Positions 1 to 64,000 are shown, counted from the stretch's first letter. The stretch is 64,000 bases of DNA from Desulfatiglandales bacterium (GCA_963662465.1 OY759599.1:1632001-1696000), one strand, 5' to 3'. A program made the numbers and translations. Notes: a model not told the origin generated them from the sequence alone.

Positions 1-891
1 TGCCAGCATTACTGCCGCCGCCGCGATCCCCGCCAGGATGAGATAGATTGTTATGGAGCGGGCGACAGGTATGAAGGCAACGCTCCTGGGGATGCCGACG
101 CTCAGGAAGGTCTCTGTCGCGCCGGATACCAATGGCGCCAGGCCGTACAGGCGCCGTATGCCGTCCAGGCCCTTGGCTTCGATCACACCCTTCTTTTGAG
201 CCAACATCCGTTCAATAACCGGGGCATGGGGAAAGGATTGCCCGACCCATTTTGCGGGATCAGGGGTTCGCATTAACACAGTACCGCTCTTGTCCACGAC
301 GCGGACCGTGGTTCCCGCGGGCAGATTGATGGAAGCGAAGAAGTCTCGATATGTCAGATCCAGTCCCGCTATGATCACCGTGACGACCCGGCCCTGATGG
401 TCCAGGGCGGGATATGCCAGGGGACAGATGGCTTTCCCGCTCAGCGGGCCGATCTCATAGGTTCCCATGACAAAATCGCGGCGCTTCAATACCTCCCTGA
501 ACCATGGTTTGTCGGTAAAATTATGCGGTTGATCCAGGGAAAAAGAACTGGTCAGAAGATCCCCGTTGGGGCTGACCGTTAGAAAGCCGGTATAGCCTTC
601 CGAGTTCGCCCGCAGGTTGGAAAAGACTTCGGTGCAGGCGGCCTTGTCGTGTTGTTGTACCTGGGGTAGTTGAGAAAGGGTAAACAGGATCTGGCGGGCA
701 TCGCGAATGCGACATTCCCACAGGTTTGCCGCCCCTTCGGCCAGATCCAGCGCATGCTGTTGGGCCTGGTCAACGTCGTGGCGGATGTGTTCCAGGCCGG
801 AGTAGCCGATGATCAAGAGCGAGGGAAGAACCGCGGCAAACACGAGAAGGGTGATGCGTGTCCGCAAACTGAAAAACGAAAACCGGTTCAT
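1..891 (-). CDS. dCache-type periplasmic sensor, N-terminal part of a membrane sensor protein, probably a histidine kinase (runs off the window edge)
   Basis: Manual translation MNRFSFFSLRTRITLLVFAAVLPSLLIIGYSG...FTDKPWFREVLKRRDFVMGTYEIGPLSGK...IYLILAGIAAAAVMLA gives TM-Cache-TM; GGAGG RBS upstream; absent from the ORF track because it is open at the edge. Confidence 0.85.
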   Translation of the reverse strand, partial: MNRFSFFSLRTRITLLVFAAVLPSLLIIGYSGLEHIRHDVDQAQQHALDLAEGAANLWECRIRDARQILFTLSQLPQVQQHDKAACTEVFSNLRANSEGYTGFLTVSPNGDLLTSSFSLDQPHNFTDKPWFREVLKRRDFVMGTYEIGPLSGKAICPLAYPALDHQGRVVTVIIAGLDLTYRDFFASINLPAGTTVRVVDKSGTVLMRTPDPAKWVGQSFPHAPVIERMLAQKKGVIEAKGLDGIRRLYGLAPLVSGATETFLSVGIPRSVAFIPVARSITIYLILAGIAAAAVMLA

Positions 892-925
892 GGCGGGGTC
901 CTCCCTTTGTCACAATGTCAAAACC

Positions 926-1504
926 TCAAGTTTGTCCAAGAAGCTTTCTGATTTCATTCATCAGTGTTTTTTCTTCGATGGGCTTTGCCAGGTAGCCGTC
1001 AGCGCCGGCTTCTAAAATCCGGTTTTGATTCTCTTCCGTATCGTATCCGGTAATGGCGATAATTTTGATGTGGGCGGTGTCCGGGTCATTTTTGACCCGC
1101 CGGCACGTATCAAACCCGTCCATCCCAGGCATGAACAGGTCCAGAAGAATTATTCCCGGTTTGAACGTCATGACCTTGGTTCCGGCCTGGAAACCGTCTT
1201 CAGCGGTTTCGGTCAGATATCCGTGCAGATTTAGAAGTTTTACGATCAACGTTCGAATCCCGAGATCATCATCGACAATCAGGATTCGATTGGCTTCTGG
1301 CGTATAGCTTCCAAAGGGGTACATTCCCCTGTCGCGCATGAAGTTTTCAAGGTCTTTCCGATGGATTCGGTATTGCCCCCCCGGGGTCAAAGATGCCTTT
1401 ATTTCACCGGATTTTACGTACTTCCAAACTGTTACCCTGTTGAGAAGACATATTTTGGCCGCCTGGGGAATGCTGAGAATTTCCTTATTCACGCTTGGCT
1501 CCAT
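926..1504 (-). CDS. Response regulator with N-terminal excisionase-like HTH and C-terminal receiver domain
   Basis: LSIPQAAKIC...TPGGQYRI HTH; ILIVDDD, LLDLFMPGMDG and AKP receiver motifs; start moved to MEPSV. Confidence 0.85.
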   Translation of the reverse strand: MEPSVNKEILSIPQAAKICLLNRVTVWKYVKSGEIKASLTPGGQYRIHRKDLENFMRDRGMYPFGSYTPEANRILIVDDDLGIRTLIVKLLNLHGYLTETAEDGFQAGTKVMTFKPGIILLDLFMPGMDGFDTCRRVKNDPDTAHIKIIAITGYDTEENQNRILEAGADGYLAKPIEEKTLMNEIRKLLGQT

Positions 1505-1612
1505 GGTTGAAAAGTTATCCAACCTAAAAAATAGAAACATCAGAATAAACGGAATGAATATATAGGATACGGCATGGCCCTGTCAATCATGTTTTCGCGG
1601 GTTTAAGGGGGG

Positions 1613-2830
1613 TTACAGATGATAGGATTTCAATTCAAGCAGCTTTTTGTCCTGGGTGGCAACGATGTGATAAAACCGGTCCTGGGGCACATAAATGTAG
1701 GGGACATCTTCCTCTCTTCGGTAGAGAAAATGACTGAGGATCATGCGATTGACGGCCCGGTGCCCCACGATGATGATGCTCTGTGAATCCTGGCTTAAAT
1801 AGAGGGCTTTCTTGATCCCCATATCCACCCGGTATTTCATGGACGTATACCCCTCACCATCCGGATACACATAGTTATACTTATCCTTTTTCCTGGCCAG
1901 AAACACATGGGGCATTTGTTTGCGAATCTCTTCATAGCTCATGCACTCACAGGCGCCGCTGTCGATTTCGTTAAACTCCTTCAGGGGAATAATGGTACAT
2001 TTTGCCTGTAACGCCTTGATGGGAACCGCCGTCTGGAGGGTCCGCTTCTTTTCGCTGGTGAAAATCACCGGAACACTTTTTTTGCTGAAATAGCGGGCCA
2101 GGGCCCGGGCCTGGGTCATACCGTTTTCCGTCAGGGGCGAGTCGCCGCCAATGCGGTTTTCCAGATTGAAAAAGGTTTCTCCATGGCGAAGCAGGAATAG
2201 ATTTTTGACCGTATCCGTTACCAGAAAATCCCGAATCCGGTCCCAGTAGGGGATCTTGTCCGTAATTTCTTCCTTCAGAATTTTGTTGTTCAGGGAATCC
2301 AGCTTGACGAAATTCCGTTCCGTCTCCAGAGGGGTATAGATGGTTTGATAGTAACCGATTCTTCGACGGAAACTCTGCATGGCTTCTTCTTTCGCCAAAT
2401 GATTGAATTCCGGAAGCGCCACCTTTCTCTGGAGACTGGCCTTGAGAATTTTCTCATCTCCGTTGATGCATTCGATAAAGAGAATCGGATGGTCCCCGAT
2501 AGCCCCGGAAATTTTATTTCTGCGCTGAAGACTGACATTGGTGGCATCGAGAATGGCCACATGGCCCGTCCGTTCCAGATAGTCTTTGGCCCGCCCGATA
2601 TTGGCAATGGCAATTTTTTCCCTGAGTTCAACCCCCTGCTGGTTATTCGGATCATAGAATTCGGGCCGGGAACTCTCGATGCCGGTGAGTTTCCGCCTCA
2701 GATCGCCGTTGTTGAAAATGCCGGTCTTGATGCCGTATTTGGTGAGGTTTTCTTTCAGCCTGTTGGCGATGGTGGATTTCCCTCTGGCGGGAAGCCCCAC
2801 CATGACAATGTAGAGATGGTTGTCATGCAT
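1613..2830 (-). CDS. Bifunctional 6-phosphofructo-2-kinase/fructose-2,6-bisphosphatase-like protein
   Basis: Kinase motifs MVGLPARGKS, FNNGDLRR, DATN, FIE; phosphatase motifs LLRHGE, RIGGD, NEIDSG, DKYNYVYPDGEGY, GHRAVNR; collinear with eukaryotic PFKFB. Confidence 0.9.
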   Translation of the reverse strand: MHDNHLYIVMVGLPARGKSTIANRLKENLTKYGIKTGIFNNGDLRRKLTGIESSRPEFYDPNNQQGVELREKIAIANIGRAKDYLERTGHVAILDATNVSLQRRNKISGAIGDHPILFIECINGDEKILKASLQRKVALPEFNHLAKEEAMQSFRRRIGYYQTIYTPLETERNFVKLDSLNNKILKEEITDKIPYWDRIRDFLVTDTVKNLFLLRHGETFFNLENRIGGDSPLTENGMTQARALARYFSKKSVPVIFTSEKKRTLQTAVPIKALQAKCTIIPLKEFNEIDSGACECMSYEEIRKQMPHVFLARKKDKYNYVYPDGEGYTSMKYRVDMGIKKALYLSQDSQSIIIVGHRAVNRMILSHFLYRREEDVPYIYVPQDRFYHIVATQDKKLLELKSYHL

Positions 2831-2957
2831 GGTTCATGAACTCCGAAAATGTTACGGCGTTTACCCTTGATCTTTCCAAAAGAACATCTATAATAAAAAA
2901 GGATTACGGAAGCAACCCAATTTCACCACCCAACATTTCATACGAGGAGGTAATCGC

Positions 2958-3662
2958 ATGGCGCAAACATCCGTATCGAGGCCCAGGTCTGAAGTCCTGG
3001 TGAACGATTTTGTCAGAAGCGTATACAACTGGATGGGCATCGGGCTGGCTCTCACAGCCCTGGTGGCCCTGTATGTTTCCGGAAACGAGGCCCTCACCCG
3101 CCTCATCTTCGGCAATTCCATCATCTTTATCCTGCTCATCGTGGCGGAGCTGGGGCTGGTGTTTGCCATCTCCGGCATGGTGAACAAAATGAGCGCCGGT
3201 ACGGCCACATCTCTATTCGTTCTTTATTCGGCGCTGAACGGCGTTACGCTCTCCTTCATCTTCCTGGCCTATACCCAGACCTCCATCGTCAGCACTTTTT
3301 TTGTGTGCGCCGGAACCTTTGTGGGCTGCAGCATTTACGGCTGGATTACCAAACGGGATCTGACGTCCATGGGCGGATTTTTGATGATGGGTCTCATCGG
3401 CATTATCATCGCATCCCTGGTGAACATGTTTTTCAGAAGCCCCGGCATGAGCATCATCATCAGCTACATCGGGGTCATTGTTTTCGTGGGGCTCACCGCC
3501 TATGACACCCAAAAGCTCAAAAATATGGCCCTCACGCAGCCCGTGGATGCGGACGGGGCCGTGGTCAGGAAAGGGGCGATTCTGGGCGCATTGTCCCTCT
3601 ATCTGGATTTCATCAACCTCTTTTTGATGTTGCTCCGAATCTTCGGTCAGGGACGGGATTAA
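2958..3662 (+). CDS. Bax inhibitor-1/YccA family membrane protein
   Basis: About 7 TM; TAYDTQKLK and GALSLYLDFINLFLMLLRIFG signatures. Confidence 0.93.
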   Translation: MAQTSVSRPRSEVLVNDFVRSVYNWMGIGLALTALVALYVSGNEALTRLIFGNSIIFILLIVAELGLVFAISGMVNKMSAGTATSLFVLYSALNGVTLSFIFLAYTQTSIVSTFFVCAGTFVGCSIYGWITKRDLTSMGGFLMMGLIGIIIASLVNMFFRSPGMSIIISYIGVIVFVGLTAYDTQKLKNMALTQPVDADGAVVRKGAILGALSLYLDFINLFLMLLRIFGQGRD

Positions 3663-3693
3663 ATTTCCATAGTCTCACTCATTTTCGGTTTAC

Positions 3694-3740
3694 AAAATCC
3701 TCCTGATTAAATCGTTTTTTTGTCGGGGGGATTTTTTTTG
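3694..3740 (+). terminator. Probable intrinsic terminator after the BI-1 gene
   Basis: aaaatcctcctga...tcggggggatttt stem followed by a T run. Confidence 0.5.
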
Positions 3741-3760
3741 GGGTACATGCGCTTCAAGAA

Positions 3761-4420
3761 ATGGTGAAACAGAGCAAAACATTTGTAATCGGGGACGTCC
3801 ATGGCCGTCTTGGCATGCTTACAAGGCTCATGGATAAAATTCCATGGCGGCCGGGCCGGGATGCCCTGATTTTTCTGGGAGATTATGTGGACCGGGGGCC
3901 GGATTCCATAGGTGTTGTGGACTACATCCTGTCGTTGACCCGGAACCATGCCCGGATCACTTGTATTATGGGAAACCACGAGGATATGCTGCTGGATTAC
4001 CTGTCGGGCGTGAATCGGAATTTGTACCTGGCCAACGGCGGTCTTACCACCCTGAAGGCGTACCGATCTGAACAGAACCCGGGAACCCCATTATTTGCCG
4101 GCGACATCCCCCGTGACCACATGGCTTTCTATACTTCCCTTAAACCCTTCATTGAGCTGGAGCATCATTATCTGGTTCACGCCGGGTTTAGGCCGGGCAT
4201 TCCCATGGCGCGGCAGAGCAGGACAGATATGATGTGGATTCGGGAACCCTTTATTTCCTCAACCTTTGATTTCGGGAAAAAAGTTGTTTTTGGTCATACG
4301 CCTTTTCCGGAACCCCTGGTCATGGCCAACAAAATCGGAGTGGATACGGGCGCGGCCTACGGCAAACGGCTTACCTGCCTTGAATTGCCGGCTGAAACTT
4401 TTTATTTTGTGAGTGGGTAA
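3761..4420 (+). CDS. Ser/Thr protein phosphatase family metallophosphoesterase (PPP-like)
   Basis: GDVHG, GDYVDRG, GNHE, HAG, GHTP and DTGA motifs. Confidence 0.92.
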   Translation: MVKQSKTFVIGDVHGRLGMLTRLMDKIPWRPGRDALIFLGDYVDRGPDSIGVVDYILSLTRNHARITCIMGNHEDMLLDYLSGVNRNLYLANGGLTTLKAYRSEQNPGTPLFAGDIPRDHMAFYTSLKPFIELEHHYLVHAGFRPGIPMARQSRTDMMWIREPFISSTFDFGKKVVFGHTPFPEPLVMANKIGVDTGAAYGKRLTCLELPAETFYFVSG

Positions 4421-4424
4421 ACTA

Positions 4425-4492
4425 TTGTCAGGGGCAGGGGGCAGGTGTTCCCCATCCTGCCCCCTGACAACTGCCCCCTGCACCCTGTGAAT
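4425..4492. repeat. Palindromic intergenic repeat, family shared with 31497-31588
   Basis: ttgtcagggg...cccctgacaa inverted arms; reverse complement attcacagggtgcagggggcagttgtcagggggcaggat resembles gttcacaggggcaggggacagttgtcaggggacaggat at 31497. Confidence 0.7.
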
Positions 4493-4495
4493 AGA

Positions 4496-5530
4496 CTATG
4501 AAATGTCCCCGCCAATGAATTTTTCCGCCAGTTCCACATCCTCCCGGTTTCCAATATAGAGGGGCACCCGCTGGTGAAGTTCTTTCGGGTCGATTTCAAG
4601 GATCGGGCCATGGCCGTCGCTGGCGTACCCACCCGCTTCCCTGGCCACCATGGCAAGGGGATTGGCCTCCACCATCAACCGCAGTTTTCCCGTGGGCTTT
4701 TTGGGATCTTTCCGGTCTGCGGGATACATGAAAATCCCCCCCTTTAACAGATTTCGGTGGAAATCCGCCACCAGGCTTCCCACATATCGGGCGGAATAGG
4801 GCCGGCCGCTTTCCCGGTCGACGGCCTTGAAGTGATCAACGAGTGCTCTCGTGTTTTCATCCCAATAGGCGTAGTTTCCCTCATTGACGCTATAGGTCTT
4901 TGATTTTTCGGGTATCTGAATGTTTTCATGTGAAAGGAGAAATTCTCCAACGCTGGGGTAGAGGGTAAATCCATGCACGCCCGTTCCATTGCCCGTGGTG
5001 TACACCATCATGGTGCTGGAGCCATAGATGAAGTAACCGGCCGCCACCTGGTGCATGCCGGGTTGCAACACATCGTTTAAAAGGCAGTCGATATCGGTCT
5101 CTTCACTGTTTTTCTTGTAAACGCCGAAGATAGTGCCGATACTCACATTCACATCGATATTGCTGGATCCGTCGAGGGGATCAAACAGAATAATATAGTT
5201 TCCTTTGGGGAACCGGGGGGGGATGTCGATCAGATCCGCGTTTTCTTCGGAGCCCATACAGCAGAGCTGGCCGATGTGCTGCATTCGTTCGATCACCACC
5301 TGGTTGGCAAAGATGTCGAGCTTTTGCACCTGTTCATTCTGAACGTTGATTTTTCCGGTTGCGCCCAGGATGTCCGCAAGCCCCGCCTTGTTCACTTCTC
5401 TGGAAATTACCTTTGCCGCAACGATCAGTTCGTTGAGCAGGATTGTGAAAGCGCCCGTGGCTTCCGGATTTTGTCGCTGCTGCCTCAAAAGATGTTGCAT
5501 AATGGTGGTGCCGACTTCTTTATTTTCCAT
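4496..5530 (-). CDS. fbp: Fructose-1,6-bisphosphatase class 1
   Basis: QKLD, SEE, FDPLDGSSNIDVN, YSVNEGN, RYVGSLVADFHRNLLKGG, GKLRL, HQRVP; start MENKEV with AAGGAG RBS. Confidence 0.96.
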   Translation of the reverse strand: MENKEVGTTIMQHLLRQQRQNPEATGAFTILLNELIVAAKVISREVNKAGLADILGATGKINVQNEQVQKLDIFANQVVIERMQHIGQLCCMGSEENADLIDIPPRFPKGNYIILFDPLDGSSNIDVNVSIGTIFGVYKKNSEETDIDCLLNDVLQPGMHQVAAGYFIYGSSTMMVYTTGNGTGVHGFTLYPSVGEFLLSHENIQIPEKSKTYSVNEGNYAYWDENTRALVDHFKAVDRESGRPYSARYVGSLVADFHRNLLKGGIFMYPADRKDPKKPTGKLRLMVEANPLAMVAREAGGYASDGHGPILEIDPKELHQRVPLYIGNREDVELAEKFIGGDIS

Positions 5531-5562
5531 CTTCCCATCTCCTTTCCTGTGCGAATTGATCA

Positions 5563-6051
5563 TCAATATTTCAACAGGGAATCCCAGAACTCCGGATCTT
5601 CATTTCGCCAGTTGGCGCCGAACCTTCGGTCGCAGAATGTGCTTAACCTGTCGTACCATTTGGCCCATACGTTTTTGTCTTGTTCCAAAGCTTCAAGGAT
5701 GTCCGCCAGATATATATCTACTTTCCCCATTTCATCCTTGGGGACGTAGTAGCAGGCGCCCTTTTCAAATGATTTTTTCAGATTGTTCTGGTTCAGAGCA
5801 TGGGCCGTGAGCATCAAAACCGGAATATCCCTTCCCTTGGCCAATTCCAGAAGTTCATAGCCGCGCACCCCCATGATGTCCAAAACCGCTGCGTCGTAGT
5901 GGTGGGTTTCAAGAAGGTTTTTCGCTTCTTCATAGGATGTTGCCCGATGAACCTCGCTGGTTTCCAACAGTTCCGACAAGAAATCAAGGATGTCTATTTC
6001 ATCGTCAACAAGCAGAATTTTCTTTCCTTCCAAGACCTTTTCAGGGTTCAT
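5563..6051 (-). CDS. Single-domain response regulator with short C-terminal extension
   Basis: ILLVDDE, AAVLDIMG, MLTAH, YVPK. Confidence 0.88.
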   Translation of the reverse strand: MNPEKVLEGKKILLVDDEIDILDFLSELLETSEVHRATSYEEAKNLLETHHYDAAVLDIMGVRGYELLELAKGRDIPVLMLTAHALNQNNLKKSFEKGACYYVPKDEMGKVDIYLADILEALEQDKNVWAKWYDRLSTFCDRRFGANWRNEDPEFWDSLLKY

Positions 6052-6094
6052 TCGCTGTCCTCCTTTTATGCAATCCGTCTTTCAGCAGATAAGT

Positions 6095-7174
6095 TTATAC
6101 GGCTTTGTCTCGATATTCAAGTCTATATATCTCTGCCAGCGTCAAAAATATGGTGATAATCAGAGGGCCATAAATAATTCCCAGGATTCCAAACACCTTA
6201 ATCCCCCCGATAATCCCGATGAACACCAGGAGTGCATTCATTTGCATCCCCTGTCCGATGAGTCTGGGTTTCACCAGATATTCGATGATTGAGCTGTACG
6301 ATACATTGTAAATCAGATATCCCCATCCAATCCCCGTATTGCCATGTAAAAACAGAAGGGCCGCGGTGGGAATAAACACGGCCGAAGCCCCGATAATGGG
6401 GAGAAACGCCATGAAGCAGATGACGGTTCCCCAGAGGAAGGGTGAATCCAGACCAAAGAAGTAAAATCCCAACCCCCCCAGAATTCCCTGCACAATTCCG
6501 GAAAGTCCGTTCCCCACCACAACGGCCCTTCCCATTTCATGGAATTTAGAGGTTAGCTTTTCCAGTTGATCCTCGGGTACGGGCAGGAGTTCGAAAAAAT
6601 ACCGCTTCAATCTTGCGCCATCCTTAAAGAGATAGTACATGGTGAGGGCCATCAGAAAAAATTGAATCAGAAAGTTGAGCAGATTTGAGGCCATACTTCT
6701 GATCTGGTCGTACAAAAACAATCCGATGTTTTTCCCGATGGAAGACGCCAGTTCCTCAATGGTATCCGGCGTAATGTTGAGCCCGGTCATGTCGTTTAGT
6801 TTTTCAAAACGCTCGCCCCAGACCGGGTCGTCTTTCACGATTTTTTTTATTTTGCTGAGCGATACCTGATTGCTGCTCTTCTTGTAAAATTCGTAGGCCT
6901 CATTGGAGAGGGTGCTGATAAACCAGCTCACGGGAATAATCAATATGATCAGGATAAAGAAGGTGACGCAAAGGGACGCCAGTACCTCCCGATGTCGCAC
7001 GAGAGTCTTAACCCTTGCATATGCGGGATAAAAAACGCTGACAATGAGCATTGCCAGAATAATGGCCGACAAAAAAGTCCAGAAGAGCTTCAGGAGCAAC
7101 AACAGAGAGCAGAGCAGAAAAATAAGAAAAAATCTAGCGCCTTGTTGTTTGTCCATACACGTCGGATTTACCAT
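6095..7174 (-). CDS. AI-2E family (PerM/TqsA-like) transporter
   Basis: Multi-TM; FLPIIG, KPRLIG and GILGIIYGPLI motifs. Confidence 0.9.
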   Translation of the reverse strand: MVNPTCMDKQQGARFFLIFLLCSLLLLLKLFWTFLSAIILAMLIVSVFYPAYARVKTLVRHREVLASLCVTFFILIILIIPVSWFISTLSNEAYEFYKKSSNQVSLSKIKKIVKDDPVWGERFEKLNDMTGLNITPDTIEELASSIGKNIGLFLYDQIRSMASNLLNFLIQFFLMALTMYYLFKDGARLKRYFFELLPVPEDQLEKLTSKFHEMGRAVVVGNGLSGIVQGILGGLGFYFFGLDSPFLWGTVICFMAFLPIIGASAVFIPTAALLFLHGNTGIGWGYLIYNVSYSSIIEYLVKPRLIGQGMQMNALLVFIGIIGGIKVFGILGIIYGPLIITIFLTLAEIYRLEYRDKAV

Positions 7175-7188
7175 GGCAAAATTCCACT

Positions 7189-7231
7189 CTTAACACTTAA
7201 AATCTAAAACTTAAAACTGCCACTTGCCGCT
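7189..7231. repeat. Heptamer (ACTTAAA-type) tandem repeat plus GC motif directly after the thiM stop
   Basis: cttaacacttaaaatctaaaacttaaaactgccacttgccgc; same architecture at 15734-15779. Confidence 0.7.
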
Positions 7232-8041
7232 TTAAGACTTAATCCGAACCTTTTTAACCAACTGTTCTGACGTCAGGTTGAATAACGCATCCAGCAGGGC
7301 GGGATGAAAGGAACCCGGGCCTTTTGAAAATGCTGCCGCCGCTTCACCCGCCAGGCCATAAGCCGCCAGGGCTGTCGCAGTCGCTTCAAGGCTGTCGCCA
7401 TCCACGGCCAGAAATGCGCCGATCAGTGCGGTCGCAACGCAGCCGGTTCCCGTGACCTGTCCCATCTGTTCGTGTCCGTTAAACACCCTGAGAACGCGGT
7501 CCCCATCGGTAACCAGATCCACGGGTCCCGTAATGGCAAGGGTGGCGCCCAGTTTTCGAGAAAGGGCGACGGCAGCCGCTTCGGCTTCGTCAACCCCATG
7601 CACCGCGTCCACGCCTTTTGTCCGAGAATCCCCTCCGGCCAAGGAAAGTACCTCCGAGGCATTTCCACGAATCACGCTGATGGAAAGGGCATCCGTCAGT
7701 TTCATGGCCGTGGCGGTGCGAAAGGTGGTGGCCCCGGCGCCCACCGGGTCCAGAACAATGGGAATGTTCAGTTTATTGGCTTTTTTGCCGGCCTTCAGCA
7801 TGCCCTCCACCCAGGGATGCGTCAGGGTGCCGATATTGAGTACCAGGGCGCCGGCAAGGGCGACCATCTCTTCCACTTCTTCCGGCGCATGGGCCATCAC
7901 CGGAGATGCGCCGAAGGCCAGGAGGGCGTTTGCCGTAAAATTCATGACCACGAAGTTGGTAATGTTATGGATCAGAGGCTTTTGATCTCTGAGTGTTGTC
8001 AGGTTTAAAGCGGCTTTATGGGCCAGGTTTTCATCAAACAT
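7232..8041 (-). CDS. thiM: Hydroxyethylthiazole kinase
   Basis: PLIHNITNFV, GASPVMAH, LDPVGAGAT, IRGNASE, TGTGC. Confidence 0.96.
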   Translation of the reverse strand: MFDENLAHKAALNLTTLRDQKPLIHNITNFVVMNFTANALLAFGASPVMAHAPEEVEEMVALAGALVLNIGTLTHPWVEGMLKAGKKANKLNIPIVLDPVGAGATTFRTATAMKLTDALSISVIRGNASEVLSLAGGDSRTKGVDAVHGVDEAEAAAVALSRKLGATLAITGPVDLVTDGDRVLRVFNGHEQMGQVTGTGCVATALIGAFLAVDGDSLEATATALAAYGLAGEAAAAFSKGPGSFHPALLDALFNLTSEQLVKKVRIKS

Positions 8042-8050
8042 AAGTTCTCC

Positions 8051-9076
8051 TTATTTTTTAAAGTGATCCCAGCCGGACAGACCCGCGGGACGGGAAATGC
8101 CGTCCGGCGACATCAGCTCAATTGCTCCTTTTTTTCCGGTGATGGTTCCGATTTCCGTTACGGGGATGTTGCTCTCCCGGGAAACGGCATCCCGAATGCC
8201 CGTCGCATGTTCAGGTGCGCAGGTCATCATCAGTTCATAATCGTCGCTTTCTTTTAAAACAAAATCCAGGGGGTTCCGTCCCGAATCCTCGGCGAATTGA
8301 TCAAGGGCTTTGCTTACCGGCAGTCGCTTCTCGTCGAGCACGGCGCCAACGCCGCTTTCGTCGCAGATATGCCTCAGATCCCCTAAAAGGCCGTCGCTGA
8401 TATCGATCATGGCATTGGCAAGGCCCAAGCGCGCAACGGCCGCCCCCTCACGGGCGCGGTGGGTGGGTTGCTGATAGGCTCTGACCAGTGGACTGTCGGT
8501 CAGGTTGTTGCCGGGTTCCGCCTCAAGCAGCATTGCAAGCCCCGCAGCCGATTGTCCCGGATATCCCGTTACCAGGATTACGTCTCCCGGTCTTGCGGTG
8601 GCGCGACGCACCATTTTGCCCGCTTCCACCTCGCCGATCAGGGTAATGTCAATAAAATTGTCGTTGTTTGATGACGTCACATTGCCGCCGATGATAACCG
8701 CATCAAGGGGATTCAATTCCGCCAGAAAACCCCGATAGACGGCTTCCACGTTCTTGAGCGGCGTACTCGCCCGCAGGCCCAGAGACACCAGGGCATAGCG
8801 GGGTCGCCCCCCCATGGCGCCGATGTCGCTGATGTTGAGGGTCATGGCCCGTCGCCCAATGTCATAGAGCGAAATGAACCCGGGCAGATAATGGCGGTTT
8901 TCCACCATGCAGTCGCAGGTCACCAGTAGATCATATCCCGGGCGGGATTGAAAGGCCGCGCAGTCGTCGCCGATGCCGAGGGTGGTTTTCGGCAGCGTGA
9001 CGCCTTCTGCTTTAATGATCTTATGGATTCGGTTGATAAGACCGAATTCCCCAATCTGCGCCAGGGTTTGGCTCAT
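8051..9076 (-). CDS. thiL: Thiamine-monophosphate kinase
   Basis: GEFGLI, GIGDDCA, NISDIGAMGG, IDISDGL, DYEL, GWDHF. Confidence 0.95.
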   Translation of the reverse strand: MSQTLAQIGEFGLINRIHKIIKAEGVTLPKTTLGIGDDCAAFQSRPGYDLLVTCDCMVENRHYLPGFISLYDIGRRAMTLNISDIGAMGGRPRYALVSLGLRASTPLKNVEAVYRGFLAELNPLDAVIIGGNVTSSNNDNFIDITLIGEVEAGKMVRRATARPGDVILVTGYPGQSAAGLAMLLEAEPGNNLTDSPLVRAYQQPTHRAREGAAVARLGLANAMIDISDGLLGDLRHICDESGVGAVLDEKRLPVSKALDQFAEDSGRNPLDFVLKESDDYELMMTCAPEHATGIRDAVSRESNIPVTEIGTITGKKGAIELMSPDGISRPAGLSGWDHFKK

Positions 9077-9087
9077 GTTAGATCCTC

Positions 9088-9321
9088 TCACAATACAACA
9101 GGAATACCTTTTCTTTTTATATCAACGAAAAATAGCGGTGGGTCATTCAGAACATCATCCAATGAGAAAGTATGAACTTCCAATCGTAAATCGATAGCTC
9201 TTCTAAATTTGCTTATCTTTTTTAGGTCGTAAAAAGGCACGCCTGCAAATTTATCTGAAACAATTGCTATATCTATATCCAGCCAATATTTTACCTGTTT
9301 ATCCTTAATCAAATCTTTCAA
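9088..9321 (-). pseudogene. Truncated minimal nucleotidyltransferase (MNT-like) remnant
   Basis: DIDIAIVS...LEVHTFS...FFVDIKRKGI resembles the C-terminal half of an MNT; the N-terminal GS motif is missing; AT-rich. Confidence 0.6.
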
Positions 9322-9359
9322 CCCTGTTACCTTCTCACCTTAAAGGAAACAACATAAGG

Positions 9360-9465
9360 TTCATCGCGGATTAACGTGATCACCCGTTCAACTGCATCCT
9401 TCGGATGGTTGACCGGGTGCGTTTGCTTTCCAGAAAACGGTGTTTTCACGTTAATCCGCGTTGAG
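9360..9465. repeat. About 100-bp palindromic MITE/REP-like element overlapping the thiE stop
   Basis: Perfect 15-bp IR cgcggattaacgtga (9365-9379) / tcacgttaatccgcg (9446-9460), with nested hairpin cacccgttcaac..catcc-ttc-ggatg..gttgaccgggtg. Confidence 0.75.
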
Positions 9466-10089
9466 TCCAACACAAACAGCATCATGGAGTTCCCGTGCGG
9501 CTTTCCGTGGGTCCTCCCGGCAGCAGATAGCGGAAATCACGGCAATACCATAAGCTCCCGCTGACATTACATGGATTGCATTGGCTTGATCAATCCCGCC
9601 GATGGCGATGACCGGCACCGGCGTTGATGCAACGATTTGTTTGAGAAAATCAATACCGCTGACGGGCCCCGCGTCTGCCTTGCTGCCTGTGGGGTAAACG
9701 GGCCCGAAGCCCACATAATCGGCGCCTTCGCCAATGCATTTTTCGATTTCTTCCGGCGTTGCGGCGGATCCACCGATAATGCGGTCTTTTCCCAGAAATT
9801 TTCTCGCCAGAGGGATGGGGAAATCATCCTGTCCCAGGTGTACGCCATCCGCGTCGGCGGCAATGGCTACGTCGATTCGGTCATTGACGATAAAAATAGC
9901 GCCTTTCTCGGCGCACAAGCGTTTCATCTCAGTGGCGGTTTTGATCAGTTCTTTCGTGGAACCTTTTTTTTGGCGGAACTGGATGGCATCAGCCCCCCCG
10001 TCAATGGCCCTTTCCGCGAGTTCCAGGTGTGTAAAACGGTCCTGCAGTACCGTATCCGTCAGCACATGCAATCTTCCGATCTTTTTCAT
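9451..10089 (-). CDS. thiE: Thiamine-phosphate synthase
   Basis: QFRQK, IVNDRIDVA, GVHLGQDD, GPVYPTGSK, AIGGI; start MKKIGRL. Confidence 0.95.
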   Translation of the reverse strand: MKKIGRLHVLTDTVLQDRFTHLELAERAIDGGADAIQFRQKKGSTKELIKTATEMKRLCAEKGAIFIVNDRIDVAIAADADGVHLGQDDFPIPLARKFLGKDRIIGGSAATPEEIEKCIGEGADYVGFGPVYPTGSKADAGPVSGIDFLKQIVASTPVPVIAIGGIDQANAIHVMSAGAYGIAVISAICCREDPRKAARELHDAVCVGLNAD

Positions 10090-10171
10090 TGCGGTTGTTC
10101 CCCCAGTGGTTTCTTCTTTTTGCCCTCCATTGAAATACGAACACGAGATTATTTCAATGGTATGGCGGATG

Positions 10172-11074
10172 TCAAGCCCTGGTAGCGGCGAGAAAGGCGT
10201 TGACCTCCGGGATGACCATTTCATGGGCGTCTTCCAGAATATAGTGGCCTGCATTCGGATATTCTGTCACGGAGGCGTTTGGAAAACGTTGTCGCCATTG
10301 TTTCAGAAATGCACCATCGAAACACCAGTCTTTTATTCCCCAGCAGATTTTCATGGGTTTATGCCGCAACCGGTAAAGAAGCCCTTCTGTTTCCTTTAGA
10401 CAGGCATAAGATGGATGGGACGGATTCATGGGGATGTCTTGTACAAATCGCAATAGGGCAATACGGTTTAGCCAGCTGTTGTAGGGCCACAGCAAACCGG
10501 CCCTTGCATCCTTTTCAAGGCGCCCTGCTACGGCCATTCGGGTTGCGGCCAGGGCAAAACCGTTAAAACCGCGCACTGCCAGTGTTCCGAAAAAGGGAAT
10601 GCGACAAACTGCGATCCGTTTCGGCATGCGCGTGGAACGCCACGCCGCCGTGTTGAAAACCACAAAGCGGCTGAAAAGATCAGGCCGTCGTGTGGCGACC
10701 CCCATCCCGATGGCGCCTCCCCAATCGTGGCAGATCAGCGTGATGCGCTTCAAGCCTAGATGATCCATGAGCTTTTCCAGATTGCCCATATGGTTTCGCA
10801 GGGTATAAGGATATCTTTGAGGTTTGTCGGACAATCCGCACCCCATGTGATCCGGTGCAATGATCCGGTATTCTCCCTTGAGAGCGTCCACCAGGCGCCT
10901 GAAAAAGAACGACCAGGTGGGATTGCCGTGGAGCATCAAAATCGGAGGGTTTTTGGGATTTCCTTCATCCACAAAATGGTACCGCAGGTTTTCCATCAGA
11001 AGGCAGCGACGGCGAAAGTTGTAAGATTTTTGCAGGGCCGGCGGCAGTGGTCTATGGTCTGAAATGTCGTACAA
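10172..11074 (-). CDS. Alpha/beta hydrolase, haloalkane dehalogenase/OleB-like
   Basis: HGNPTWSF, PDHMGCGLSDKP, HDWGG, WGIKDWCF, AGHY; probable TTG start with GAGGA RBS. Confidence 0.85.
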   Translation of the reverse strand: MYDISDHRPLPPALQKSYNFRRRCLLMENLRYHFVDEGNPKNPPILMLHGNPTWSFFFRRLVDALKGEYRIIAPDHMGCGLSDKPQRYPYTLRNHMGNLEKLMDHLGLKRITLICHDWGGAIGMGVATRRPDLFSRFVVFNTAAWRSTRMPKRIAVCRIPFFGTLAVRGFNGFALAATRMAVAGRLEKDARAGLLWPYNSWLNRIALLRFVQDIPMNPSHPSYACLKETEGLLYRLRHKPMKICWGIKDWCFDGAFLKQWRQRFPNASVTEYPNAGHYILEDAHEMVIPEVNAFLAATRA

Positions 11075-11094
11075 GCGTTTTTCCTCAAAGGGAC

Positions 11095-11177
11095 TCGCGC
11101 AAAGGCGCAAAGACGCCAAGGTTTTTGAGCAAATACAGTACAATATTCTTCTTTGCGAGCGTTGCGGCTTTGCGCGA
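11095..11177. repeat. Imperfect palindromic REP-like element (CGCAAAG-type)
   Basis: tcgcgcaaaggcgcaaagacgccaag ... ctttgcgagcgttgcggctttgcgcga. Confidence 0.7.
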
Positions 11178-11384
11178 TAAAAATGACTGGGACAAGAGTA
11201 TCGCAGGCGCCGCGGAAAGGCAAGAATAAGCGCCCAATGGTCGTGGAAGTAAAATGAGAAATCCGGTTGTTGAGAAATCCGGTTGCCAGGGATAATCTCC
11301 CTATGATATCAATTAGAAAAAGACTGATCCGTTTGGCATTTTGCATATCCGTTCTTTCGGTCACTGATAAATGAGGGGAAAGCC

Positions 11385-12506
11385 ATGTCCGTATTGTTCG
11401 AAAAAAGCGAAATCAAGGGAATGATGCTGAAAAATCGGTTTGTTCGATCGGCCACCTGGGAAGGGATGGCGGCGGAAGAGGGCGCCTGCACCCGAAAAAT
11501 AACCCATGTCATGACCGAACTTGCCGAGGGTCAGGTGAGCCTCATCATCTCCAGTCATGCCTATGTACGGCCCGATGGACAGGCTGGGCCCTTCCAGCTT
11601 GGCATTTATCAGGACGAATTCATCGACGCCTACCGGGAAATGACAAAGGCCGTTCATGAGCGGGACAGCAAAATTGTACTCCAGATCACCCATGCAGGGG
11701 CTTTTGCCAGCGCTAAACTCATTGGAAAGCCCCCCCTGGCATTTTCAAGTGTTGAAGACTTCACCAAATCCCCCCGCAGGATTATGGAAAAGGACGACAT
11801 GGATGAACTGGTGGACGCTTTTGCCCAAGGGGCGCGGCGTGCCAGGGAAGCTGGATTCGATGGCGTTCAAATCCACGCGGCTCACGGATATCTCTTAAGC
11901 CAATCTCTTTCTCCTGCCTTGAACAAACGTAACGATGCCTATGGCGGAAGCTTGGAAAAACGGGCCAGGCTGGTACTGGAAGTGCTTCAGGCGGTTCGTG
12001 GTGCGGTGGGTAATGACTTCCCCATCCTTGTAAAATTGAATTCCGAGGATTTCCTTGAAGGAGGACTCACCCTGGATGATTCGGTCCAGGTAGGTGAAAT
12101 GCTGGAAAAGGGCGGAATCGATGCTATCGAATTGAGCGGTGGTACATTTTTCTCCGGAAAGCGGAATCCTTCCCGGATGGGAATTGCCACTGAAGAAAAA
12201 GAAGCCTACTTCAAGGAGGCGGCCAAAACCTTTAAGCAAAAAATACGCATCCCCTTGATCCTCGTGGGTGGGAACCGATCCTTTCAAGTGGCATCGCAAC
12301 TGGTTCAGGACGGATATGCGGATTATATCTCCATGAGCCGGCCTTTTATCCGGGAGCCCGGATTAATCAAAAGATGGGCATCTGGTGATCTGAGGAAAGC
12401 CAAATGCCTTTCCGACAATTTCTGTTTCAAGCCGGCCATGGAGGGTGAAGGGATCTATTGCGTGGTGGAAAAACGCTTAAAAGAAAAGAAGCAGTTGGAA
12501 AAGTAA
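11385..12506 (+). CDS. NADH:flavin oxidoreductase (Old Yellow Enzyme family)
   Basis: NRFVRSAT, QITHAG, GFDGVQIHAAHGYLLSQ, YGGSLEKR, SRPFIREP, C-terminal Cys motif. Confidence 0.93.
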   Translation: MSVLFEKSEIKGMMLKNRFVRSATWEGMAAEEGACTRKITHVMTELAEGQVSLIISSHAYVRPDGQAGPFQLGIYQDEFIDAYREMTKAVHERDSKIVLQITHAGAFASAKLIGKPPLAFSSVEDFTKSPRRIMEKDDMDELVDAFAQGARRAREAGFDGVQIHAAHGYLLSQSLSPALNKRNDAYGGSLEKRARLVLEVLQAVRGAVGNDFPILVKLNSEDFLEGGLTLDDSVQVGEMLEKGGIDAIELSGGTFFSGKRNPSRMGIATEEKEAYFKEAAKTFKQKIRIPLILVGGNRSFQVASQLVQDGYADYISMSRPFIREPGLIKRWASGDLRKAKCLSDNFCFKPAMEGEGIYCVVEKRLKEKKQLEK

Positions 12507-12510
12507 TCCC

Positions 12511-13371
12511 TCAGATGCGCAGCAGCAGGATGGACGCCATGGTCAGAAAAATCCCGGTGATTCGCCACCGGTTGAGCCTTTCTTTGTAAATCAGGGCGGA
12601 TAATATGACGGCGATGACAAAATGCATGGCTGTGATCGATGTGATGATGGAAAGGGGCCCGGTGGAAAGGGCCTTGAGATAGCAGTAAAATCCCGCCAGG
12701 TTGATCAATCCCATGAAAAAACCGATTATGAGAGCGTCCTTGTGGTTTTCATTTGCATCGACGGACTGCGCTTTGTTGCGAAAACCAAAGGAAAGAAGGG
12801 TGGCAAAGGTATATGAAACAGCCATAAAGGCCATTTTGTTGGCATAAAGGGCCGCGAATTTGCTCGATATGGATGCCAGGGCGCCGGCCAGGATGGAGAT
12901 GCCGATGAACAGAAATCCTAATCTTCTGTTTCCATGGGGGCTCTCTTTTTCGCCCGTATCCCGGGCCAGAACCACCACGGCCCCCAGGGCCAGAAAAATT
13001 CCCATTCCCTGGTAAACGGACAGAATATCCCCGAAATAGAAAATGGAAAAAATAACGACGATGGCGGCATTGAGCCGAATGACCGGATAGGCGATACCGG
13101 CGGGAATCCGCTTGAGGGCTTCCATATTGCTCATGGTGGCAATAAAAAAGGTCAGGCTGTTGGCCAGGGCGATAAACAACAGAAACCCGATGTTTTGAAC
13201 CGTTTCACCTTGGGCGAAAAAAAGAATCGTACTCAAAAATGCCACGGTGCCCATGAAGGAAAAACTGGTCCAGGCGGAATTGCATCGCCGTTCCGCCGAA
13301 ACCTTGTACAGGAATCTCTGAACGCCCAGAAAAAACAGGGCAATGGCGGCGAATGTATACCAGTCGGCCAT
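12511..13371 (-). CDS. EamA/DMT family transporter
   Basis: About 10 TM in two repeats, ending LIYKERLNRWRITG. Confidence 0.88.
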   Translation of the reverse strand: MADWYTFAAIALFFLGVQRFLYKVSAERRCNSAWTSFSFMGTVAFLSTILFFAQGETVQNIGFLLFIALANSLTFFIATMSNMEALKRIPAGIAYPVIRLNAAIVVIFSIFYFGDILSVYQGMGIFLALGAVVVLARDTGEKESPHGNRRLGFLFIGISILAGALASISSKFAALYANKMAFMAVSYTFATLLSFGFRNKAQSVDANENHKDALIIGFFMGLINLAGFYCYLKALSTGPLSIITSITAMHFVIAVILSALIYKERLNRWRITGIFLTMASILLLRI

Positions 13372-13696
13372 CAGCCTGTTTGTTGGAGGTCCTTGGCCCC
13401 CATCCGAAGATCGGGATTGAAAGCCCGAGCCATTTTGAAAAGGAGCCTGTTGAGATCGTAGGGTTTGGAAATATAGTTGTTAGGCCAAGCCCTTATGCAG
13501 GTTATGTTGTCAGTTCGTTTATGTTGTATGTATTTATTTCCTTCCATGGAAATCCGTAAAATTGAGATGGTTGAAGGTTGTTAACGCCCATAAATACTTT
13601 ATTGCAAAACCGGGTTGTTTGATGGTAACCATAACAAATCCATCGTTCAATTGGGGATAATTCTTATGCCGTATGCTTGTTGTGGGAGGCTCTCTA

Positions 13697-14398
13697 ATGA
13701 AAAAGCTTGATAATTTTCCAAAAATTGAGTGTCCATTCGTTCGGAAAAAGTACAAGGTAAACAGGGACCATTGGAAAAAACACGGAAAAAAATTTCAACT
13801 TCGAAACCCTGAAGTGTATTTGGTCACGCCGGAAGTTACCCCGGAATATGAATGGGTTTTTGAGGATGAGACCATGGCCGTTGAAAAACTGGACGGCACC
13901 AATGTTAAGCTCCTGACGGAGAATGGCCGGTTGACTTCTCTGTATAACAGGAAAAACCCCATTGATCCTTTACAAATCATAAAAGGAAAAACATTTATAA
14001 TCGAAGGTATCTTCAGAGCGGTTCAGAAAGGATATATCGAGAAAGACGGGGAGCAGGCGGGCGAAGTGATCGGCCCAAAATTGCAGGGAAATCCTTATAG
14101 ATTGGATAATCATATTTGGTATCCTTTCAGCAAGGCGGTGAAGCATTTGTCTTATCGGTCTTTTCACGAGCACGAAAAGAATTTTGACAATTGGAGTGGA
14201 TGGTTCAAAGACCATCTGGTTTCTCGTTTTGTTGCAAAACGGAAGAAAAAATATCATGAATACCATGACGTCATGGCCGAGGGGGTTGTATTTTACAATC
14301 TGAGAAGAAAAGAAGAAGGTAAAATTTACAGGGCAAAACTGAGGCGGGACATGTTTGACTGGTATTACCGTGATGTGATTGAAATCCATGATTCCTGA
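13697..14398 (+). CDS. ATP-dependent RNA ligase-like nucleotidyltransferase (stand-alone, RLIG1/Rnl-like)
   Basis: Motif I EKLDG, EVIGPKLQGNPY, motif IV EGVVF, motif V AKLR; no OB domain; GGAGG RBS before MKKLD. Confidence 0.75.
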   Translation: MKKLDNFPKIECPFVRKKYKVNRDHWKKHGKKFQLRNPEVYLVTPEVTPEYEWVFEDETMAVEKLDGTNVKLLTENGRLTSLYNRKNPIDPLQIIKGKTFIIEGIFRAVQKGYIEKDGEQAGEVIGPKLQGNPYRLDNHIWYPFSKAVKHLSYRSFHEHEKNFDNWSGWFKDHLVSRFVAKRKKKYHEYHDVMAEGVVFYNLRRKEEGKIYRAKLRRDMFDWYYRDVIEIHDS

Positions 14399-14428
14399 AG
14401 GATGCACCTACACCACCAAAAGCAATGA

Positions 14429-15676
14429 CTATTGCTCAACCGAATAGGGATTTAAAAATTGCCGTTTCCAAAGAAGTTTTTTATCCACTTCATTCAACTC
14501 AGCTTCTTCGCATACGGCTTCCCAATGCTTTTCGATTGCGGCAGTCAGGTTATCGAATGTTTCGCGGGCTTCTTCCTCAGAAAGAAGGAAGTTGTGCGCG
14601 GTCTCAAGACACGTTTTGAGCCGGCTCAAATTGTTGTTTCCGGATATAAGCATCGCCTGTGAAGCCTCATTGCCGGTACGGCCTTGGGGACAAATGTCAT
14701 AGGCAGGCGTCAGGGTGAGCATTTTACCATCCCAAAACGCCGCATGGTTTCGCGCATGATCGTCGGTATTGCCGCACAGAATGTTGAAGACGAGCCGAGA
14801 AAACAGCTCTTTCAGCGTATGCTTCGGCTCGGTAAAACGGTGGCGAATGATTTCGGACAACGTTTCATAGCTGGCGTACCGCGCCATCATTTCATCCAAG
14901 CGAAACAGCGTTAGAGCGGAGACCATGGCCTTTCGCGCCCACTTGTCGCCTTTTGGTACGCGGTCAAAACGCTCGATCAAGAGTACGTCTTTGTTTGCCG
15001 CTTTGGCCAGCTTGACGGGTGAAGCGTTCAGCCCGGCCAATTCAGCCAGTCGCATGGCGATGAATTCAGCTTTAACAACGCTGTACAGATCGGTGCTGGA
15101 TGAAAACTTGGCCACGTATTTTTTGCCTTGGTCTTGAATTAAGGCTTTAGGACGAGCGCCGCCAATAGAAGTGCCATGGAACAACGCCTGATCCAGCTCT
15201 GGTGTGAGGGGCACGCCTTTCTCGACCCGTTCCGCAGATTCAATTAATTCTTCCATGCTGACATTATTAGCGGTACGTGGCACGTACTCCGTAGGAGATT
15301 GTTGAAAATCGAGCGCACCGATCCGGTCTGAACCGGACTCCAGAAGGTAGGTCAGTTCATCCAGCTCGGCTGTATCTGTGTCTGCGCCTTTAAGCCCCAA
15401 CTTTTTGTTGATAATCACACGCCGGCCCCACGCGTCGGGCGCGGCATCCCGGATACAACCGGGCATGGTCAAACCCTCAAGCAAGGGGAGCTGTCCAGCC
15501 TTTAGCGGTAATTCGGGATCGTAAATTGCGATCAAAGGTTTGCTGTCACGGATACGGTTCAAGTAGCTTTTACCGTAGTTGAACAGGATATTGCCGTTAT
15601 CAGCTTCAAGCCGTCCGGCCACGACAGGGTCGGTTTCATCCGGCAGCCATATCCAGACAAAGGCTTCTTTCTCCAT
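14429..15676 (-). CDS. hipA: HipA family toxin kinase
   Basis: APDAWGR, DRIGALDF, GTSIGGARPK, ERFDR, NTDDHARNH, LTPAYD. Confidence 0.93.
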   Translation of the reverse strand: MEKEAFVWIWLPDETDPVVAGRLEADNGNILFNYGKSYLNRIRDSKPLIAIYDPELPLKAGQLPLLEGLTMPGCIRDAAPDAWGRRVIINKKLGLKGADTDTAELDELTYLLESGSDRIGALDFQQSPTEYVPRTANNVSMEELIESAERVEKGVPLTPELDQALFHGTSIGGARPKALIQDQGKKYVAKFSSSTDLYSVVKAEFIAMRLAELAGLNASPVKLAKAANKDVLLIERFDRVPKGDKWARKAMVSALTLFRLDEMMARYASYETLSEIIRHRFTEPKHTLKELFSRLVFNILCGNTDDHARNHAAFWDGKMLTLTPAYDICPQGRTGNEASQAMLISGNNNLSRLKTCLETAHNFLLSEEEARETFDNLTAAIEKHWEAVCEEAELNEVDKKLLWKRQFLNPYSVEQ

Positions 15677-15733
15677 CTTAGTACCTTATCACCTGGTTTT
15701 CTGTCACAAAAAACAAGAAAATGATGGCACAGG

Positions 15734-15779
15734 AACTTAAAACCTAAAACTTAAAACTTAAAACTGCGGCTATGCCGCG
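15734..15779. repeat. Heptamer (ACTTAAA) tandem repeat plus GC hairpin between hipB and hipA
   Basis: aacttaaaacctaaaacttaaaacttaaaactgcggctatgccgcg. Confidence 0.75.
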
Positions 15780-16118
15780 TTAGAAGTCATCGCGAACCAC
15801 TCTGGGTTTCTTGCGAACAGATTTTGGCAGTAGCGCCAGCTTTTCCTTTTTTTGAGTCAGGTATTTCGTCAGCATGCTTTCATCGGCATCAAACAGCTTG
15901 ATGCCAACAAGGGTTGCCACTTCGAACGCGGCTCCGATTTCACATTTGAGATTGCCTTTTTCGATGCGTTGCAACAGTCCTCTGGAAATACCGGCGCGAT
16001 CGGCCAATTCCTGTGCAGTGAGCTTGCGCTCATTACGCGCTTCGCGGATCAACGCGCCGAGCAAGGCAGCCGCATCGCGGCTATAACGTGAGTAGGTGCG
16101 TATGATAGACTTCGGCAT
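15780..16118 (-). CDS. XRE/HipB-like HTH antitoxin
   Basis: LTAQELADRAGISRGLLQRIEKG; directly upstream of hipA. Confidence 0.88.
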   Translation of the reverse strand: MPKSIIRTYSRYSRDAAALLGALIREARNERKLTAQELADRAGISRGLLQRIEKGNLKCEIGAAFEVATLVGIKLFDADESMLTKYLTQKKEKLALLPKSVRKKPRVVRDDF

Positions 16119-16336
16119 CGTTTTTCCTCTGATTCACATATAGCCCATAAAACTGTTTAATGATTTTTCCGTGAGTCACGAAGTAATGAATAATTATCAG
16201 CTTGTCAAGACAGAATTGGTCTTTATATAGATCTTATAATGATCTTGTGGGCTATATGGAGACCATTGCCTCAACGATCGTTATCGCTTGAGACCAAAAA
16301 ATATTGACGAATCATTTGTTTCGTGAGATAAGGGCC

Positions 16337-16437
16337 ATGGTCTCGTAAAAAGTCCGATTTTGGTCTTTTTAGCACCTCTAAACCATTGATATCATTAGGT
16401 GTGAATTTCGGTTTTTTTTGACTTTTTACGGGACCAT
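16337..16437. mobile_element. About 100-bp MITE-like element
   Basis: 18-bp terminal IR atggtctcgtaaaaagtc / gactttttacgggaccat with 1 mismatch; no ORF. Confidence 0.75.
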
Positions 16438-16450
16438 CAAGGGTAAGGAT

Positions 16451-19282
16451 ATGAAAAAAATGGTAAAACAAAAAATCGGTATCCAGAATTTCCTGGTCAG
16501 ACACATGGTGCTGACCGCGGCCATTTCTTTCTGTCTGGTGCTTTTTATCTGGATTTCCAACGAATATGCATTTTTCCTGACGAAATCCAAACTGTTGCGG
16601 GAGGAATATTTGACATCTCAAAAGGGGATGCTCAAAAGCGAAGTCAATAATGTGGTCGAGTATATTAACTATATGAAATCACAGATTGAAATAAATCTCA
16701 AATCCGAGTTGCGGGGACGTGTTTATGAGGCCGTCGCCATAGCGGAGAATATTTACCGGGAGAACGTAGGCGCCAAGCCCATTGACGACATAAAAAAAAT
16801 GATCAAAGACGCTCTCAGGCCCATACGGTTTCTTAATGGGCGGGGATATTACTTTGCATTCTCGATGGATGGCATCGAAACGCTTTTTTCCGACCGGCCG
16901 GAAATGGAAGGGGTGAATATGCTTCCCGTTCAAGGGGCCAAGGGTGAATATGTGGTCAAGGACATGATCGAGATGGTCCAAAATCAGCGGGAAGGGTTCT
17001 ATCAATACACCTGGACAAAACCGTCGCAACAGGGAAAGGATTTTTTAAAAATTGCGTTTGTAAAATATTTTAAACCCCTTGACTGGTCCATTGGAACCGG
17101 AGAATACCTCAAAGATTTCACCGAACAAATCCAGGATTTGGTGCTCAAGAGAATCGTGAGCCTGAGATTCGGGGATGAAGGGTATTTTTTCGGCAGCATG
17201 GAGGACGGGTATCCCTTGTTCACCAATGGGAAAATCACCCGGGGTGGCGCCCGCATCTGGGATATAGAGGATGCGGCGGGCGAAAAAATCATTCAAAAGC
17301 AGCAGAAGGTTTCCAAAACTTCACAGGGCGGATTTGTTGAATATGTCTGGCATAAATTGGGTGCGAAGAATCCATCACCCAAGATTTCATACGTCCGCAG
17401 CATCCCCGGATGGGGTTGGACCATTGGCGCCGGTGTGTACGTTGATACCGTTGAAGAAATTATTGCCAAAAACGAAGCCGTGCTGAAACGGGAGCTCATC
17501 AAGAAAGTGGCTGCCAGTACAGCGGTTCTGACGATTTTGATTGTTCTGCTCTGGTTTTGGGCGAAATACGTGGGAGGTAAAACCCGAAAGAGCATTAAGA
17601 CGTTTGAATCCTTCTTTAACAGAGCGACCAGCGAGTCCGTCACCATACCGACCGGGGAGATGCCCTTTCGGGAATTATCCCGCATTGCCGATTCCGCAAA
17701 CCACATGATCAAGACACAGAAACAGACGGAGAAAGCCCTTCGGGAGAGTGAAGAAAAATTCAGGTTGATTTCCGAACAATCGTTGCTGGCAATCGGCATT
17801 CTTCAGGACGGGTATGTCAAATATGCCAACGAAATGTATTCAACGATGACCGGATATTCCCTTGAAGAGATCAATCACTGGGAACCGTACGGGTATGCCA
17901 TAACCATTCACCATGACGATCTTCCGTTCGTCATGGCGCAGGCCGAAAAAAAGCAGGCGGGTGAAACTGACGTGTCAACCCATTACCGATTCAGGGGGGT
18001 TACAAAGGACAAAAACATGACCTGGTGGGATCTTTATTCAAAAACCATCGCCTACCATGGAAAGCCCGCGGATCTTTTTGCCATCATTGATATTACGGAG
18101 CGGGAAAAATCAGAAGCAGAGCGAAAAGCCCTTCAAAAACAACTGCAACATGCTCAGAAAATGGAAGCCATCGGAACACTGGCCGGTGGTGTTGCCCATG
18201 ATTTTAACAACCTGCTGACGGGGATACAGGGACGTGCTTCACTGGTATTGATGGATAAGGATGCTTCCCATCCGGATTTTGAACACCTGACAGCCATTGA
18301 GGCTCACGTCAGGAGCGCCGCCGGCCTGACCCGACAGCTCCTGGGGTTTGCCAGAGGGGGGAAATATGAGGTCAAGCCGACGGATTTAAATGCGCTCATT
18401 CAGAAAGAGACGGAAATGTTCGGTCGCACCCGAAAGGAGCTCAGTATCCATGAAAAATATGAAAACGAGCTCTGGACCGTGTCCGTTGACCGGGGGCAAA
18501 TGGCGCAAGTTTTTTTAAATCTCTATGTGAATGCATGGCAGGCCATGGGCGCCGGCGGTGAACTCCGTATTGAGACACAAAATGTTACCTTGCATGAAGA
18601 CAAAACAGAACCGCATGACGTTAAACCCGGCAGGTATGTTCAAATAGCCGTATCAGATACGGGGGTTGGAATGAATAAAGCAACCCTGGAAAAAATTTTC
18701 GACCCTTTCTTTACCACCAAGGAGATGGGGAGAGGTACGGGTCTGGGGTTGGCCTCCGTATACGGCATCGTCAAGAATCATGGTGGATTCATAGATGTTG
18801 ACAGCAAAGAAGGACATGGCAGCACTTTTACAATTTGTTTGCCCGCTTCACATGAGGTGGTTATAAAAGATAAAATGTCGCCGGTAGAGCTGCTACGAGG
18901 CTCTGAAACAGTTCTTTTTGTAGATGATGAGGAGATCCTCACGGAATTTGCGGAAGATCTGCTCAGTCGATTGGGTTACACGGTTCTGATCGCCAAAAGT
19001 GGAAAAGAAGCCGTCAGAATATATGATGATAACAGGGAGAGCATCGACATTGTGTTGTTGGATATGATTATGCCGAATATGGGCGGTGGCGAAACCTACG
19101 AACACCTGAAAAGGATGGATTCCAAGGTCAAGGTCCTCCTTTCCAGCGGATACAGCATTGATGGTCAGGCCACCGCCATATTGAACAGGGGCTGTAATGG
19201 CTTTATCCAAAAACCCTTCAACATCCAAACACTGTCGGAAAAACTGAGGGAAATTCTGGATGCGAAACCGGAATGTTTGTAG
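16451..19282 (+). CDS. Hybrid sensor kinase (two sCache_2 domains, PAS, HisKA, HATPase, REC)
   Basis: Two GYxF...YxWxK...W.IG.G.Y Cache repeats; [18 protein letters not shown]...GTGLGL; LLDMIMP. Confidence 0.92.
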
Positions 19283-19297
19283 TTGTAATTTTTCTGG

Positions 19298-21877
19298 TTA
19301 TTTGAATTTTGTATTTTCTTCCTTCTTCAAAGCCTCTCTGATTTTACGTCCCAATTCGTTCATGGAAAAAGGTTTCTCGATGAAGTTTACGCCCTCATCG
19401 AGAATACCCTGGTGGGCGATAACATTTGCGGTGTAACCCGACATGAAAAGGGTCTGAATGTCAGGGTGGATCTCAGTTATTTGCCCGGCCAGATCTTTCC
19501 CGCTCATCTGGGGCATCACCACATCGGTCATCAGTAAATGAATCCGGGTTGTATGCTCCCTCACCATCTCGATGGCTTCATCCGGCTTGGTTGTCGGGAA
19601 CACGCCATATCCCAGCCTTTCGAGCATCATTTTGCTCAAATTGAGAACACCGGCATCGTCCTCCACCAGCAAAATGGTTTCCCCATGACCTTTGGCGATC
19701 TTTTCAGGACGGCCTGACTCATTTTGCGTCATGTCGCCATGGTATCTGGGGATGTATATTTTGAAGGTCGTTCCTTTTCTCGGTTCGCTATAGACATTCG
19801 TGAAACCACCATTCTGTTTGAGAATGCCGTAAATGGTGGAAAGTCCCAACCCGGTCCCTTTTCCAACCTCTTTGGTGGTAAAAAAGGGTTCAAATATCTG
19901 TTCCAGTGTGGCCTTGTCCATGCCGGAACCGTCATCGCTCAGGGCCAGCATGGCATATTGGCCGGGTAAAAACTCTGTATGGGTTGAACAATAGTCTTTA
20001 TCCATGACCACATTCCTGGTTTCGATGGTCAATTTCCCTACATCCTCAATTGCGTCCCTTGCATTGACACAGAGATTGGCTAGTACCTGATCGACTTGAG
20101 CGGGGTCCATCTTAATCGTCCATAGATTCGGTCCGGGGCGCCATATCAGTTCGATGTTTTCACCGATGAGACGCCTCAGCATTTTGAGCATTCCCTCAAC
20201 CGTGTCATTCAGGTCAAGCAGTTTGGGGGAGATGGTTTGTTTCCTGGCAAAGGCCAAAAGCTGACGCGTCAGCGCTGCCGAACGGTTGGCGGCATTAAGG
20301 ATCTGCTCAAGCTCCCCATGATGGGAATCCTCAGGATTTATATCTTCAAGCATCATTTGTGTGTAGCCCTGAATGACGGCGAGATTGTTATTGAAATCGT
20401 GAGCCACCCCTCCCGCGAGCCTGCCGACGGATTCCATTTTCTGGGCCTGTAAGAGCTGTGCCTGAAGTCTTTCACGTTCTGCTTCGCTCTGTTTTCGATA
20501 GGTGATATCCACGGCGTTGGAGAGAAGGCGCCTTTTTCCCTCATATTCAATGGTTTCACCGGAAAACAGACAGGTACGTTTTGAACCATCCGCGCATGTG
20601 AGTTGAATTTCCAGATCTTTGATCCGTCTCTCAGGGTTTAAAAGATTCAGAAGTTTCTGACGGTCTTCAACCGCAATCAATCCCAGCTCCGTAGAAGTCC
20701 TGCCGATGACTTCTTTACGGGTGTACCCCGTAGCACGAACAAATGCCTCGTTGACTTCAAGATAACAACCGTTTTCAAGGGCGGTTATGGCCATGAGCAA
20801 CGGTGCATTCCGGAATGCCTTTGAGAATTTTTCCTCGGATGCCCGCAGTATCTTTTCATCCTTATGCCGGTCCGTGACATTTCTCGCAATTTCAACGGCG
20901 CCCATCACCCGGCCGGATTCGTCTTTGACCGGTACGCAATAATCCTCCCAATAGGATTCTCCAATTCCCTTCATGTGGGGCTGATACATGGTCTTATGGC
21001 TTGGTTTTCCTGAAATAAAGGCTTCGAGGGTCGGACAGCCCGGACAGGGGCTGTCGGAGTTCTGGAATAGTTGATGGCAGGTGTGCCCGATCAAATCATC
21101 GGGATGCCGGTCGATTATTCCGGCGGCTGTTTTGTTTGCCCAGATTATTTTCAATTCCGCATCCACCAGTATGATCACATCAATGGACGCATCAAGAATG
21201 GCTTGTTTTTCCGATTCATTATAATTGAGGTTTTCGACCAGCTCACGGTACTTGTTTTCACTTTCTTTCAGCTTGTCGAGCAGGCTTTCTTTTTCACGAA
21301 CACTTCGATTCAGTTCGAGGTTTTTATACCCCAATTCTGAAATGAGCCCGGCAAATTTGGTGTAAAAGTCCATTACTGTATTGACGGTTTGCCGGCTCCA
21401 TCTAGGCACCTTTTCAAGTGCCTCAATATAGAGATCTTCTTCGAAACCAAATTTTTGAGCCTGGAGACGAAATGTCTCGACATTGACCGACTCGTCCTCA
21501 AAGAGAAACTGCCCCAGATAAAGGTTCCCTATTTTATGCCCCCCCACAGCAATCGGGGTCGCCATGTCCAGCATATTGTTTTTGCAGCGATATAATTTGA
21601 AGTTCCCTGGTTCGATACCCTTCGAAAGCTCAAGATCGCTTTCCATACAGTTTTTTAATGTTTCAGGGTGGACACGGTGAAATTTTATGCAGATATCCTG
21701 CCACCCCTTTGCAACAAGCACTTTCCCCTCAAGGTCCAGGATGGCGATGCCAATATTTGTAAGGTCATAAAAATCATCCATCAACGATTGGATTGCTTTC
21801 ACATCAATAATGGATTCGAATTTCAGGTTTTTAAGGAATTCTTCAGAGTTCGGTTTTTCAATCATGCCCATTACCAA
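19298..21877 (-). CDS. Hybrid sensor kinase (PocR, PAS, PAS, HisKA, HATPase, REC)
   Basis: PocR motifs [41 protein letters not shown]. Confidence 0.92.
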   Translation of the reverse strand: MVMGMIEKPNSEEFLKNLKFESIIDVKAIQSLMDDFYDLTNIGIAILDLEGKVLVAKGWQDICIKFHRVHPETLKNCMESDLELSKGIEPGNFKLYRCKNNMLDMATPIAVGGHKIGNLYLGQFLFEDESVNVETFRLQAQKFGFEEDLYIEALEKVPRWSRQTVNTVMDFYTKFAGLISELGYKNLELNRSVREKESLLDKLKESENKYRELVENLNYNESEKQAILDASIDVIILVDAELKIIWANKTAAGIIDRHPDDLIGHTCHQLFQNSDSPCPGCPTLEAFISGKPSHKTMYQPHMKGIGESYWEDYCVPVKDESGRVMGAVEIARNVTDRHKDEKILRASEEKFSKAFRNAPLLMAITALENGCYLEVNEAFVRATGYTRKEVIGRTSTELGLIAVEDRQKLLNLLNPERRIKDLEIQLTCADGSKRTCLFSGETIEYEGKRRLLSNAVDITYRKQSEAERERLQAQLLQAQKMESVGRLAGGVAHDFNNNLAVIQGYTQMMLEDINPEDSHHGELEQILNAANRSAALTRQLLAFARKQTISPKLLDLNDTVEGMLKMLRRLIGENIELIWRPGPNLWTIKMDPAQVDQVLANLCVNARDAIEDVGKLTIETRNVVMDKDYCSTHTEFLPGQYAMLALSDDGSGMDKATLEQIFEPFFTTKEVGKGTGLGLSTIYGILKQNGGFTNVYSEPRKGTTFKIYIPRYHGDMTQNESGRPEKIAKGHGETILLVEDDAGVLNLSKMMLERLGYGVFPTTKPDEAIEMVREHTTRIHLLMTDVVMPQMSGKDLAGQITEIHPDIQTLFMSGYTANVIAHQGILDEGVNFIEKPFSMNELGRKIREALKKEENTKFK

Positions 21878-21885
21878 ATTCGTTT

Positions 21886-23511
21886 TTAAAGATTGCTTCT
21901 GACGCCTTGCGACTTGCGACTAACCCCTTTCGGCAAAAGGCACCGAGCAGCTACACCCATCTCCCCAGATACTCTTTTATTCACCGTTGGATCAATCCGG
22001 CAAACGTGGGGAAGCCTCGGTGCGAAACGGTCCGCATCATCCAAGATCGGTTTTCCCACGGATCGGGCGATACCTCTCAACATCCCTCTAAAAACTACCT
22101 GGTGGAAGGGATAGAGAATATACCAGTAAGCAATTCCACCAATCCCTTTGGGCAAAAACCGGGAGAGTTGCTGAAGTTCCGTACCCCCTTCCGGTAATGC
22201 ATAGAGCCGGTATTCCAGGACGGCCTCGCCGGGGATCTTCATTTCCGAAAGCAGAGAGAGGAATTCATTTTCCCGCACATCGAGAACACGGAAGAAATCC
22301 ACCGGGTCTCCCGGCCGGAGCAGCACCGGATCGAGACGACCCCGCCTGAGACCCATGCCACCCGCCAGTCGATCCATGAGGCCCCGCAACGCCCACAAAA
22401 ATTTGGATGAATACCAGCCACGTCTTCCACCGATACGGACGATGCTTCCCCATGCCTCGCGGGGCTCTGCAGAAAGCGAAATCCGGTATCCCGACTCCAG
22501 GACGGTCCCGCCCGCGTATGGGACATCTCCACATTGGGCCCATTCCGGATAGTCGATGGGGCCGGCATCGGCCCAGCAGGTTTCAACACATTTTTCCTTT
22601 ACCTTCCCCAGGGCCAGTCGAAAGGTTTCCCGGCAGTCCTGGAGATCCTGGGGAATGATGGAACGGATGCGGTTTTCCCGGCAGATAACGGGGTTTCGAA
22701 GCCCTTCCGCCAAGGGTTTGGCAATATGGGAAGGGACGGGGGTCACCAGATGAACCCAGTAGGAACTGAGTCGGGGGGTGAGTACGGGCACGCCAATGAT
22801 CCACCGCTTTTTCAAACCGGCCACCTCTGCGTATGTTTGTATGAGCTCCCGGTAGGTCAAAATATCCGGACCGCCGATATCAAAGGTGCCGCCAAGGGTC
22901 TCATCATGCTCAAGACAGCCTTTCAGGTAACCCAGGACATTGCTGATGGCAATGGGTTGTACTTGATTTTGAACCCAGCGGGGTGTGATCATGACCGGCA
23001 GCCGTTCGGTGAGATATCGCATCATTTCAAAAGAGGCGCTTCCCGATCCCAGGATCATGGCCGCCCTTAAGAAAGTGGTCGGAACATCACCGGATTGGAG
23101 GATGTTGGCCACTTCCGTGCGGGAACGCAAATGCTTGCTCAAGGTCTTGCTCTCGACCCCGAGCCCCCCCAGATAAATGATCCGTTCCAGCCCCCCGTGT
23201 GACGCAGCGCGCGCCATATTCCGGGCCGCATTGCGGTCGGCTTCGGCAAAATCCTTGTGCCGGGGGTTCATGGAATGGACCAGATAAAAGGCCGCCCAAC
23301 ACCCTTGGGCCGCTTTTTCCAGGGAGGCATAATCCAGAAAATCGCCTTTGGCCATCTCGATATTTTTATGTCTCGCCCAGGGCCGCGAACTAAGTTTCTT
23401 AAGGGATCGGCCCAGTACGCGAACGCGATACCCGGCATCCAGCAGAAGGGGGACAAGCCTTCCCCCGACATACCCCGTGCCCCCGCTGACCAGAACCGGC
23501 TCACTTCGCAT
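21886..23511 (-). CDS. Atypical SDR/NAD-binding protein with C-terminal DUF2867-like domain (YbjT-like)
   Basis: GGTGYVG, AFYLVHSM, SKHLRSR, GSGSASFE, YWYILYPFH. Confidence 0.88.
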   Translation of the reverse strand: MRSEPVLVSGGTGYVGGRLVPLLLDAGYRVRVLGRSLKKLSSRPWARHKNIEMAKGDFLDYASLEKAAQGCWAAFYLVHSMNPRHKDFAEADRNAARNMARAASHGGLERIIYLGGLGVESKTLSKHLRSRTEVANILQSGDVPTTFLRAAMILGSGSASFEMMRYLTERLPVMITPRWVQNQVQPIAISNVLGYLKGCLEHDETLGGTFDIGGPDILTYRELIQTYAEVAGLKKRWIIGVPVLTPRLSSYWVHLVTPVPSHIAKPLAEGLRNPVICRENRIRSIIPQDLQDCRETFRLALGKVKEKCVETCWADAGPIDYPEWAQCGDVPYAGGTVLESGYRISLSAEPREAWGSIVRIGGRRGWYSSKFLWALRGLMDRLAGGMGLRRGRLDPVLLRPGDPVDFFRVLDVRENEFLSLLSEMKIPGEAVLEYRLYALPEGGTELQQLSRFLPKGIGGIAYWYILYPFHQVVFRGMLRGIARSVGKPILDDADRFAPRLPHVCRIDPTVNKRVSGEMGVAARCLLPKGVSRKSQGVRSNL

Positions 23512-23581
23512 ATGAAATACCTCCTTTATCTTTCAATTGTTTTTCCCCATGGGATAATTTCATGCTCACTCAAAACAAAAC

Positions 23582-25762
23582 CTATGGGGTTGTATCCGTT
23601 TTGATGGTCACGATTCCCAGATAGCCGTCTACCGTGATCCGGTCTCCGGTTTTAATCAGGGTCGTGGCGTCGGGAACACCTGTTACGCAGGGAAGGCCGT
23701 ACTCCCGCGCAATGATGGCACCGTGAATCAACATGCCGCCACGGCGCTCCACAATGCCGTTTGAGAGCGGCACAACGAAGGTCATGGCGGGATCGATGGC
23801 ATCGCATACCAGTATTTCCCCAGACTGAAATCCGGTAAGATCCGACGCTTTCCATATGACCCGGGCCGGACCTTCACCGAGCCCGGGGCCCGCGGGCTGT
23901 CCGGTCAACTGGCGAGGCCTGAAATTAACATTTTCGTCTTTCGCCGTGGCGTGTACGGCAGAGTGGGGAACATAGGCTTTTTTCTTAGCCCTTGAAATCA
24001 GATCCTCGAAAGAACGTCGGTCCTTCTCCTCAGACGAATCGTCAGCCAGGCGTTTCTCGGCCAAAGCAACGACCTCGTCCAGCGCCGATTCGATCCTGCC
24101 CAGATAAATGTTGTCGTCATCCCTCAGTCGATAACTGGCCCTGGCCAGATCGAGTATTTCCGCGGCTTCCGCTCTTTTCTTCCCCTGGAAACGGGACAGA
24201 AACGATTCCGTGAGGGCGGAAATATCCTTTCGTGCCACGGCGGTCCTATGGGCGGAAGCCATACGCAGCAGGATGCCGCACACGTGAGTCCGGCACTCGG
24301 ACAAAGAAGTCCCCAGGCAGATGACTTGTCCGTATTCAGAGATAAAATCGTCCATCCGCTTTAGAAAAGAGGCCTCCGCATTTTTAAGATCACCCGCCTC
24401 CAGCAATTGCCGAAGTTGAGAATTTTCTCGAATGCCCCGGGCCAGATCTTCAAGCAAACGGTTTCGCTTGAGGCTTTCCATTTCAGTCGCCGCCAGGAGG
24501 CCCATGAACTCGTAAGGGTCCGAAGGGTGTACGGCATCGTTATAGACCTGTCCGAAAAGTCGGGCGCCGTGTGCGAAGGGAATGAAATCGTGCCAATAGG
24601 TTTCCACCCATTTCTGGTGGAGATGGCTTCGCCCCGCCACTTCACGTGCGAGCGCTTCCATGGAAAGGATTTCCAGGTTCTCGGATTCCAAACGGGATGC
24701 ATCTTCCATCAAGGCCGGGATCAGCTTATTTTCTATTTTTTTCCGAAGGGCCTTGAGATTGTCGAAACTCCTGCTCAAGCTCAAATACCAGGACCGATCA
24801 TCCCCTGTTTCACCCCCTTTTTCCGTGGTGATGGGCCGCGATTGAAGCAGGCAGAGGGTCTTTTCACGAAAGGTCCATTCCACGTCCTGGGGGCTTTCAA
24901 AATGGTTTTCCGCGTCCATGGCCAACCGATATACCGCATCCACCTCCCCGTCCTTCAAGGGAGGGTGTGGGGCCATGTGTGAAGGAAGACTCTCCAGGGC
25001 GGCACCCTCTTTGGTGGGGACAACCCAGGAATCTCTCTCGGGTGCTGTGTGCGAGAGAATATTCCCCGAGATCCTGTCCAGTATCCAGCGGTCAGGTTCC
25101 ACGCTGCCATCCACCATGCCCTGGTTCAAGCCGTACACCGATTCAACAATCGATTGAGATGGTTCCATGGGACTTCGACAGAAAGCGACACCCGAGCGAT
25201 CCCCAAAGACCATCTCCTGTATCACCACGGCCATGGTGCTCTTTTCAGGATCGAGCCCCAGCTCCTTTCGGTAGAGCAGGGCGGCATCGGACCAGAGGGA
25301 CGCCCACACTTTTAGAACATGTTCCAGTATGGCGTCCAGATTGCGCACGTTCACATAGGAGTCGTGAAGCCCGGCGAAAGACGCCTTTTTTGAGTCTTCC
25401 CCGGGAGACGATGACCGAACCGCCACGGGCATGTTTAAAAAAAACGCGGCGATCATATCTTCGAGGGTATCTTTAAGAGGCAACGGCATGGGGGTCGTCA
25501 GGAACAGGTTTCGAATGCGAAGAGATGCATCCCACATTTCTTCCCACCGCATGTCACGAAAGGCTTTCCGATGGATTTCCATCAGGATTCGCTCACGAAT
25601 GCCGGTGGATGCGACATAATGATCATAAGCGTCGGAGGTGACACACAGGGCTTTCGGAACATTGAATCCGGCTTTCCATGAGGATGCCAGGGCAAACGCT
25701 TTTCCTCCGACCTTGTGTCGGTCTGTGTTCCGAATGCTTTCTATGGGAAGAATCAATGTCAT
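23582..25762 (-). CDS. PEP-utilising dikinase-like enzyme (ATP-grasp N-domain, central domain, C-terminal His swivel)
   Basis: VGGKA, VAVRSS..ED..SFAG, QDVEW, LQSRPIT; C-terminal GGMLIHGAIIAREYG. Confidence 0.88.
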   Translation of the reverse strand: MTLILPIESIRNTDRHKVGGKAFALASSWKAGFNVPKALCVTSDAYDHYVASTGIRERILMEIHRKAFRDMRWEEMWDASLRIRNLFLTTPMPLPLKDTLEDMIAAFFLNMPVAVRSSSPGEDSKKASFAGLHDSYVNVRNLDAILEHVLKVWASLWSDAALLYRKELGLDPEKSTMAVVIQEMVFGDRSGVAFCRSPMEPSQSIVESVYGLNQGMVDGSVEPDRWILDRISGNILSHTAPERDSWVVPTKEGAALESLPSHMAPHPPLKDGEVDAVYRLAMDAENHFESPQDVEWTFREKTLCLLQSRPITTEKGGETGDDRSWYLSLSRSFDNLKALRKKIENKLIPALMEDASRLESENLEILSMEALAREVAGRSHLHQKWVETYWHDFIPFAHGARLFGQVYNDAVHPSDPYEFMGLLAATEMESLKRNRLLEDLARGIRENSQLRQLLEAGDLKNAEASFLKRMDDFISEYGQVICLGTSLSECRTHVCGILLRMASAHRTAVARKDISALTESFLSRFQGKKRAEAAEILDLARASYRLRDDDNIYLGRIESALDEVVALAEKRLADDSSEEKDRRSFEDLISRAKKKAYVPHSAVHATAKDENVNFRPRQLTGQPAGPGLGEGPARVIWKASDLTGFQSGEILVCDAIDPAMTFVVPLSNGIVERRGGMLIHGAIIAREYGLPCVTGVPDATTLIKTGDRITVDGYLGIVTIKTDTTP

Positions 25763-26211
25763 GGCGGCATATGGATTTCAACAACGTTTTGGAACCGTCT
25801 CACCAGGTAATAGACCTCTACGGTCAACCTTAGAAAAGCACAACTGGGCGAATTGACGAACTCCTTCAGGTACGGGTGTTTTTTTAGATAGGGGAGCAAG
25901 GCCTCGGCTCTTTCGGCGTCGGAGATCTCCTTCACAAAGCCCGTAGCCGTAACGGCCATGGCCGAGTGAATATCCGTTTCTTCATTGGAACGGTTGTCTA
26001 TCAGTATGGCTGCTCGTTTGTCCGAGGTCAGGTTGGCGTATTTCCGGGTGGATCGGGTGGTGGCAAACAGGAGTTGTGACAACAGAGCATTGGATGCAAA
26101 AGAGACGAGGCTGGCGTAAGGTTGACCGGCATTGTGTGTGGACAAAACGGCCAGCTTCTGGCTGTTCAGGAGATGGGTCAATTCGTTTAATAAGCCGTCT
26201 CTTTCTTTCAT
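25759..26211 (-). CDS. Pyridoxamine 5'-phosphate oxidase family (FMN split-barrel) protein
   Basis: LAVLST..QPYASLV..FAT..TRKYANL; 4-bp overlap with the downstream gene. Confidence 0.85.
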   Translation of the reverse strand: MKERDGLLNELTHLLNSQKLAVLSTHNAGQPYASLVSFASNALLSQLLFATTRSTRKYANLTSDKRAAILIDNRSNEETDIHSAMAVTATGFVKEISDAERAEALLPYLKKHPYLKEFVNSPSCAFLRLTVEVYYLVRRFQNVVEIHMPP

Positions 26212-26654
26212 GCGCCTCCTGTTGCAGCATACCTCAATTTTAAGAAATAAGGCTTTAATAAAAACTCGTTACCCATTACCACAATTATCATTTTCAACAG
26301 TGAAATGCAAGGATGCTGTGCAGGGCAAATTTGTTCTATTTGTAAACCTTTGATATCAAAACCTTATGAAGGACACATCAATTCAAACAAATCAATGGAT
26401 TAGCGTTAGAACAAATTCACCGTGGGATGCTGTGGGCGGGCCACCAAAAAAATGCTTCAGCAGGCGCAATGAATCATGAGATCAATTTTGAAAAATACTT
26501 GTACGATGGTTGACAATACCTATTCTTACTTCTATATTTTGATGAAGCATTTTTGGATTAAAATAAAATGCGAAGGGATAAGGTGGCTTGACTCATTGGT
26601 CGAATTACTCAAAACAGCATTCGTGTAATGCGCAATCCAAAAAAGGAGAAGAAA

Positions 26655-26807
26655 ATGGCCGAACAAGGATTTGTATGGGTAAAGGACAAGGCGGGAAACG
26701 AGTTCGTATGTCACGTAAATGATCTAAAGGACCCCAAGAATGTTAGTGAAGATGATCTCAAAAACTGCTTGGATGACGCCACCATGGGTGTCAACATCGG
26801 TGACTAA
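26655..26807 (+). CDS. 50-aa small acidic protein, not in the ORF track
   Basis: AAGGAG RBS; MAEQGFVWVKDKAGNEFVCHVNDLKDPKNVSEDDLKNCLDDATMGVNIGD*; followed by a terminator. Confidence 0.75.
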   Translation: MAEQGFVWVKDKAGNEFVCHVNDLKDPKNVSEDDLKNCLDDATMGVNIGD

Positions 26808-26850
26808 AAACAGGATTGACTCAATCTAAACGCATCAATGATAAAATCGA

Positions 26851-26887
26851 AAAAAAGGCCGTGGAAAATAATCCATGGCCTTTTTTG
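26851..26887. terminator. Intrinsic, possibly bidirectional, terminator
   Basis: aaaaaaggccgtgga-aaataa-tccatggccttttttg. Confidence 0.8.
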
Positions 26888-27044
26888 TATCACCTTTCAA
26901 TCCAAGCCTGGGGGACATCTAATTTTTTAATCGCCTTACCCCAGTATCCAATTTTTTTTCTTATGCCGTTTATGGTTTTTTATTTGCTCCCGGAAAGTAT
27001 TCCTGTATGCTTGTTGTCCAAGCCAATTGAACAGGGAGTTCATC

Positions 27045-27992
27045 ATGGAAAAGATTCGCATAGGTGTCAGCACATGTCTTCTTGGGGAGTCCGTTCGGTA
27101 TGACGGCGGGCATGCCCGCGACCGGTATGTAACGGATACGCTGGGGCAATACACGGAATTTATGTCCGTCTGTCCCGAAATGGAGGCGGGTTTGGGACTG
27201 CCCCGCGAGCCGATTCGCCTGGTGGGAGACCCGGAATCCCCCCGCGTCGTCACCATCAACACCAACAAAGACCTCACGGAAACCATGACCACCTGGGCAC
27301 AGCAGCGGGTAAGGGAACTTGAAAAGGAAGACTTTTGCGGTTTTATTTTCAAAAGTAAATCCCCCAGCAGCGGCATGGAGCGGGTGAAAGTCTATACGGA
27401 AAAAGGGATGCCGGTTAAAAAAGGCGTGGGTGTTTTTGCCAAGGCCTTTATGGAACATTTTCCGCTTATTCCGGTGGAAGAAGATGGAAGGCTTCATGAT
27501 CCCCATCTGCGGGAGAATTTCATTGAACGGATCTTTACTCTGAACCGGTGGCGGCAAATGCTGAAGGAGAAACCGAGTGCCGGAACACTTGTAAAATTTC
27601 ATACCCGGCACAAATTACTGCTCCTTTCCCACAGCACGAAGCTTTACCGGGAGATGGGAAAACTGGTGGCGGAAACCAAAGGGAAACAGATATCCGAAAT
27701 CTTTGACCGTTACGAGTCCCTGCTCATGGAAGCTCTGCGGTTAAAGGCCACGAACAAAAAACACACCAATGTACTGCATCACATGATGGGGTATTTTAAA
27801 AAACAGCTCACCCCGGACGAGAAGCAGGAACTTTTGGAAGTGATCGATGACTTTTATAACGGCCTTGTCCCCCTTATCGTCCCGGTGACACTCTTTAAGC
27901 ATTACGTGAGAAAATATGAACAATCCTATTTGAAAGATCAGTTCTACCTCTCACCCCATCCCATGGAGCTCAAACTTCGAAACCGTGTTTGA
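27045..27992 (+). CDS. ybgA: YbgA family DUF523/DUF1722 protein
   Basis: GVSTCLLGESVRYDGGH, CPE..GLGLPRE, KSPSSG, EEDGRL, FHTRHK, HMMGYFK. Confidence 0.9.
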   Translation: MEKIRIGVSTCLLGESVRYDGGHARDRYVTDTLGQYTEFMSVCPEMEAGLGLPREPIRLVGDPESPRVVTINTNKDLTETMTTWAQQRVRELEKEDFCGFIFKSKSPSSGMERVKVYTEKGMPVKKGVGVFAKAFMEHFPLIPVEEDGRLHDPHLRENFIERIFTLNRWRQMLKEKPSAGTLVKFHTRHKLLLLSHSTKLYREMGKLVAETKGKQISEIFDRYESLLMEALRLKATNKKHTNVLHHMMGYFKKQLTPDEKQELLEVIDDFYNGLVPLIVPVTLFKHYVRKYEQSYLKDQFYLSPHPMELKLRNRV

Positions 27993-28027
27993 ATTTTTGA
28001 AAGGCAAACTTTGCAAGGAGGTGTTTT

Positions 28028-28519
28028 ATGGGCCATCAAAAATATATTTCTTTTTTCCTCGTGGCAATTTTAGCAGCATGGGTTCTTGCGGGTTGCTATC
28101 CCAAAAGGGTGGGTCCCGAAGGTCCCGAAGGAAAGCGGTTAACCTGGGCTGAAATGAACCATTCTCAGCGCAAAGTGTTCATGGGCAAGGAAATTCTACC
28201 CCGCGCGGCCGTTCTTTTCAAAGAGTGGCGGCCGAAACGTTTTGCCGGTGTAGACTGCACACTGTGTCACGGATCCGGGGTAAACACGGGAAATTTTCAT
28301 ATGCCCACTTCCCATCTCCCCAGGCTCAGCGGTGAATTGTTCCTGGGACCCGAGTTCAAAAAATATCCGGAGACAACCCAACTGAAGCTGGATCGCCTCG
28401 TGCCCATGATGGCCGAAACCCTTGGTGTGAAGCCCTTCAGCATTGTCACCCAAACCGGATTCGGATGCTATTCCTGTCATTTAGGCCCATCGGGGCCCAT
28501 GTTTGGGAACCAGCTTTAA
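28028..28519 (+). CDS. Diheme c-type cytochrome lipoprotein
   Basis: Lipobox VLAGC; CTLCH and CYSCH heme-binding motifs. Confidence 0.8.
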   Translation: MGHQKYISFFLVAILAAWVLAGCYPKRVGPEGPEGKRLTWAEMNHSQRKVFMGKEILPRAAVLFKEWRPKRFAGVDCTLCHGSGVNTGNFHMPTSHLPRLSGELFLGPEFKKYPETTQLKLDRLVPMMAETLGVKPFSIVTQTGFGCYSCHLGPSGPMFGNQL

Positions 28520-28633
28520 GACAGAAAGGGCGATGGAAAGTCGTTTAAAAAACCGTTTCTACAGGCCCGGCTCACTGCCATTTACGATGCAGACATGGCT
28601 GCTTTTCACGGTCTTGAAAAAATGAGGTAAACC

Positions 28634-29191
28634 ATGCAAAACCGATCCGGAATCCTAAGGACGTTCATCGCCTGCGCCGTATTGATAATCAACGGCTGCG
28701 CCTGCCCCCCCTCTACGAAGTACATCGACCAGACGGTGGCGTCGGTCGAACTGCCCCGATATATGGGAAAATGGTATGCCATCGCTTCTCTCCCTGCCTG
28801 GTTTCAGAAGAACTGCTACTGTGTCACGGCGGAATATTCACTGCAGCAGGACCACGTAAAAGTGGTCAACGCATGTCGAAAAGGGTCTCCGGAGGGACCT
28901 TTGAAAGTGAGTACCGCCAAAGCTTTTGTGGTCCCCAATACGGGCAATTCCCGGCTCAAGGTTCAGTTCTTCCGGCCTTTCAAAGGGGATTACTGGGTGA
29001 TTGCCCTGGATGATGACTATCGATACGCCATGGTCGGACACCCTTGCAGAAAGTATCTCTGGATTCTGAGCCGCACACCCACCATGGATGAAAAAACCTA
29101 TGCCATGCTCGTTGAGACAGCAAAGTCCAAGGGATATGATGTTGAAAAGCTCGAACGCATTCCTCAGGAATGTCCGCCCGCGATTGATTAA
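28634..29191 (+). CDS. blc: Bacterial lipocalin
   Basis: RYMGKWY, YWVIALD, YLWILSRTP; lipoprotein-like signal. Confidence 0.9.
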   Translation: MQNRSGILRTFIACAVLIINGCACPPSTKYIDQTVASVELPRYMGKWYAIASLPAWFQKNCYCVTAEYSLQQDHVKVVNACRKGSPEGPLKVSTAKAFVVPNTGNSRLKVQFFRPFKGDYWVIALDDDYRYAMVGHPCRKYLWILSRTPTMDEKTYAMLVETAKSKGYDVEKLERIPQECPPAID

Positions 29192-29279
29192 TACTGTCAA
29201 AGCAATCGGGAGACCGAATCCAATTTGAAACCGTTTCTTTATAAACATCAGACAGAGTAATTCCGAGGAGGAATGGATT

Positions 29280-29522
29280 ATGCCGATGATAGCTGTACCA
29301 GCTCATTTCGATGGTGAGCGAATTCGCTTGGATGAGCCATTTGACTTGAAGCCGAATACGAAACTGATTGTTACTATTCTTGCAGAAAAAGAACCTGGAA
29401 GTGACCATGAAAGTTGGTCGAATTTGTCAAGTCAGAGACTGGAAGACGCATACGGAAAGAACGAGCCTGAATACTCTTCAAACTTGATCAAGGAGGCGAA
29501 TCCCGACTATGAAAGAAGGTGA
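29280..29522 (+). CDS. Putative antitoxin of the MazF/PemK-like pair
   Basis: Small acidic ORF (AHFDGERIRLDEP...LEDAYG..EPEY) overlapping the toxin start. Confidence 0.65.
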   Translation: MPMIAVPAHFDGERIRLDEPFDLKPNTKLIVTILAEKEPGSDHESWSNLSSQRLEDAYGKNEPEYSSNLIKEANPDYERR

Positions 29523-29863
29523 TGTTATTCTTACACCAGTTCCCCAAGCTGACGGCAAACTAAAGGAAAGGCCTGCAATTTTCCTGCGGGAAATGCCCCC
29601 CTATCGTGATCTGCTTGTCTGTGGCGTCAGCACACAGTTACACCGGCATGTCAAAGATTTTGACGAGCTTCTCTCGCCTGCCGATGGGGATTTCAAGGCA
29701 AGTTGTATTCGAAAAAAAATCACTGATTCGACTCGGCTTTTTAGCTGTATTACCGCGCTATCGTGTGCTTGGTTCAATTGGTTCCATCTCAGCTGAGCGT
29801 CACAAACGTCTTTTGAGAAAACTGAGTGATTACCTCAACGATTCTACTAAAACAACAGGTTGA
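29509..29863 (+). pseudogene. PemK/MazF family toxin, frameshifted in an A8 tract
   Basis: MKEGDVIL..P..DGKLKERPA..GVSTQ in one frame and SLIRLG..SIGSI in the next; deleting one A at 29712-29719 joins them. Confidence 0.8.
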
Positions 29864-30060
29864 AATCCCAAGAGATGAATCTCTATAGTGAAGAAGATGG
29901 AAGGCTTCATGATCCCCATCCGCCTTTAAGCATTACGTATGGAAAGTCGTTTAAAAAACCGTTTCTTTCTTGATCAATTCTTTTTGGCGTGCGAAAATAC
30001 GACGATTGATGTCGACTGCGCTTGCTTTTGCTTTCCTTAAACTTTGAACGGGGATAAAAT

Positions 30061-30813
30061 ATGAACCATATCACGGCCATCGGATTTGATCTCTTTAATA
30101 CACTGGTTATGGCACAACCGGATATCCTGGACCGGGCCTTTCCCCGGTTGCAACAGAGCCTGGAACAGGACGGGATTTTTCCGGAAGCGAAAGCCTTTAG
30201 AAAGACCTATTACGAAACGGCCATGGCGTTTGTCAAAAAAACCCGGGAAGATGGCAGGGAAACCCATAACCGTTTCTGGATCAGTGCCGCGCTCAAAAAA
30301 TTCGGGTACCAGGCGCCGCCGGATGATCCCAGGATATCCGCCGCGGTTGAGGCTTATTTCTCCGTCTTTTACGATTGCTGCCACAGGGTGCCCGGAACCA
30401 AAGCCATGCTTCAGGAATTGAAGGGAGACTATCAACTTGGACTGCTCTCCAACTTCACCCATTGGCCGGCCGCTCTTAAGATTATAGATCGCGTGGGGCT
30501 AACGCCGTTTTTTGAGATTCAACTCATATCCGGGCAACTGGGCTATCGAAAACCTCACAAGCATGTCTTTCAAAAACTGATCGAGGGCTTTGGGGTGCAA
30601 AGCGCCGAAATCATGTACGTGGGCGATGATGTGGATGCCGATATAAACGGGGCCTTAGGGTCTGGGCTTCAGCCGGTCTGGTTTACGTACGTTCTGGATA
30701 AGAAGCCGCCCATTCCCTCTGTCATGGCGCCCAATCCGGGCGCCGTACCTCCTGAAAATGTGCCCCGGGTTTCCACGTGGGCAGAATTTCCAGCGTTATT
30801 AAAGACAGTATAA
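30061..30813 (+). CDS. HAD superfamily hydrolase
   Basis: FDLFNTL, LSNF, RKP, YVGDD..ADI.GA. Confidence 0.9.
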   Translation: MNHITAIGFDLFNTLVMAQPDILDRAFPRLQQSLEQDGIFPEAKAFRKTYYETAMAFVKKTREDGRETHNRFWISAALKKFGYQAPPDDPRISAAVEAYFSVFYDCCHRVPGTKAMLQELKGDYQLGLLSNFTHWPAALKIIDRVGLTPFFEIQLISGQLGYRKPHKHVFQKLIEGFGVQSAEIMYVGDDVDADINGALGSGLQPVWFTYVLDKKPPIPSVMAPNPGAVPPENVPRVSTWAEFPALLKTV

Positions 30814-30898
30814 ACTGAAACAAAGACCCTCCTCAAGGGTCATTCTTCTTCCTTCGTCAATCAATAACGAGAAACAAACAAAGGCGAGGTATTGGCAT

Positions 30899-31489
30899 AT
30901 GAAAATGAAACAGATAGCGCTCGTGGTTTTAACGATTTTCCTGTTGTTAATGCTGTTAAACGGAACAGTCGTGGCCCAGGGTCAAAACGCCGAAGAAGTT
31001 CCCACAGAAGTGCCTACCCGCATCGGTTTTGCACTGAGCTATGGCAACAGCTTCCATCCCAACAATGAAATCGGGTTTCTCATGGCCAACTATCTGGCCC
31101 TGTTTGACTATGACAAGATCTGGCCCCACAGTGCACCGGAAAATCTGCGATTCAAACTGGAGTTGAGCCTCGGCTCTACCACTACCCCTGACCAGTGGGT
31201 CATGGCATCGGGTTCCATGCTGGCCCTTTATTACCTGGACTTTCTGAATTCAGCCGCTGTTCGGCCCTACATTGAGGGCGGCATCGGGCTTATTTACACG
31301 GGGTTTCGTGTGGAAGGCCAGGGATCCCATCTCAATTTCAACCCCAAGGCGGGATTCGGCCTGGAGTTTCCCCTCGGCCGTGAATCGTTGTTTACATCCC
31401 TGCGCTGGGACCATCTGTCAAACGCATATTTGAGTCGGGATAATACGAGCGTGGATTCGGTGATTTTGATGTTCGGCGTTTACTTTTAG
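30899..31489 (+). CDS. Acyloxyacyl hydrolase/PagL-like outer-membrane beta-barrel
   Basis: Signal peptide; PYIEGGIG, NFNPKAG, HLSNA; C-terminal Phe. Confidence 0.8.
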   Translation: MKMKQIALVVLTIFLLLMLLNGTVVAQGQNAEEVPTEVPTRIGFALSYGNSFHPNNEIGFLMANYLALFDYDKIWPHSAPENLRFKLELSLGSTTTPDQWVMASGSMLALYYLDFLNSAAVRPYIEGGIGLIYTGFRVEGQGSHLNFNPKAGFGLEFPLGRESLFTSLRWDHLSNAYLSRDNTSVDSVILMFGVYF

Positions 31490-31496
31490 CGTAACC

Positions 31497-31588
31497 GTTC
31501 ACAGGGGCAGGGGACAGTTGTCAGGGGACAGGATAAAATTCGAGGCTTAGATGTTCTGATTTTTCTGCATCCTGACAACTGCACCCTT
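31497..31588. repeat. Palindromic intergenic repeat, family shared with 4425-4492
   Basis: cagttgtcagg ... cctgacaactg inverted arms. Confidence 0.7.
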
Positions 31589-31604
31589 ATTCAAGGAGGA
31601 AGCT

Positions 31605-32069
31605 TTGACCTGTAATATTCTGATTGTCTACCATTCCCAAAGCGGAAATACTCAAAAAATGGCCGAAAAGGCAGCCGAAGGCGCCAGGTTCATAGAGGGC
31701 GTCGATGTTTTGTTGAAAAGGGCCTCAGAAGCGACCCTTGAAGATTTGCTGGCATGCCATGGACTGCTCATCGGTTCCCCCGAGTACTTTGGTTACATGG
31801 CCGGAGTGGTCAAGGATTTTTTTGACAGGACCTATAATCAAGCGCACGGTAGAAAAGACGTTTTTAAAAAACCGTACGGGGTCTTTATCAGTGCCGGAAA
31901 TGATGGGACCGGGGCTTTAAACCATATTGAAAGAATTTGTTTGGGGTATCCGTTTAAAAAAGTTTTGCCACCCGTGGTTTCAAAAGGTGAGATTGACGGG
32001 GCCATCCTCGATAAATGTGAAGAATTGGGGAAAACCATTGCCGCCGGCTGCCGGGAAGGGATCTATTGA
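31605..32069 (+). CDS. Flavodoxin-like NAD(P)H-dependent oxidoreductase
   Basis: YHSQSGNT, GSPEYFG.M...KDFFDR; TTG start with AGGAGG RBS. Confidence 0.87.
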   Translation: MTCNILIVYHSQSGNTQKMAEKAAEGARFIEGVDVLLKRASEATLEDLLACHGLLIGSPEYFGYMAGVVKDFFDRTYNQAHGRKDVFKKPYGVFISAGNDGTGALNHIERICLGYPFKKVLPPVVSKGEIDGAILDKCEELGKTIAAGCREGIY

Positions 32070-33583
32070 CAAACAAAATGCCGGGGAAAAGGATGAATAA
32101 CCGTAGGATGAGGGTGCTGTTAGCGGAAAATCCGGAAACTTCGGACGGGTCTATCAGGGAATTGTTGGAAAAACGACAAACGGATCTCATCCTCTGCGAA
32201 AACGGCATTGACGCTGTTCGAAAAGCATATTTGAGAAAGCCCGGGCTAATCATCCTGAATGTTAACCTTCCCGGAATGAATGGCTATCAGTGCGCCCGTC
32301 TGCTGAAACAGGATCCTTTTATGAATGCCGTTCCCATTGTGCATGCGGCCTCTTCTGAAAGTCCCCTGGATCGGTATTGGAGCAAAGTCTGCCGGGGGGA
32401 TTGTTGCCTGACGACGCCGGTTTCCGAGACCTCGTGGGACCGGGCAATGGAAAACCTGGTTTTCAAAGAGAGGCCAGGACGACAGCGCCTCAGCCATAAT
32501 GTCAACATGATTCCGGAAATGGATGACCGGACTATCCTCATGATGGCCGGCAGTCTTCTGGAGCAGGATCTCCTTCAAGCCACCATTTTGAATGAAATCA
32601 ACATGATCGATACATGGGATATTGCGCCGAAGGATCTCGTGGTCGCTTTGATGGCCATTATCCATTCCTTGTATCCATTTACCCAAAGCGCGGCGCTTCT
32701 GATTACCGATCATAACAGCGGGCTTTATTTATGTGGGAACAGCGCCTGCCGGCAGGATCAGTTCGATGAAATCCATAATCTCATCATCGCCCATTTGTGG
32801 AAAGAACATGCCATGATGTTGAAATCCGAAGATGTTGAGAGCAATTTCATCGAGGTTCCCTTTGCTGAAGCAGGCGGAGAAGAAGACGGCGAAATCTATA
32901 TTCATACCCGGGAAACGGGTCCCATCCATTCCGTCTTATATTTTGAAGATATCAACATGGCGGATCTGAGCCGGGAAGAACAGAATCTCCTCTTTCTGGC
33001 ACTGGACCTGGTCCATGGGGTTTTGGAAAGGAAGATCTTTGCCCGAAAATCCCAGGAGCTTTCGGTTATTGATATGGCGACTCAGGGATATTCCATGACG
33101 TTTTTCATGGAGGTTCTGGGCAGAGAGCTTGCCAACGCCCGAAGAAACAAATATGACATCACCTTGATTACCCTTATGATTTCCAATTTTGACGACGTCA
33201 CAAAAAACCTGCATCCCGAAGAGGAAATTGAGATCGTTCAAGTGATTCAAAACGCCATTTTTCGAACCCTTCGCAAAGCGGACATCATTGCAAGGTGGAA
33301 GGGGGGCAATTTCGCCTTTTTACTTACCCATACGTCTTTTGAAAACGCAAAAATTCCGGCGCAGCGGGTTCAGCGGAACGTGCTCCAGGACATTGCGGAT
33401 CAAATGCCTTCCATGGGTCTTTTGAAGCTCCACATGGGCATGTGTGAGTTTGACCCGGAACAGAATCAAACGCCGGAGTCCTTTTTTGCCGATGCCATGC
33501 CGAGAAGATCAACCCCGAAAGTGAAAGAAGACATCCCCCATTTGTCGACCGTTTCTTCCGGGAAACGGAGAGAAAAGAGGTGA
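32066..33583 (+). CDS. Pseudo-receiver plus degenerate GGDEF protein
   Basis: Receiver LIILNVNLP has Asn at the phospho-Asp site; GGDEF site reads KGGNF; I-site RKAD retained. Confidence 0.8.
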   Translation: MTNKMPGKRMNNRRMRVLLAENPETSDGSIRELLEKRQTDLILCENGIDAVRKAYLRKPGLIILNVNLPGMNGYQCARLLKQDPFMNAVPIVHAASSESPLDRYWSKVCRGDCCLTTPVSETSWDRAMENLVFKERPGRQRLSHNVNMIPEMDDRTILMMAGSLLEQDLLQATILNEINMIDTWDIAPKDLVVALMAIIHSLYPFTQSAALLITDHNSGLYLCGNSACRQDQFDEIHNLIIAHLWKEHAMMLKSEDVESNFIEVPFAEAGGEEDGEIYIHTRETGPIHSVLYFEDINMADLSREEQNLLFLALDLVHGVLERKIFARKSQELSVIDMATQGYSMTFFMEVLGRELANARRNKYDITLITLMISNFDDVTKNLHPEEEIEIVQVIQNAIFRTLRKADIIARWKGGNFAFLLTHTSFENAKIPAQRVQRNVLQDIADQMPSMGLLKLHMGMCEFDPEQNQTPESFFADAMPRRSTPKVKEDIPHLSTVSSGKRREKR

Positions 33584-33589
33584 GCGGCA

Positions 33590-36106
33590 ATGGACGGGTC
33601 TAGCAAGCTCAGGGTTGGCGAACTGCTTATCCAGGAAGGCGCCATTACGCAGGAAAACCTGGAAAGGGCACTGGCTGTTCAAAAAGAAAATACATCCTAC
33701 AAACCGATCGGGGAGGTTTGTGTCGATCTGAAATTTCTTTCCAGAGCTCGTCTGCACCGGATACTCAATCAATACCACAAACGGATTTCCGTTGGGGACC
33801 TCCTCATCAATCTGGGGTTGATTACGCCCGGGCAACTGGATGAAGGGCTGACTCATCAAAAAAAAATCGGCGGAAAACTGGGTGCGATCCTGGTCAGCAA
33901 GGGCTTCATTACGGAGGGCGCCCTCGTGGACGCGTTGTCCATCCAGATGGGAATCCTCAAGGTGGCGCCGGACTTTCATTTGATCGATAAGGGGTTGTTG
34001 AAAGGCATTAATGAAGAATTCCTGCTGAGCAATGAAATTATTCCTGCTTTCAAGGAAAATGATGTGCTGACCTTGATCATGAGCAATCCCCTGGACCGGG
34101 ACATGATCCAGAATCTTGGCCGCGTTTTCAAGGTCCGCAAAATCAAACCGGCCATTGCTTCCTCCACTGATATTCGAAACGCCATCCATCAGCATTTTCA
34201 AAAGGTCACGTTTGTAAAGGACGGAACCAGCAACAAGGCAAAAACGGATCTCATCATCGGGGATAAAAAAATTACCATGGAAGGGGGGGACACCACCAGC
34301 GGGGTGGTGGATTACATCTTCACCAATGCCATTCTGGAAGGCGCCAGCGACATTCACATCGAGCCCAAGGAAGAAAGCCTTCGCGTTAGATACCGAATCG
34401 ACGGCATTCTGCATCACAAGACGGACCTGCCCGTTTCCCTGGCGCCCAGCCTTGCTTCCCGCATCAAGGTGCTGTGCAAACTGGATATCGCCGAGAAGCG
34501 GAAACACCAGGATGGCCGGATTCATGCCCAGGTGATGAACAAGGAGGTTGATCTTCGGGTATCGGTTTATGCCGCCGCCTTTGGCGAAAACATCGTGATC
34601 CGGATTCTGTATCGCAAAAGCGCTCTCATTGACATCGATCAACTGGGGATTACGCCCCAGAACAAGGTCCGTTTCATGCAGGTGCTGGATCAGCCTTCGG
34701 GCGTCATCCTGGTTACGGGACCCACGGGGAGCGGGAAAACGACGACGCTTTATGCGGCCATCAATTACTTAAATGACGGCAGCACATCCATTATCACCGT
34801 GGAGGACCCCGTAGAATACGTCATTGACGGCATTGTTCAAGGCCAGCTCAATCCCAAACTGGGGCAGACCTATGGGGATTTTCTGAAATCCATGATGCGT
34901 CAGGATCCGGATGTCATCATGGTGGGGGAAATCAGGGATTCCACCGCGGCGGAAGCGGTCATTCAGGCGGCGCTGACCGGGCATAAGGTCCTGTCGACCT
35001 TTCATACGGAAGATACCACGGGCGCGCTTCTCAGGCTCATGGACATGGGCATCGACACCTTCCTCATTTCGTCCACCGTGGTCTCCGTATTGGCCCAGAG
35101 GCTGGTTCGCGTCCTTTGCCCCGAATGCAGGCTGGCCTACATCCCCAATAAATATGAACTGGATGCTCTGGGGGTTCGCGCTGAAAACATGGGAAAGTTC
35201 AAATTCTATAAGCCCGTTGGATGTGCCCACTGCAACCATATGGGGTATCGCGGACGTACCGGCGTTCATGAGCTGCTGCTGGTCAACGATATGATTCGAG
35301 ACGCTATTCTTGCGCGTAAGACCTCCGGGGAAATCAGGCGATTGGCCAGGGAAGCATCGACCCTTGTGACCATGCGGGAAGATGGATTTTACAAAGTGCT
35401 GAAAGGGACGACGTCCTTTGAAGAAATCAGCCGTGTGGTTCCCTGGCAGGAAGTTGATGAAGGATTCGACCGCTCCCCCGAGGAAATCATCGCCCTGGCC
35501 GAGGGCGGGGTTGTTGTGACTGAAACAGGAGAAAAATCTTCAAACCCTGACACCGCCGCGGCGGTTTTGGATGCCACACACGATGATAATCCGGTTTACC
35601 GGATACGGTTCAATACACGAACCATCTCACGGGAAAGGGAAAAAATCGCCCGCTTTTTTGATACGTACCGTCAAATGATGGAAAAGCTGGGATACCCACC
35701 GGAACCTTCCCGCTTGCTGGAAGATTTTATCGCGTTCATCGTTTTAACGGTAAAACGGGTGGAACATTCACTCAAAAGTCCGTTTGTGGAATTTTCCCTT
35801 CGTGGAAAGGACGGCAAAATCGTCATGGAGCTGGAAACCCTGGTTCCCAAACAAACGCCTTTTAAGACCCGTGGAACCCCTCGTGAAAAGGGCCCCCGGC
35901 TCATTAATTTTCTTTTGCCGCCGGGGAAGGATGTTACAGAAGGCATGGGAAATGAAATCTTACGGTTTCCTCAAAGGGTTTCAAAACCGGAGAAATCGCC
36001 GGTTTTATCCCTGGTGGAAGGAAATGACATTAACCGGGAGAAAACCGGGGTATATCGAAAGCATGTGGAAAAGCTGGAATGGAAGGCCCCCGGCGGAAAG
36101 CACTAG
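33590..36106 (+). CDS. PilB/GspE family secretion ATPase with tandem MshEN domains and about 200-aa C-terminal extension
   Basis: RVGELLIQEGAITQENLERALAVQ and three further MshEN-like motifs; ASDIHIEP, GPTGSGKTT, EDPVE, RQDPD..GEIRD, CxxC..CxxC. Confidence 0.92.
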   Translation: MDGSSKLRVGELLIQEGAITQENLERALAVQKENTSYKPIGEVCVDLKFLSRARLHRILNQYHKRISVGDLLINLGLITPGQLDEGLTHQKKIGGKLGAILVSKGFITEGALVDALSIQMGILKVAPDFHLIDKGLLKGINEEFLLSNEIIPAFKENDVLTLIMSNPLDRDMIQNLGRVFKVRKIKPAIASSTDIRNAIHQHFQKVTFVKDGTSNKAKTDLIIGDKKITMEGGDTTSGVVDYIFTNAILEGASDIHIEPKEESLRVRYRIDGILHHKTDLPVSLAPSLASRIKVLCKLDIAEKRKHQDGRIHAQVMNKEVDLRVSVYAAAFGENIVIRILYRKSALIDIDQLGITPQNKVRFMQVLDQPSGVILVTGPTGSGKTTTLYAAINYLNDGSTSIITVEDPVEYVIDGIVQGQLNPKLGQTYGDFLKSMMRQDPDVIMVGEIRDSTAAEAVIQAALTGHKVLSTFHTEDTTGALLRLMDMGIDTFLISSTVVSVLAQRLVRVLCPECRLAYIPNKYELDALGVRAENMGKFKFYKPVGCAHCNHMGYRGRTGVHELLLVNDMIRDAILARKTSGEIRRLAREASTLVTMREDGFYKVLKGTTSFEEISRVVPWQEVDEGFDRSPEEIIALAEGGVVVTETGEKSSNPDTAAAVLDATHDDNPVYRIRFNTRTISREREKIARFFDTYRQMMEKLGYPPEPSRLLEDFIAFIVLTVKRVEHSLKSPFVEFSLRGKDGKIVMELETLVPKQTPFKTRGTPREKGPRLINFLLPPGKDVTEGMGNEILRFPQRVSKPEKSPVLSLVEGNDINREKTGVYRKHVEKLEWKAPGGKH

Positions 36107-37419
36107 TCCGAAAGGTCTTCCACCCCTTGAAGTACAATGTCAAACAATTCCCGTGTATCCTCCTTTTCCAGGCAGGAAAAGGCCACTCGAAGGTCGGTTT
36201 TTCCGAGTGCGATCAGTCCCACGCCGTATTGATCCAGAAGATGCACCCGAAGCGATTCCGCATCAACGGTCTTCAGTTTCAGGCACATGAAATAGCCGGA
36301 ATTAAATGGGTATACGTCCCAGGCTTTCGCGTATTTCGGGTCGGAAAGCACTTTTTTGACTTCCTGGGCCCGTGCCTTCATAATCTGAAATTTCTCTTCC
36401 TTTTCAGACGCATATTTTTTTGATTGCAGTGACTTGAGGATTAGCTCCTGACTCAGGTGTGATGCATTGGATATGCTTCCTCTGACTGCCCCCGCGGTTT
36501 TTTTCTCCAGTGCATCGTAAAAAGGTCTCGATTCACCTTGAATCGGACAGCCGTAAGTCACAAAGCCGACCCGCAATCCCCACGCAAAGTTTTCCTTGGT
36601 GGCCCCGTCCAGCTTAACGGCCAGGAGATTGGGATCACGGTCCAAAAGCCGGGTGAAGATGGATTCCTTCATGGCTTTTTCTTCATAAAAAAGACCGAAA
36701 TAGGCATCATCGGTAATGGCTACCACATGGGTTCCGCTTTTTGCGGTGGTTTCCAGAATCCCCGCAATTCCGTCTGCTTCCTCCGGTGAAACCGTATACC
36801 CGGTAGGGTTGTTGGGGAAATTGAGCAATACAATGATCTTATCCCGTTCTCCGGCCTCTTTTTCCACGCAGGTTTTGAAGGCCTCCATGTTGAAACCGCC
36901 CCGCGGGTCGAAAAAAGTATAGTTTTTGATGACGGCCCCTTTTCGAACCCCAAAAATCAAGTTGTAATTCCCCCACATTTTATCAGGCAGGATCATGACG
37001 TCCCCCGGATCCACCCACATATCCGACACCACGCTCAAGGCATGGGTAATGGCATTGCAGGTCACCGGCAGGCTGATGTCTTTGCCCGTGAGTGAAGGAT
37101 TCTTGCGAACCATTTCTTCCTGCCAGGCCTTGCGAAGGGGCAGGATGCCGAAAGAGGGGGCGTAGGTCAGCGCTTGTGCGGGAGAGATGTCATTTAGCAT
37201 GACCATGATGGAGGGGAGGTACATGGTGTCCCCCTTTTCCGTGGCCATACCGATGGTGGCGTTGAATTTGTGGGCTTTTTCCTTGGCTTCGGCGCTTTGT
37301 GAAAGAATGCCTTTGGGGAAAAACAGGTTCTTGCCAACGCTGCTCAGCATATCATAAACTTGATGGTTTCCCTGCTGAATGATCCGATTGAACTCTTCCG
37401 CGATGGGGTTCATCTCCAT
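36103..37419 (-). CDS. PLP-dependent aminotransferase class I/II
   Basis: NATIG, NFPNNPTG, DDAY, GATK...GLRVG. Confidence 0.9.
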   Translation of the reverse strand: MEMNPIAEEFNRIIQQGNHQVYDMLSSVGKNLFFPKGILSQSAEAKEKAHKFNATIGMATEKGDTMYLPSIMVMLNDISPAQALTYAPSFGILPLRKAWQEEMVRKNPSLTGKDISLPVTCNAITHALSVVSDMWVDPGDVMILPDKMWGNYNLIFGVRKGAVIKNYTFFDPRGGFNMEAFKTCVEKEAGERDKIIVLLNFPNNPTGYTVSPEEADGIAGILETTAKSGTHVVAITDDAYFGLFYEEKAMKESIFTRLLDRDPNLLAVKLDGATKENFAWGLRVGFVTYGCPIQGESRPFYDALEKKTAGAVRGSISNASHLSQELILKSLQSKKYASEKEEKFQIMKARAQEVKKVLSDPKYAKAWDVYPFNSGYFMCLKLKTVDAESLRVHLLDQYGVGLIALGKTDLRVAFSCLEKEDTRELFDIVLQGVEDLSD

Positions 37420-37664
37420 TTTGTCACTCCTGGTTATGCTTTAATTTTCAAATTATTTTAACCTATTCCTAACCGCTGATTCCAGGCCCTGTCAAGCAAA
37501 ATTGCCAGGGGTCCTTCTTTAAGCCGTCGCCCACCGCTATTTCGTCACCCGTTAGTTTTTTGGTAACCGATGATTCGATTGTGTTCAAAATATAATTGTA
37601 CTAAAATAAGCGCCCATGACACAATTTCTGTTACCCTTCAAAGTCGACAGCGTGAGAGAAGCAG

Positions 37665-39146
37665 ATGCAAAAAGCCTTTATGGAAATTTTTGAAAATATC
37701 CTGGGTTCGGTTCGTGAACCCCTGGTGGTGCTTGATTCTGAATTGAAAGTGGTGAAGGCCAATCATTCATTTTACAGGACCTTCAAAGTTGAGCCGCGGG
37801 GAACTGAAGGGATGTTGATATACGATCTTGGCAATCGGCAATGGGATATCCCGAAGCTCAGGAAGTTGCTTGAAGATATCCTTCCCCGGAGTTCCGTTTT
37901 TAATGACTTTGAGGTGGAACATGACTTCAAAAGCATCGGCCGAAAGATCATGCACTTGAACGCGAGACGGATTTACACAAAGGCAAACCAGACTCCGCTG
38001 ATTCTGCTGGCCATCGAAGATGTGACCGAGCGTGAATATTATAAACGGCATCTTGAGGAACTGGTTAAAAAGCGAACGGCCGAAATCACCATAGCAAGGG
38101 AAGCGGCGGAAAAAGGCAAACAAATCGCTGAAACCGCCCTCCTGGAAACAAAAAATTTAAAAAATCAACTTGAAGCTGAAAGGGCTTATCTGCAAGAAGA
38201 AATCAAGCTGGAATACAACCATGAGAACATTATCGGTCAGAGTGACGGGATCAATTACATTCTCTATAAGGTTGAACAGATTGCCGCAAGCGATACCATC
38301 GTCCTGGTTCTGGGCGAGACCGGAACCGGCAAGGAACTGGCGGCCCGGGCCATTCACAATTTGAGTTTACGCAAAGGGCGGGCCTTGATGAAAGTGAATT
38401 GTGCCGCACTGCCGTCAAATCTTATCGAAAGCGAGCTGTTCGGTCATGAGAAAGGTGCTTTCACAGGCGCCCATTCCAGGCACCAGGGGCGATTTGAGGT
38501 CGCCGACGGCGCCACCCTTTTTCTGGATGAGATTGGTGAGCTGCCGCTGGAATTGCAACCCAAGCTGCTCAGGGTAATTCAGGATGGTGAGTTTGAACGG
38601 TTGGGCAGCGCTAAAACGATCAAGGTCGATGTGCGGATTATTGCGGCTACCAATCGCAATCTGGAAGAGGAAGTTCGCAGGGGCCGGTTTCGCGATGATC
38701 TCTGGTACCGTTTAAATATTTTCCCCATTACCATGCCGCCGCTCCGGGATCGGTTGGACGACATCCCACTGCTTGTGGAATTTTATGTCAAAAAGATCTC
38801 CAAGCGAATGGGCAAGTCCCTGGAGGTCATTCCCACGAGAGTCATGAATGCCTTGCAGGAATATCACTGGCCCGGTAATGTTCGAGAACTTGAAAACGTC
38901 CTTGAACGTGCGGTCATTAACTCATCGGGACCGAAGCTGCGCCTGGTGGATGAATTGAAGACCCATCAAAAAGACCTATGGTCCACGCAAAAAACCCTTC
39001 AGTCCCTTGAGCGCGAGCATATTATGCGAATCCTCGAACAGACGAAATGGCAAGTCAGTGGAAAAAAAGGGGCTGCCGAGATCCTGGGTCTGAACCGCAG
39101 CACGTTGCGTGCCCGAATGCGAAAACTGGGTATCGTCAAGCCGTAA
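37665..39146 (+). CDS. Sigma54-dependent activator (PAS, AAA+, Fis-HTH)
   Basis: [37 protein letters not shown]-terminal HTH. Confidence 0.94.
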
Positions 39147-39263
39147 GGCCCGGTATGACCTACTCAAATACGCTCTTTTTTTGACCCGTTTAAAACGGTT
39201 CTCTTCACGTTCGTGTACCCTCTCCAAGCATTATTCCCTTTATTTGCAAAGCGCCGATTGGGT

Positions 39264-39296
39264 TGTCATATTTGACCATCTGTCATATTTGACCAT
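39264..39296. promoter_or_regulatory. Tandem palindromic enhancer (UAS) candidate
   Basis: Perfect 16-bp direct repeat tgtcatatttgaccat twice, each containing gtca-tatt-tgac. Confidence 0.65.
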
Positions 39297-39395
39297 TATT
39301 TCGCCTCAACCAGGACTTATTCCAACACCCCTCTATTTTGATGATTCATCGATAAATCAATGCCTTTTCGCCAATCAAGATTGCGCTTATTCAGT

Positions 39396-39412
39396 CCGGC
39401 ATGAAGCTTGAA
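39396..39412 (+). promoter_or_regulatory. Sigma54 -24/-12 promoter candidate
   Basis: ccGGcatgaagcttGAa, GG-N10-GA variant of GG-N10-GC, about 100 bp downstream of the UAS. Confidence 0.55.
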
Positions 39413-39531
39413 TACAGAATGATGGAATGCCGGCGTTTTTGGGCATCAGACGGCATGGAGAGATTTTGTGAAAGTATGAGTTTAACGTAAACGAAACCCT
39501 GGAAGGAAATTTCCCTTAGAGGAGGGCTTCC

Positions 39532-39876
39532 GTGATTATCATGAGGATTACAATGAAGGCGCTTATGGAAAAACGAACGGAGATGATGCAAACGCTTCGC
39601 TCGATGATTGAGCCTGCGGGGAATGAAAAGGGGTGTTTAAGTTATGACGTTTTTTGCGATATGGAAGGCCACACTGTTTTCAACCTGTTTGAAGAGTGGG
39701 AAACCCGTGAAGACCTGGACCGTCACATCCGGTCTGAAAGATTCAGTGTTTTGCTCGGAACAAAAAGCCTCTTGGCCAAACCTCTGGAAATGAAAATCCA
39801 TACAGTTTCCCATTCGGAAGGAGCGGAGGTCGTGAATGCTCTCAGGGGCAAGGGAACCTTCAAAAAGAACGCTTAA
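39532..39876 (+). CDS. ABM (antibiotic biosynthesis monooxygenase-like) protein
   Basis: EKGCLSY, FEEWE...LDRHIRS. Confidence 0.82.
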   Translation: MIIMRITMKALMEKRTEMMQTLRSMIEPAGNEKGCLSYDVFCDMEGHTVFNLFEEWETREDLDRHIRSERFSVLLGTKSLLAKPLEMKIHTVSHSEGAEVVNALRGKGTFKKNA

Positions 39877-39877
39877 A

Positions 39878-41692
39878 ATGAACCCAACCTATAAAAATAT
39901 TGCTATTTCGATCATGATCGGGCTTTTGCTGCTCATGCTGTTTCGGGGATTCAACGAACCCGTAAGCAGCGCCTCCATTGATTACAGCGACTTTTTGAGA
40001 ATGGTCGAGAGCGAAAGCGTTACCCAGGTCATGATTCAGGGGGACGACATATCCGGTCTGAGTGCTAAGGGACCTTTCAATACATTCGCTCCGGATGATC
40101 CCAACCTTATTCAGTTGCTCAAGCGCAAAGGAGTGAAGATATCGGCAAAACCCCAGGAAGGAGACTCATGGTACAGCGTCATCCTTTCCTGGGTCCCGAT
40201 GCTTTTAATGATCGGTGTTTGGATATTCTTCATGCGCCGGATGCAGGGCGGCAATGGAAATCCACTATCCTTTGGGAAAAGCAAAGCAAAGCTCATGCCG
40301 GATTCCCAAGGGAAAGTCACCTTCGAGGATGTGGCGGGAATCGATGAGGCCAGGGATGAATTACAGGAAATTGTCGACTTCCTAAAGGATCCTGGAAAAT
40401 TCACCCGGCTGGGGGGAAGAATACCGAAAGGGGTTCTTCTTGTGGGGGCGCCGGGTACGGGTAAGACGTTACTGGCAAGGGCCATCGCCGGTGTGGCGGA
40501 TGTTCCCTTTTTCACCATGAGCGGGTCGGATTTTGTAGAGATGTTTGTGGGAGTGGGTGCGTCAAGGGTCCGAGACCTTTTTAAGCAAGGCAAAAAAAAT
40601 GCTCCCTGTATCATATTTATAGATGAGATCGATGCGGTGGGTCGGCGCCGGGGCGCCGGTTTGGGCGGTGGACATGACGAAAAAGAACAGACCCTCAATC
40701 AGCTTCTGGTGGAGATGGATGGCTTCGAATCTAATGAAGGGGTCATTCTGATATCCGCCACAAACAGGCCCGATGTGCTGGATCCCGCCCTGTTGAGAGC
40801 CGGGCGATTTGACAGACAGATCGTCGTTTCCGTTCCCGATATAATGGGGCGGGTGGGCATCCTGAACGTACATGTCAGAAAAATTCCCCTGGCCGATGAT
40901 GTTGATATCAAGGTCCTTGCGAGAGGAACCCCCGGTTTTACCGGCGCTGATATTGAAAATATGGTCAATGAGGCCGCCCTGATGGCAGCCAGACGCGGAA
41001 AGGACAGGGTGGGGATGGTCGACCTTGAAGACGCCAAGGACAAGGTTATGATGGGGCCTGAGCGGAAAAGTATGATCATCAGTGAAGAGGGGAAAAAGAC
41101 CATGGCTTATCACGAGGCGGGACATACCCTTGTGGCAAGGCTTCTTCCCGGTACGGATCCCATTCACAAGGTAACCATTATTCCCCGGGGGCGATCCCTT
41201 GGCCTGACCCAGCAGCTCCCCATATCCGAAAAGCACACCTATCCTAAAGATGACTTGCTGAACAATCTTTGTATTTTGATGGGGGGCAGGGCTACGGAAG
41301 AGATAATATTCAATACGCAAACAACAGGATCGGAAAATGATATTAGAAATGCATCCGAACTTGCCAGAAGAATGGTCTGTGAGTATGGCATGAGCGAAGA
41401 ACTGGGTCCGCTGGCCTTTGGTCGAAAGGAAGGGCCGATATTTCTTGGCATGGAGCATACCCGGCGCAGGGATTACAGTCGGATGACGGCGCAAAAGATC
41501 GATCAGGAAGTCATGGCTATGGTAATGGCAGGCTACCAAGGAGCATTAGGGCTCGTTAAAGATAATTTGGATACCCTTCACAAGATAGCTGACGCCCTTT
41601 TGGAGAAAGAGACATTGGACAGTCGTGAGATCGACGAATTAATGGCGGGTGGGAAAAAGCTCGTAAAGGAAGGGGTAAGCAGTAAAAGATAG
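39878..41692 (+). CDS. ftsH: ATP-dependent zinc metalloprotease FtsH
   Basis: 2 [39 protein letters not shown]. Confidence 0.96.
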
Positions 41693-41793
41693 GTGGGACG
41701 ATTCTAATGGGCGAAAGTTGAATGGTTTGAAGCATCTTGGTCTTCGCAAGCATTAAAGATTAATTTTATAAGGAGACAGATCTTCCTCCGTAT

Positions 41794-41819
41794 CGCCGCA
41801 CGGCTTTAGTCGTGCGGCG
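41794..41819. repeat. Hairpin resembling an IS200/IS605 subterminal or REP palindrome
   Basis: cgccgcacggc-ttta-gtcgtgcggcg between convergent genes. Confidence 0.55.
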
Positions 41820-41958
41820 TTGAAGGGGCGTCCAATCGTGTCCGTCTAAGGGTGTCGATGAACAAAGATTTCCCTCAACGCCGGGAGTGGGAGAGAAAAG
41901 GGAGGGGCGTTGGGGTGGATGCAAAAGAGGTGTGTGCGTGAGGCTTTCTGTTTCACGT

Positions 41959-42645
41959 TTATTTGGCCCGAATGATCCCGGATCGTATGACAGTCTTGTC
42001 TTTGGCGATGAAGGTCCCCTTTATCTCGGTCACGCCACCTTTGTTGTCGTTAAAGTCGGCATCATAGCCAAACTCGATATACAGGGTTTTTCCTGCATCT
42101 ACGTTTGTATCGGCGGAAAGATTTCCCGCCACTTTTATGAGAGTGTCGCTCTCCACGGAACTTACGGCCTCACTGAGGGTTGAATAACAGGGATTATTGT
42201 CCCCGCACCCGTCAGCACTCACATAGGCGATTTCCTGATCCCTGTATGTTGCCGTTACGGTTATGAGGTTTTCCGGCATGGTCACGGTGGTGGCTGCCCT
42301 CGTTACATCAGCCACACGAGCCGTATCCCCGGTCCACACCGCAAAGACCTTTCCAGCGGCAGGGGCATTGGCGGAAATGTTCACCACCGTTCCCGCTTTA
42401 TATTCCCCGCCCCCTGTTCCGTTGTTTACGGTCAGAGTGTACGTGGTGACTGCTCCCTGCACCGTCCTTTGGAGCAGGTTGCCGTTGTTGTCGTAGGTAT
42501 AGGCGATGCTTCTGCCGCTGCCGTAGTCGGCGGCGGTGAGGCGGCCGGTGGTGTCGTAGGTGTAGGTGATACTGCCGGCGTGGGCCAGAGGGGCCACGAG
42601 GCAGAGCAGCAGTGTCCAAAAAAGCGATATGGCATGGTGTTTCAT
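41959..42645 (-). CDS. Small exported YD-hairpin protein with InlB-B-like repeat and the shared C-terminal domain
   Basis: Signal peptide ending AHA; ITYTYDTTGRL..YTYDNNGNL; LTVNNGTG..WTG..TMP..VTATY; ends AYVSADGCGDNNPCY...SGIIRAK. Confidence 0.85.
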   Translation of the reverse strand: MKHHAISLFWTLLLCLVAPLAHAGSITYTYDTTGRLTAADYGSGRSIAYTYDNNGNLLQRTVQGAVTTYTLTVNNGTGGGEYKAGTVVNISANAPAAGKVFAVWTGDTARVADVTRAATTVTMPENLITVTATYRDQEIAYVSADGCGDNNPCYSTLSEAVSSVESDTLIKVAGNLSADTNVDAGKTLYIEFGYDADFNDNKGGVTEIKGTFIAKDKTVIRSGIIRAK

Positions 42646-42812
42646 CCTGTTCGTTCCTTTCTCATCTGACGTTTTGCTCTGGCGTTGGATTCGGGCGCGT
42701 GTTTGTGGGCTCATTGTTCGCTTCCCTGTCTAAGTTTGGGGGCGATGACGTGCTTACGGCCGTCGGTGTCTTCCCAGCCATGGAAGAGTAGTTTGACCTC
42801 GGCCGGACCGCT

Positions 42813-45800
42813 TTACTGTTCATCCAGGAAGCGGTTGGCTTCCTGCCAGAACAGGGCCCAGGCCGCCGGCTTTTCGCCGCTGCTGATGTTCGCTCTAGCG
42901 GCGTCGAGCGCTCGAGACTGGGGTTGATTAAATGAAGAAGTCTGAATAACATTGGGGGTATCCGCAGCAAAAGAAACAGGCTTTACGGTCTGACTTTCAG
43001 GATTGTTGCAGAACTCATTTCTGATGTTGGCATCAGGTTTTTCTACTGCTTTGCCACCCTTTGGCTTTTCTAATTTTGCATTCCACCCAGCTTTAGGAAT
43101 ATCAGGTCGTTTACCGGCCTTTTTTAATTCAAGTTGCTTTTTGTGGATCTTATTCAAAAACTTAATGGCTCTTTCCCTGTCATTCCATTTGAATCCATCA
43201 AAGTTCTTTGCTTCAATCAAACCTCGTTGGATTATTGCCAAGATTTTCAACCTTTCTTCAAATGAAAGTCGATCCCACGCATTCAATAAATGTTCTTCGT
43301 GATCCTGGAATTCAAAATTCATGTATAGCATCATATTAAACGCAATCAGCGATAGCGTATCACTAGAGTCACCTCCATCATAAGCAAAGCGACCAGTTAT
43401 ATCTATTAATGTTAGCGGATTATTCAGGGCATATTGATATGGGTTGAGCGCCATGGGAGAATCCAGCAATGGCCATAGTGGTTCCCTGGACATAAATCTT
43501 CCTAAATTCGCATGGTAGTATCGTGCCCTCATCTGATACAGACCGTTGCTTCCCTCCTGCCGCACCTGCAAGGTACCCACAAAGGTGAAGGGTTGATCGC
43601 TGGTTCCTTCATGGGCCAGAAGTTTTCCGTAGGGGCTGTAAGCGTATGTGTCGGTAATGTCGCCGGCGGGGTTGGTGAGAAAGAGCGTATTGCCGATATG
43701 ATCGTAGTAGTAGAAAGCGACGCCATTGTCGTTGGCCGCTTCAATCAGATAAATGAGCTTTCCACCCGGAGTCAGGACGTAGAAGCGTTTCCAGGAACTT
43801 GCGGTCTCGTTGTATTCGGCCACCAGCGGCTTATTGCCCATTGCATAATTATAATAGTAATGAACAGTCGTAACATCCTGTTGCCGGGTGACCAGGTTAT
43901 TCAGGCCGTTGTAAGTCAGATTGGCATAGGCGGTGGCGGTCAGCCGGGTGGCACCGTCCCAGGTATAGGTCTGGCCGGGGGAGGCGGTCTGTCGGCCCTG
44001 ATTGTCATATGCATATCCAGCGGTCGTGACCTGGGATGCCGCATCAAATGTGAGGCTGTCCGTGCCTGACGTCAGGTACTCCGCCGGGTCCAGGGGCAGA
44101 TTGTATTCCAGCCGGGTTATCTCGCCAGCCGCGTTGTGAGTGTACTGCAAGTCGGCCAGAGCGCCGTGCTGAAGGCGGGTCAGACGGGAAGCGGCGTCCC
44201 AGGTGAAAGTGGTATTGATCCCGTTTGGGCGGGTTACTCCAGTAAGGCGGCCGTCGTTGTCGTAAGTGAAGTCGATGGTCGTTCCGGTCAGGCTGTCTGT
44301 GACGCGGGTAAGCAGGTCGCGGGCATCATAGGTGTAGGTCACGGCAAACAGATCATTGGCATAGGTGACTGTCTTGAGCCTGCCCCCGTCATCGTATGTC
44401 GCGCCGAAAGTGGTTCCGGGATTGGTGGTGGCCGTGACCTGGCCGGTTTCGTTGTAAGTGAAGGCGATGTCTTCCGCACTGAGGAGCCGGTTCTGGTTGT
44501 CATAGGTGAAATTCAGGTCCGGACCGGCGGAATACAGGCTTCGTAAGAGGTTGCCCGCATCATCATAGGTCCGGGTCTGGGTGGGACCACCCGGATAGGT
44601 AACCTGATTGAGCCTCCCCCGTGTGTCGTAGTCATACTCCCACAGCTTGCTCAGGGGGTCGGTCAGGCTCGCCAGCCGACCCATGTTGGTGTAGCTGAAA
44701 TTCCAGACACTTCCCTTGAGGTCTGTGATCCGATCCATCACGCCCAGACCGTTGCGTCGGTAGGTGGCGGCCCCGACCAGAGGGAGGGTCACTCCGGTCA
44801 GTCGGCCCGCGTTGTCGTACGAAAACGAGGTCTCCCGGGTGAGCGCGTCAGTTATTTTGGTCACGCGGGACATCTCATTCCGCGTGAAGGCGGTTTCCTG
44901 CTCCAGGGGATTTTTGATCTTACTGATGTGGCCCAGGGCGTCTCGGGTGATGGTGGTAGTCCGACCCAGGGGCGTGCTTTCGGAGGTGGGCAGACCCTCG
45001 TTGTCAAAGCCCGTGGTCCATTCATGCCCGCCGCCGTCCGTGACCTTATCCATCCATCCTCGGGAGTTGTATCCATACTGGATGGTGTTGCCGTTGGGAT
45101 CGGTGACCGACTGCTGCCGGTTCATATTGTCGTAGGCGTACTGACTTTTCTTGCCCCGGGCATTGGTGACTTCATCCACCCGGTCCATGAAATCATGTCT
45201 GAACAGGGTCTGCTTGGTGTCTGGATCGGTAATGGCGTTCAGGTTGCCGTTGGCGTCGTAGGCGTAATCATATTTTTTTCCGCGCTCATCAGTTATGGAT
45301 GTGACCTGGTTGTTGAGATCATAAGCGATCAGCACGGTCGCCCCCCCGGGCCGGGTGATCCGGGTCAGGCGCTTGTACGCATCATAGATGTAGGTGGTTA
45401 CGCCGGTGTCGGAATCCGTGGACGAGGCCAGGGTAGCGTCGTCGACATCGTAAGTATAGGTGGTCACGCCGCCTTCGGGATTGGTGGCTGTGAGGACCTG
45501 GCCGCGGTGATTGCAGGTGTAATTCCAGGTCTTGCCGGTCCGATCCGTATGGGCGGTCATATTCCCTTTGGCATCATAGGTAAACGTCTCCGATGTTTCG
45601 TCCGGATAGTCGATTTTCGTCAGATTGTAGAAGGTGAAATCTACAGTGTTGGCTGGGGTGTCGGGGTCGGCAACGGTCTGGGTCTGGGTCGTGTAGGTAA
45701 AGGTCAGGATCTTGCCGTCCGCGTTGGTAATGGCAGCCAGCTTGCCGGTGGGTTCATGGTAGGTGACCTGGGTGGCGCCGCCAGTGCGGTCGGTCATGGC

Positions 45801-47030
45801 CGTGACCTGGTTGCGGTCGTTTTTGGTCAGGACAAGCGGGTTTCCCTCGGCGTCGGTGAATTGGCTGGGCGGCACGTGGGCGTCGTTGTGGGCGTAGGCA
45901 CCGGTGCTGCTATCCGGATACGTGGCCCGGGTCACGTAGGGGTCCTCGTTATAGCTGAAAGTGGTCTCGTTGCCGTCGGCATCCTTCTGGCTGACCACCT
46001 TGATGCCGTAAAGGGGGTCGCCTTCTGCGTTCTTGTATCCCACATAGTCCCAGACATTTTGAAAATGGAAATAGGTCCCGCCTTTCGGGTTCTCCACTTT
46101 GGCCAGATTGTCGTAGTGGGTGCCGGAACTGGCGACCACGCTCCAGCGAAAGGTATGGGTGTTGCCCAGGGCATCGGTGATGGCGCGCAGGGCGGGCTGG
46201 TTGTTCATGTCTGCGGCGACTGTGTCATAAGCAAAGGTCACGGTGCGCGGATTGGCCGCGTCGGTGCGGTCGGAAATTTGGTATAAATAGCTTTGGCTGC
46301 TGAACGTGTCGTATGCAAACCGCAGCGTGCGGCCCAGGCCGTCGGTGATTTCCGCGATCCGTCCCCCATCGTAGGTGTAACTTAATTTATTGCCGTTGCG
46401 GTCCATGACATAGACAAGCTTTCCTTCCTCCCCGTAACCCGCTGCATAGTCATACACCAGGAGCCGGTCCCGCGACGGGTCCAGGATCCAGAAGCGGTTG
46501 ACTGGATTCCCGCTGGTGGCCGCGGAATAACGGATCGGCAAGGCATTTTCCCGGTAGCCTGCCGTATCCACTTCATTGAGCGCCCAGGTATCGCCGGTTT
46601 TGAGAAAGGATGCCTTTTCCCCGCCCGGGAGGATGACGTCATACCCGGATGTATCCCAGTTGACCGAGGCGGACAGGGGCGGCAGCCAGAAATAATTGGC
46701 ACCTCCATGGGTGGGGAAATAGTTTCGGGTCTCGCTCCACCAGTTGAAAATGGCCCGGTTGTATTTCAGGGCGCAGGACAGCCCCATGGGGCCGCCCAGG
46801 TTGAACAGGGGCAAGGCGTAATCAATGGACCCGCTGCCCGTGACTATGGGATCGCCACTCTTGAAATCATTTTCACCGATCAGGGTGTTGATGCTGCTGT
46901 AGCCGTTTTCGAAGTGGATTAGGGTAGCAAAAAGGGGATAGGGCCAGGCCAGGATGACCAGGGCGATTAACCCGGCCGCTCGCTGGGCGGCCCGACAAAA
47001 AAAGCTTTTTCTTTCTAATGGGTGTTTCAT
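42813..47030 (-). CDS. Sec-signal Rhs/YD-repeat protein with variable C-terminal domain
   Basis: Signal peptide; GDPI motif; many YD repeats; core YYYDHIGN..YSPYG..RARYY..GRF..NPYQYALNNPLTLIDITG; about 190-aa C-terminal region. Confidence 0.93.
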   Translation of the reverse strand: MKHPLERKSFFCRAAQRAAGLIALVILAWPYPLFATLIHFENGYSSINTLIGENDFKSGDPIVTGSGSIDYALPLFNLGGPMGLSCALKYNRAIFNWWSETRNYFPTHGGANYFWLPPLSASVNWDTSGYDVILPGGEKASFLKTGDTWALNEVDTAGYRENALPIRYSAATSGNPVNRFWILDPSRDRLLVYDYAAGYGEEGKLVYVMDRNGNKLSYTYDGGRIAEITDGLGRTLRFAYDTFSSQSYLYQISDRTDAANPRTVTFAYDTVAADMNNQPALRAITDALGNTHTFRWSVVASSGTHYDNLAKVENPKGGTYFHFQNVWDYVGYKNAEGDPLYGIKVVSQKDADGNETTFSYNEDPYVTRATYPDSSTGAYAHNDAHVPPSQFTDAEGNPLVLTKNDRNQVTAMTDRTGGATQVTYHEPTGKLAAITNADGKILTFTYTTQTQTVADPDTPANTVDFTFYNLTKIDYPDETSETFTYDAKGNMTAHTDRTGKTWNYTCNHRGQVLTATNPEGGVTTYTYDVDDATLASSTDSDTGVTTYIYDAYKRLTRITRPGGATVLIAYDLNNQVTSITDERGKKYDYAYDANGNLNAITDPDTKQTLFRHDFMDRVDEVTNARGKKSQYAYDNMNRQQSVTDPNGNTIQYGYNSRGWMDKVTDGGGHEWTTGFDNEGLPTSESTPLGRTTTITRDALGHISKIKNPLEQETAFTRNEMSRVTKITDALTRETSFSYDNAGRLTGVTLPLVGAATYRRNGLGVMDRITDLKGSVWNFSYTNMGRLASLTDPLSKLWEYDYDTRGRLNQVTYPGGPTQTRTYDDAGNLLRSLYSAGPDLNFTYDNQNRLLSAEDIAFTYNETGQVTATTNPGTTFGATYDDGGRLKTVTYANDLFAVTYTYDARDLLTRVTDSLTGTTIDFTYDNDGRLTGVTRPNGINTTFTWDAASRLTRLQHGALADLQYTHNAAGEITRLEYNLPLDPAEYLTSGTDSLTFDAASQVTTAGYAYDNQGRQTASPGQTYTWDGATRLTATAYANLTYNGLNNLVTRQQDVTTVHYYYNYAMGNKPLVAEYNETASSWKRFYVLTPGGKLIYLIEAANDNGVAFYYYDHIGNTLFLTNPAGDITDTYAYSPYGKLLAHEGTSDQPFTFVGTLQVRQEGSNGLYQMRARYYHANLGRFMSREPLWPLLDSPMALNPYQYALNNPLTLIDITGRFAYDGGDSSDTLSLIAFNMMLYMNFEFQDHEEHLLNAWDRLSFEERLKILAIIQRGLIEAKNFDGFKWNDRERAIKFLNKIHKKQLELKKAGKRPDIPKAGWNAKLEKPKGGKAVEKPDANIRNEFCNNPESQTVKPVSFAADTPNVIQTSSFNQPQSRALDAARANISSGEKPAAWALFWQEANRFLDEQ

Positions 47031-47039
47031 GTTTCCTCC

Positions 47040-47438
47040 TTATAAAATGGAACTCTTCAAGGGTCGGCTCTTTTCAGAAATCAGCCTTGCAATTGTGAGT
47101 GGGAGTTCATCGAACAAAGCATCCTGAGCCATGCAGACGTCGGCTCGGAAATCTGGACGAAGGGCGTATATTTCCGGTCCGTAGGGGATGTAAACGATAA
47201 TTTTCATGTCAGGAGTTTGGGCTTTAATCTTCCGGCAGGCCTCCAGTCCGTCCAGACCCGGGAGCTGGACCTTCATGAGTACGAGGTCCGGGGCCAGGTC
47301 CTCCGCAAAGGCCACGGCGTCCGGACCGTTTGCGGCCATGCCCACGACAACGGCCATGCAGTTTTCTTCCAGGTGGGCCTTCAGGGCACGCCGGAAAAAG
47401 GGGTAATCATCGGCGATGAGGGTGCGGATACGGTGCAT
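47040..47438 (-). CDS. Receiver-only NarL-type protein with non-canonical phospho-site
   Basis: LIADD, PDLVLMKVQLPGLDG (Lys at the Asp site); 9 bp upstream of the rhs start. Confidence 0.8.
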   Translation of the reverse strand: MHRIRTLIADDYPFFRRALKAHLEENCMAVVVGMAANGPDAVAFAEDLAPDLVLMKVQLPGLDGLEACRKIKAQTPDMKIIVYIPYGPEIYALRPDFRADVCMAQDALFDELPLTIARLISEKSRPLKSSIL

Positions 47439-47495
47439 GTTGGATAAGGCCTTCCAAATTCAAGTTGATGCGTCAGAACTCAAATGCCGGGTTGG

Positions 47496-47540
47496 ATCAT
47501 TTCAATCCCGGGCAGGAATGTCAATCAGGTGAATCCTGTA
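47496..47540 (-). promoter_or_regulatory. Sigma70 promoter candidate with adjacent palindromic operator
   Basis: TTGACA (47524-47519), 17-bp spacer, AATGAT; TACAGGATTCACCTGA abuts the -35; conserved at 58939-58983. Confidence 0.6.
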
Positions 47541-47614
47541 TTTTTGAAAAAAAATAGGCTTGAAAACTTGAATCGCCCGAATGAAACGAATCGGTCGCGG
47601 CATGGTGGAAGGGT

Positions 47615-48095
47615 TTATATCAGGCCATGGGCCGCGGCATAGCGCACCAGATCGGCGGTGGTGTGGATGTTGAGCTTTTGCATGATATGGGTACGGTGGG
47701 TGTCTACGGTCTTGATGCTGATGTGCAGGATTTTGGCAATTTTCTTGTTACTGCGGCCCAATGAAATACGTTTCAGAACTTCCAGTTCCCGCGGCGTCAA
47801 TCGGGATTTGTTTGCGTTGCCTGTTGCGCCACCCGCGGACAACCGGGATGCAACCGCCGGGCTCACATAGGTTTCCCCTTTTCCCACGGTCTTTAGGGCG
47901 GTCATCAATTCGTCAAAGGTGTTTTCCTTGAGGAGAAAACCGTTCGCCCCCGCTTCCATGGCCTGTTGCAACAGGTCCGGGCCCGTGAGCATGGTCAACA
48001 GAAGAATCTTGACGGGCAGACCCTGTTCTTGAAGGATTTGCGCGATCTCCATGCCGGAAAAGAGCATGATCGTCGGCAAGAACAATACGCATCAT
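47615..48095 (-). pseudogene. NarL/LuxR-family response regulator with internal deletion and frameshift
   Basis: MMRIVLADDHALF jumps out of frame to SGMEIAQ...; HTH LTPRELEVL..GRSNK.IA..HRTHIMQKL is intact. Confidence 0.8.
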
Positions 48096-48779
48096 GGCAT
48101 GGGGACCTCCACCTCGATGGCACATCCCTTTCCCTGGTCGCCCTGGATACGAATTTAACCCGCCGGGCTTCCGCATGCTTTTCCACATTGTGAAGGGCCT
48201 CCTGAACGATCCGGTGTAAATTTTCCCGATGGTCACCATCAGAAAGGCCATGCCCAGATCGCCGGGGGAAACGGGCCAAGCTATGCCAGTGACCCCCGAA
48301 GGAGTCCATTCGACCATCATGCCCGCCACAAGTCCGAGTATTCCCACGAGTACGGGTCCGGAGCCTTGCCTGTGACGAAGGAAGGCACGCACGGTCAGAA
48401 ACAGGGCTGTTCCCCCTGTACAGGCAGCCACCACAAAAAAGACCGTCAGCAGACAGGCGTAGGTTTTCAGCCCCGGAAGTAAAAAAAATGCAATGCTCAG
48501 TATGACTGAAGCAGCCATAAGCACGGTGATCCACAGCCCCCGGGAATGCGGATAAAGGTTCACGACAAATAACAGCCCGGCAGCGGGCAGAAGACAGGTC
48601 ATAACGAAGATCGCGCGCTGCACCGGGGGCGATTTGAGTCCCGCCGCGTTATACAGATACAGACTTTCCAGAACAAAAAGGGCCATATAGAGCCCCAGGA
48701 AAAGGGTAAAGGAGAGATAGTCCGGGCTTCTGACCTTCTGAGTAAACGCCATGTTATCCAAGGCCGGCTTCCAAGTCAA
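48092..48779 (-). pseudogene. Degraded multi-TM NarX-type histidine kinase
   Basis: TM segments, then out-of-frame fragments LHRIVQEALHNVEKHA and GKGCAIEVEVP* overlapping the regulator ATG. Confidence 0.7.
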
Positions 48780-49339
48780 TGCACAACTATTGCGATTCCG
48801 GCAATTGCAGTTTTGAGCTGAAAGAGAAAGATATTTTTCACACGCTGGTTGCCGCCAAGCAAACGGATTTGAACAAACAGATTATTACCCGCATCGTGCG
48901 GGATCAAAAAAGCAAATTCCTTGCGACCGATTTTATCCTATAACGAAACCCCTTAAGTGCGCGGATGCATAAGCCCGGACTCGTCTGCCAGGGGACCCAA
49001 AGGCGGGATTAAGATCCGACGACGCTCCCCCAAAGGCCACCCTCAATATATGGAGGTTCCACCAAATATTGAGGAGAAACCAACCCTTCTATGCGCTGCG
49101 CTACTCTCTCCTGTTAACCTAAAGACCTGTTATTAATCCATTAATCATAAATATTGCCGATTCGCGGTTGTTGGCAGGATAGTTGCATTTCCAATTCTTG
49201 AGCAGAATATTTGCAATAACTATTCGCATGAGTTTGATCATCATACGAACGTCGGATCTTACATTTGAGCGTATCGGTGATCTGGTCAACTACAATTTAC
49301 CCGCGTTGCTCGGCGTTGTTAAAACCGACGATGCACTTA

Positions 49340-50753
49340 GGGAATTCCCAAGAAATAAACTACCCAACTCCAGATTCAATAAGTACATCCCATTTGGGCA
49401 GTGTGTCGGAACGTTTAATTCTGTTTTCGTAAGGTTTCATTTCTTTTTTTGTAAGCCGGATTCCCTTCTTATATGCCTTTTCCACCAAAGTGACAATGGG
49501 CTTTATCCCTTTCCATGTCATCGTAGATGCCCAATTGACTGCTTTTGATATTGAATCCAATATTTCTCCGTTCCAATGTCCCTCCAATATTCCCCAACAT
49601 CTTTCAACCGGATTGTACTTACTATGATAGGGAGGATAATAAACCAGGCGGATTCGCAAACCTGTTTTGTCACTGAATTCGGTCATTCTGCGAATGAATT
49701 GAGTCCGACCGCTTGCTGAATTCGGACCATTGTCAAGATTGATAACCAACTCGTTTATATGAAGATAGGTAATTCTGTTTTTTTCCCACCACATCTCTAA
49801 ACAGTCAACGATGAAATCACTTGTTTCAAAAGATGTGCCGAAAAAAATAGAAAGCATTCCGCTCAAAACGTCAAGAATACCGTACGGAACCAATTTCATT
49901 TCGGGATTCATATCATGGTCTTCAGCTTTCTTCGCTTCCCGATCCCGTGACTTTCCGTTTCTTGAGAACTCGCCTATATTCACTTTTGCCTTGGCATCAA
50001 TAGAAATCCGATGAGAGTTGGGATTCTCATCAGAGTCACGGTTTGCCTTCCATACATTTTCAAATATTTCATCGACCTGTTTTATCTTTTTCGCAGGTTT
50101 GGATTTCAGGACTCGTTTCAGGTTGTATCCCATGCGGTTCAACATGTTGATCAGAGTGTTGTTAGAGGGAAGATCCTCACCGTCGTATCCTTTCTCATCA
50201 ATCAGTGCCTTTTTGAGAGCTTTTCCTGTAATTCTTGTATATGTGATAGAGCTTTTCATGGCAGGGTCCGCCTGAGTTTGAGGTTCTGCAAAGGATATTA
50301 TGTCTTCTTTAATACCGGGAATCGTGTCTTCTGTTTTCTTTTTTCCCCGTCCCTCAAAATTATCCATGCATCTGATCCCGCTTTCGGCTTCTTTAAGGCC
50401 TTTTGTTACACACTCTCTCCCCCATCCCATCTCCCGTTCGGCTTTGTATGCACTCCCGTTGAAATATTTCCTGGTAATGTCGGCCTGATATGCTCTTCTT
50501 TTGTAACCAGTCAGTCGTCTGCATGCATCTTTTATCAGATTTTTTGTTTCTCCGTTCATTCTTTTTACCCGTTACTTTTTTCAATGTATGAATTTCATGT
50601 CTTTCATACATTATGCTCATACCACCTCCTTCAATTTTTGTCCCCTCATTTTTTTAAATTGCGTTTCAATGCAAATAAAGATTCTGATGCATTTATCTTT
50701 TCAGGATAACATTATGTTTGAAATAATGCGTAGGTTATTTCTTGGGAATTCCC
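49340..50753 (-). mobile_element. ISAzo13-family insertion sequence
   Basis: Perfect terminal IR gggaattcccaagaaataa (49340-49358 / 50735-50753), flanked by TA on both sides. Confidence 0.9.
49360..50559 (-). CDS. ISAzo13-family DDE transposase
   Basis: ISIDAK, DHD, NLDNGP, YYPPYHSKYNPVERCW; AT-rich. Confidence 0.92.
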   Translation of the reverse strand: MNGETKNLIKDACRRLTGYKRRAYQADITRKYFNGSAYKAEREMGWGRECVTKGLKEAESGIRCMDNFEGRGKKKTEDTIPGIKEDIISFAEPQTQADPAMKSSITYTRITGKALKKALIDEKGYDGEDLPSNNTLINMLNRMGYNLKRVLKSKPAKKIKQVDEIFENVWKANRDSDENPNSHRISIDAKAKVNIGEFSRNGKSRDREAKKAEDHDMNPEMKLVPYGILDVLSGMLSIFFGTSFETSDFIVDCLEMWWEKNRITYLHINELVINLDNGPNSASGRTQFIRRMTEFSDKTGLRIRLVYYPPYHSKYNPVERCWGILEGHWNGEILDSISKAVNWASTMTWKGIKPIVTLVEKAYKKGIRLTKKEMKPYENRIKRSDTLPKWDVLIESGVG

Positions 50754-51059
50754 TAAGTAATACCCCCTTCCCAATAAAACGATAGAGCCTTCTCTCTTAG
50801 GAGAGGTGAGTAGGATCATAGTAAATTGTACTCGCAAAAAGCTTGCCAACAAGCGAAGAAAGCTCAGGAATGTCTAATATGTCTGTAATAACAGTGGATT
50901 AAATTAACAGGATGGCGCAGCGGAAAAGTCTGGAATGATCGCTTTCCCTCAGCATACTGCAGTTCCACCAAACATTGAGGGCTAACCAATGATATCAACT
51001 TTCTTTATGCTTGCTATCATTTCCTACAATAAGTTGTTGCCCTGATATCTGTTTCACGT

Positions 51060-53930
51060 CTATTTGGCCCGAATGATCCCAGATCGTATGACAGTCTTGT
51101 CTTTGGCTGTGAATGTCCCCTTTATCTCAGTCACGCCGCCTTGGTTGTTGTTAAAGTCGGCATCATAGCCAAACTCGATATACAGGGTTTTTCCTGCATC
51201 TACGGTTGTATCGGCGGAAAGATTTCCTGCCACTTTTATCAAAGTGTCGCTCTTCACGGAACTTACGGCCTCACTGAGGGTTGAATAACAGGGATTATTG
51301 TCCCCGCACCCGTCAGCACTCACATATGCCATATCCTGATCCCTGTAGGTCGCTGTCACTATCACATTTGCCGCCGGCATGGTAATGGTTGTGGGGGTGC
51401 TGTTCATATCCGCCACGTGGGCCGTGTCTCCGGTCCACTGCTCAAAGACCTTGCCTGCCGCCGGATTATGAGCCGAAATATTCACTACTGTTCCTGCTTC
51501 ATACTGGCCGCTCCCCGTGCCATTCACAACGGTCAGAGCAAACTGTTTCTCCGGATCGTCCTTGTATGTGGCTGTCACCGTCACATCGGCCGCGGGCATG
51601 GTGACTGTGGTATTCGCGCTGTTGAAATCCGCGACAAAACCGGCGCCCCCGGTCCATTGGTCAAAGATCCGGCCCGCGGACGGGGCGTTGGCCGATATGT
51701 TTACCTCTGCTCCCGCTTCATACGGGCCGCTTCCCGTGCCATTCACCACATTCAGGGTGAAAAGTTCGACTACCGGGGCGCATTGTGAAAACTCGGAAGT
51801 GCTGTTATACGTCTGACCGCTGTATACGGCGGGTTGGGTGGCAGTGGCTGTGATGAAATGTCCCGGTGGAACTGCGACCGAAAACACCACATCAAAAGTG
51901 CCCTGCCCATCCAATTCCGTCTGGATCTCGGTGGCGCCCAGAAACGTTTCGCCTTCCCCGTACCCGGAACCATCGCAGGAAGGGTTGGCAAAAAATTCCA
52001 ACCGAAAACGACGGTCCGTCCCGAGGGAGCTGTTGAGTGATCCTTTGATTTTAGTGATGCTGCCGTCGCTCCCTGCTAAAGTCACGGTTGGAAAATTCTG
52101 AAGATCGTTTCCACCATTATCCGAATCATCCAGGTCATTTAAGGTAACGCCTCGTAATCCTCCCAGAATTTCAGGGATGGGCAACAGGTCTATTCCCAAT
52201 TGAGCATTTGCAAAAATGGCATTGCCCTTGATATCCCAGCCGTCGCCGCTGTCAACGAGTACACCTGCTTTGCCGTTGAAGGCGATGGTGTTTCCCTCTA
52301 TCAAACTGCCGGTGCCGTCTGCCGCATAGACACCGTCTGCGGAGTTGCCCAGGTCTCCTGAGCCGCCTTGGTCCGTCCCAATACGGTTGTTCTGGATCAC
52401 GTTGCCTTCCGTGCCTGCCCCTTCGATTCGCACCCCACAGCCGTCATTGCCCGATATGATGTTATCCTGGATCGTATTGTAGGCCACATCGCCGTCAAGA
52501 AGCACGCCCGAGCCGTTACCCAATTTCTTTGTCCCAGCAGGGTCCGTTCCGATGAAGTTGTTCTTGATTTGGTTGTTCTTGGGGCTGGGATCGGGGTTCC
52601 CTAAATCAGGCCCCCCACTGCCTGCACCCTCTATCCAAACGCCGGTCTCAGAATTGCCCGAAATCACGTTGGCCTCGACAATATTGTCCGAGTTGTTGAA
52701 AATGCGCACCCCAGCCTCTCCGTTGGGGAGCTTCTGGGTTCCGGCCTTGTTCGTACCAATGTAGTTGCTTTCAACACGATTTTTGCCGCTGACAGGTTCG
52801 CCTTGAGGCTCTCCGGAGATCTGGACGCCGTGCTTGCCATTGCCGGATATGATATTGTTCTTGATGCTGTTCTCGGATAGAAAAGAAAAAATGGTTACGC
52901 CGTTTTCGCCGTTAGGGACGGCCAAGGCGCCTGAGACGTCCGTGCCGATGGTGTTGTCTTCCACCCGGTTGGATGCCGACCCGTCGCCAATAATCACGCC
53001 ATGACCATTACCCGAGATGACGTTGTTGCGGATGACATTCTGAGCGGAATTTTCGATCCAGATGCCCACATCGTTGCCCATTGGGCCGTCACCCGCTGCA
53101 TTCGTGCCGACGTAACTGCCTTCAACCGTATTGCCGTCCCCCGTTTTCAGGATGATTCCCATCTCGGGAAAGCCGTTGATAACGAAACCTTTCACCGTGC
53201 TGGCGCCGGCGGTAATCACCAGACCATCGCCGTCGGCGCCGATGCCGGCCCCATTCAACTCGACCTTACCGCCTCCGGGCTGGGTGGCGCCGTCAATGAA
53301 CACGGGGTCGGTCACCTCCGGCAGGGGAGTGGCGGGCTGGATCTTGGGGACGCCCTCACCAGGAATGTCGAAGGTGATGGTGTCCTGCCCCGCCCTGGCG
53401 TTGGCTTCCTGGATCGCGGCCCGAAGGGTGCATTCGTTACCGCCATCCACGATGTTGCCCGTAAAACACATGTTGTCATTCGGATCGGCATCATCGTCGT
53501 CGCCCGTGGAATTGACCTGAAGTCCAAATGTTAAATAGTAGGTATGAGTCGTATAATAGCAGCAGCAGGCCTGCTCGACATTGTTCTGCCCGCACTCAAG
53601 ATAAAGCGAACCGTCAGGAAAATCCCCGGAAAGTGTAAGGACAGAATAGTCCACATAACAGGTGTTGAGATCGGTCTCTGTCACCCGGATTCCGTCTATC
53701 GTGTCATTCACTGAAAAAGACGTAGTTTTGGTTACGTGTCCTTCGCCTGGCACAGAATGAACATTGATCCAATTTCCGTCCTTCAGTTTCTGAAAAATAA
53801 CGGTGCTGCGGCAGTCATTACTCCAACCAACCCTGTAGGTGGCGTCAACGCTTCCAACCCACTTGGATGCATTTCCAATTGCCGGAACACACAGGAGAAC
53901 CAACCCCAGTAAAAAGGCCACTTGTCTCAT
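51060..53930 (-). CDS. Exported CSLREA-type parallel beta-helix protein with two InlB-B-like repeats and the shared C-terminal domain
   Basis: Signal peptide; VNSTGD..CTLRAAIQEAN; repeated N.IGT/NVISGN; QNFP..EFF..GEG..ITATAT..TSEFS; shared CTD. Confidence 0.88.
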   Translation of the reverse strand: MRQVAFLLGLVLLCVPAIGNASKWVGSVDATYRVGWSNDCRSTVIFQKLKDGNWINVHSVPGEGHVTKTTSFSVNDTIDGIRVTETDLNTCYVDYSVLTLSGDFPDGSLYLECGQNNVEQACCCYYTTHTYYLTFGLQVNSTGDDDDADPNDNMCFTGNIVDGGNECTLRAAIQEANARAGQDTITFDIPGEGVPKIQPATPLPEVTDPVFIDGATQPGGGKVELNGAGIGADGDGLVITAGASTVKGFVINGFPEMGIILKTGDGNTVEGSYVGTNAAGDGPMGNDVGIWIENSAQNVIRNNVISGNGHGVIIGDGSASNRVEDNTIGTDVSGALAVPNGENGVTIFSFLSENSIKNNIISGNGKHGVQISGEPQGEPVSGKNRVESNYIGTNKAGTQKLPNGEAGVRIFNNSDNIVEANVISGNSETGVWIEGAGSGGPDLGNPDPSPKNNQIKNNFIGTDPAGTKKLGNGSGVLLDGDVAYNTIQDNIISGNDGCGVRIEGAGTEGNVIQNNRIGTDQGGSGDLGNSADGVYAADGTGSLIEGNTIAFNGKAGVLVDSGDGWDIKGNAIFANAQLGIDLLPIPEILGGLRGVTLNDLDDSDNGGNDLQNFPTVTLAGSDGSITKIKGSLNSSLGTDRRFRLEFFANPSCDGSGYGEGETFLGATEIQTELDGQGTFDVVFSVAVPPGHFITATATQPAVYSGQTYNSTSEFSQCAPVVELFTLNVVNGTGSGPYEAGAEVNISANAPSAGRIFDQWTGGAGFVADFNSANTTVTMPAADVTVTATYKDDPEKQFALTVVNGTGSGQYEAGTVVNISAHNPAAGKVFEQWTGDTAHVADMNSTPTTITMPAANVIVTATYRDQDMAYVSADGCGDNNPCYSTLSEAVSSVKSDTLIKVAGNLSADTTVDAGKTLYIEFGYDADFNNNQGGVTEIKGTFTAKDKTVIRSGIIRAK

Positions 53931-54186
53931 TGGCAACCTCCTTATCGAAATGAATCACGGGCCGACTGTCCATAAAGACATACTTGATCTTCCGGCCGCT
54001 CTGATCAGAAGAACACAGGGTGAAAAAATCGCCGAATTTTTCGCTTTTGATGGTGGTTTCCATGGGTTAGATGTTGACAAAAATCATTTCATTTTGCAAG
54101 CAAAAATTCGAAAATTTTTTCTCAAGAATTTCAGAACGTTAAAAACCCAAAGACCCGAGACGCACACGTTTACTTGAGAAACCGCC

Positions 54187-54376
54187 ATGCAGTTATTTCA
54201 GATATTCTTCCTATGGAAAAGAGGCGCCTACACCAACGGGGAACTTGGAGACATCTTCGGTATTACCTATACGGTCGTCAGCCATATCGTGAAGCAGGTG
54301 AAAGAGAGGCTGAAAACAGATCAAAATTTTCAGGCGAAGTGCAAAACACTCAATTCACAAATCAAGATGATGACCC
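54187..54376 (+). pseudogene. C-terminal remnant of a RAYT/IS200-like transposase (HTH tail)
   Basis: YTNGELGDIFGITYTVVSH..LNSQIKM followed by tgacccc. Confidence 0.55.
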
Positions 54377-54439
54377 CATTTCCCGTTCGTTCTGGTCGGT
54401 CCATAATGCACTTCCGCGCGCCTGAACCTGAAAGCCCCC

Positions 54440-54931
54440 CTATTTCCCCCGCAGGGTCCCCGATCGAATAATGGTTTTGTCTTTCGCAACGAACTGGCCG
54501 TTGATTTCGGTGACACCGATGTTGGATTCAAAGGCGGAATCATACCCCCACTCAAAGTAGAGGGTTTTTCCGGTATCCACGGTGGCGCCCTCAAAACTTT
54601 CCGCAGCCACCTTGATGAGGGTATTGTCCACGGCATCGCTGATCGCTTCAGCCAGGGTGTGGTAGCACGGCGCATTCCCCCCGCAGTTCCCCGTACTCAC
54701 ATATGCGGTTGATGCGAGCGCCTGCGTCACGTCCCTTACAATCAGGTTTCCGCCCGCATCATAGCTGTATGCAATACTTTTGTCACCGCCGTAATCGGCT
54801 TTGGCCAGGCGGCCGGCATTGTCATAGGTATAGGTGATGTTCACAGCCTGGGCCGGAAGCGCCGCCAGCAGGCAGATGCCCATAAGCAGGCATGTGATGA
54901 TACATTTTGTTTTCATAATGATCGTCTCCAT
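54440..54931 (-). CDS. Small exported YD-hairpin protein with the shared C-terminal domain
   Basis: Signal peptide ending AQA; ITYTYDNAGRL..YSYDAGGNL; AYVSTGNCGGNAPCY...SGTLRGK. Confidence 0.85.
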   Translation of the reverse strand: METIIMKTKCIITCLLMGICLLAALPAQAVNITYTYDNAGRLAKADYGGDKSIAYSYDAGGNLIVRDVTQALASTAYVSTGNCGGNAPCYHTLAEAISDAVDNTLIKVAAESFEGATVDTGKTLYFEWGYDSAFESNIGVTEINGQFVAKDKTIIRSGTLRGK

Positions 54932-54956
54932 TTGATGGTCAATCGTTCGTTTTCGT

Positions 54957-57247
54957 TCATCTACCCTGCAATGCAGGCACCAGCCAATAGGTAACCGGTT
55001 TCCCGCAAATGGGTCGGAGCACCTGCTCGAGCATCTCTATGCGTTTCTTCCGCTTTTCATCCTCATCCACCTCACGGTGCACAGCCGCTATTTGGGCATC
55101 CATTTCCATGTCCTTGTGAATGTCTTGCAAAATATCGGCGTGAAAGCCGCTGTAAGTCGGAGGGAATCCGTTTTGAGCCAGTCCAGCTAATATTTGCCTG
55201 CGAATTTTCTTCTTTTCTTCTTTCCACTTATTGTACTCTTCTTCTCGCTTTCTTTTCGCTTCTTCTTGCTTGATGAGCTTGTTACGGGCTCTTTTCACCA
55301 GTTCTCTGAGAGTTCTGGCCTCGGTCACCAGATCCTCGGGGTGCACTGAAGACGTAATTCCAATAAAGGCCTTCGGATTCGCTATGATTTCCGCTGCAAT
55401 TTCATCCATCTCGACCAGTCTCTCTGCGTCTGCCCACTCTTGAAAACCGGCGTCACTACCGTAACCATCTATCGGTTCTATGGGCGACCTCATGCCTTGG
55501 GGCAAACATTCCTTCCAGACATCCATACCACGACCAAAATACCCTTCGCTGATGACAACGGAAACATCCAGCCCATCGGCATCCAGGAGATTGACCGGAT
55601 CGGAGTAGGCGTAGTTGTACACATTGAGGCCTGCCGGGTTGGTCAAATCCGGCCACTCCGGCTCAGGCGAAATGAAATGACCGCTCTCGGGGTGCTAGAA
55701 GCGGGCGCCATGGCGATAGAGGCTGTCCACACCCAAAACCGCGTGGCACCCGAGTTGTCCCAGGAATTGAAATGGCGGCGTTTCGGTCCCTCCGGGTTGA
55801 CCATTCGGCCGTATGGCGTGTAGCCGAAGCGCCCGGTAACGGCACCGTCTCCGTCGGTGGTAGCCACAGTGGAGCCCCGCTGATCGAAATGGTAATACAC
55901 CGCTTCGCTGGTTCCGGCAGTGGGGATGCGAATAGAATAGATAAGCCCCCATCCCGGGGCCACGGCCTGAATCCACTGTTGTCGGCCCTCGGTGATTTGC
56001 AGGGGCAATTGTGTGCTGATGGCGGTGCAGTAGGCATAGGAGACGGTTTCTCCGGACAGGGTGGTCTCTACAAGACGGTTCAGGCCGTTATAGCGGTTTA
56101 CTGCATCGTTGATGCCCGTGAGGTGCGAAAGCCCGTTCCATGTACAGGTCAGGGAAGGGGCCTTGGTCATTCGTCCTCGAAGGTCCATAGCCGTAATCCG
56201 CCCCGGCCACCTGACTCATGGCGTTATACGGGAGAGTCTGCCGGTTTTCCGTAAGGGTATCAACCACATCCACGGGCAAATCGCCCGTTACGGAGGTGAT
56301 CCGTCCGATCGCGTCGAAAGTATAATTTACGTCAGTGAAGTCACCGTCCTGAATGGAGGTGCGTTTGCCGGACCCCTCATTGTCCCAGACGAAAGTGCTC
56401 TTTACGTCGTTCTTGCGGGTGATTTGGGTGATTCGGCCGGCGGCGTCGTAGCTGAAGCCGGCGGATCCCAGGCCCAGGGAATCGGTCATTGAAGCCAGAT
56501 AACCTGTGTCGGGGTCATAGGTGTAGATGAAGGTGATGTTATCGTTGGCGTCCGTCTGTTTTACGACCACGGGAATGAACATGCTGCCGCCGGTGCCGTG
56601 AACCTGCACACTGTCGTACTCCGATGTGTAGGGAATGGTTCCCCGGGGAGTGGTCATGGCGGTGAGGCGGTTGCTGCCGTCATAGGCAAATGTGGCAGCG
56701 TTGCCTTCGGGGTTGACCATGGATGTGAGATATCCGCCGGTGTAGGAAAATGTCCAGGACAGCGCCGGCGTGGTGTCCGTCGTAATGGCGGTCACCACCT
56801 ATTTATCGCTCACTTTCTGCATGGTAAAATCGATCTTTTGGCCGGAGGAACTCTCAATAGAAACCAGTCCGGGAAAGGACTTGCCGGCAAATGCGTTGTA
56901 GGTATAAGTCAGCGAGTTGCCGGCGCGATCCATTTTCTTGCGACACAGGTACAAAAAGTCGTTGTAGTTCTCAAAATAGAAAACCGTATTGTCCGCGGGA
57001 TTTTTCAAAAAAAAGTGATCCCCCGCAGCCTTGAGCTCATAGGGCCAGGCAGATAGAACAGGGGAAGGGTCATCAACTCCTCTCCGGTGGCGGCGGACAC
57101 CGGGTCTCCCACTTTGGGGGTCTTGTCCGGCTGGTGGTTGAGACCGTCAGCGGTGTTGCACATCCCGCTTGAGGCGAAACCCAGAATCAACATCAGGATC
57201 AACCAGCGGGTGAACAGGGCAGGGTTTGCAAATTTGCGAATTTTCAT
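54957..57247 (-). pseudogene. Degraded Sec-signal Rhs gene (several frameshifts and deletions)
   Basis: Collinear fragments: signal plus GDPVSAATGE; YD repeats; YYHFDQRGS..YTPYG; NVYNYAYSDPVNLLDADG plus a distinct C-terminal region. Confidence 0.85.
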
Positions 57248-57350
57248 GGTTAGCCTCATACAACCTCCATTGATTACAAGAACATATAAACAATCATAAC
57301 CTTTTGGATCTGACAATTTTTAGGCCTACCACAAAAAAACAACTGAGTGC

Positions 57351-57370
57351 AACTATCGGATTCAACAGGC
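57351..57370. promoter_or_regulatory. lux-box-like operator upstream of the second rhs
   Basis: AACTATCGGATTCAACAGGC has the CT-N12-AG core and 13/20 identity to the canonical lux box ACCTGTAGGATCGTACAGGT. Confidence 0.6.
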
Positions 57371-57391
57371 AAGGGAGGATTGGAGGAAGCG

Positions 57392-58168
57392 TTAGTCAAA
57401 GGGATTGGCGGGAATAAGTCCGTGAGCAATGGCCAGGGCCACGGCATGGGTGGTGTTTACGGTGTCGAGCTTGGCGCTCGAATTCTTGAAGTGAAAGCGC
57501 ACCGTACTCTCGCTTATGGAAAGAATCATGGCAATTTCAGCGGCAGTTTTGCCCTGGGCCGCCCAGAGCAGGCATTCACATTCCCGAAGGGATAACTCTA
57601 TTCGAATTGTCTTGTGCACCAGCGCTTTCCAGCGTTCATGAAAAAATACGGCTCCGGCGTACGCGGTATTCGTCACCAAGGCCAATTGCATGTGCAGTTT
57701 TATCGGATTGTGATACCGCGACATCAGGATCAGGCCGCAGCGACGATCCGGCGTGTCCAAAGCGCAGATGAGAGAATAAGCCACGGAAGGGTCATCCAGA
57801 ACCTCCTCCGGTCGTCCCGGAGGGGGCTTGCCGGTGACGGATTTAAAGGCTTCATAGGGCGTGAAAGGCCCCTGATCGCCCGTAACCAACCGAATCAATA
57901 TAGGGTTTCCTCCAAAAATGCGGCTTTTGATCAGGCCGGCCAGGGCCTTTTGATCCGTGCAATGCAGCAACACGCTTTCAAAAAACCTGCCTACATCCGG
58001 TCGCTTGTGGGGTATGCTGGGAATGGAGGTATAGATGAAGCCCTTGAAATGCAAGTTTTCCAAGAAATCCGAAAATTCCCGGCAAAGCCCGGCCATATCA
58101 GAGGCCTTCACAGCCCGCTGAATAAGGTCATTTAAAATGCGTTCTTTTCTTATTTTGATGCGTATCAT
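57392..58168 (-). CDS. LuxR-family regulator with degenerate autoinducer-binding domain (LuxR solo)
   Basis: LSLRECECLLWAAQGKTAAEIA.IL.ISE.TVRFH; N-domain has NP where AHL receptors have DP. Confidence 0.85.
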   Translation of the reverse strand: MIRIKIRKERILNDLIQRAVKASDMAGLCREFSDFLENLHFKGFIYTSIPSIPHKRPDVGRFFESVLLHCTDQKALAGLIKSRIFGGNPILIRLVTGDQGPFTPYEAFKSVTGKPPPGRPEEVLDDPSVAYSLICALDTPDRRCGLILMSRYHNPIKLHMQLALVTNTAYAGAVFFHERWKALVHKTIRIELSLRECECLLWAAQGKTAAEIAMILSISESTVRFHFKNSSAKLDTVNTTHAVALAIAHGLIPANPFD

Positions 58169-58356
58169 GAGAGAACCTTGAATAGGATCGTTGTTTGTCA
58201 GCTGTATTGAACATTGTAGGTTGACGACTGGCTCGATCCATTTTTATTTCATCCCTGCTTCCAGTGAAAAGGTCCCGCATTTTTGCCAAAAGCCTGGGAA
58301 ATGTCAAGAGGACAACGGGGGAAGAGCATGCTAAACAGTCCACTTGGGAGGAAGAG

Positions 58357-58642
58357 ATGGCGAGACCCTGGAGAATTCAGTATGCGGGCGCCTATTACCA
58401 CGTGCTTGCGCGAGGAAACGAAGGGCGCAATATCTTCCGTGGCGATGAAGACCGGAAGATGTTTTTGGAAACACCGGGCGAGACCTGCGATCGCTTTGAT
58501 GTTGAAATATATGCATTTGTGCTCATGAGCAACCACTGTCATCTTTTGCTTCAAACCAGGTCTGCCAATCTGTCCAGAACCATACAATGGTTCGGGGTCA
58601 CCTACAAAGGTGACACGCCCCACCGTGAGATTCCCCAACAGA
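58357..58642 (+). pseudogene. N-terminal remnant of a RAYT (Y1/HUH) transposase
   Basis: MARPWRIQYAGAYYHVLARGN..IF..D..YAFVLMSNHCHLL, then truncated. Confidence 0.8.
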
Positions 58643-58660
58643 GGGGGGTCGTGGGAAAAT

Positions 58661-58984
58661 TGGGCTTTAATCTTCCCGCAGGCCTCCACTCCGTCCATAC
58701 CCGGGAGCTGGACCTTTATAAGTACGAGGTCCGGGGCCAGGTCCTCCGCAAAGGCCACGGCGTCCGGACCGTTTGCGGCCATGCCCACGACAACGGCCAT
58801 TCAGTTCTCTTCCAGGTGGGCCTTCAGGACACGCCGAAAAAGGGGGGAATCATCAGCGATGAGGGTGCGGATACGGTGCATGTTGGATAAGGCCTTCCAA
58901 ATTGAAGTTGATGCGTCAGGACTCAATTGCCGAGCTGGATCATTTCAATCCCGGGCAGGAATGTCAATCGGGTGAATCCTGTAT
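58661..58984 (-). pseudogene. Second copy of the promoter plus receiver-only gene (internal stop, 3' truncated)
   Basis: Near-identical to 47218-47541; TGC to TGA change before MAVVV. Confidence 0.85.
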
Positions 58985-58993
58985 TAAGGAGAA

Positions 58994-59119
58994 ATGACCA
59001 GCATGAACTATGCAATCACCGATGGCAGGTGTTATGATCCTCAGGCCAATAGCTGGACCCCGATCGTGCCCAACAATGCCTGGCCCAGTCCCCGTATCGA
59101 TTACAGCAAGCGAGCCTGA
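58994..59119 (+). pseudogene. Single Kelch-repeat remnant or 41-aa ORF
   Basis: AAGGAG RBS; MTSMNYAITDGRCYDPQANSWTPIVPNNAWPSPRIDYSKRA*. Confidence 0.4.
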
Positions 59120-59264
59120 AGGCGCACCTGCCACACCTTTCATAGATCATGCAAAATCATTGCATTCACCCCTTAAATTCAGATGTTGCCTGATCGGCAT
59201 GATGTTTCAATGTTATCCGAGCATTGACCGGACAACCGCGTCCCCCGGTCTCCCTGTCCCAAAA

Positions 59265-62200
59265 TCACCTGGCGCGAATCGTCCCGGACTGAATCACGGT
59301 CCGGTCCTTCGCCGTAAACGCTCCCTCAATCTCCGTAACCCCGCCCGTATTGCTGGTGAATTCGGCATCATAGCCAAACTCGATAGACAGGGTCCCGGCA
59401 GGGTCCACCACCGTATTTCCGGCTATATTGCCCGCCACCTTGATGAGGGCGTTGTCCTCTGCCTTGCTCACGGCCTCGCCGAGGGTGGCATAACAGGGGG
59501 CCTTTCCATTGCATGTGCCGTCCGCGCTCACATACACGATCTGCTGGTCCTTGTACGTGGCGGTGACCGTCACATTGGCCTCCGGCATGGTTACGGTGGT
59601 GCCGGCACTGTACACGTCCGCCACATGGGGCGTGTCTCCGGTCCATTGATCAAAGAAACGGCCAGCGGCAGGATCATCAGCGGCGATGTTCACGACCTCG
59701 CCCGCTTCATATGCCCCGCTGCCGGTACCGTTGTTTACGTTCAGGGTGTAATTCATGTCGATATTCGCCCGGCCCGGTGTGGGCTTTTCGGCGTCATATC
59801 CGCAGTTGGGATCCCAGTCAAAGGGGAGATCCATATCGAAGCTGTCCTTGTCCCGACCCAGGCTGTTACCCGGATCCGGTTTCGCAAGAGTCTCATCCGG
59901 GGTCCCAAACCGTACATCATCCCGCTGATTTCCCTCGGCATCCAGCAATGTCGCCGAAGCCCCGCTGCCTCCCAGCAAATTGGCGCCCTCGGGCCAGTCA
60001 ATATCCTTGCCGACCGTGTCCTGGTATCCTTGAAGGTGAATGACAAGAAAGCCCTTTGACTCAAGCACACCATCCCAGTCCGGGCCGCTCATGGGCAGCG
60101 TGAATGTCGATTCGCCATCGTTGAAGACGACTTGCCATCCCCCCAAAGATTGATCGAAGGCGCCCGGGTTTGCAATTTCCACCCATTCCCGGGGAACGGC
60201 GTCCTCCGTTGGTGGACAGATTTCGTTAAGCACGGGCCGGCGGTCGGGTTTTTCGGGAGATATGAACGAGTAAACAAGAGGGTACTGGTCGCCACCGGTG
60301 GTGATGTTGCCATTATCGGTATGGGGCGTCAGGGTGTCTCCCAGTCCATCACCGTTCGTATCCTCCCCGATATAGGAATTCCACTCGTTGCCGCCGATTT
60401 TCGGCCCGCCGATGATATTTGTTTCATCCACCGGCGGTTGGAGGTTCCACGTATTCAAGGCCGTGGCAATGGCATTTTTGTCATTTTGAAGGCTGTTGTC
60501 ATAGATGCGGTTGCCTGTTGACGACCCCAGGTCAAGCCCCGATTCTTCGTTCCGCATTATTTTGTTTTGGGTAATGGTCATGTTGGTGCAACCAGAGAGC
60601 CGCATGCCGTCAAGCCGGTTGTCAAGAAATGCATTTTTTTCAATCGTACCCGCGTCAAGAGCCTCGCAGACGAGGCCGCCGAGGAAATTGGAACGGAAGG
60701 TATTCCTTTCAATCGTGCCCGGCGCTGTCGCGCGCTCGCGGTAAAGGCCCATGCCGTCGTTATCCAGAAACGCGTTGTAGGTATAGCGGATATTTGAGGC
60801 GGATTGTTCTACGACGCCATGATTACCACCGTTGTCGAATTGGCTGTAGATAACGACATGGTCTGATCCCTTGTTGATCCGAAGGCCCGTTTCCCCGCTC
60901 TCCTGAAAACGGGTACGGTTCACCTCGACATTCTGAACATCATCCAGTAAAGCGCCCAGGGGGCATCGGATGATATAACATCTGTTCATGCGCCCGGACG
61001 CGACCTCTCCTCGAACCTGTACCCCGATCTCCCCTGCGTCTTCAAGACGAACATGTTCCAGCCCGAAGTTGTCAGTGCCCTGGTTGTCTATCAGGATGGG
61101 GGAATTGGTGTAAACGCCGCCCTCGATCACGTGGCCTTCTCCCTCCGGACGAAGAACGACACCGGCGGTTCCATTGCCGTCCGCGTTGCAGTTAACCAGA
61201 TCGCAATTCTGATGAACTTCATGCCAGTCTTCATAAGCAGAGCCTATATGGAAGCCGGCTTTCTGGTTGTTTGCGGCGTCACAGGTAATAAAACGTAAAT
61301 TGTCCGCCCCTCCACAATGATATCCGTAAATGTTTTCAGAAGATACGTTGCTTTCCAGGGCGATGTTGCTTGCCGACCAGGAGTATAGGCCGCTGCCGTC
61401 GCCGTCCACCGGTGCGGGTCCATCGCATTTCCGCATGGTATTGTTCTCAATTGTGGAATCGTTTACCCGGTCAAGACGGATACCGATGCGAGCCGTGTCG
61501 ATCGCGTTGTCGTCGATTTTCGCTCCGGTCAGACCAGCGCAATCGATAGCAACGCCGGTCAACCCATTAAATTGATTGTTAATGATTTGAGGATCGGCAC
61601 AGTTCCTGACCTGGAGGGCATTTTCACACTCGGAAAATTGATTGTTCCGGATATCTATCTGGCCCGATTTTCCAGCGACGACCACGATATTCCCTTCCCC
61701 CGTGATGCGCTCGAAAATATTGCCTTCGATTTTCAACGGACTCGTGGTGCTCAACTGATTAAAAACGCCCATGCTGCTCCAGTCGTGGACATGATTGTTC
61801 AGCAGATGGACGTGGCGCAGACGGTTGGAACTGCCCAGAACATAGCCCTCTCCATTGCGAAACTCGCACTCCTTTATCTCAAGAAGCGGTGTTTCCGTGG
61901 CGTCTTCATATTCGGTGGTCTTTATATGAAGCTGCGAGGTGCCTTCGAAAACGCAATTGTCAAAGGTCGCCGGGCGGTTGAAGGAATCCAGCCAGGTGCT
62001 GTATTCCCCGCAGTTCTTGAACCGGCTGTTGGTGATTTGAACTGCCTCAATAGAGCTGTCTTCGGTGGGGTCTCCAATACGCAAGCCCGCTTCACAGTCT
62101 TCAAGAACCAGCATGTTAATCTCAAAAAAAGACGAACAGGCATTTATGCTGACGGCGGCCCTACCAATGGCATTTCGAATGGTATTGTTATAAAAGTTAA

Positions 62201-63920
62201 GATTCGGAACGGTGGTGGTGTATATTCCGCTCCCCTCATCCGCCTTCGTCGTGCCGTCAATAGTGTTGTTCGTTATCGTGGCGATGTTGCCGTGCATGAC
62301 CATAAGAGCGCGGCCGTTGTTGGTTAGCGTGTTGTTATTCAGAACGACTTCTTCGGAAGAGACCTTAGCGCCAATCCCCGTGCCCCGGTCGATACTGCAC
62401 CCTTCCAGAGTTGTCCGGCCCTTGGCAACCTCTTCATAGCCCTCTTGCTTCCAATGCCATAACCCGCCATTTCCCCCGATGAATTGACAGTCCCTGACGG
62501 TAACGTCGCCGTCGGCCCAGCTCGTGATAAAGTTTTCCGCGAGAGGGTCGGCTTCCAGTTCCGGGGGAACGGTTTGATCTATAAGAAATTGCTCCGGATC
62601 CGTGCTGTTGATAAACGTGCAGTTCTCAAAATTCAATTCCACATCTCCCGTATCCGTGTACCAGGTATGCAGATACATTCGGTTGAAGTTTGTGTCCTCA
62701 AAGGAATGCGCAGATCCCTTCAGTATGGTCTTGGGATCGCGGCCCCCCGCGTCAAAGCGGCAGTTCAATACAGACGAGAAACTGTCACCGAATTGGTCAA
62801 CAACCCCCTCGATTGTGAGGGAAGAATCGTCTACGATACAGTTCTCAAGATAGATAAGCGTGCCCTGGAAAACAGTGACGCCTCCGGAAAGTGTAAGATG
62901 CGTCGCGCTGAAATTCCCCTCGGCCCGGCTGATAAACCGCATGTCTTTATCGCCGTCGCCACGAAACTCACAGTCCTGAACATCAACAGTACTCCGCACA
63001 GTGTCGCCCAGGGGGGTACGCAGGGTTATTTGGGGGGAATATCCTTCGTCGCTTTCACACTGCTTCATCAGTATGGACGTTTCGGCTTTTGCATCGAAAG
63101 ACTGATTAATGTGAGTTTCAGTTATGGTGATACGTTTCGCGTCCTGGATCTTGGATTCCGAATCGTTGAGGATGCTCTGATTCAATATTACCTGATCGGC
63201 ATTGACGATCTCCAGCGGACAACCTGAGAAAGTCACCTTTTGGGCCTCGAAGTTGTCCCCTGTCCCATCCCATTTTAACGTGAACTCGCCCCCGGTGAAC
63301 GTACAATTACTGACCGTGATAGCTTCTCCATTGGAAAGCAGGGGTGAAGCGGATTCGCTACGGATCATCGTCCCCGTGAACTCCGACAAGGTTCCCATGG
63401 AGAGTTTTGCGCCTCCGGAAAGGTATAGCAGCAGATTATTGACCTTGCATCCCTGGATATCCAGAGCTCCCTCATCATCGATCACCAGACTGCCGCCGTT
63501 GATTTCCGCTCCGTACCAATTGTCACCTCCATTCAGTATTCCTTTGGGTACGCCGGCGGTGAAAGGATCCGTTGCATGCTCAAATATCTCATTTCCGGAT
63601 TCGGTAACAGCATACATCTGAAAAGTATAATCCACCCCGGCTTCAAGATAAGTGAATTCTTCACGGGTTTGACCGTCCGCTTTAAAGGTTTCAATAAGTA
63701 CGTTTCCATGTTCCACGCTGTCCGTGTAAATATTATAATGGGTTATACCCGACTGAACGGAACAGGAAACGGTGAAAATAGCTTTCGATGGGCTTACATA
63801 TGTAACTCCGATGTGTTGCGCAACAGCCGGGGTGGGCATTCCAGCCAGATAAACCAGACTCAAAATGAACACCATTATGAAAACGCGACTTGCCTTCACT
63901 GAGCCGGAAAAATAATTCAT
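59265..63920 (-). CDS. Large exported beta-helix (NosD-like) protein with FN3-like N-domain, lamin-tail domain, InlB-B-like repeat and the shared C-terminal domain
   Basis: Signal peptide ending AVA; LEAGVDYTF; PbH1-like repeats; NIIGGPKIGGNEW..DTNGDGLGD..DQYPL; VLNEI..EWVEI..PTPGRAN; shared CTD. Confidence 0.87.
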   Translation of the reverse strand: MNYFSGSVKASRVFIMVFILSLVYLAGMPTPAVAQHIGVTYVSPSKAIFTVSCSVQSGITHYNIYTDSVEHGNVLIETFKADGQTREEFTYLEAGVDYTFQMYAVTESGNEIFEHATDPFTAGVPKGILNGGDNWYGAEINGGSLVIDDEGALDIQGCKVNNLLLYLSGGAKLSMGTLSEFTGTMIRSESASPLLSNGEAITVSNCTFTGGEFTLKWDGTGDNFEAQKVTFSGCPLEIVNADQVILNQSILNDSESKIQDAKRITITETHINQSFDAKAETSILMKQCESDEGYSPQITLRTPLGDTVRSTVDVQDCEFRGDGDKDMRFISRAEGNFSATHLTLSGGVTVFQGTLIYLENCIVDDSSLTIEGVVDQFGDSFSSVLNCRFDAGGRDPKTILKGSAHSFEDTNFNRMYLHTWYTDTGDVELNFENCTFINSTDPEQFLIDQTVPPELEADPLAENFITSWADGDVTVRDCQFIGGNGGLWHWKQEGYEEVAKGRTTLEGCSIDRGTGIGAKVSSEEVVLNNNTLTNNGRALMVMHGNIATITNNTIDGTTKADEGSGIYTTTVPNLNFYNNTIRNAIGRAAVSINACSSFFEINMLVLEDCEAGLRIGDPTEDSSIEAVQITNSRFKNCGEYSTWLDSFNRPATFDNCVFEGTSQLHIKTTEYEDATETPLLEIKECEFRNGEGYVLGSSNRLRHVHLLNNHVHDWSSMGVFNQLSTTSPLKIEGNIFERITGEGNIVVVAGKSGQIDIRNNQFSECENALQVRNCADPQIINNQFNGLTGVAIDCAGLTGAKIDDNAIDTARIGIRLDRVNDSTIENNTMRKCDGPAPVDGDGSGLYSWSASNIALESNVSSENIYGYHCGGADNLRFITCDAANNQKAGFHIGSAYEDWHEVHQNCDLVNCNADGNGTAGVVLRPEGEGHVIEGGVYTNSPILIDNQGTDNFGLEHVRLEDAGEIGVQVRGEVASGRMNRCYIIRCPLGALLDDVQNVEVNRTRFQESGETGLRINKGSDHVVIYSQFDNGGNHGVVEQSASNIRYTYNAFLDNDGMGLYRERATAPGTIERNTFRSNFLGGLVCEALDAGTIEKNAFLDNRLDGMRLSGCTNMTITQNKIMRNEESGLDLGSSTGNRIYDNSLQNDKNAIATALNTWNLQPPVDETNIIGGPKIGGNEWNSYIGEDTNGDGLGDTLTPHTDNGNITTGGDQYPLVYSFISPEKPDRRPVLNEICPPTEDAVPREWVEIANPGAFDQSLGGWQVVFNDGESTFTLPMSGPDWDGVLESKGFLVIHLQGYQDTVGKDIDWPEGANLLGGSGASATLLDAEGNQRDDVRFGTPDETLAKPDPGNSLGRDKDSFDMDLPFDWDPNCGYDAEKPTPGRANIDMNYTLNVNNGTGSGAYEAGEVVNIAADDPAAGRFFDQWTGDTPHVADVYSAGTTVTMPEANVTVTATYKDQQIVYVSADGTCNGKAPCYATLGEAVSKAEDNALIKVAGNIAGNTVVDPAGTLSIEFGYDAEFTSNTGGVTEIEGAFTAKDRTVIQSGTIRAR

Positions 63921-63951
63921 GCTAAAAACCTCCTTATGAAAGATATCGATT

Positions 63952-64000
63952 CATCGGCGATGAGGGTGCGGATACGGTGCATGTTGGATAAGGCCTTCCA
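63952..64000 (-). repeat. Third copy of the leader plus first codons of the receiver gene (continues off the window edge)
   Basis: catcggcgatgagggtgcggatacggtgcatgttggataaggccttcca is identical to 47408-47456. Confidence 0.9.

Follow-up and report, generated by a model that had tools for sequence, protein, structure and literature searches.

A shortened Rhs shell and a small exported partner carrying a matching YD unit: a putative two-chain Rhs cage

Described Rhs shells and trans-acting partners

In chaperone–usher pili, an incomplete β-sheet is completed by strands from another chain (donor-strand complementation); the fold is unrelated to that treated here, and the pilus is a polymer with one strand per subunit. 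Among YD/Rhs proteins, the B and C components of Tc/ABC toxins (TcdB2–TccC3, YenB–YenC) form one spiral from two polypeptides, and natural fusions of them are known (passages of bioRxiv 2024.02.26.582050). The system reported here would likewise build its shell from two chains. In Tc B–C, however, two large halves, divided end to end, make up the shell and dock on TcA, whereas here a ~35-residue internal piece has been moved to a small, separately exported and tag-bearing chain. No end-to-end split of the Tc type was found: Rhs1, the intact Rhs protein of the locus, holds the N-terminal spiral and the core, and only an internal unit is missing. Its model matched 4igl, used for the Tc B–C comparison, with Z 22.4 and rmsd 2.8 over 463 aligned residues.

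T6SS Rhs effectors (RhsA 7Q97, RhsP 8H8A, Tse15 8UY4, and 8QJA) have the shell fold, the core motif and a variable C-terminal cargo in common with Rhs1, which differs from them in bearing a signal peptide and in the absence of PAAR, VgrG, EagR and a T6SS. Bacterial teneurin-like proteins (TLPs) and other signal-peptide Rhs are also exported by a signal peptide, directed to the surface and provided with caged cargo; in these, the anchor is N-terminal and in cis and the downstream gene encodes immunity (sections of PMC13018210), whereas here the downstream gene encodes a shell piece plus a tag. In the MafA–MafB system of Neisseria, as here, the product of a conserved adjacent gene has been proposed as the trans anchor of a polymorphic toxin (excerpts of PMC3482391), but MafA, a lipoprotein, bears no relation to its client, while the putative anchor here is part of the fold of the client itself. 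The short Rhs described in parts of bioRxiv 2024.02.26.582050 carry toxin domains and differ from the partners reported below.

No description of a Rhs partner of this kind was found in the literature searched, mostly open-access main texts; supplements, such as Supplementary Data 6 of PMC13018210, could hold such genes. Partnered Rhs of the short-junction type, defined below, constitute a real, widespread and apparently undescribed variant of Rhs systems. They bear on the open question of how Rhs that are not linked to a T6SS become surface-located and free their cargo, and they add to the picture a widespread, unremarked component with a residue-level site.

The two Rhs genes and their small neighbours

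The window, a 64,000-nucleotide stretch of a Desulfatiglandales bacterium (GCA_963662465.1, OY759599.1:1632001–1696000), belongs to a genome (G000) that consists of a single 8.16-Mb contig and is 100% complete; its closest named relatives in a GTDB scan were Desulfobacterota MAGs. Positions 52110–56575 were matched without difference by a contig from a public run, which is possibly that of the source sample. Features are collected in Table 1, with signal peptides judged by eye and from hydropathy.

As originally predicted from the sequence, rhs1 combines a Sec-type signal, visible as a hydrophobic N-terminus, with the absence of the C-terminal domain (CTD) shared by other proteins of the window. 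It comprises 12 RHS_repeat stretches (PF05593, 265.6 bits) and TIGR03696 at residues 1131–1213 (58.9 bits), and ends in a 192-aa extension beyond the core. A DxxG motif is present in the Rhs copies of the genome and suggests autocleavage. The second gene, rhs2, was rightly taken to be degraded, with its reading frame broken across several frames and a length of ~2.3 kb compared with ~4.2 kb in its paralog, although its start lies at ~57259 instead of 57247. Its ortholog is intact in a genome of the same genus (G420).

A small exported gene directly follows each rhs gene, with 167 bp (small1) and 25 bp (small2) between rhs stop and partner start. In both products, a signal-like N-terminus precedes a single YD unit, which exceeds the Pfam and TIGR cut-offs, and the CTD; this architecture had been foreseen except for the Flg_new_2 domain that small1 adds between YD unit and CTD. 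The YD unit, counted at first as about two strands, consists of two hairpins and hence four strands. The CTD of partner 1 is 93% identical to that of the 958-aa neighbour. Atlas matches of the partner N-terminus were all under 0.9, and a scan for promoters and terminators gave a chance-level result.

Table 1. Position of Rhs genes, partners and CTD-bearing proteins in the window.
Feature	Position	Strand	Description or basis
rhs1	42813..47030	(-)	1405-aa intact signal-peptide Rhs, short-junction type
rhs1 signal-peptide-like N-terminus	46926..47030	(-)	Inspection of sequence
rhs1 Pro-rich junction	44064..44099	(-)	Residues 978–989, ~35-aa YD unit missing; alignments
rhs1 core end	43392..43421	(-)	DxxG autocleavage-type motif; TIGR03696, putative cleavage
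rhs1 variable C-terminal cargo	42816..43391	(-)	192 aa, without family match
Partner 1 (small1)	41959..42645	(-)	Signal peptide + YD unit + Flg_new_2 + CTD
Partner 1 YD unit	42463..42570	(-)	Four strands, the piece absent from rhs1
Partner 1 Flg_new_2 spacer	42238..42441	(-)	InlB B-repeat-like; PF18998, 47.4 bits
Partner 1 CTD	41962..42231	(-)	Putative lineage-specific sorting domain
rhs2 pseudogene	54957..57259	(-)	Several frames, large internal deletion, short-junction type
rhs2 Pro-containing junction	56253..56279	(-)	
Partner 2 (small2)	54440..54931	(-)	Signal peptide + YD unit (54731-54838) + CTD (54443-54709)
Exported beta-helix protein	51060..53936	(-)	958 aa, same CTD at end, ordinary CTD client
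Exported beta-helix/LTD protein	59265..63920	(-)	1551 aa, same CTD at end

Response-regulator and LuxR-type genes or fragments are located upstream of both rhs genes (window 47040–48821 and 57392–58985). Parts of these regions are duplicated at 94–98% just past the window end, and several related rhs loci are also preceded by similar regulators. An ISAzo13-type transposase (PF07592) at window 49337–50754 has near-identical copies elsewhere in the genome. The rhs1 N-terminus (window 46990–47030) contains an RK-x-FF motif, which reads RR-x-F in two close relatives and is absent from the other paralogs; we take these motifs to be possibly Tat-like, judging by the consensus.

The missing YD unit and its gene neighbourhoods

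In alignments, partnered Rhs lack a block of ~35 residues (four strands), located ~235 residues ahead of the end of the core; a Pro-rich linker, hereafter the short junction, stands in its place. The missing block corresponds to a single double YD repeat, to which the YD unit of the partner can be aligned. It appears as a clean indel in the alignment of the C-terminal shell, with short-junction rows devoid of the unit and full rows possessing it. Having the unit is the normal state of Rhs: it is retained in 89 of the 93 classifiable proteins among 120 generic Rhs sampled, as well as in all five solved Rhs sequences inspected (8h8a, 8h8b, 9ifo, 9pt5, 8qja). With a profile derived mainly from short-junction rows, 85 of the best 150 matches cover both anchors, 82 of them short and three long. 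The final junction classifier was bimodal; many of the closest short-junction rows were dropped by it and were counted from the alignments. On a rough tree of 130 Rhs, calculated from the 165 residues after the junction and weak in its deeper branches, the short or full label changes eight times, compared with a mean of 42 upon shuffling; the short-junction state is suggested to have arisen several times. Solved Rhs cores, with no partner involved, are reported to vary by four strands immediately beyond this position (parts of bioRxiv 2024.02.26.582050). Structure 8QJA was considered as a solved short-junction shell and discarded, as it aligns through the unit and the remarked four-strand residues lie just downstream.

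The module proved to be repeated, as had been proposed: in the host genome, each of the seven small genes for a signal peptide, a YD unit and the CTD comes immediately after a Rhs gene with a signal peptide. This pairing is not due to chance (roughly ~2e-4 per gene), although the seven loci are paralogs and not independent. The one Rhs of this genome that bears its own CTD retains the unit and has no partner. This 2564-aa full-unit protein (L005, C1:3465939–3473633) extends ~800 aa past the core, with the CTD at its end, and is the in-cis counterpart of the split arrangement. A further Rhs-like gene, the ninth, is built differently and lacks both a CTD of its own and a partner. At L002 (C1:2803746–2814053), Rhs and partner are duplicated in tandem, with cargo 99% identical and an in-frame stop in the first copy.

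Beyond this genome, all seven partners of two same-genus genomes follow short-junction Rhs, and neither Rhs of this type nor partner was seen in three draft genomes of the genus. Twenty of 78 GTDB loci were short-junction by alignment, and 13 of these have a partner (11 in the fetched DNA and two more on extension), including Anaerolineae, the Verrucomicrobia group, Acidobacteria, Rhodoferax, Desulfobacterota records and one archaeal bin (L019 and the G414 C6 locus represent a single record). The contig of L015 was assigned to a Thermoplasmata archaeon in binning, but its Rhs and partner resemble those of Anaerolineae, which may reflect misbinning. The remaining seven loci show no visible partner, two of them being truncated. 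They stem from six genomes, three of which have partners beside other short-junction Rhs (12/12 stretches fetched); no partner was found elsewhere in the other three. Three of eight short-junction Rhs from metagenomes have a partner, and the other five all have a truncated flank. None of the 75 full-unit Rhs of the GTDB and metagenome scans (61 with at least 1 kb downstream, 33 with both sides) had a partner beside it; one such flag was rejected as a 16-residue match in a Rhs-like piece.

The converse survey started from the partner and covered 401 genomes of the phylum, in which kin do not count as independent cases, with all 35 matches outside the host genome in frames of <600 aa being fetched: 28 were partner-like, one was atypical and six were Rhs pieces. 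The adjacency to rhs genes that had been anticipated was found for most, with a Rhs gene or fragment near 21 of the 28, but not for all. Of the seven without Rhs, six are no more than ~600 bp away from the end of their contig; the seventh, L162, is truly orphaned, with no Rhs within 7 kb. Of 16 readable junctions beside partners, 15 are short; the exception, L169, has a Rhs that retains the unit and lacks ~30 residues just after it. In several phyla, partners were found beside short-junction Rhs, and they may lie upstream, downstream or on the opposite strand while keeping a signal peptide and no more or less than one unit. At L013 and L020, tandem Rhs genes share a single partner, and the partner of L253 exceeds 1000 aa. 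Many small 'YD repeat' genes, otherwise read as fragments or immunity genes, would be reclassified on this basis.

A Rhs from a Pirellulales MAG (L016) is the only exact fusion found. It carries a 42-column insertion exactly at the junction, which scores 61.3 bits on the partner profile, compared with at most 41.9 for full-type units among the matches listed, and no separate partner was found in this 2.8-Mb MAG. The protein looks like a re-fusion because it nests among short-junction Rhs (support 0.95 on the rough tree of 130 Rhs). In the AF2 model of its last 600 core residues (pLDDT 95.7), the insert contributes four consecutive ladder strands. In the model of Rhs1 residues 290–1213 (pLDDT 93.7), the ladder halts at the strand just before the junction. 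Rhs1 is predicted to be a spiral β-sheet shell, its model displaying the Rhs shell fold with a best Z of 30.4 against 8uy4 (rmsd 2.7, 763 aligned). A bridge-only stretch after the Rhs1 junction was considered as a sign of a hole and set aside, as the model of the fusion shows the same pattern. In a register test, the aligned ranges of the Rhs1 and L016 models were compared on the same 11 solved chains, where a contracted shell would show a shift of ~42 residues. The offset was the same within two residues on six chains (8uxt, 8qja, 8qjd, 4igl, 6vhh, 8r50) and differed by 17–43 residues on five with poor rmsd or many insertions (6fb3, 9g41, 7pq5, 7q97, 6h6g), 6h6g deviating by 43 residues in the direction of contraction. 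The shared register on six of 11 chains leans indirectly towards an unfilled slot, with the caveat that AF2 may echo known shells.

Tags, cargo and the proposed two-chain cage

The CTD spans ~90 aa with a Cys pair and occurs on diverse exported proteins. An iterated HMM detected it in 31 ORFs of the host genome, four of them in the window; 29 carry it C-terminally, most with a signal-like start, and seven are the small YD + CTD proteins. A search with one query detected it in 11 of 24 genomes of the same family and in none of 16 from other families of the order. It matched nothing in NCBIfam or Pfam, and its top Atlas matches (0.90) were unnamed clusters. Tripartite CTERM sorting signals combine a motif, a transmembrane helix and a basic cluster (excerpts of bioRxiv 2023.06.07.544157); the CTD has no transmembrane segment and does not follow this PEP-CTERM type layout. 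Its distribution points to a sorting signal, and the CTD, confined to the family as far as the searched relatives show, is a candidate for a new sorting domain.

Partner tails vary with the host, and neighbouring exported genes often share the same tail. Those at or above curated cut-offs include T9SS type A (two of three such tails), IPTL-CTERM plus choice-of-anchor U, Soli_cterm, YLP-box and Dockerin_1 (four tails); others are Ig-like, PKD, FG-GAP or unnamed. In one tag swap, a Rhs pair 90% identical has partners with YD units 74% identical and unrelated tails, the CTD in one and IPTL-CTERM in the other. Across the seven non-independent loci of the host genome, YD-unit similarity follows that of the Rhs junction (rho 0.52) while CTD similarity does not (−0.04), which, with so few loci, is no more than suggestive. 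Partner tails also draw attention to new sorting domains of particular lineages, for example the unnamed CTD of the 31 ORFs. The tails of L151, L167, L173, L174 and L175 finish in a short Pro-Trp-Leu or similar hydrophobic end without library match, possibly another unnamed sorting motif of the phylum.

The predicted absence of vgrG, PAAR and eagR from the window extends to the whole genome, in which TssC, PAAR, VgrG and DcrB/EagR gave no matches, while the control genomes matched. The features of T6SS-delivered Rhs effectors, namely a PAAR/VgrG link, EagR and T6SS genes, are therefore absent. As in polymorphic toxin systems, a variable C-terminal domain is attached to a conserved core. None of 23 cargoes matched a Pfam toxin family at E ≤ 0.05, in libraries that are incomplete. 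With PADLOC, the rhs2 cargo gave only weak matches (E 0.002–0.008), and the rhs1 cargo and both partners gave none. Cargoes of paralogs within the genome are unrelated, except for one tandem pair. Orthologous cargoes are 56–94% identical in three comparisons, including 56% for rhs1 and the ortholog of a relative, and differ at the rhs2 locus, where the partner is nevertheless 87% identical in the relative, which argues against the partner being an immunity protein. Two cargoes (L004 8737–9327; L012 7901–8602) resemble Kelch repeats, not toxins.

The claim that an immunity gene is missing is true at the loci of the host genome, but several related loci carry an immunity-like gene between Rhs and partner. 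The partner directly follows Rhs with no immunity-like gene between them at seven loci of this genome and seven of the same genus; a 51-aa basic ORF that intervenes at two loci of the former, the tandem L002 copies, may yet be such a gene. Immunity-like small genes lie between Rhs and partner at L167, L169, L183 and L253, so that some members are probably ordinary polymorphic toxins. The missing immunity gene is local, not family-defining, and the cargo of this genus, with no such gene adjacent, is probably harmless to the producer or kept caged.

The observations are that partner and Rhs are adjacent, that the piece deleted from the Rhs is the one the partner encodes, that a fusion exists and that tags are interchanged. 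From these we propose that, quite probably, the shell is completed in trans by the partner, which also provides a sorting tag that a cargo-occupied Rhs C-terminus could not carry. Both chains would cross the inner membrane via their own signal peptides. The four strands of the partner would then join the free edge strand (Rhs1 residues ~971–977) and fill the slot, and the filled cage would gain a free outer C-terminus bearing the tag, which would route it through the export or anchoring pathway of the host. In other Rhs, the cargo is cleaved and caged inside the closed spiral (parts of PMC8765631); by analogy, the Rhs would be unable to carry the tag itself because its C-terminus would be cargo that is cut at DxxG and caged. 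Strand complementation with a tag in trans, the core of the original prediction, is strongly backed by these comparisons, which also name the site, while physical binding is what we infer from them. The additional role as a cap fared worse, as the partner looks instead like a lateral element close to where the spiral ends C-terminally. Several observations point against the proposal: AF2 gives a confident fold for the short-junction shell by itself, some short-junction Rhs have no visible partner, one partner (L169) accompanies a full-unit Rhs and another (L162) no Rhs, solved cores vary by four strands close to the site, five of the 11 register comparisons disagree, and the exact fusion is a single case. 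A cage whose tagged wall piece is swappable might also find use in protein encapsulation and display.

More tentatively, and with some doubt on our part, the partner may be a removable latch that completes the cage wall, ties the cage to the C-terminal export or anchoring system of the host (T9SS, exosortase-type CTERM, dockerin, YLP-box or the unnamed CTD) and opens the cage on release. Partner removal as the step of cargo release is speculative. If true, it would provide a general plug-in route for Rhs cargo without T6SS, one that arose several times and extends over different phyla, and the exit of caged Rhs cargo would be explained by the design itself.

It is unlikely that the partner binds Rhs without becoming a lasting wall piece, as a transient folding or export chaperone or as an adaptor on another sheet edge, with the Pro linker closing the slot. 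The shell that folds alone in AF2, the partner beside the full-unit Rhs of L169 and the single partner for tandem Rhs genes (L013, L020) would fit such a role, but the precise match of the partner to the deleted unit and the placement of the L016 fusion at the junction are left unexplained. We likewise regard as improbable a fission relic, i.e. an excised rhs piece captured as an ordinary tagged surface protein and linked by descent, with no shell contact. The ancestry common to the seven paralogs and many homologs, the partnerless short-junction Rhs and the persistence of partner 2 beside the rhs2 pseudogene would suit a relic. Against it, partners in varied positions and strands and with many unrelated tails keep a signal peptide and exactly one unit across phyla, occur in separate short-junction groups of a tree with ~8 changes of state, and have YD units, but not CTDs, that track Rhs across the seven non-independent loci. 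Least credible of all is an immunity protein for the Rhs cargo, an outcome the original prediction had listed against itself: the partner does sit where Rhs and TLP immunity genes lie (sections of PMC13018210 and bioRxiv 2024.02.26.582050), but partners are conserved while cargoes are unrelated, as at the rhs2 locus of the relative, and four loci have a separate small gene between Rhs and partner.

With regard to possible export machinery, the host genome encodes three secretins, and a GspE/PilB-like ATPase was recognised by inspection at window 33590–36106.
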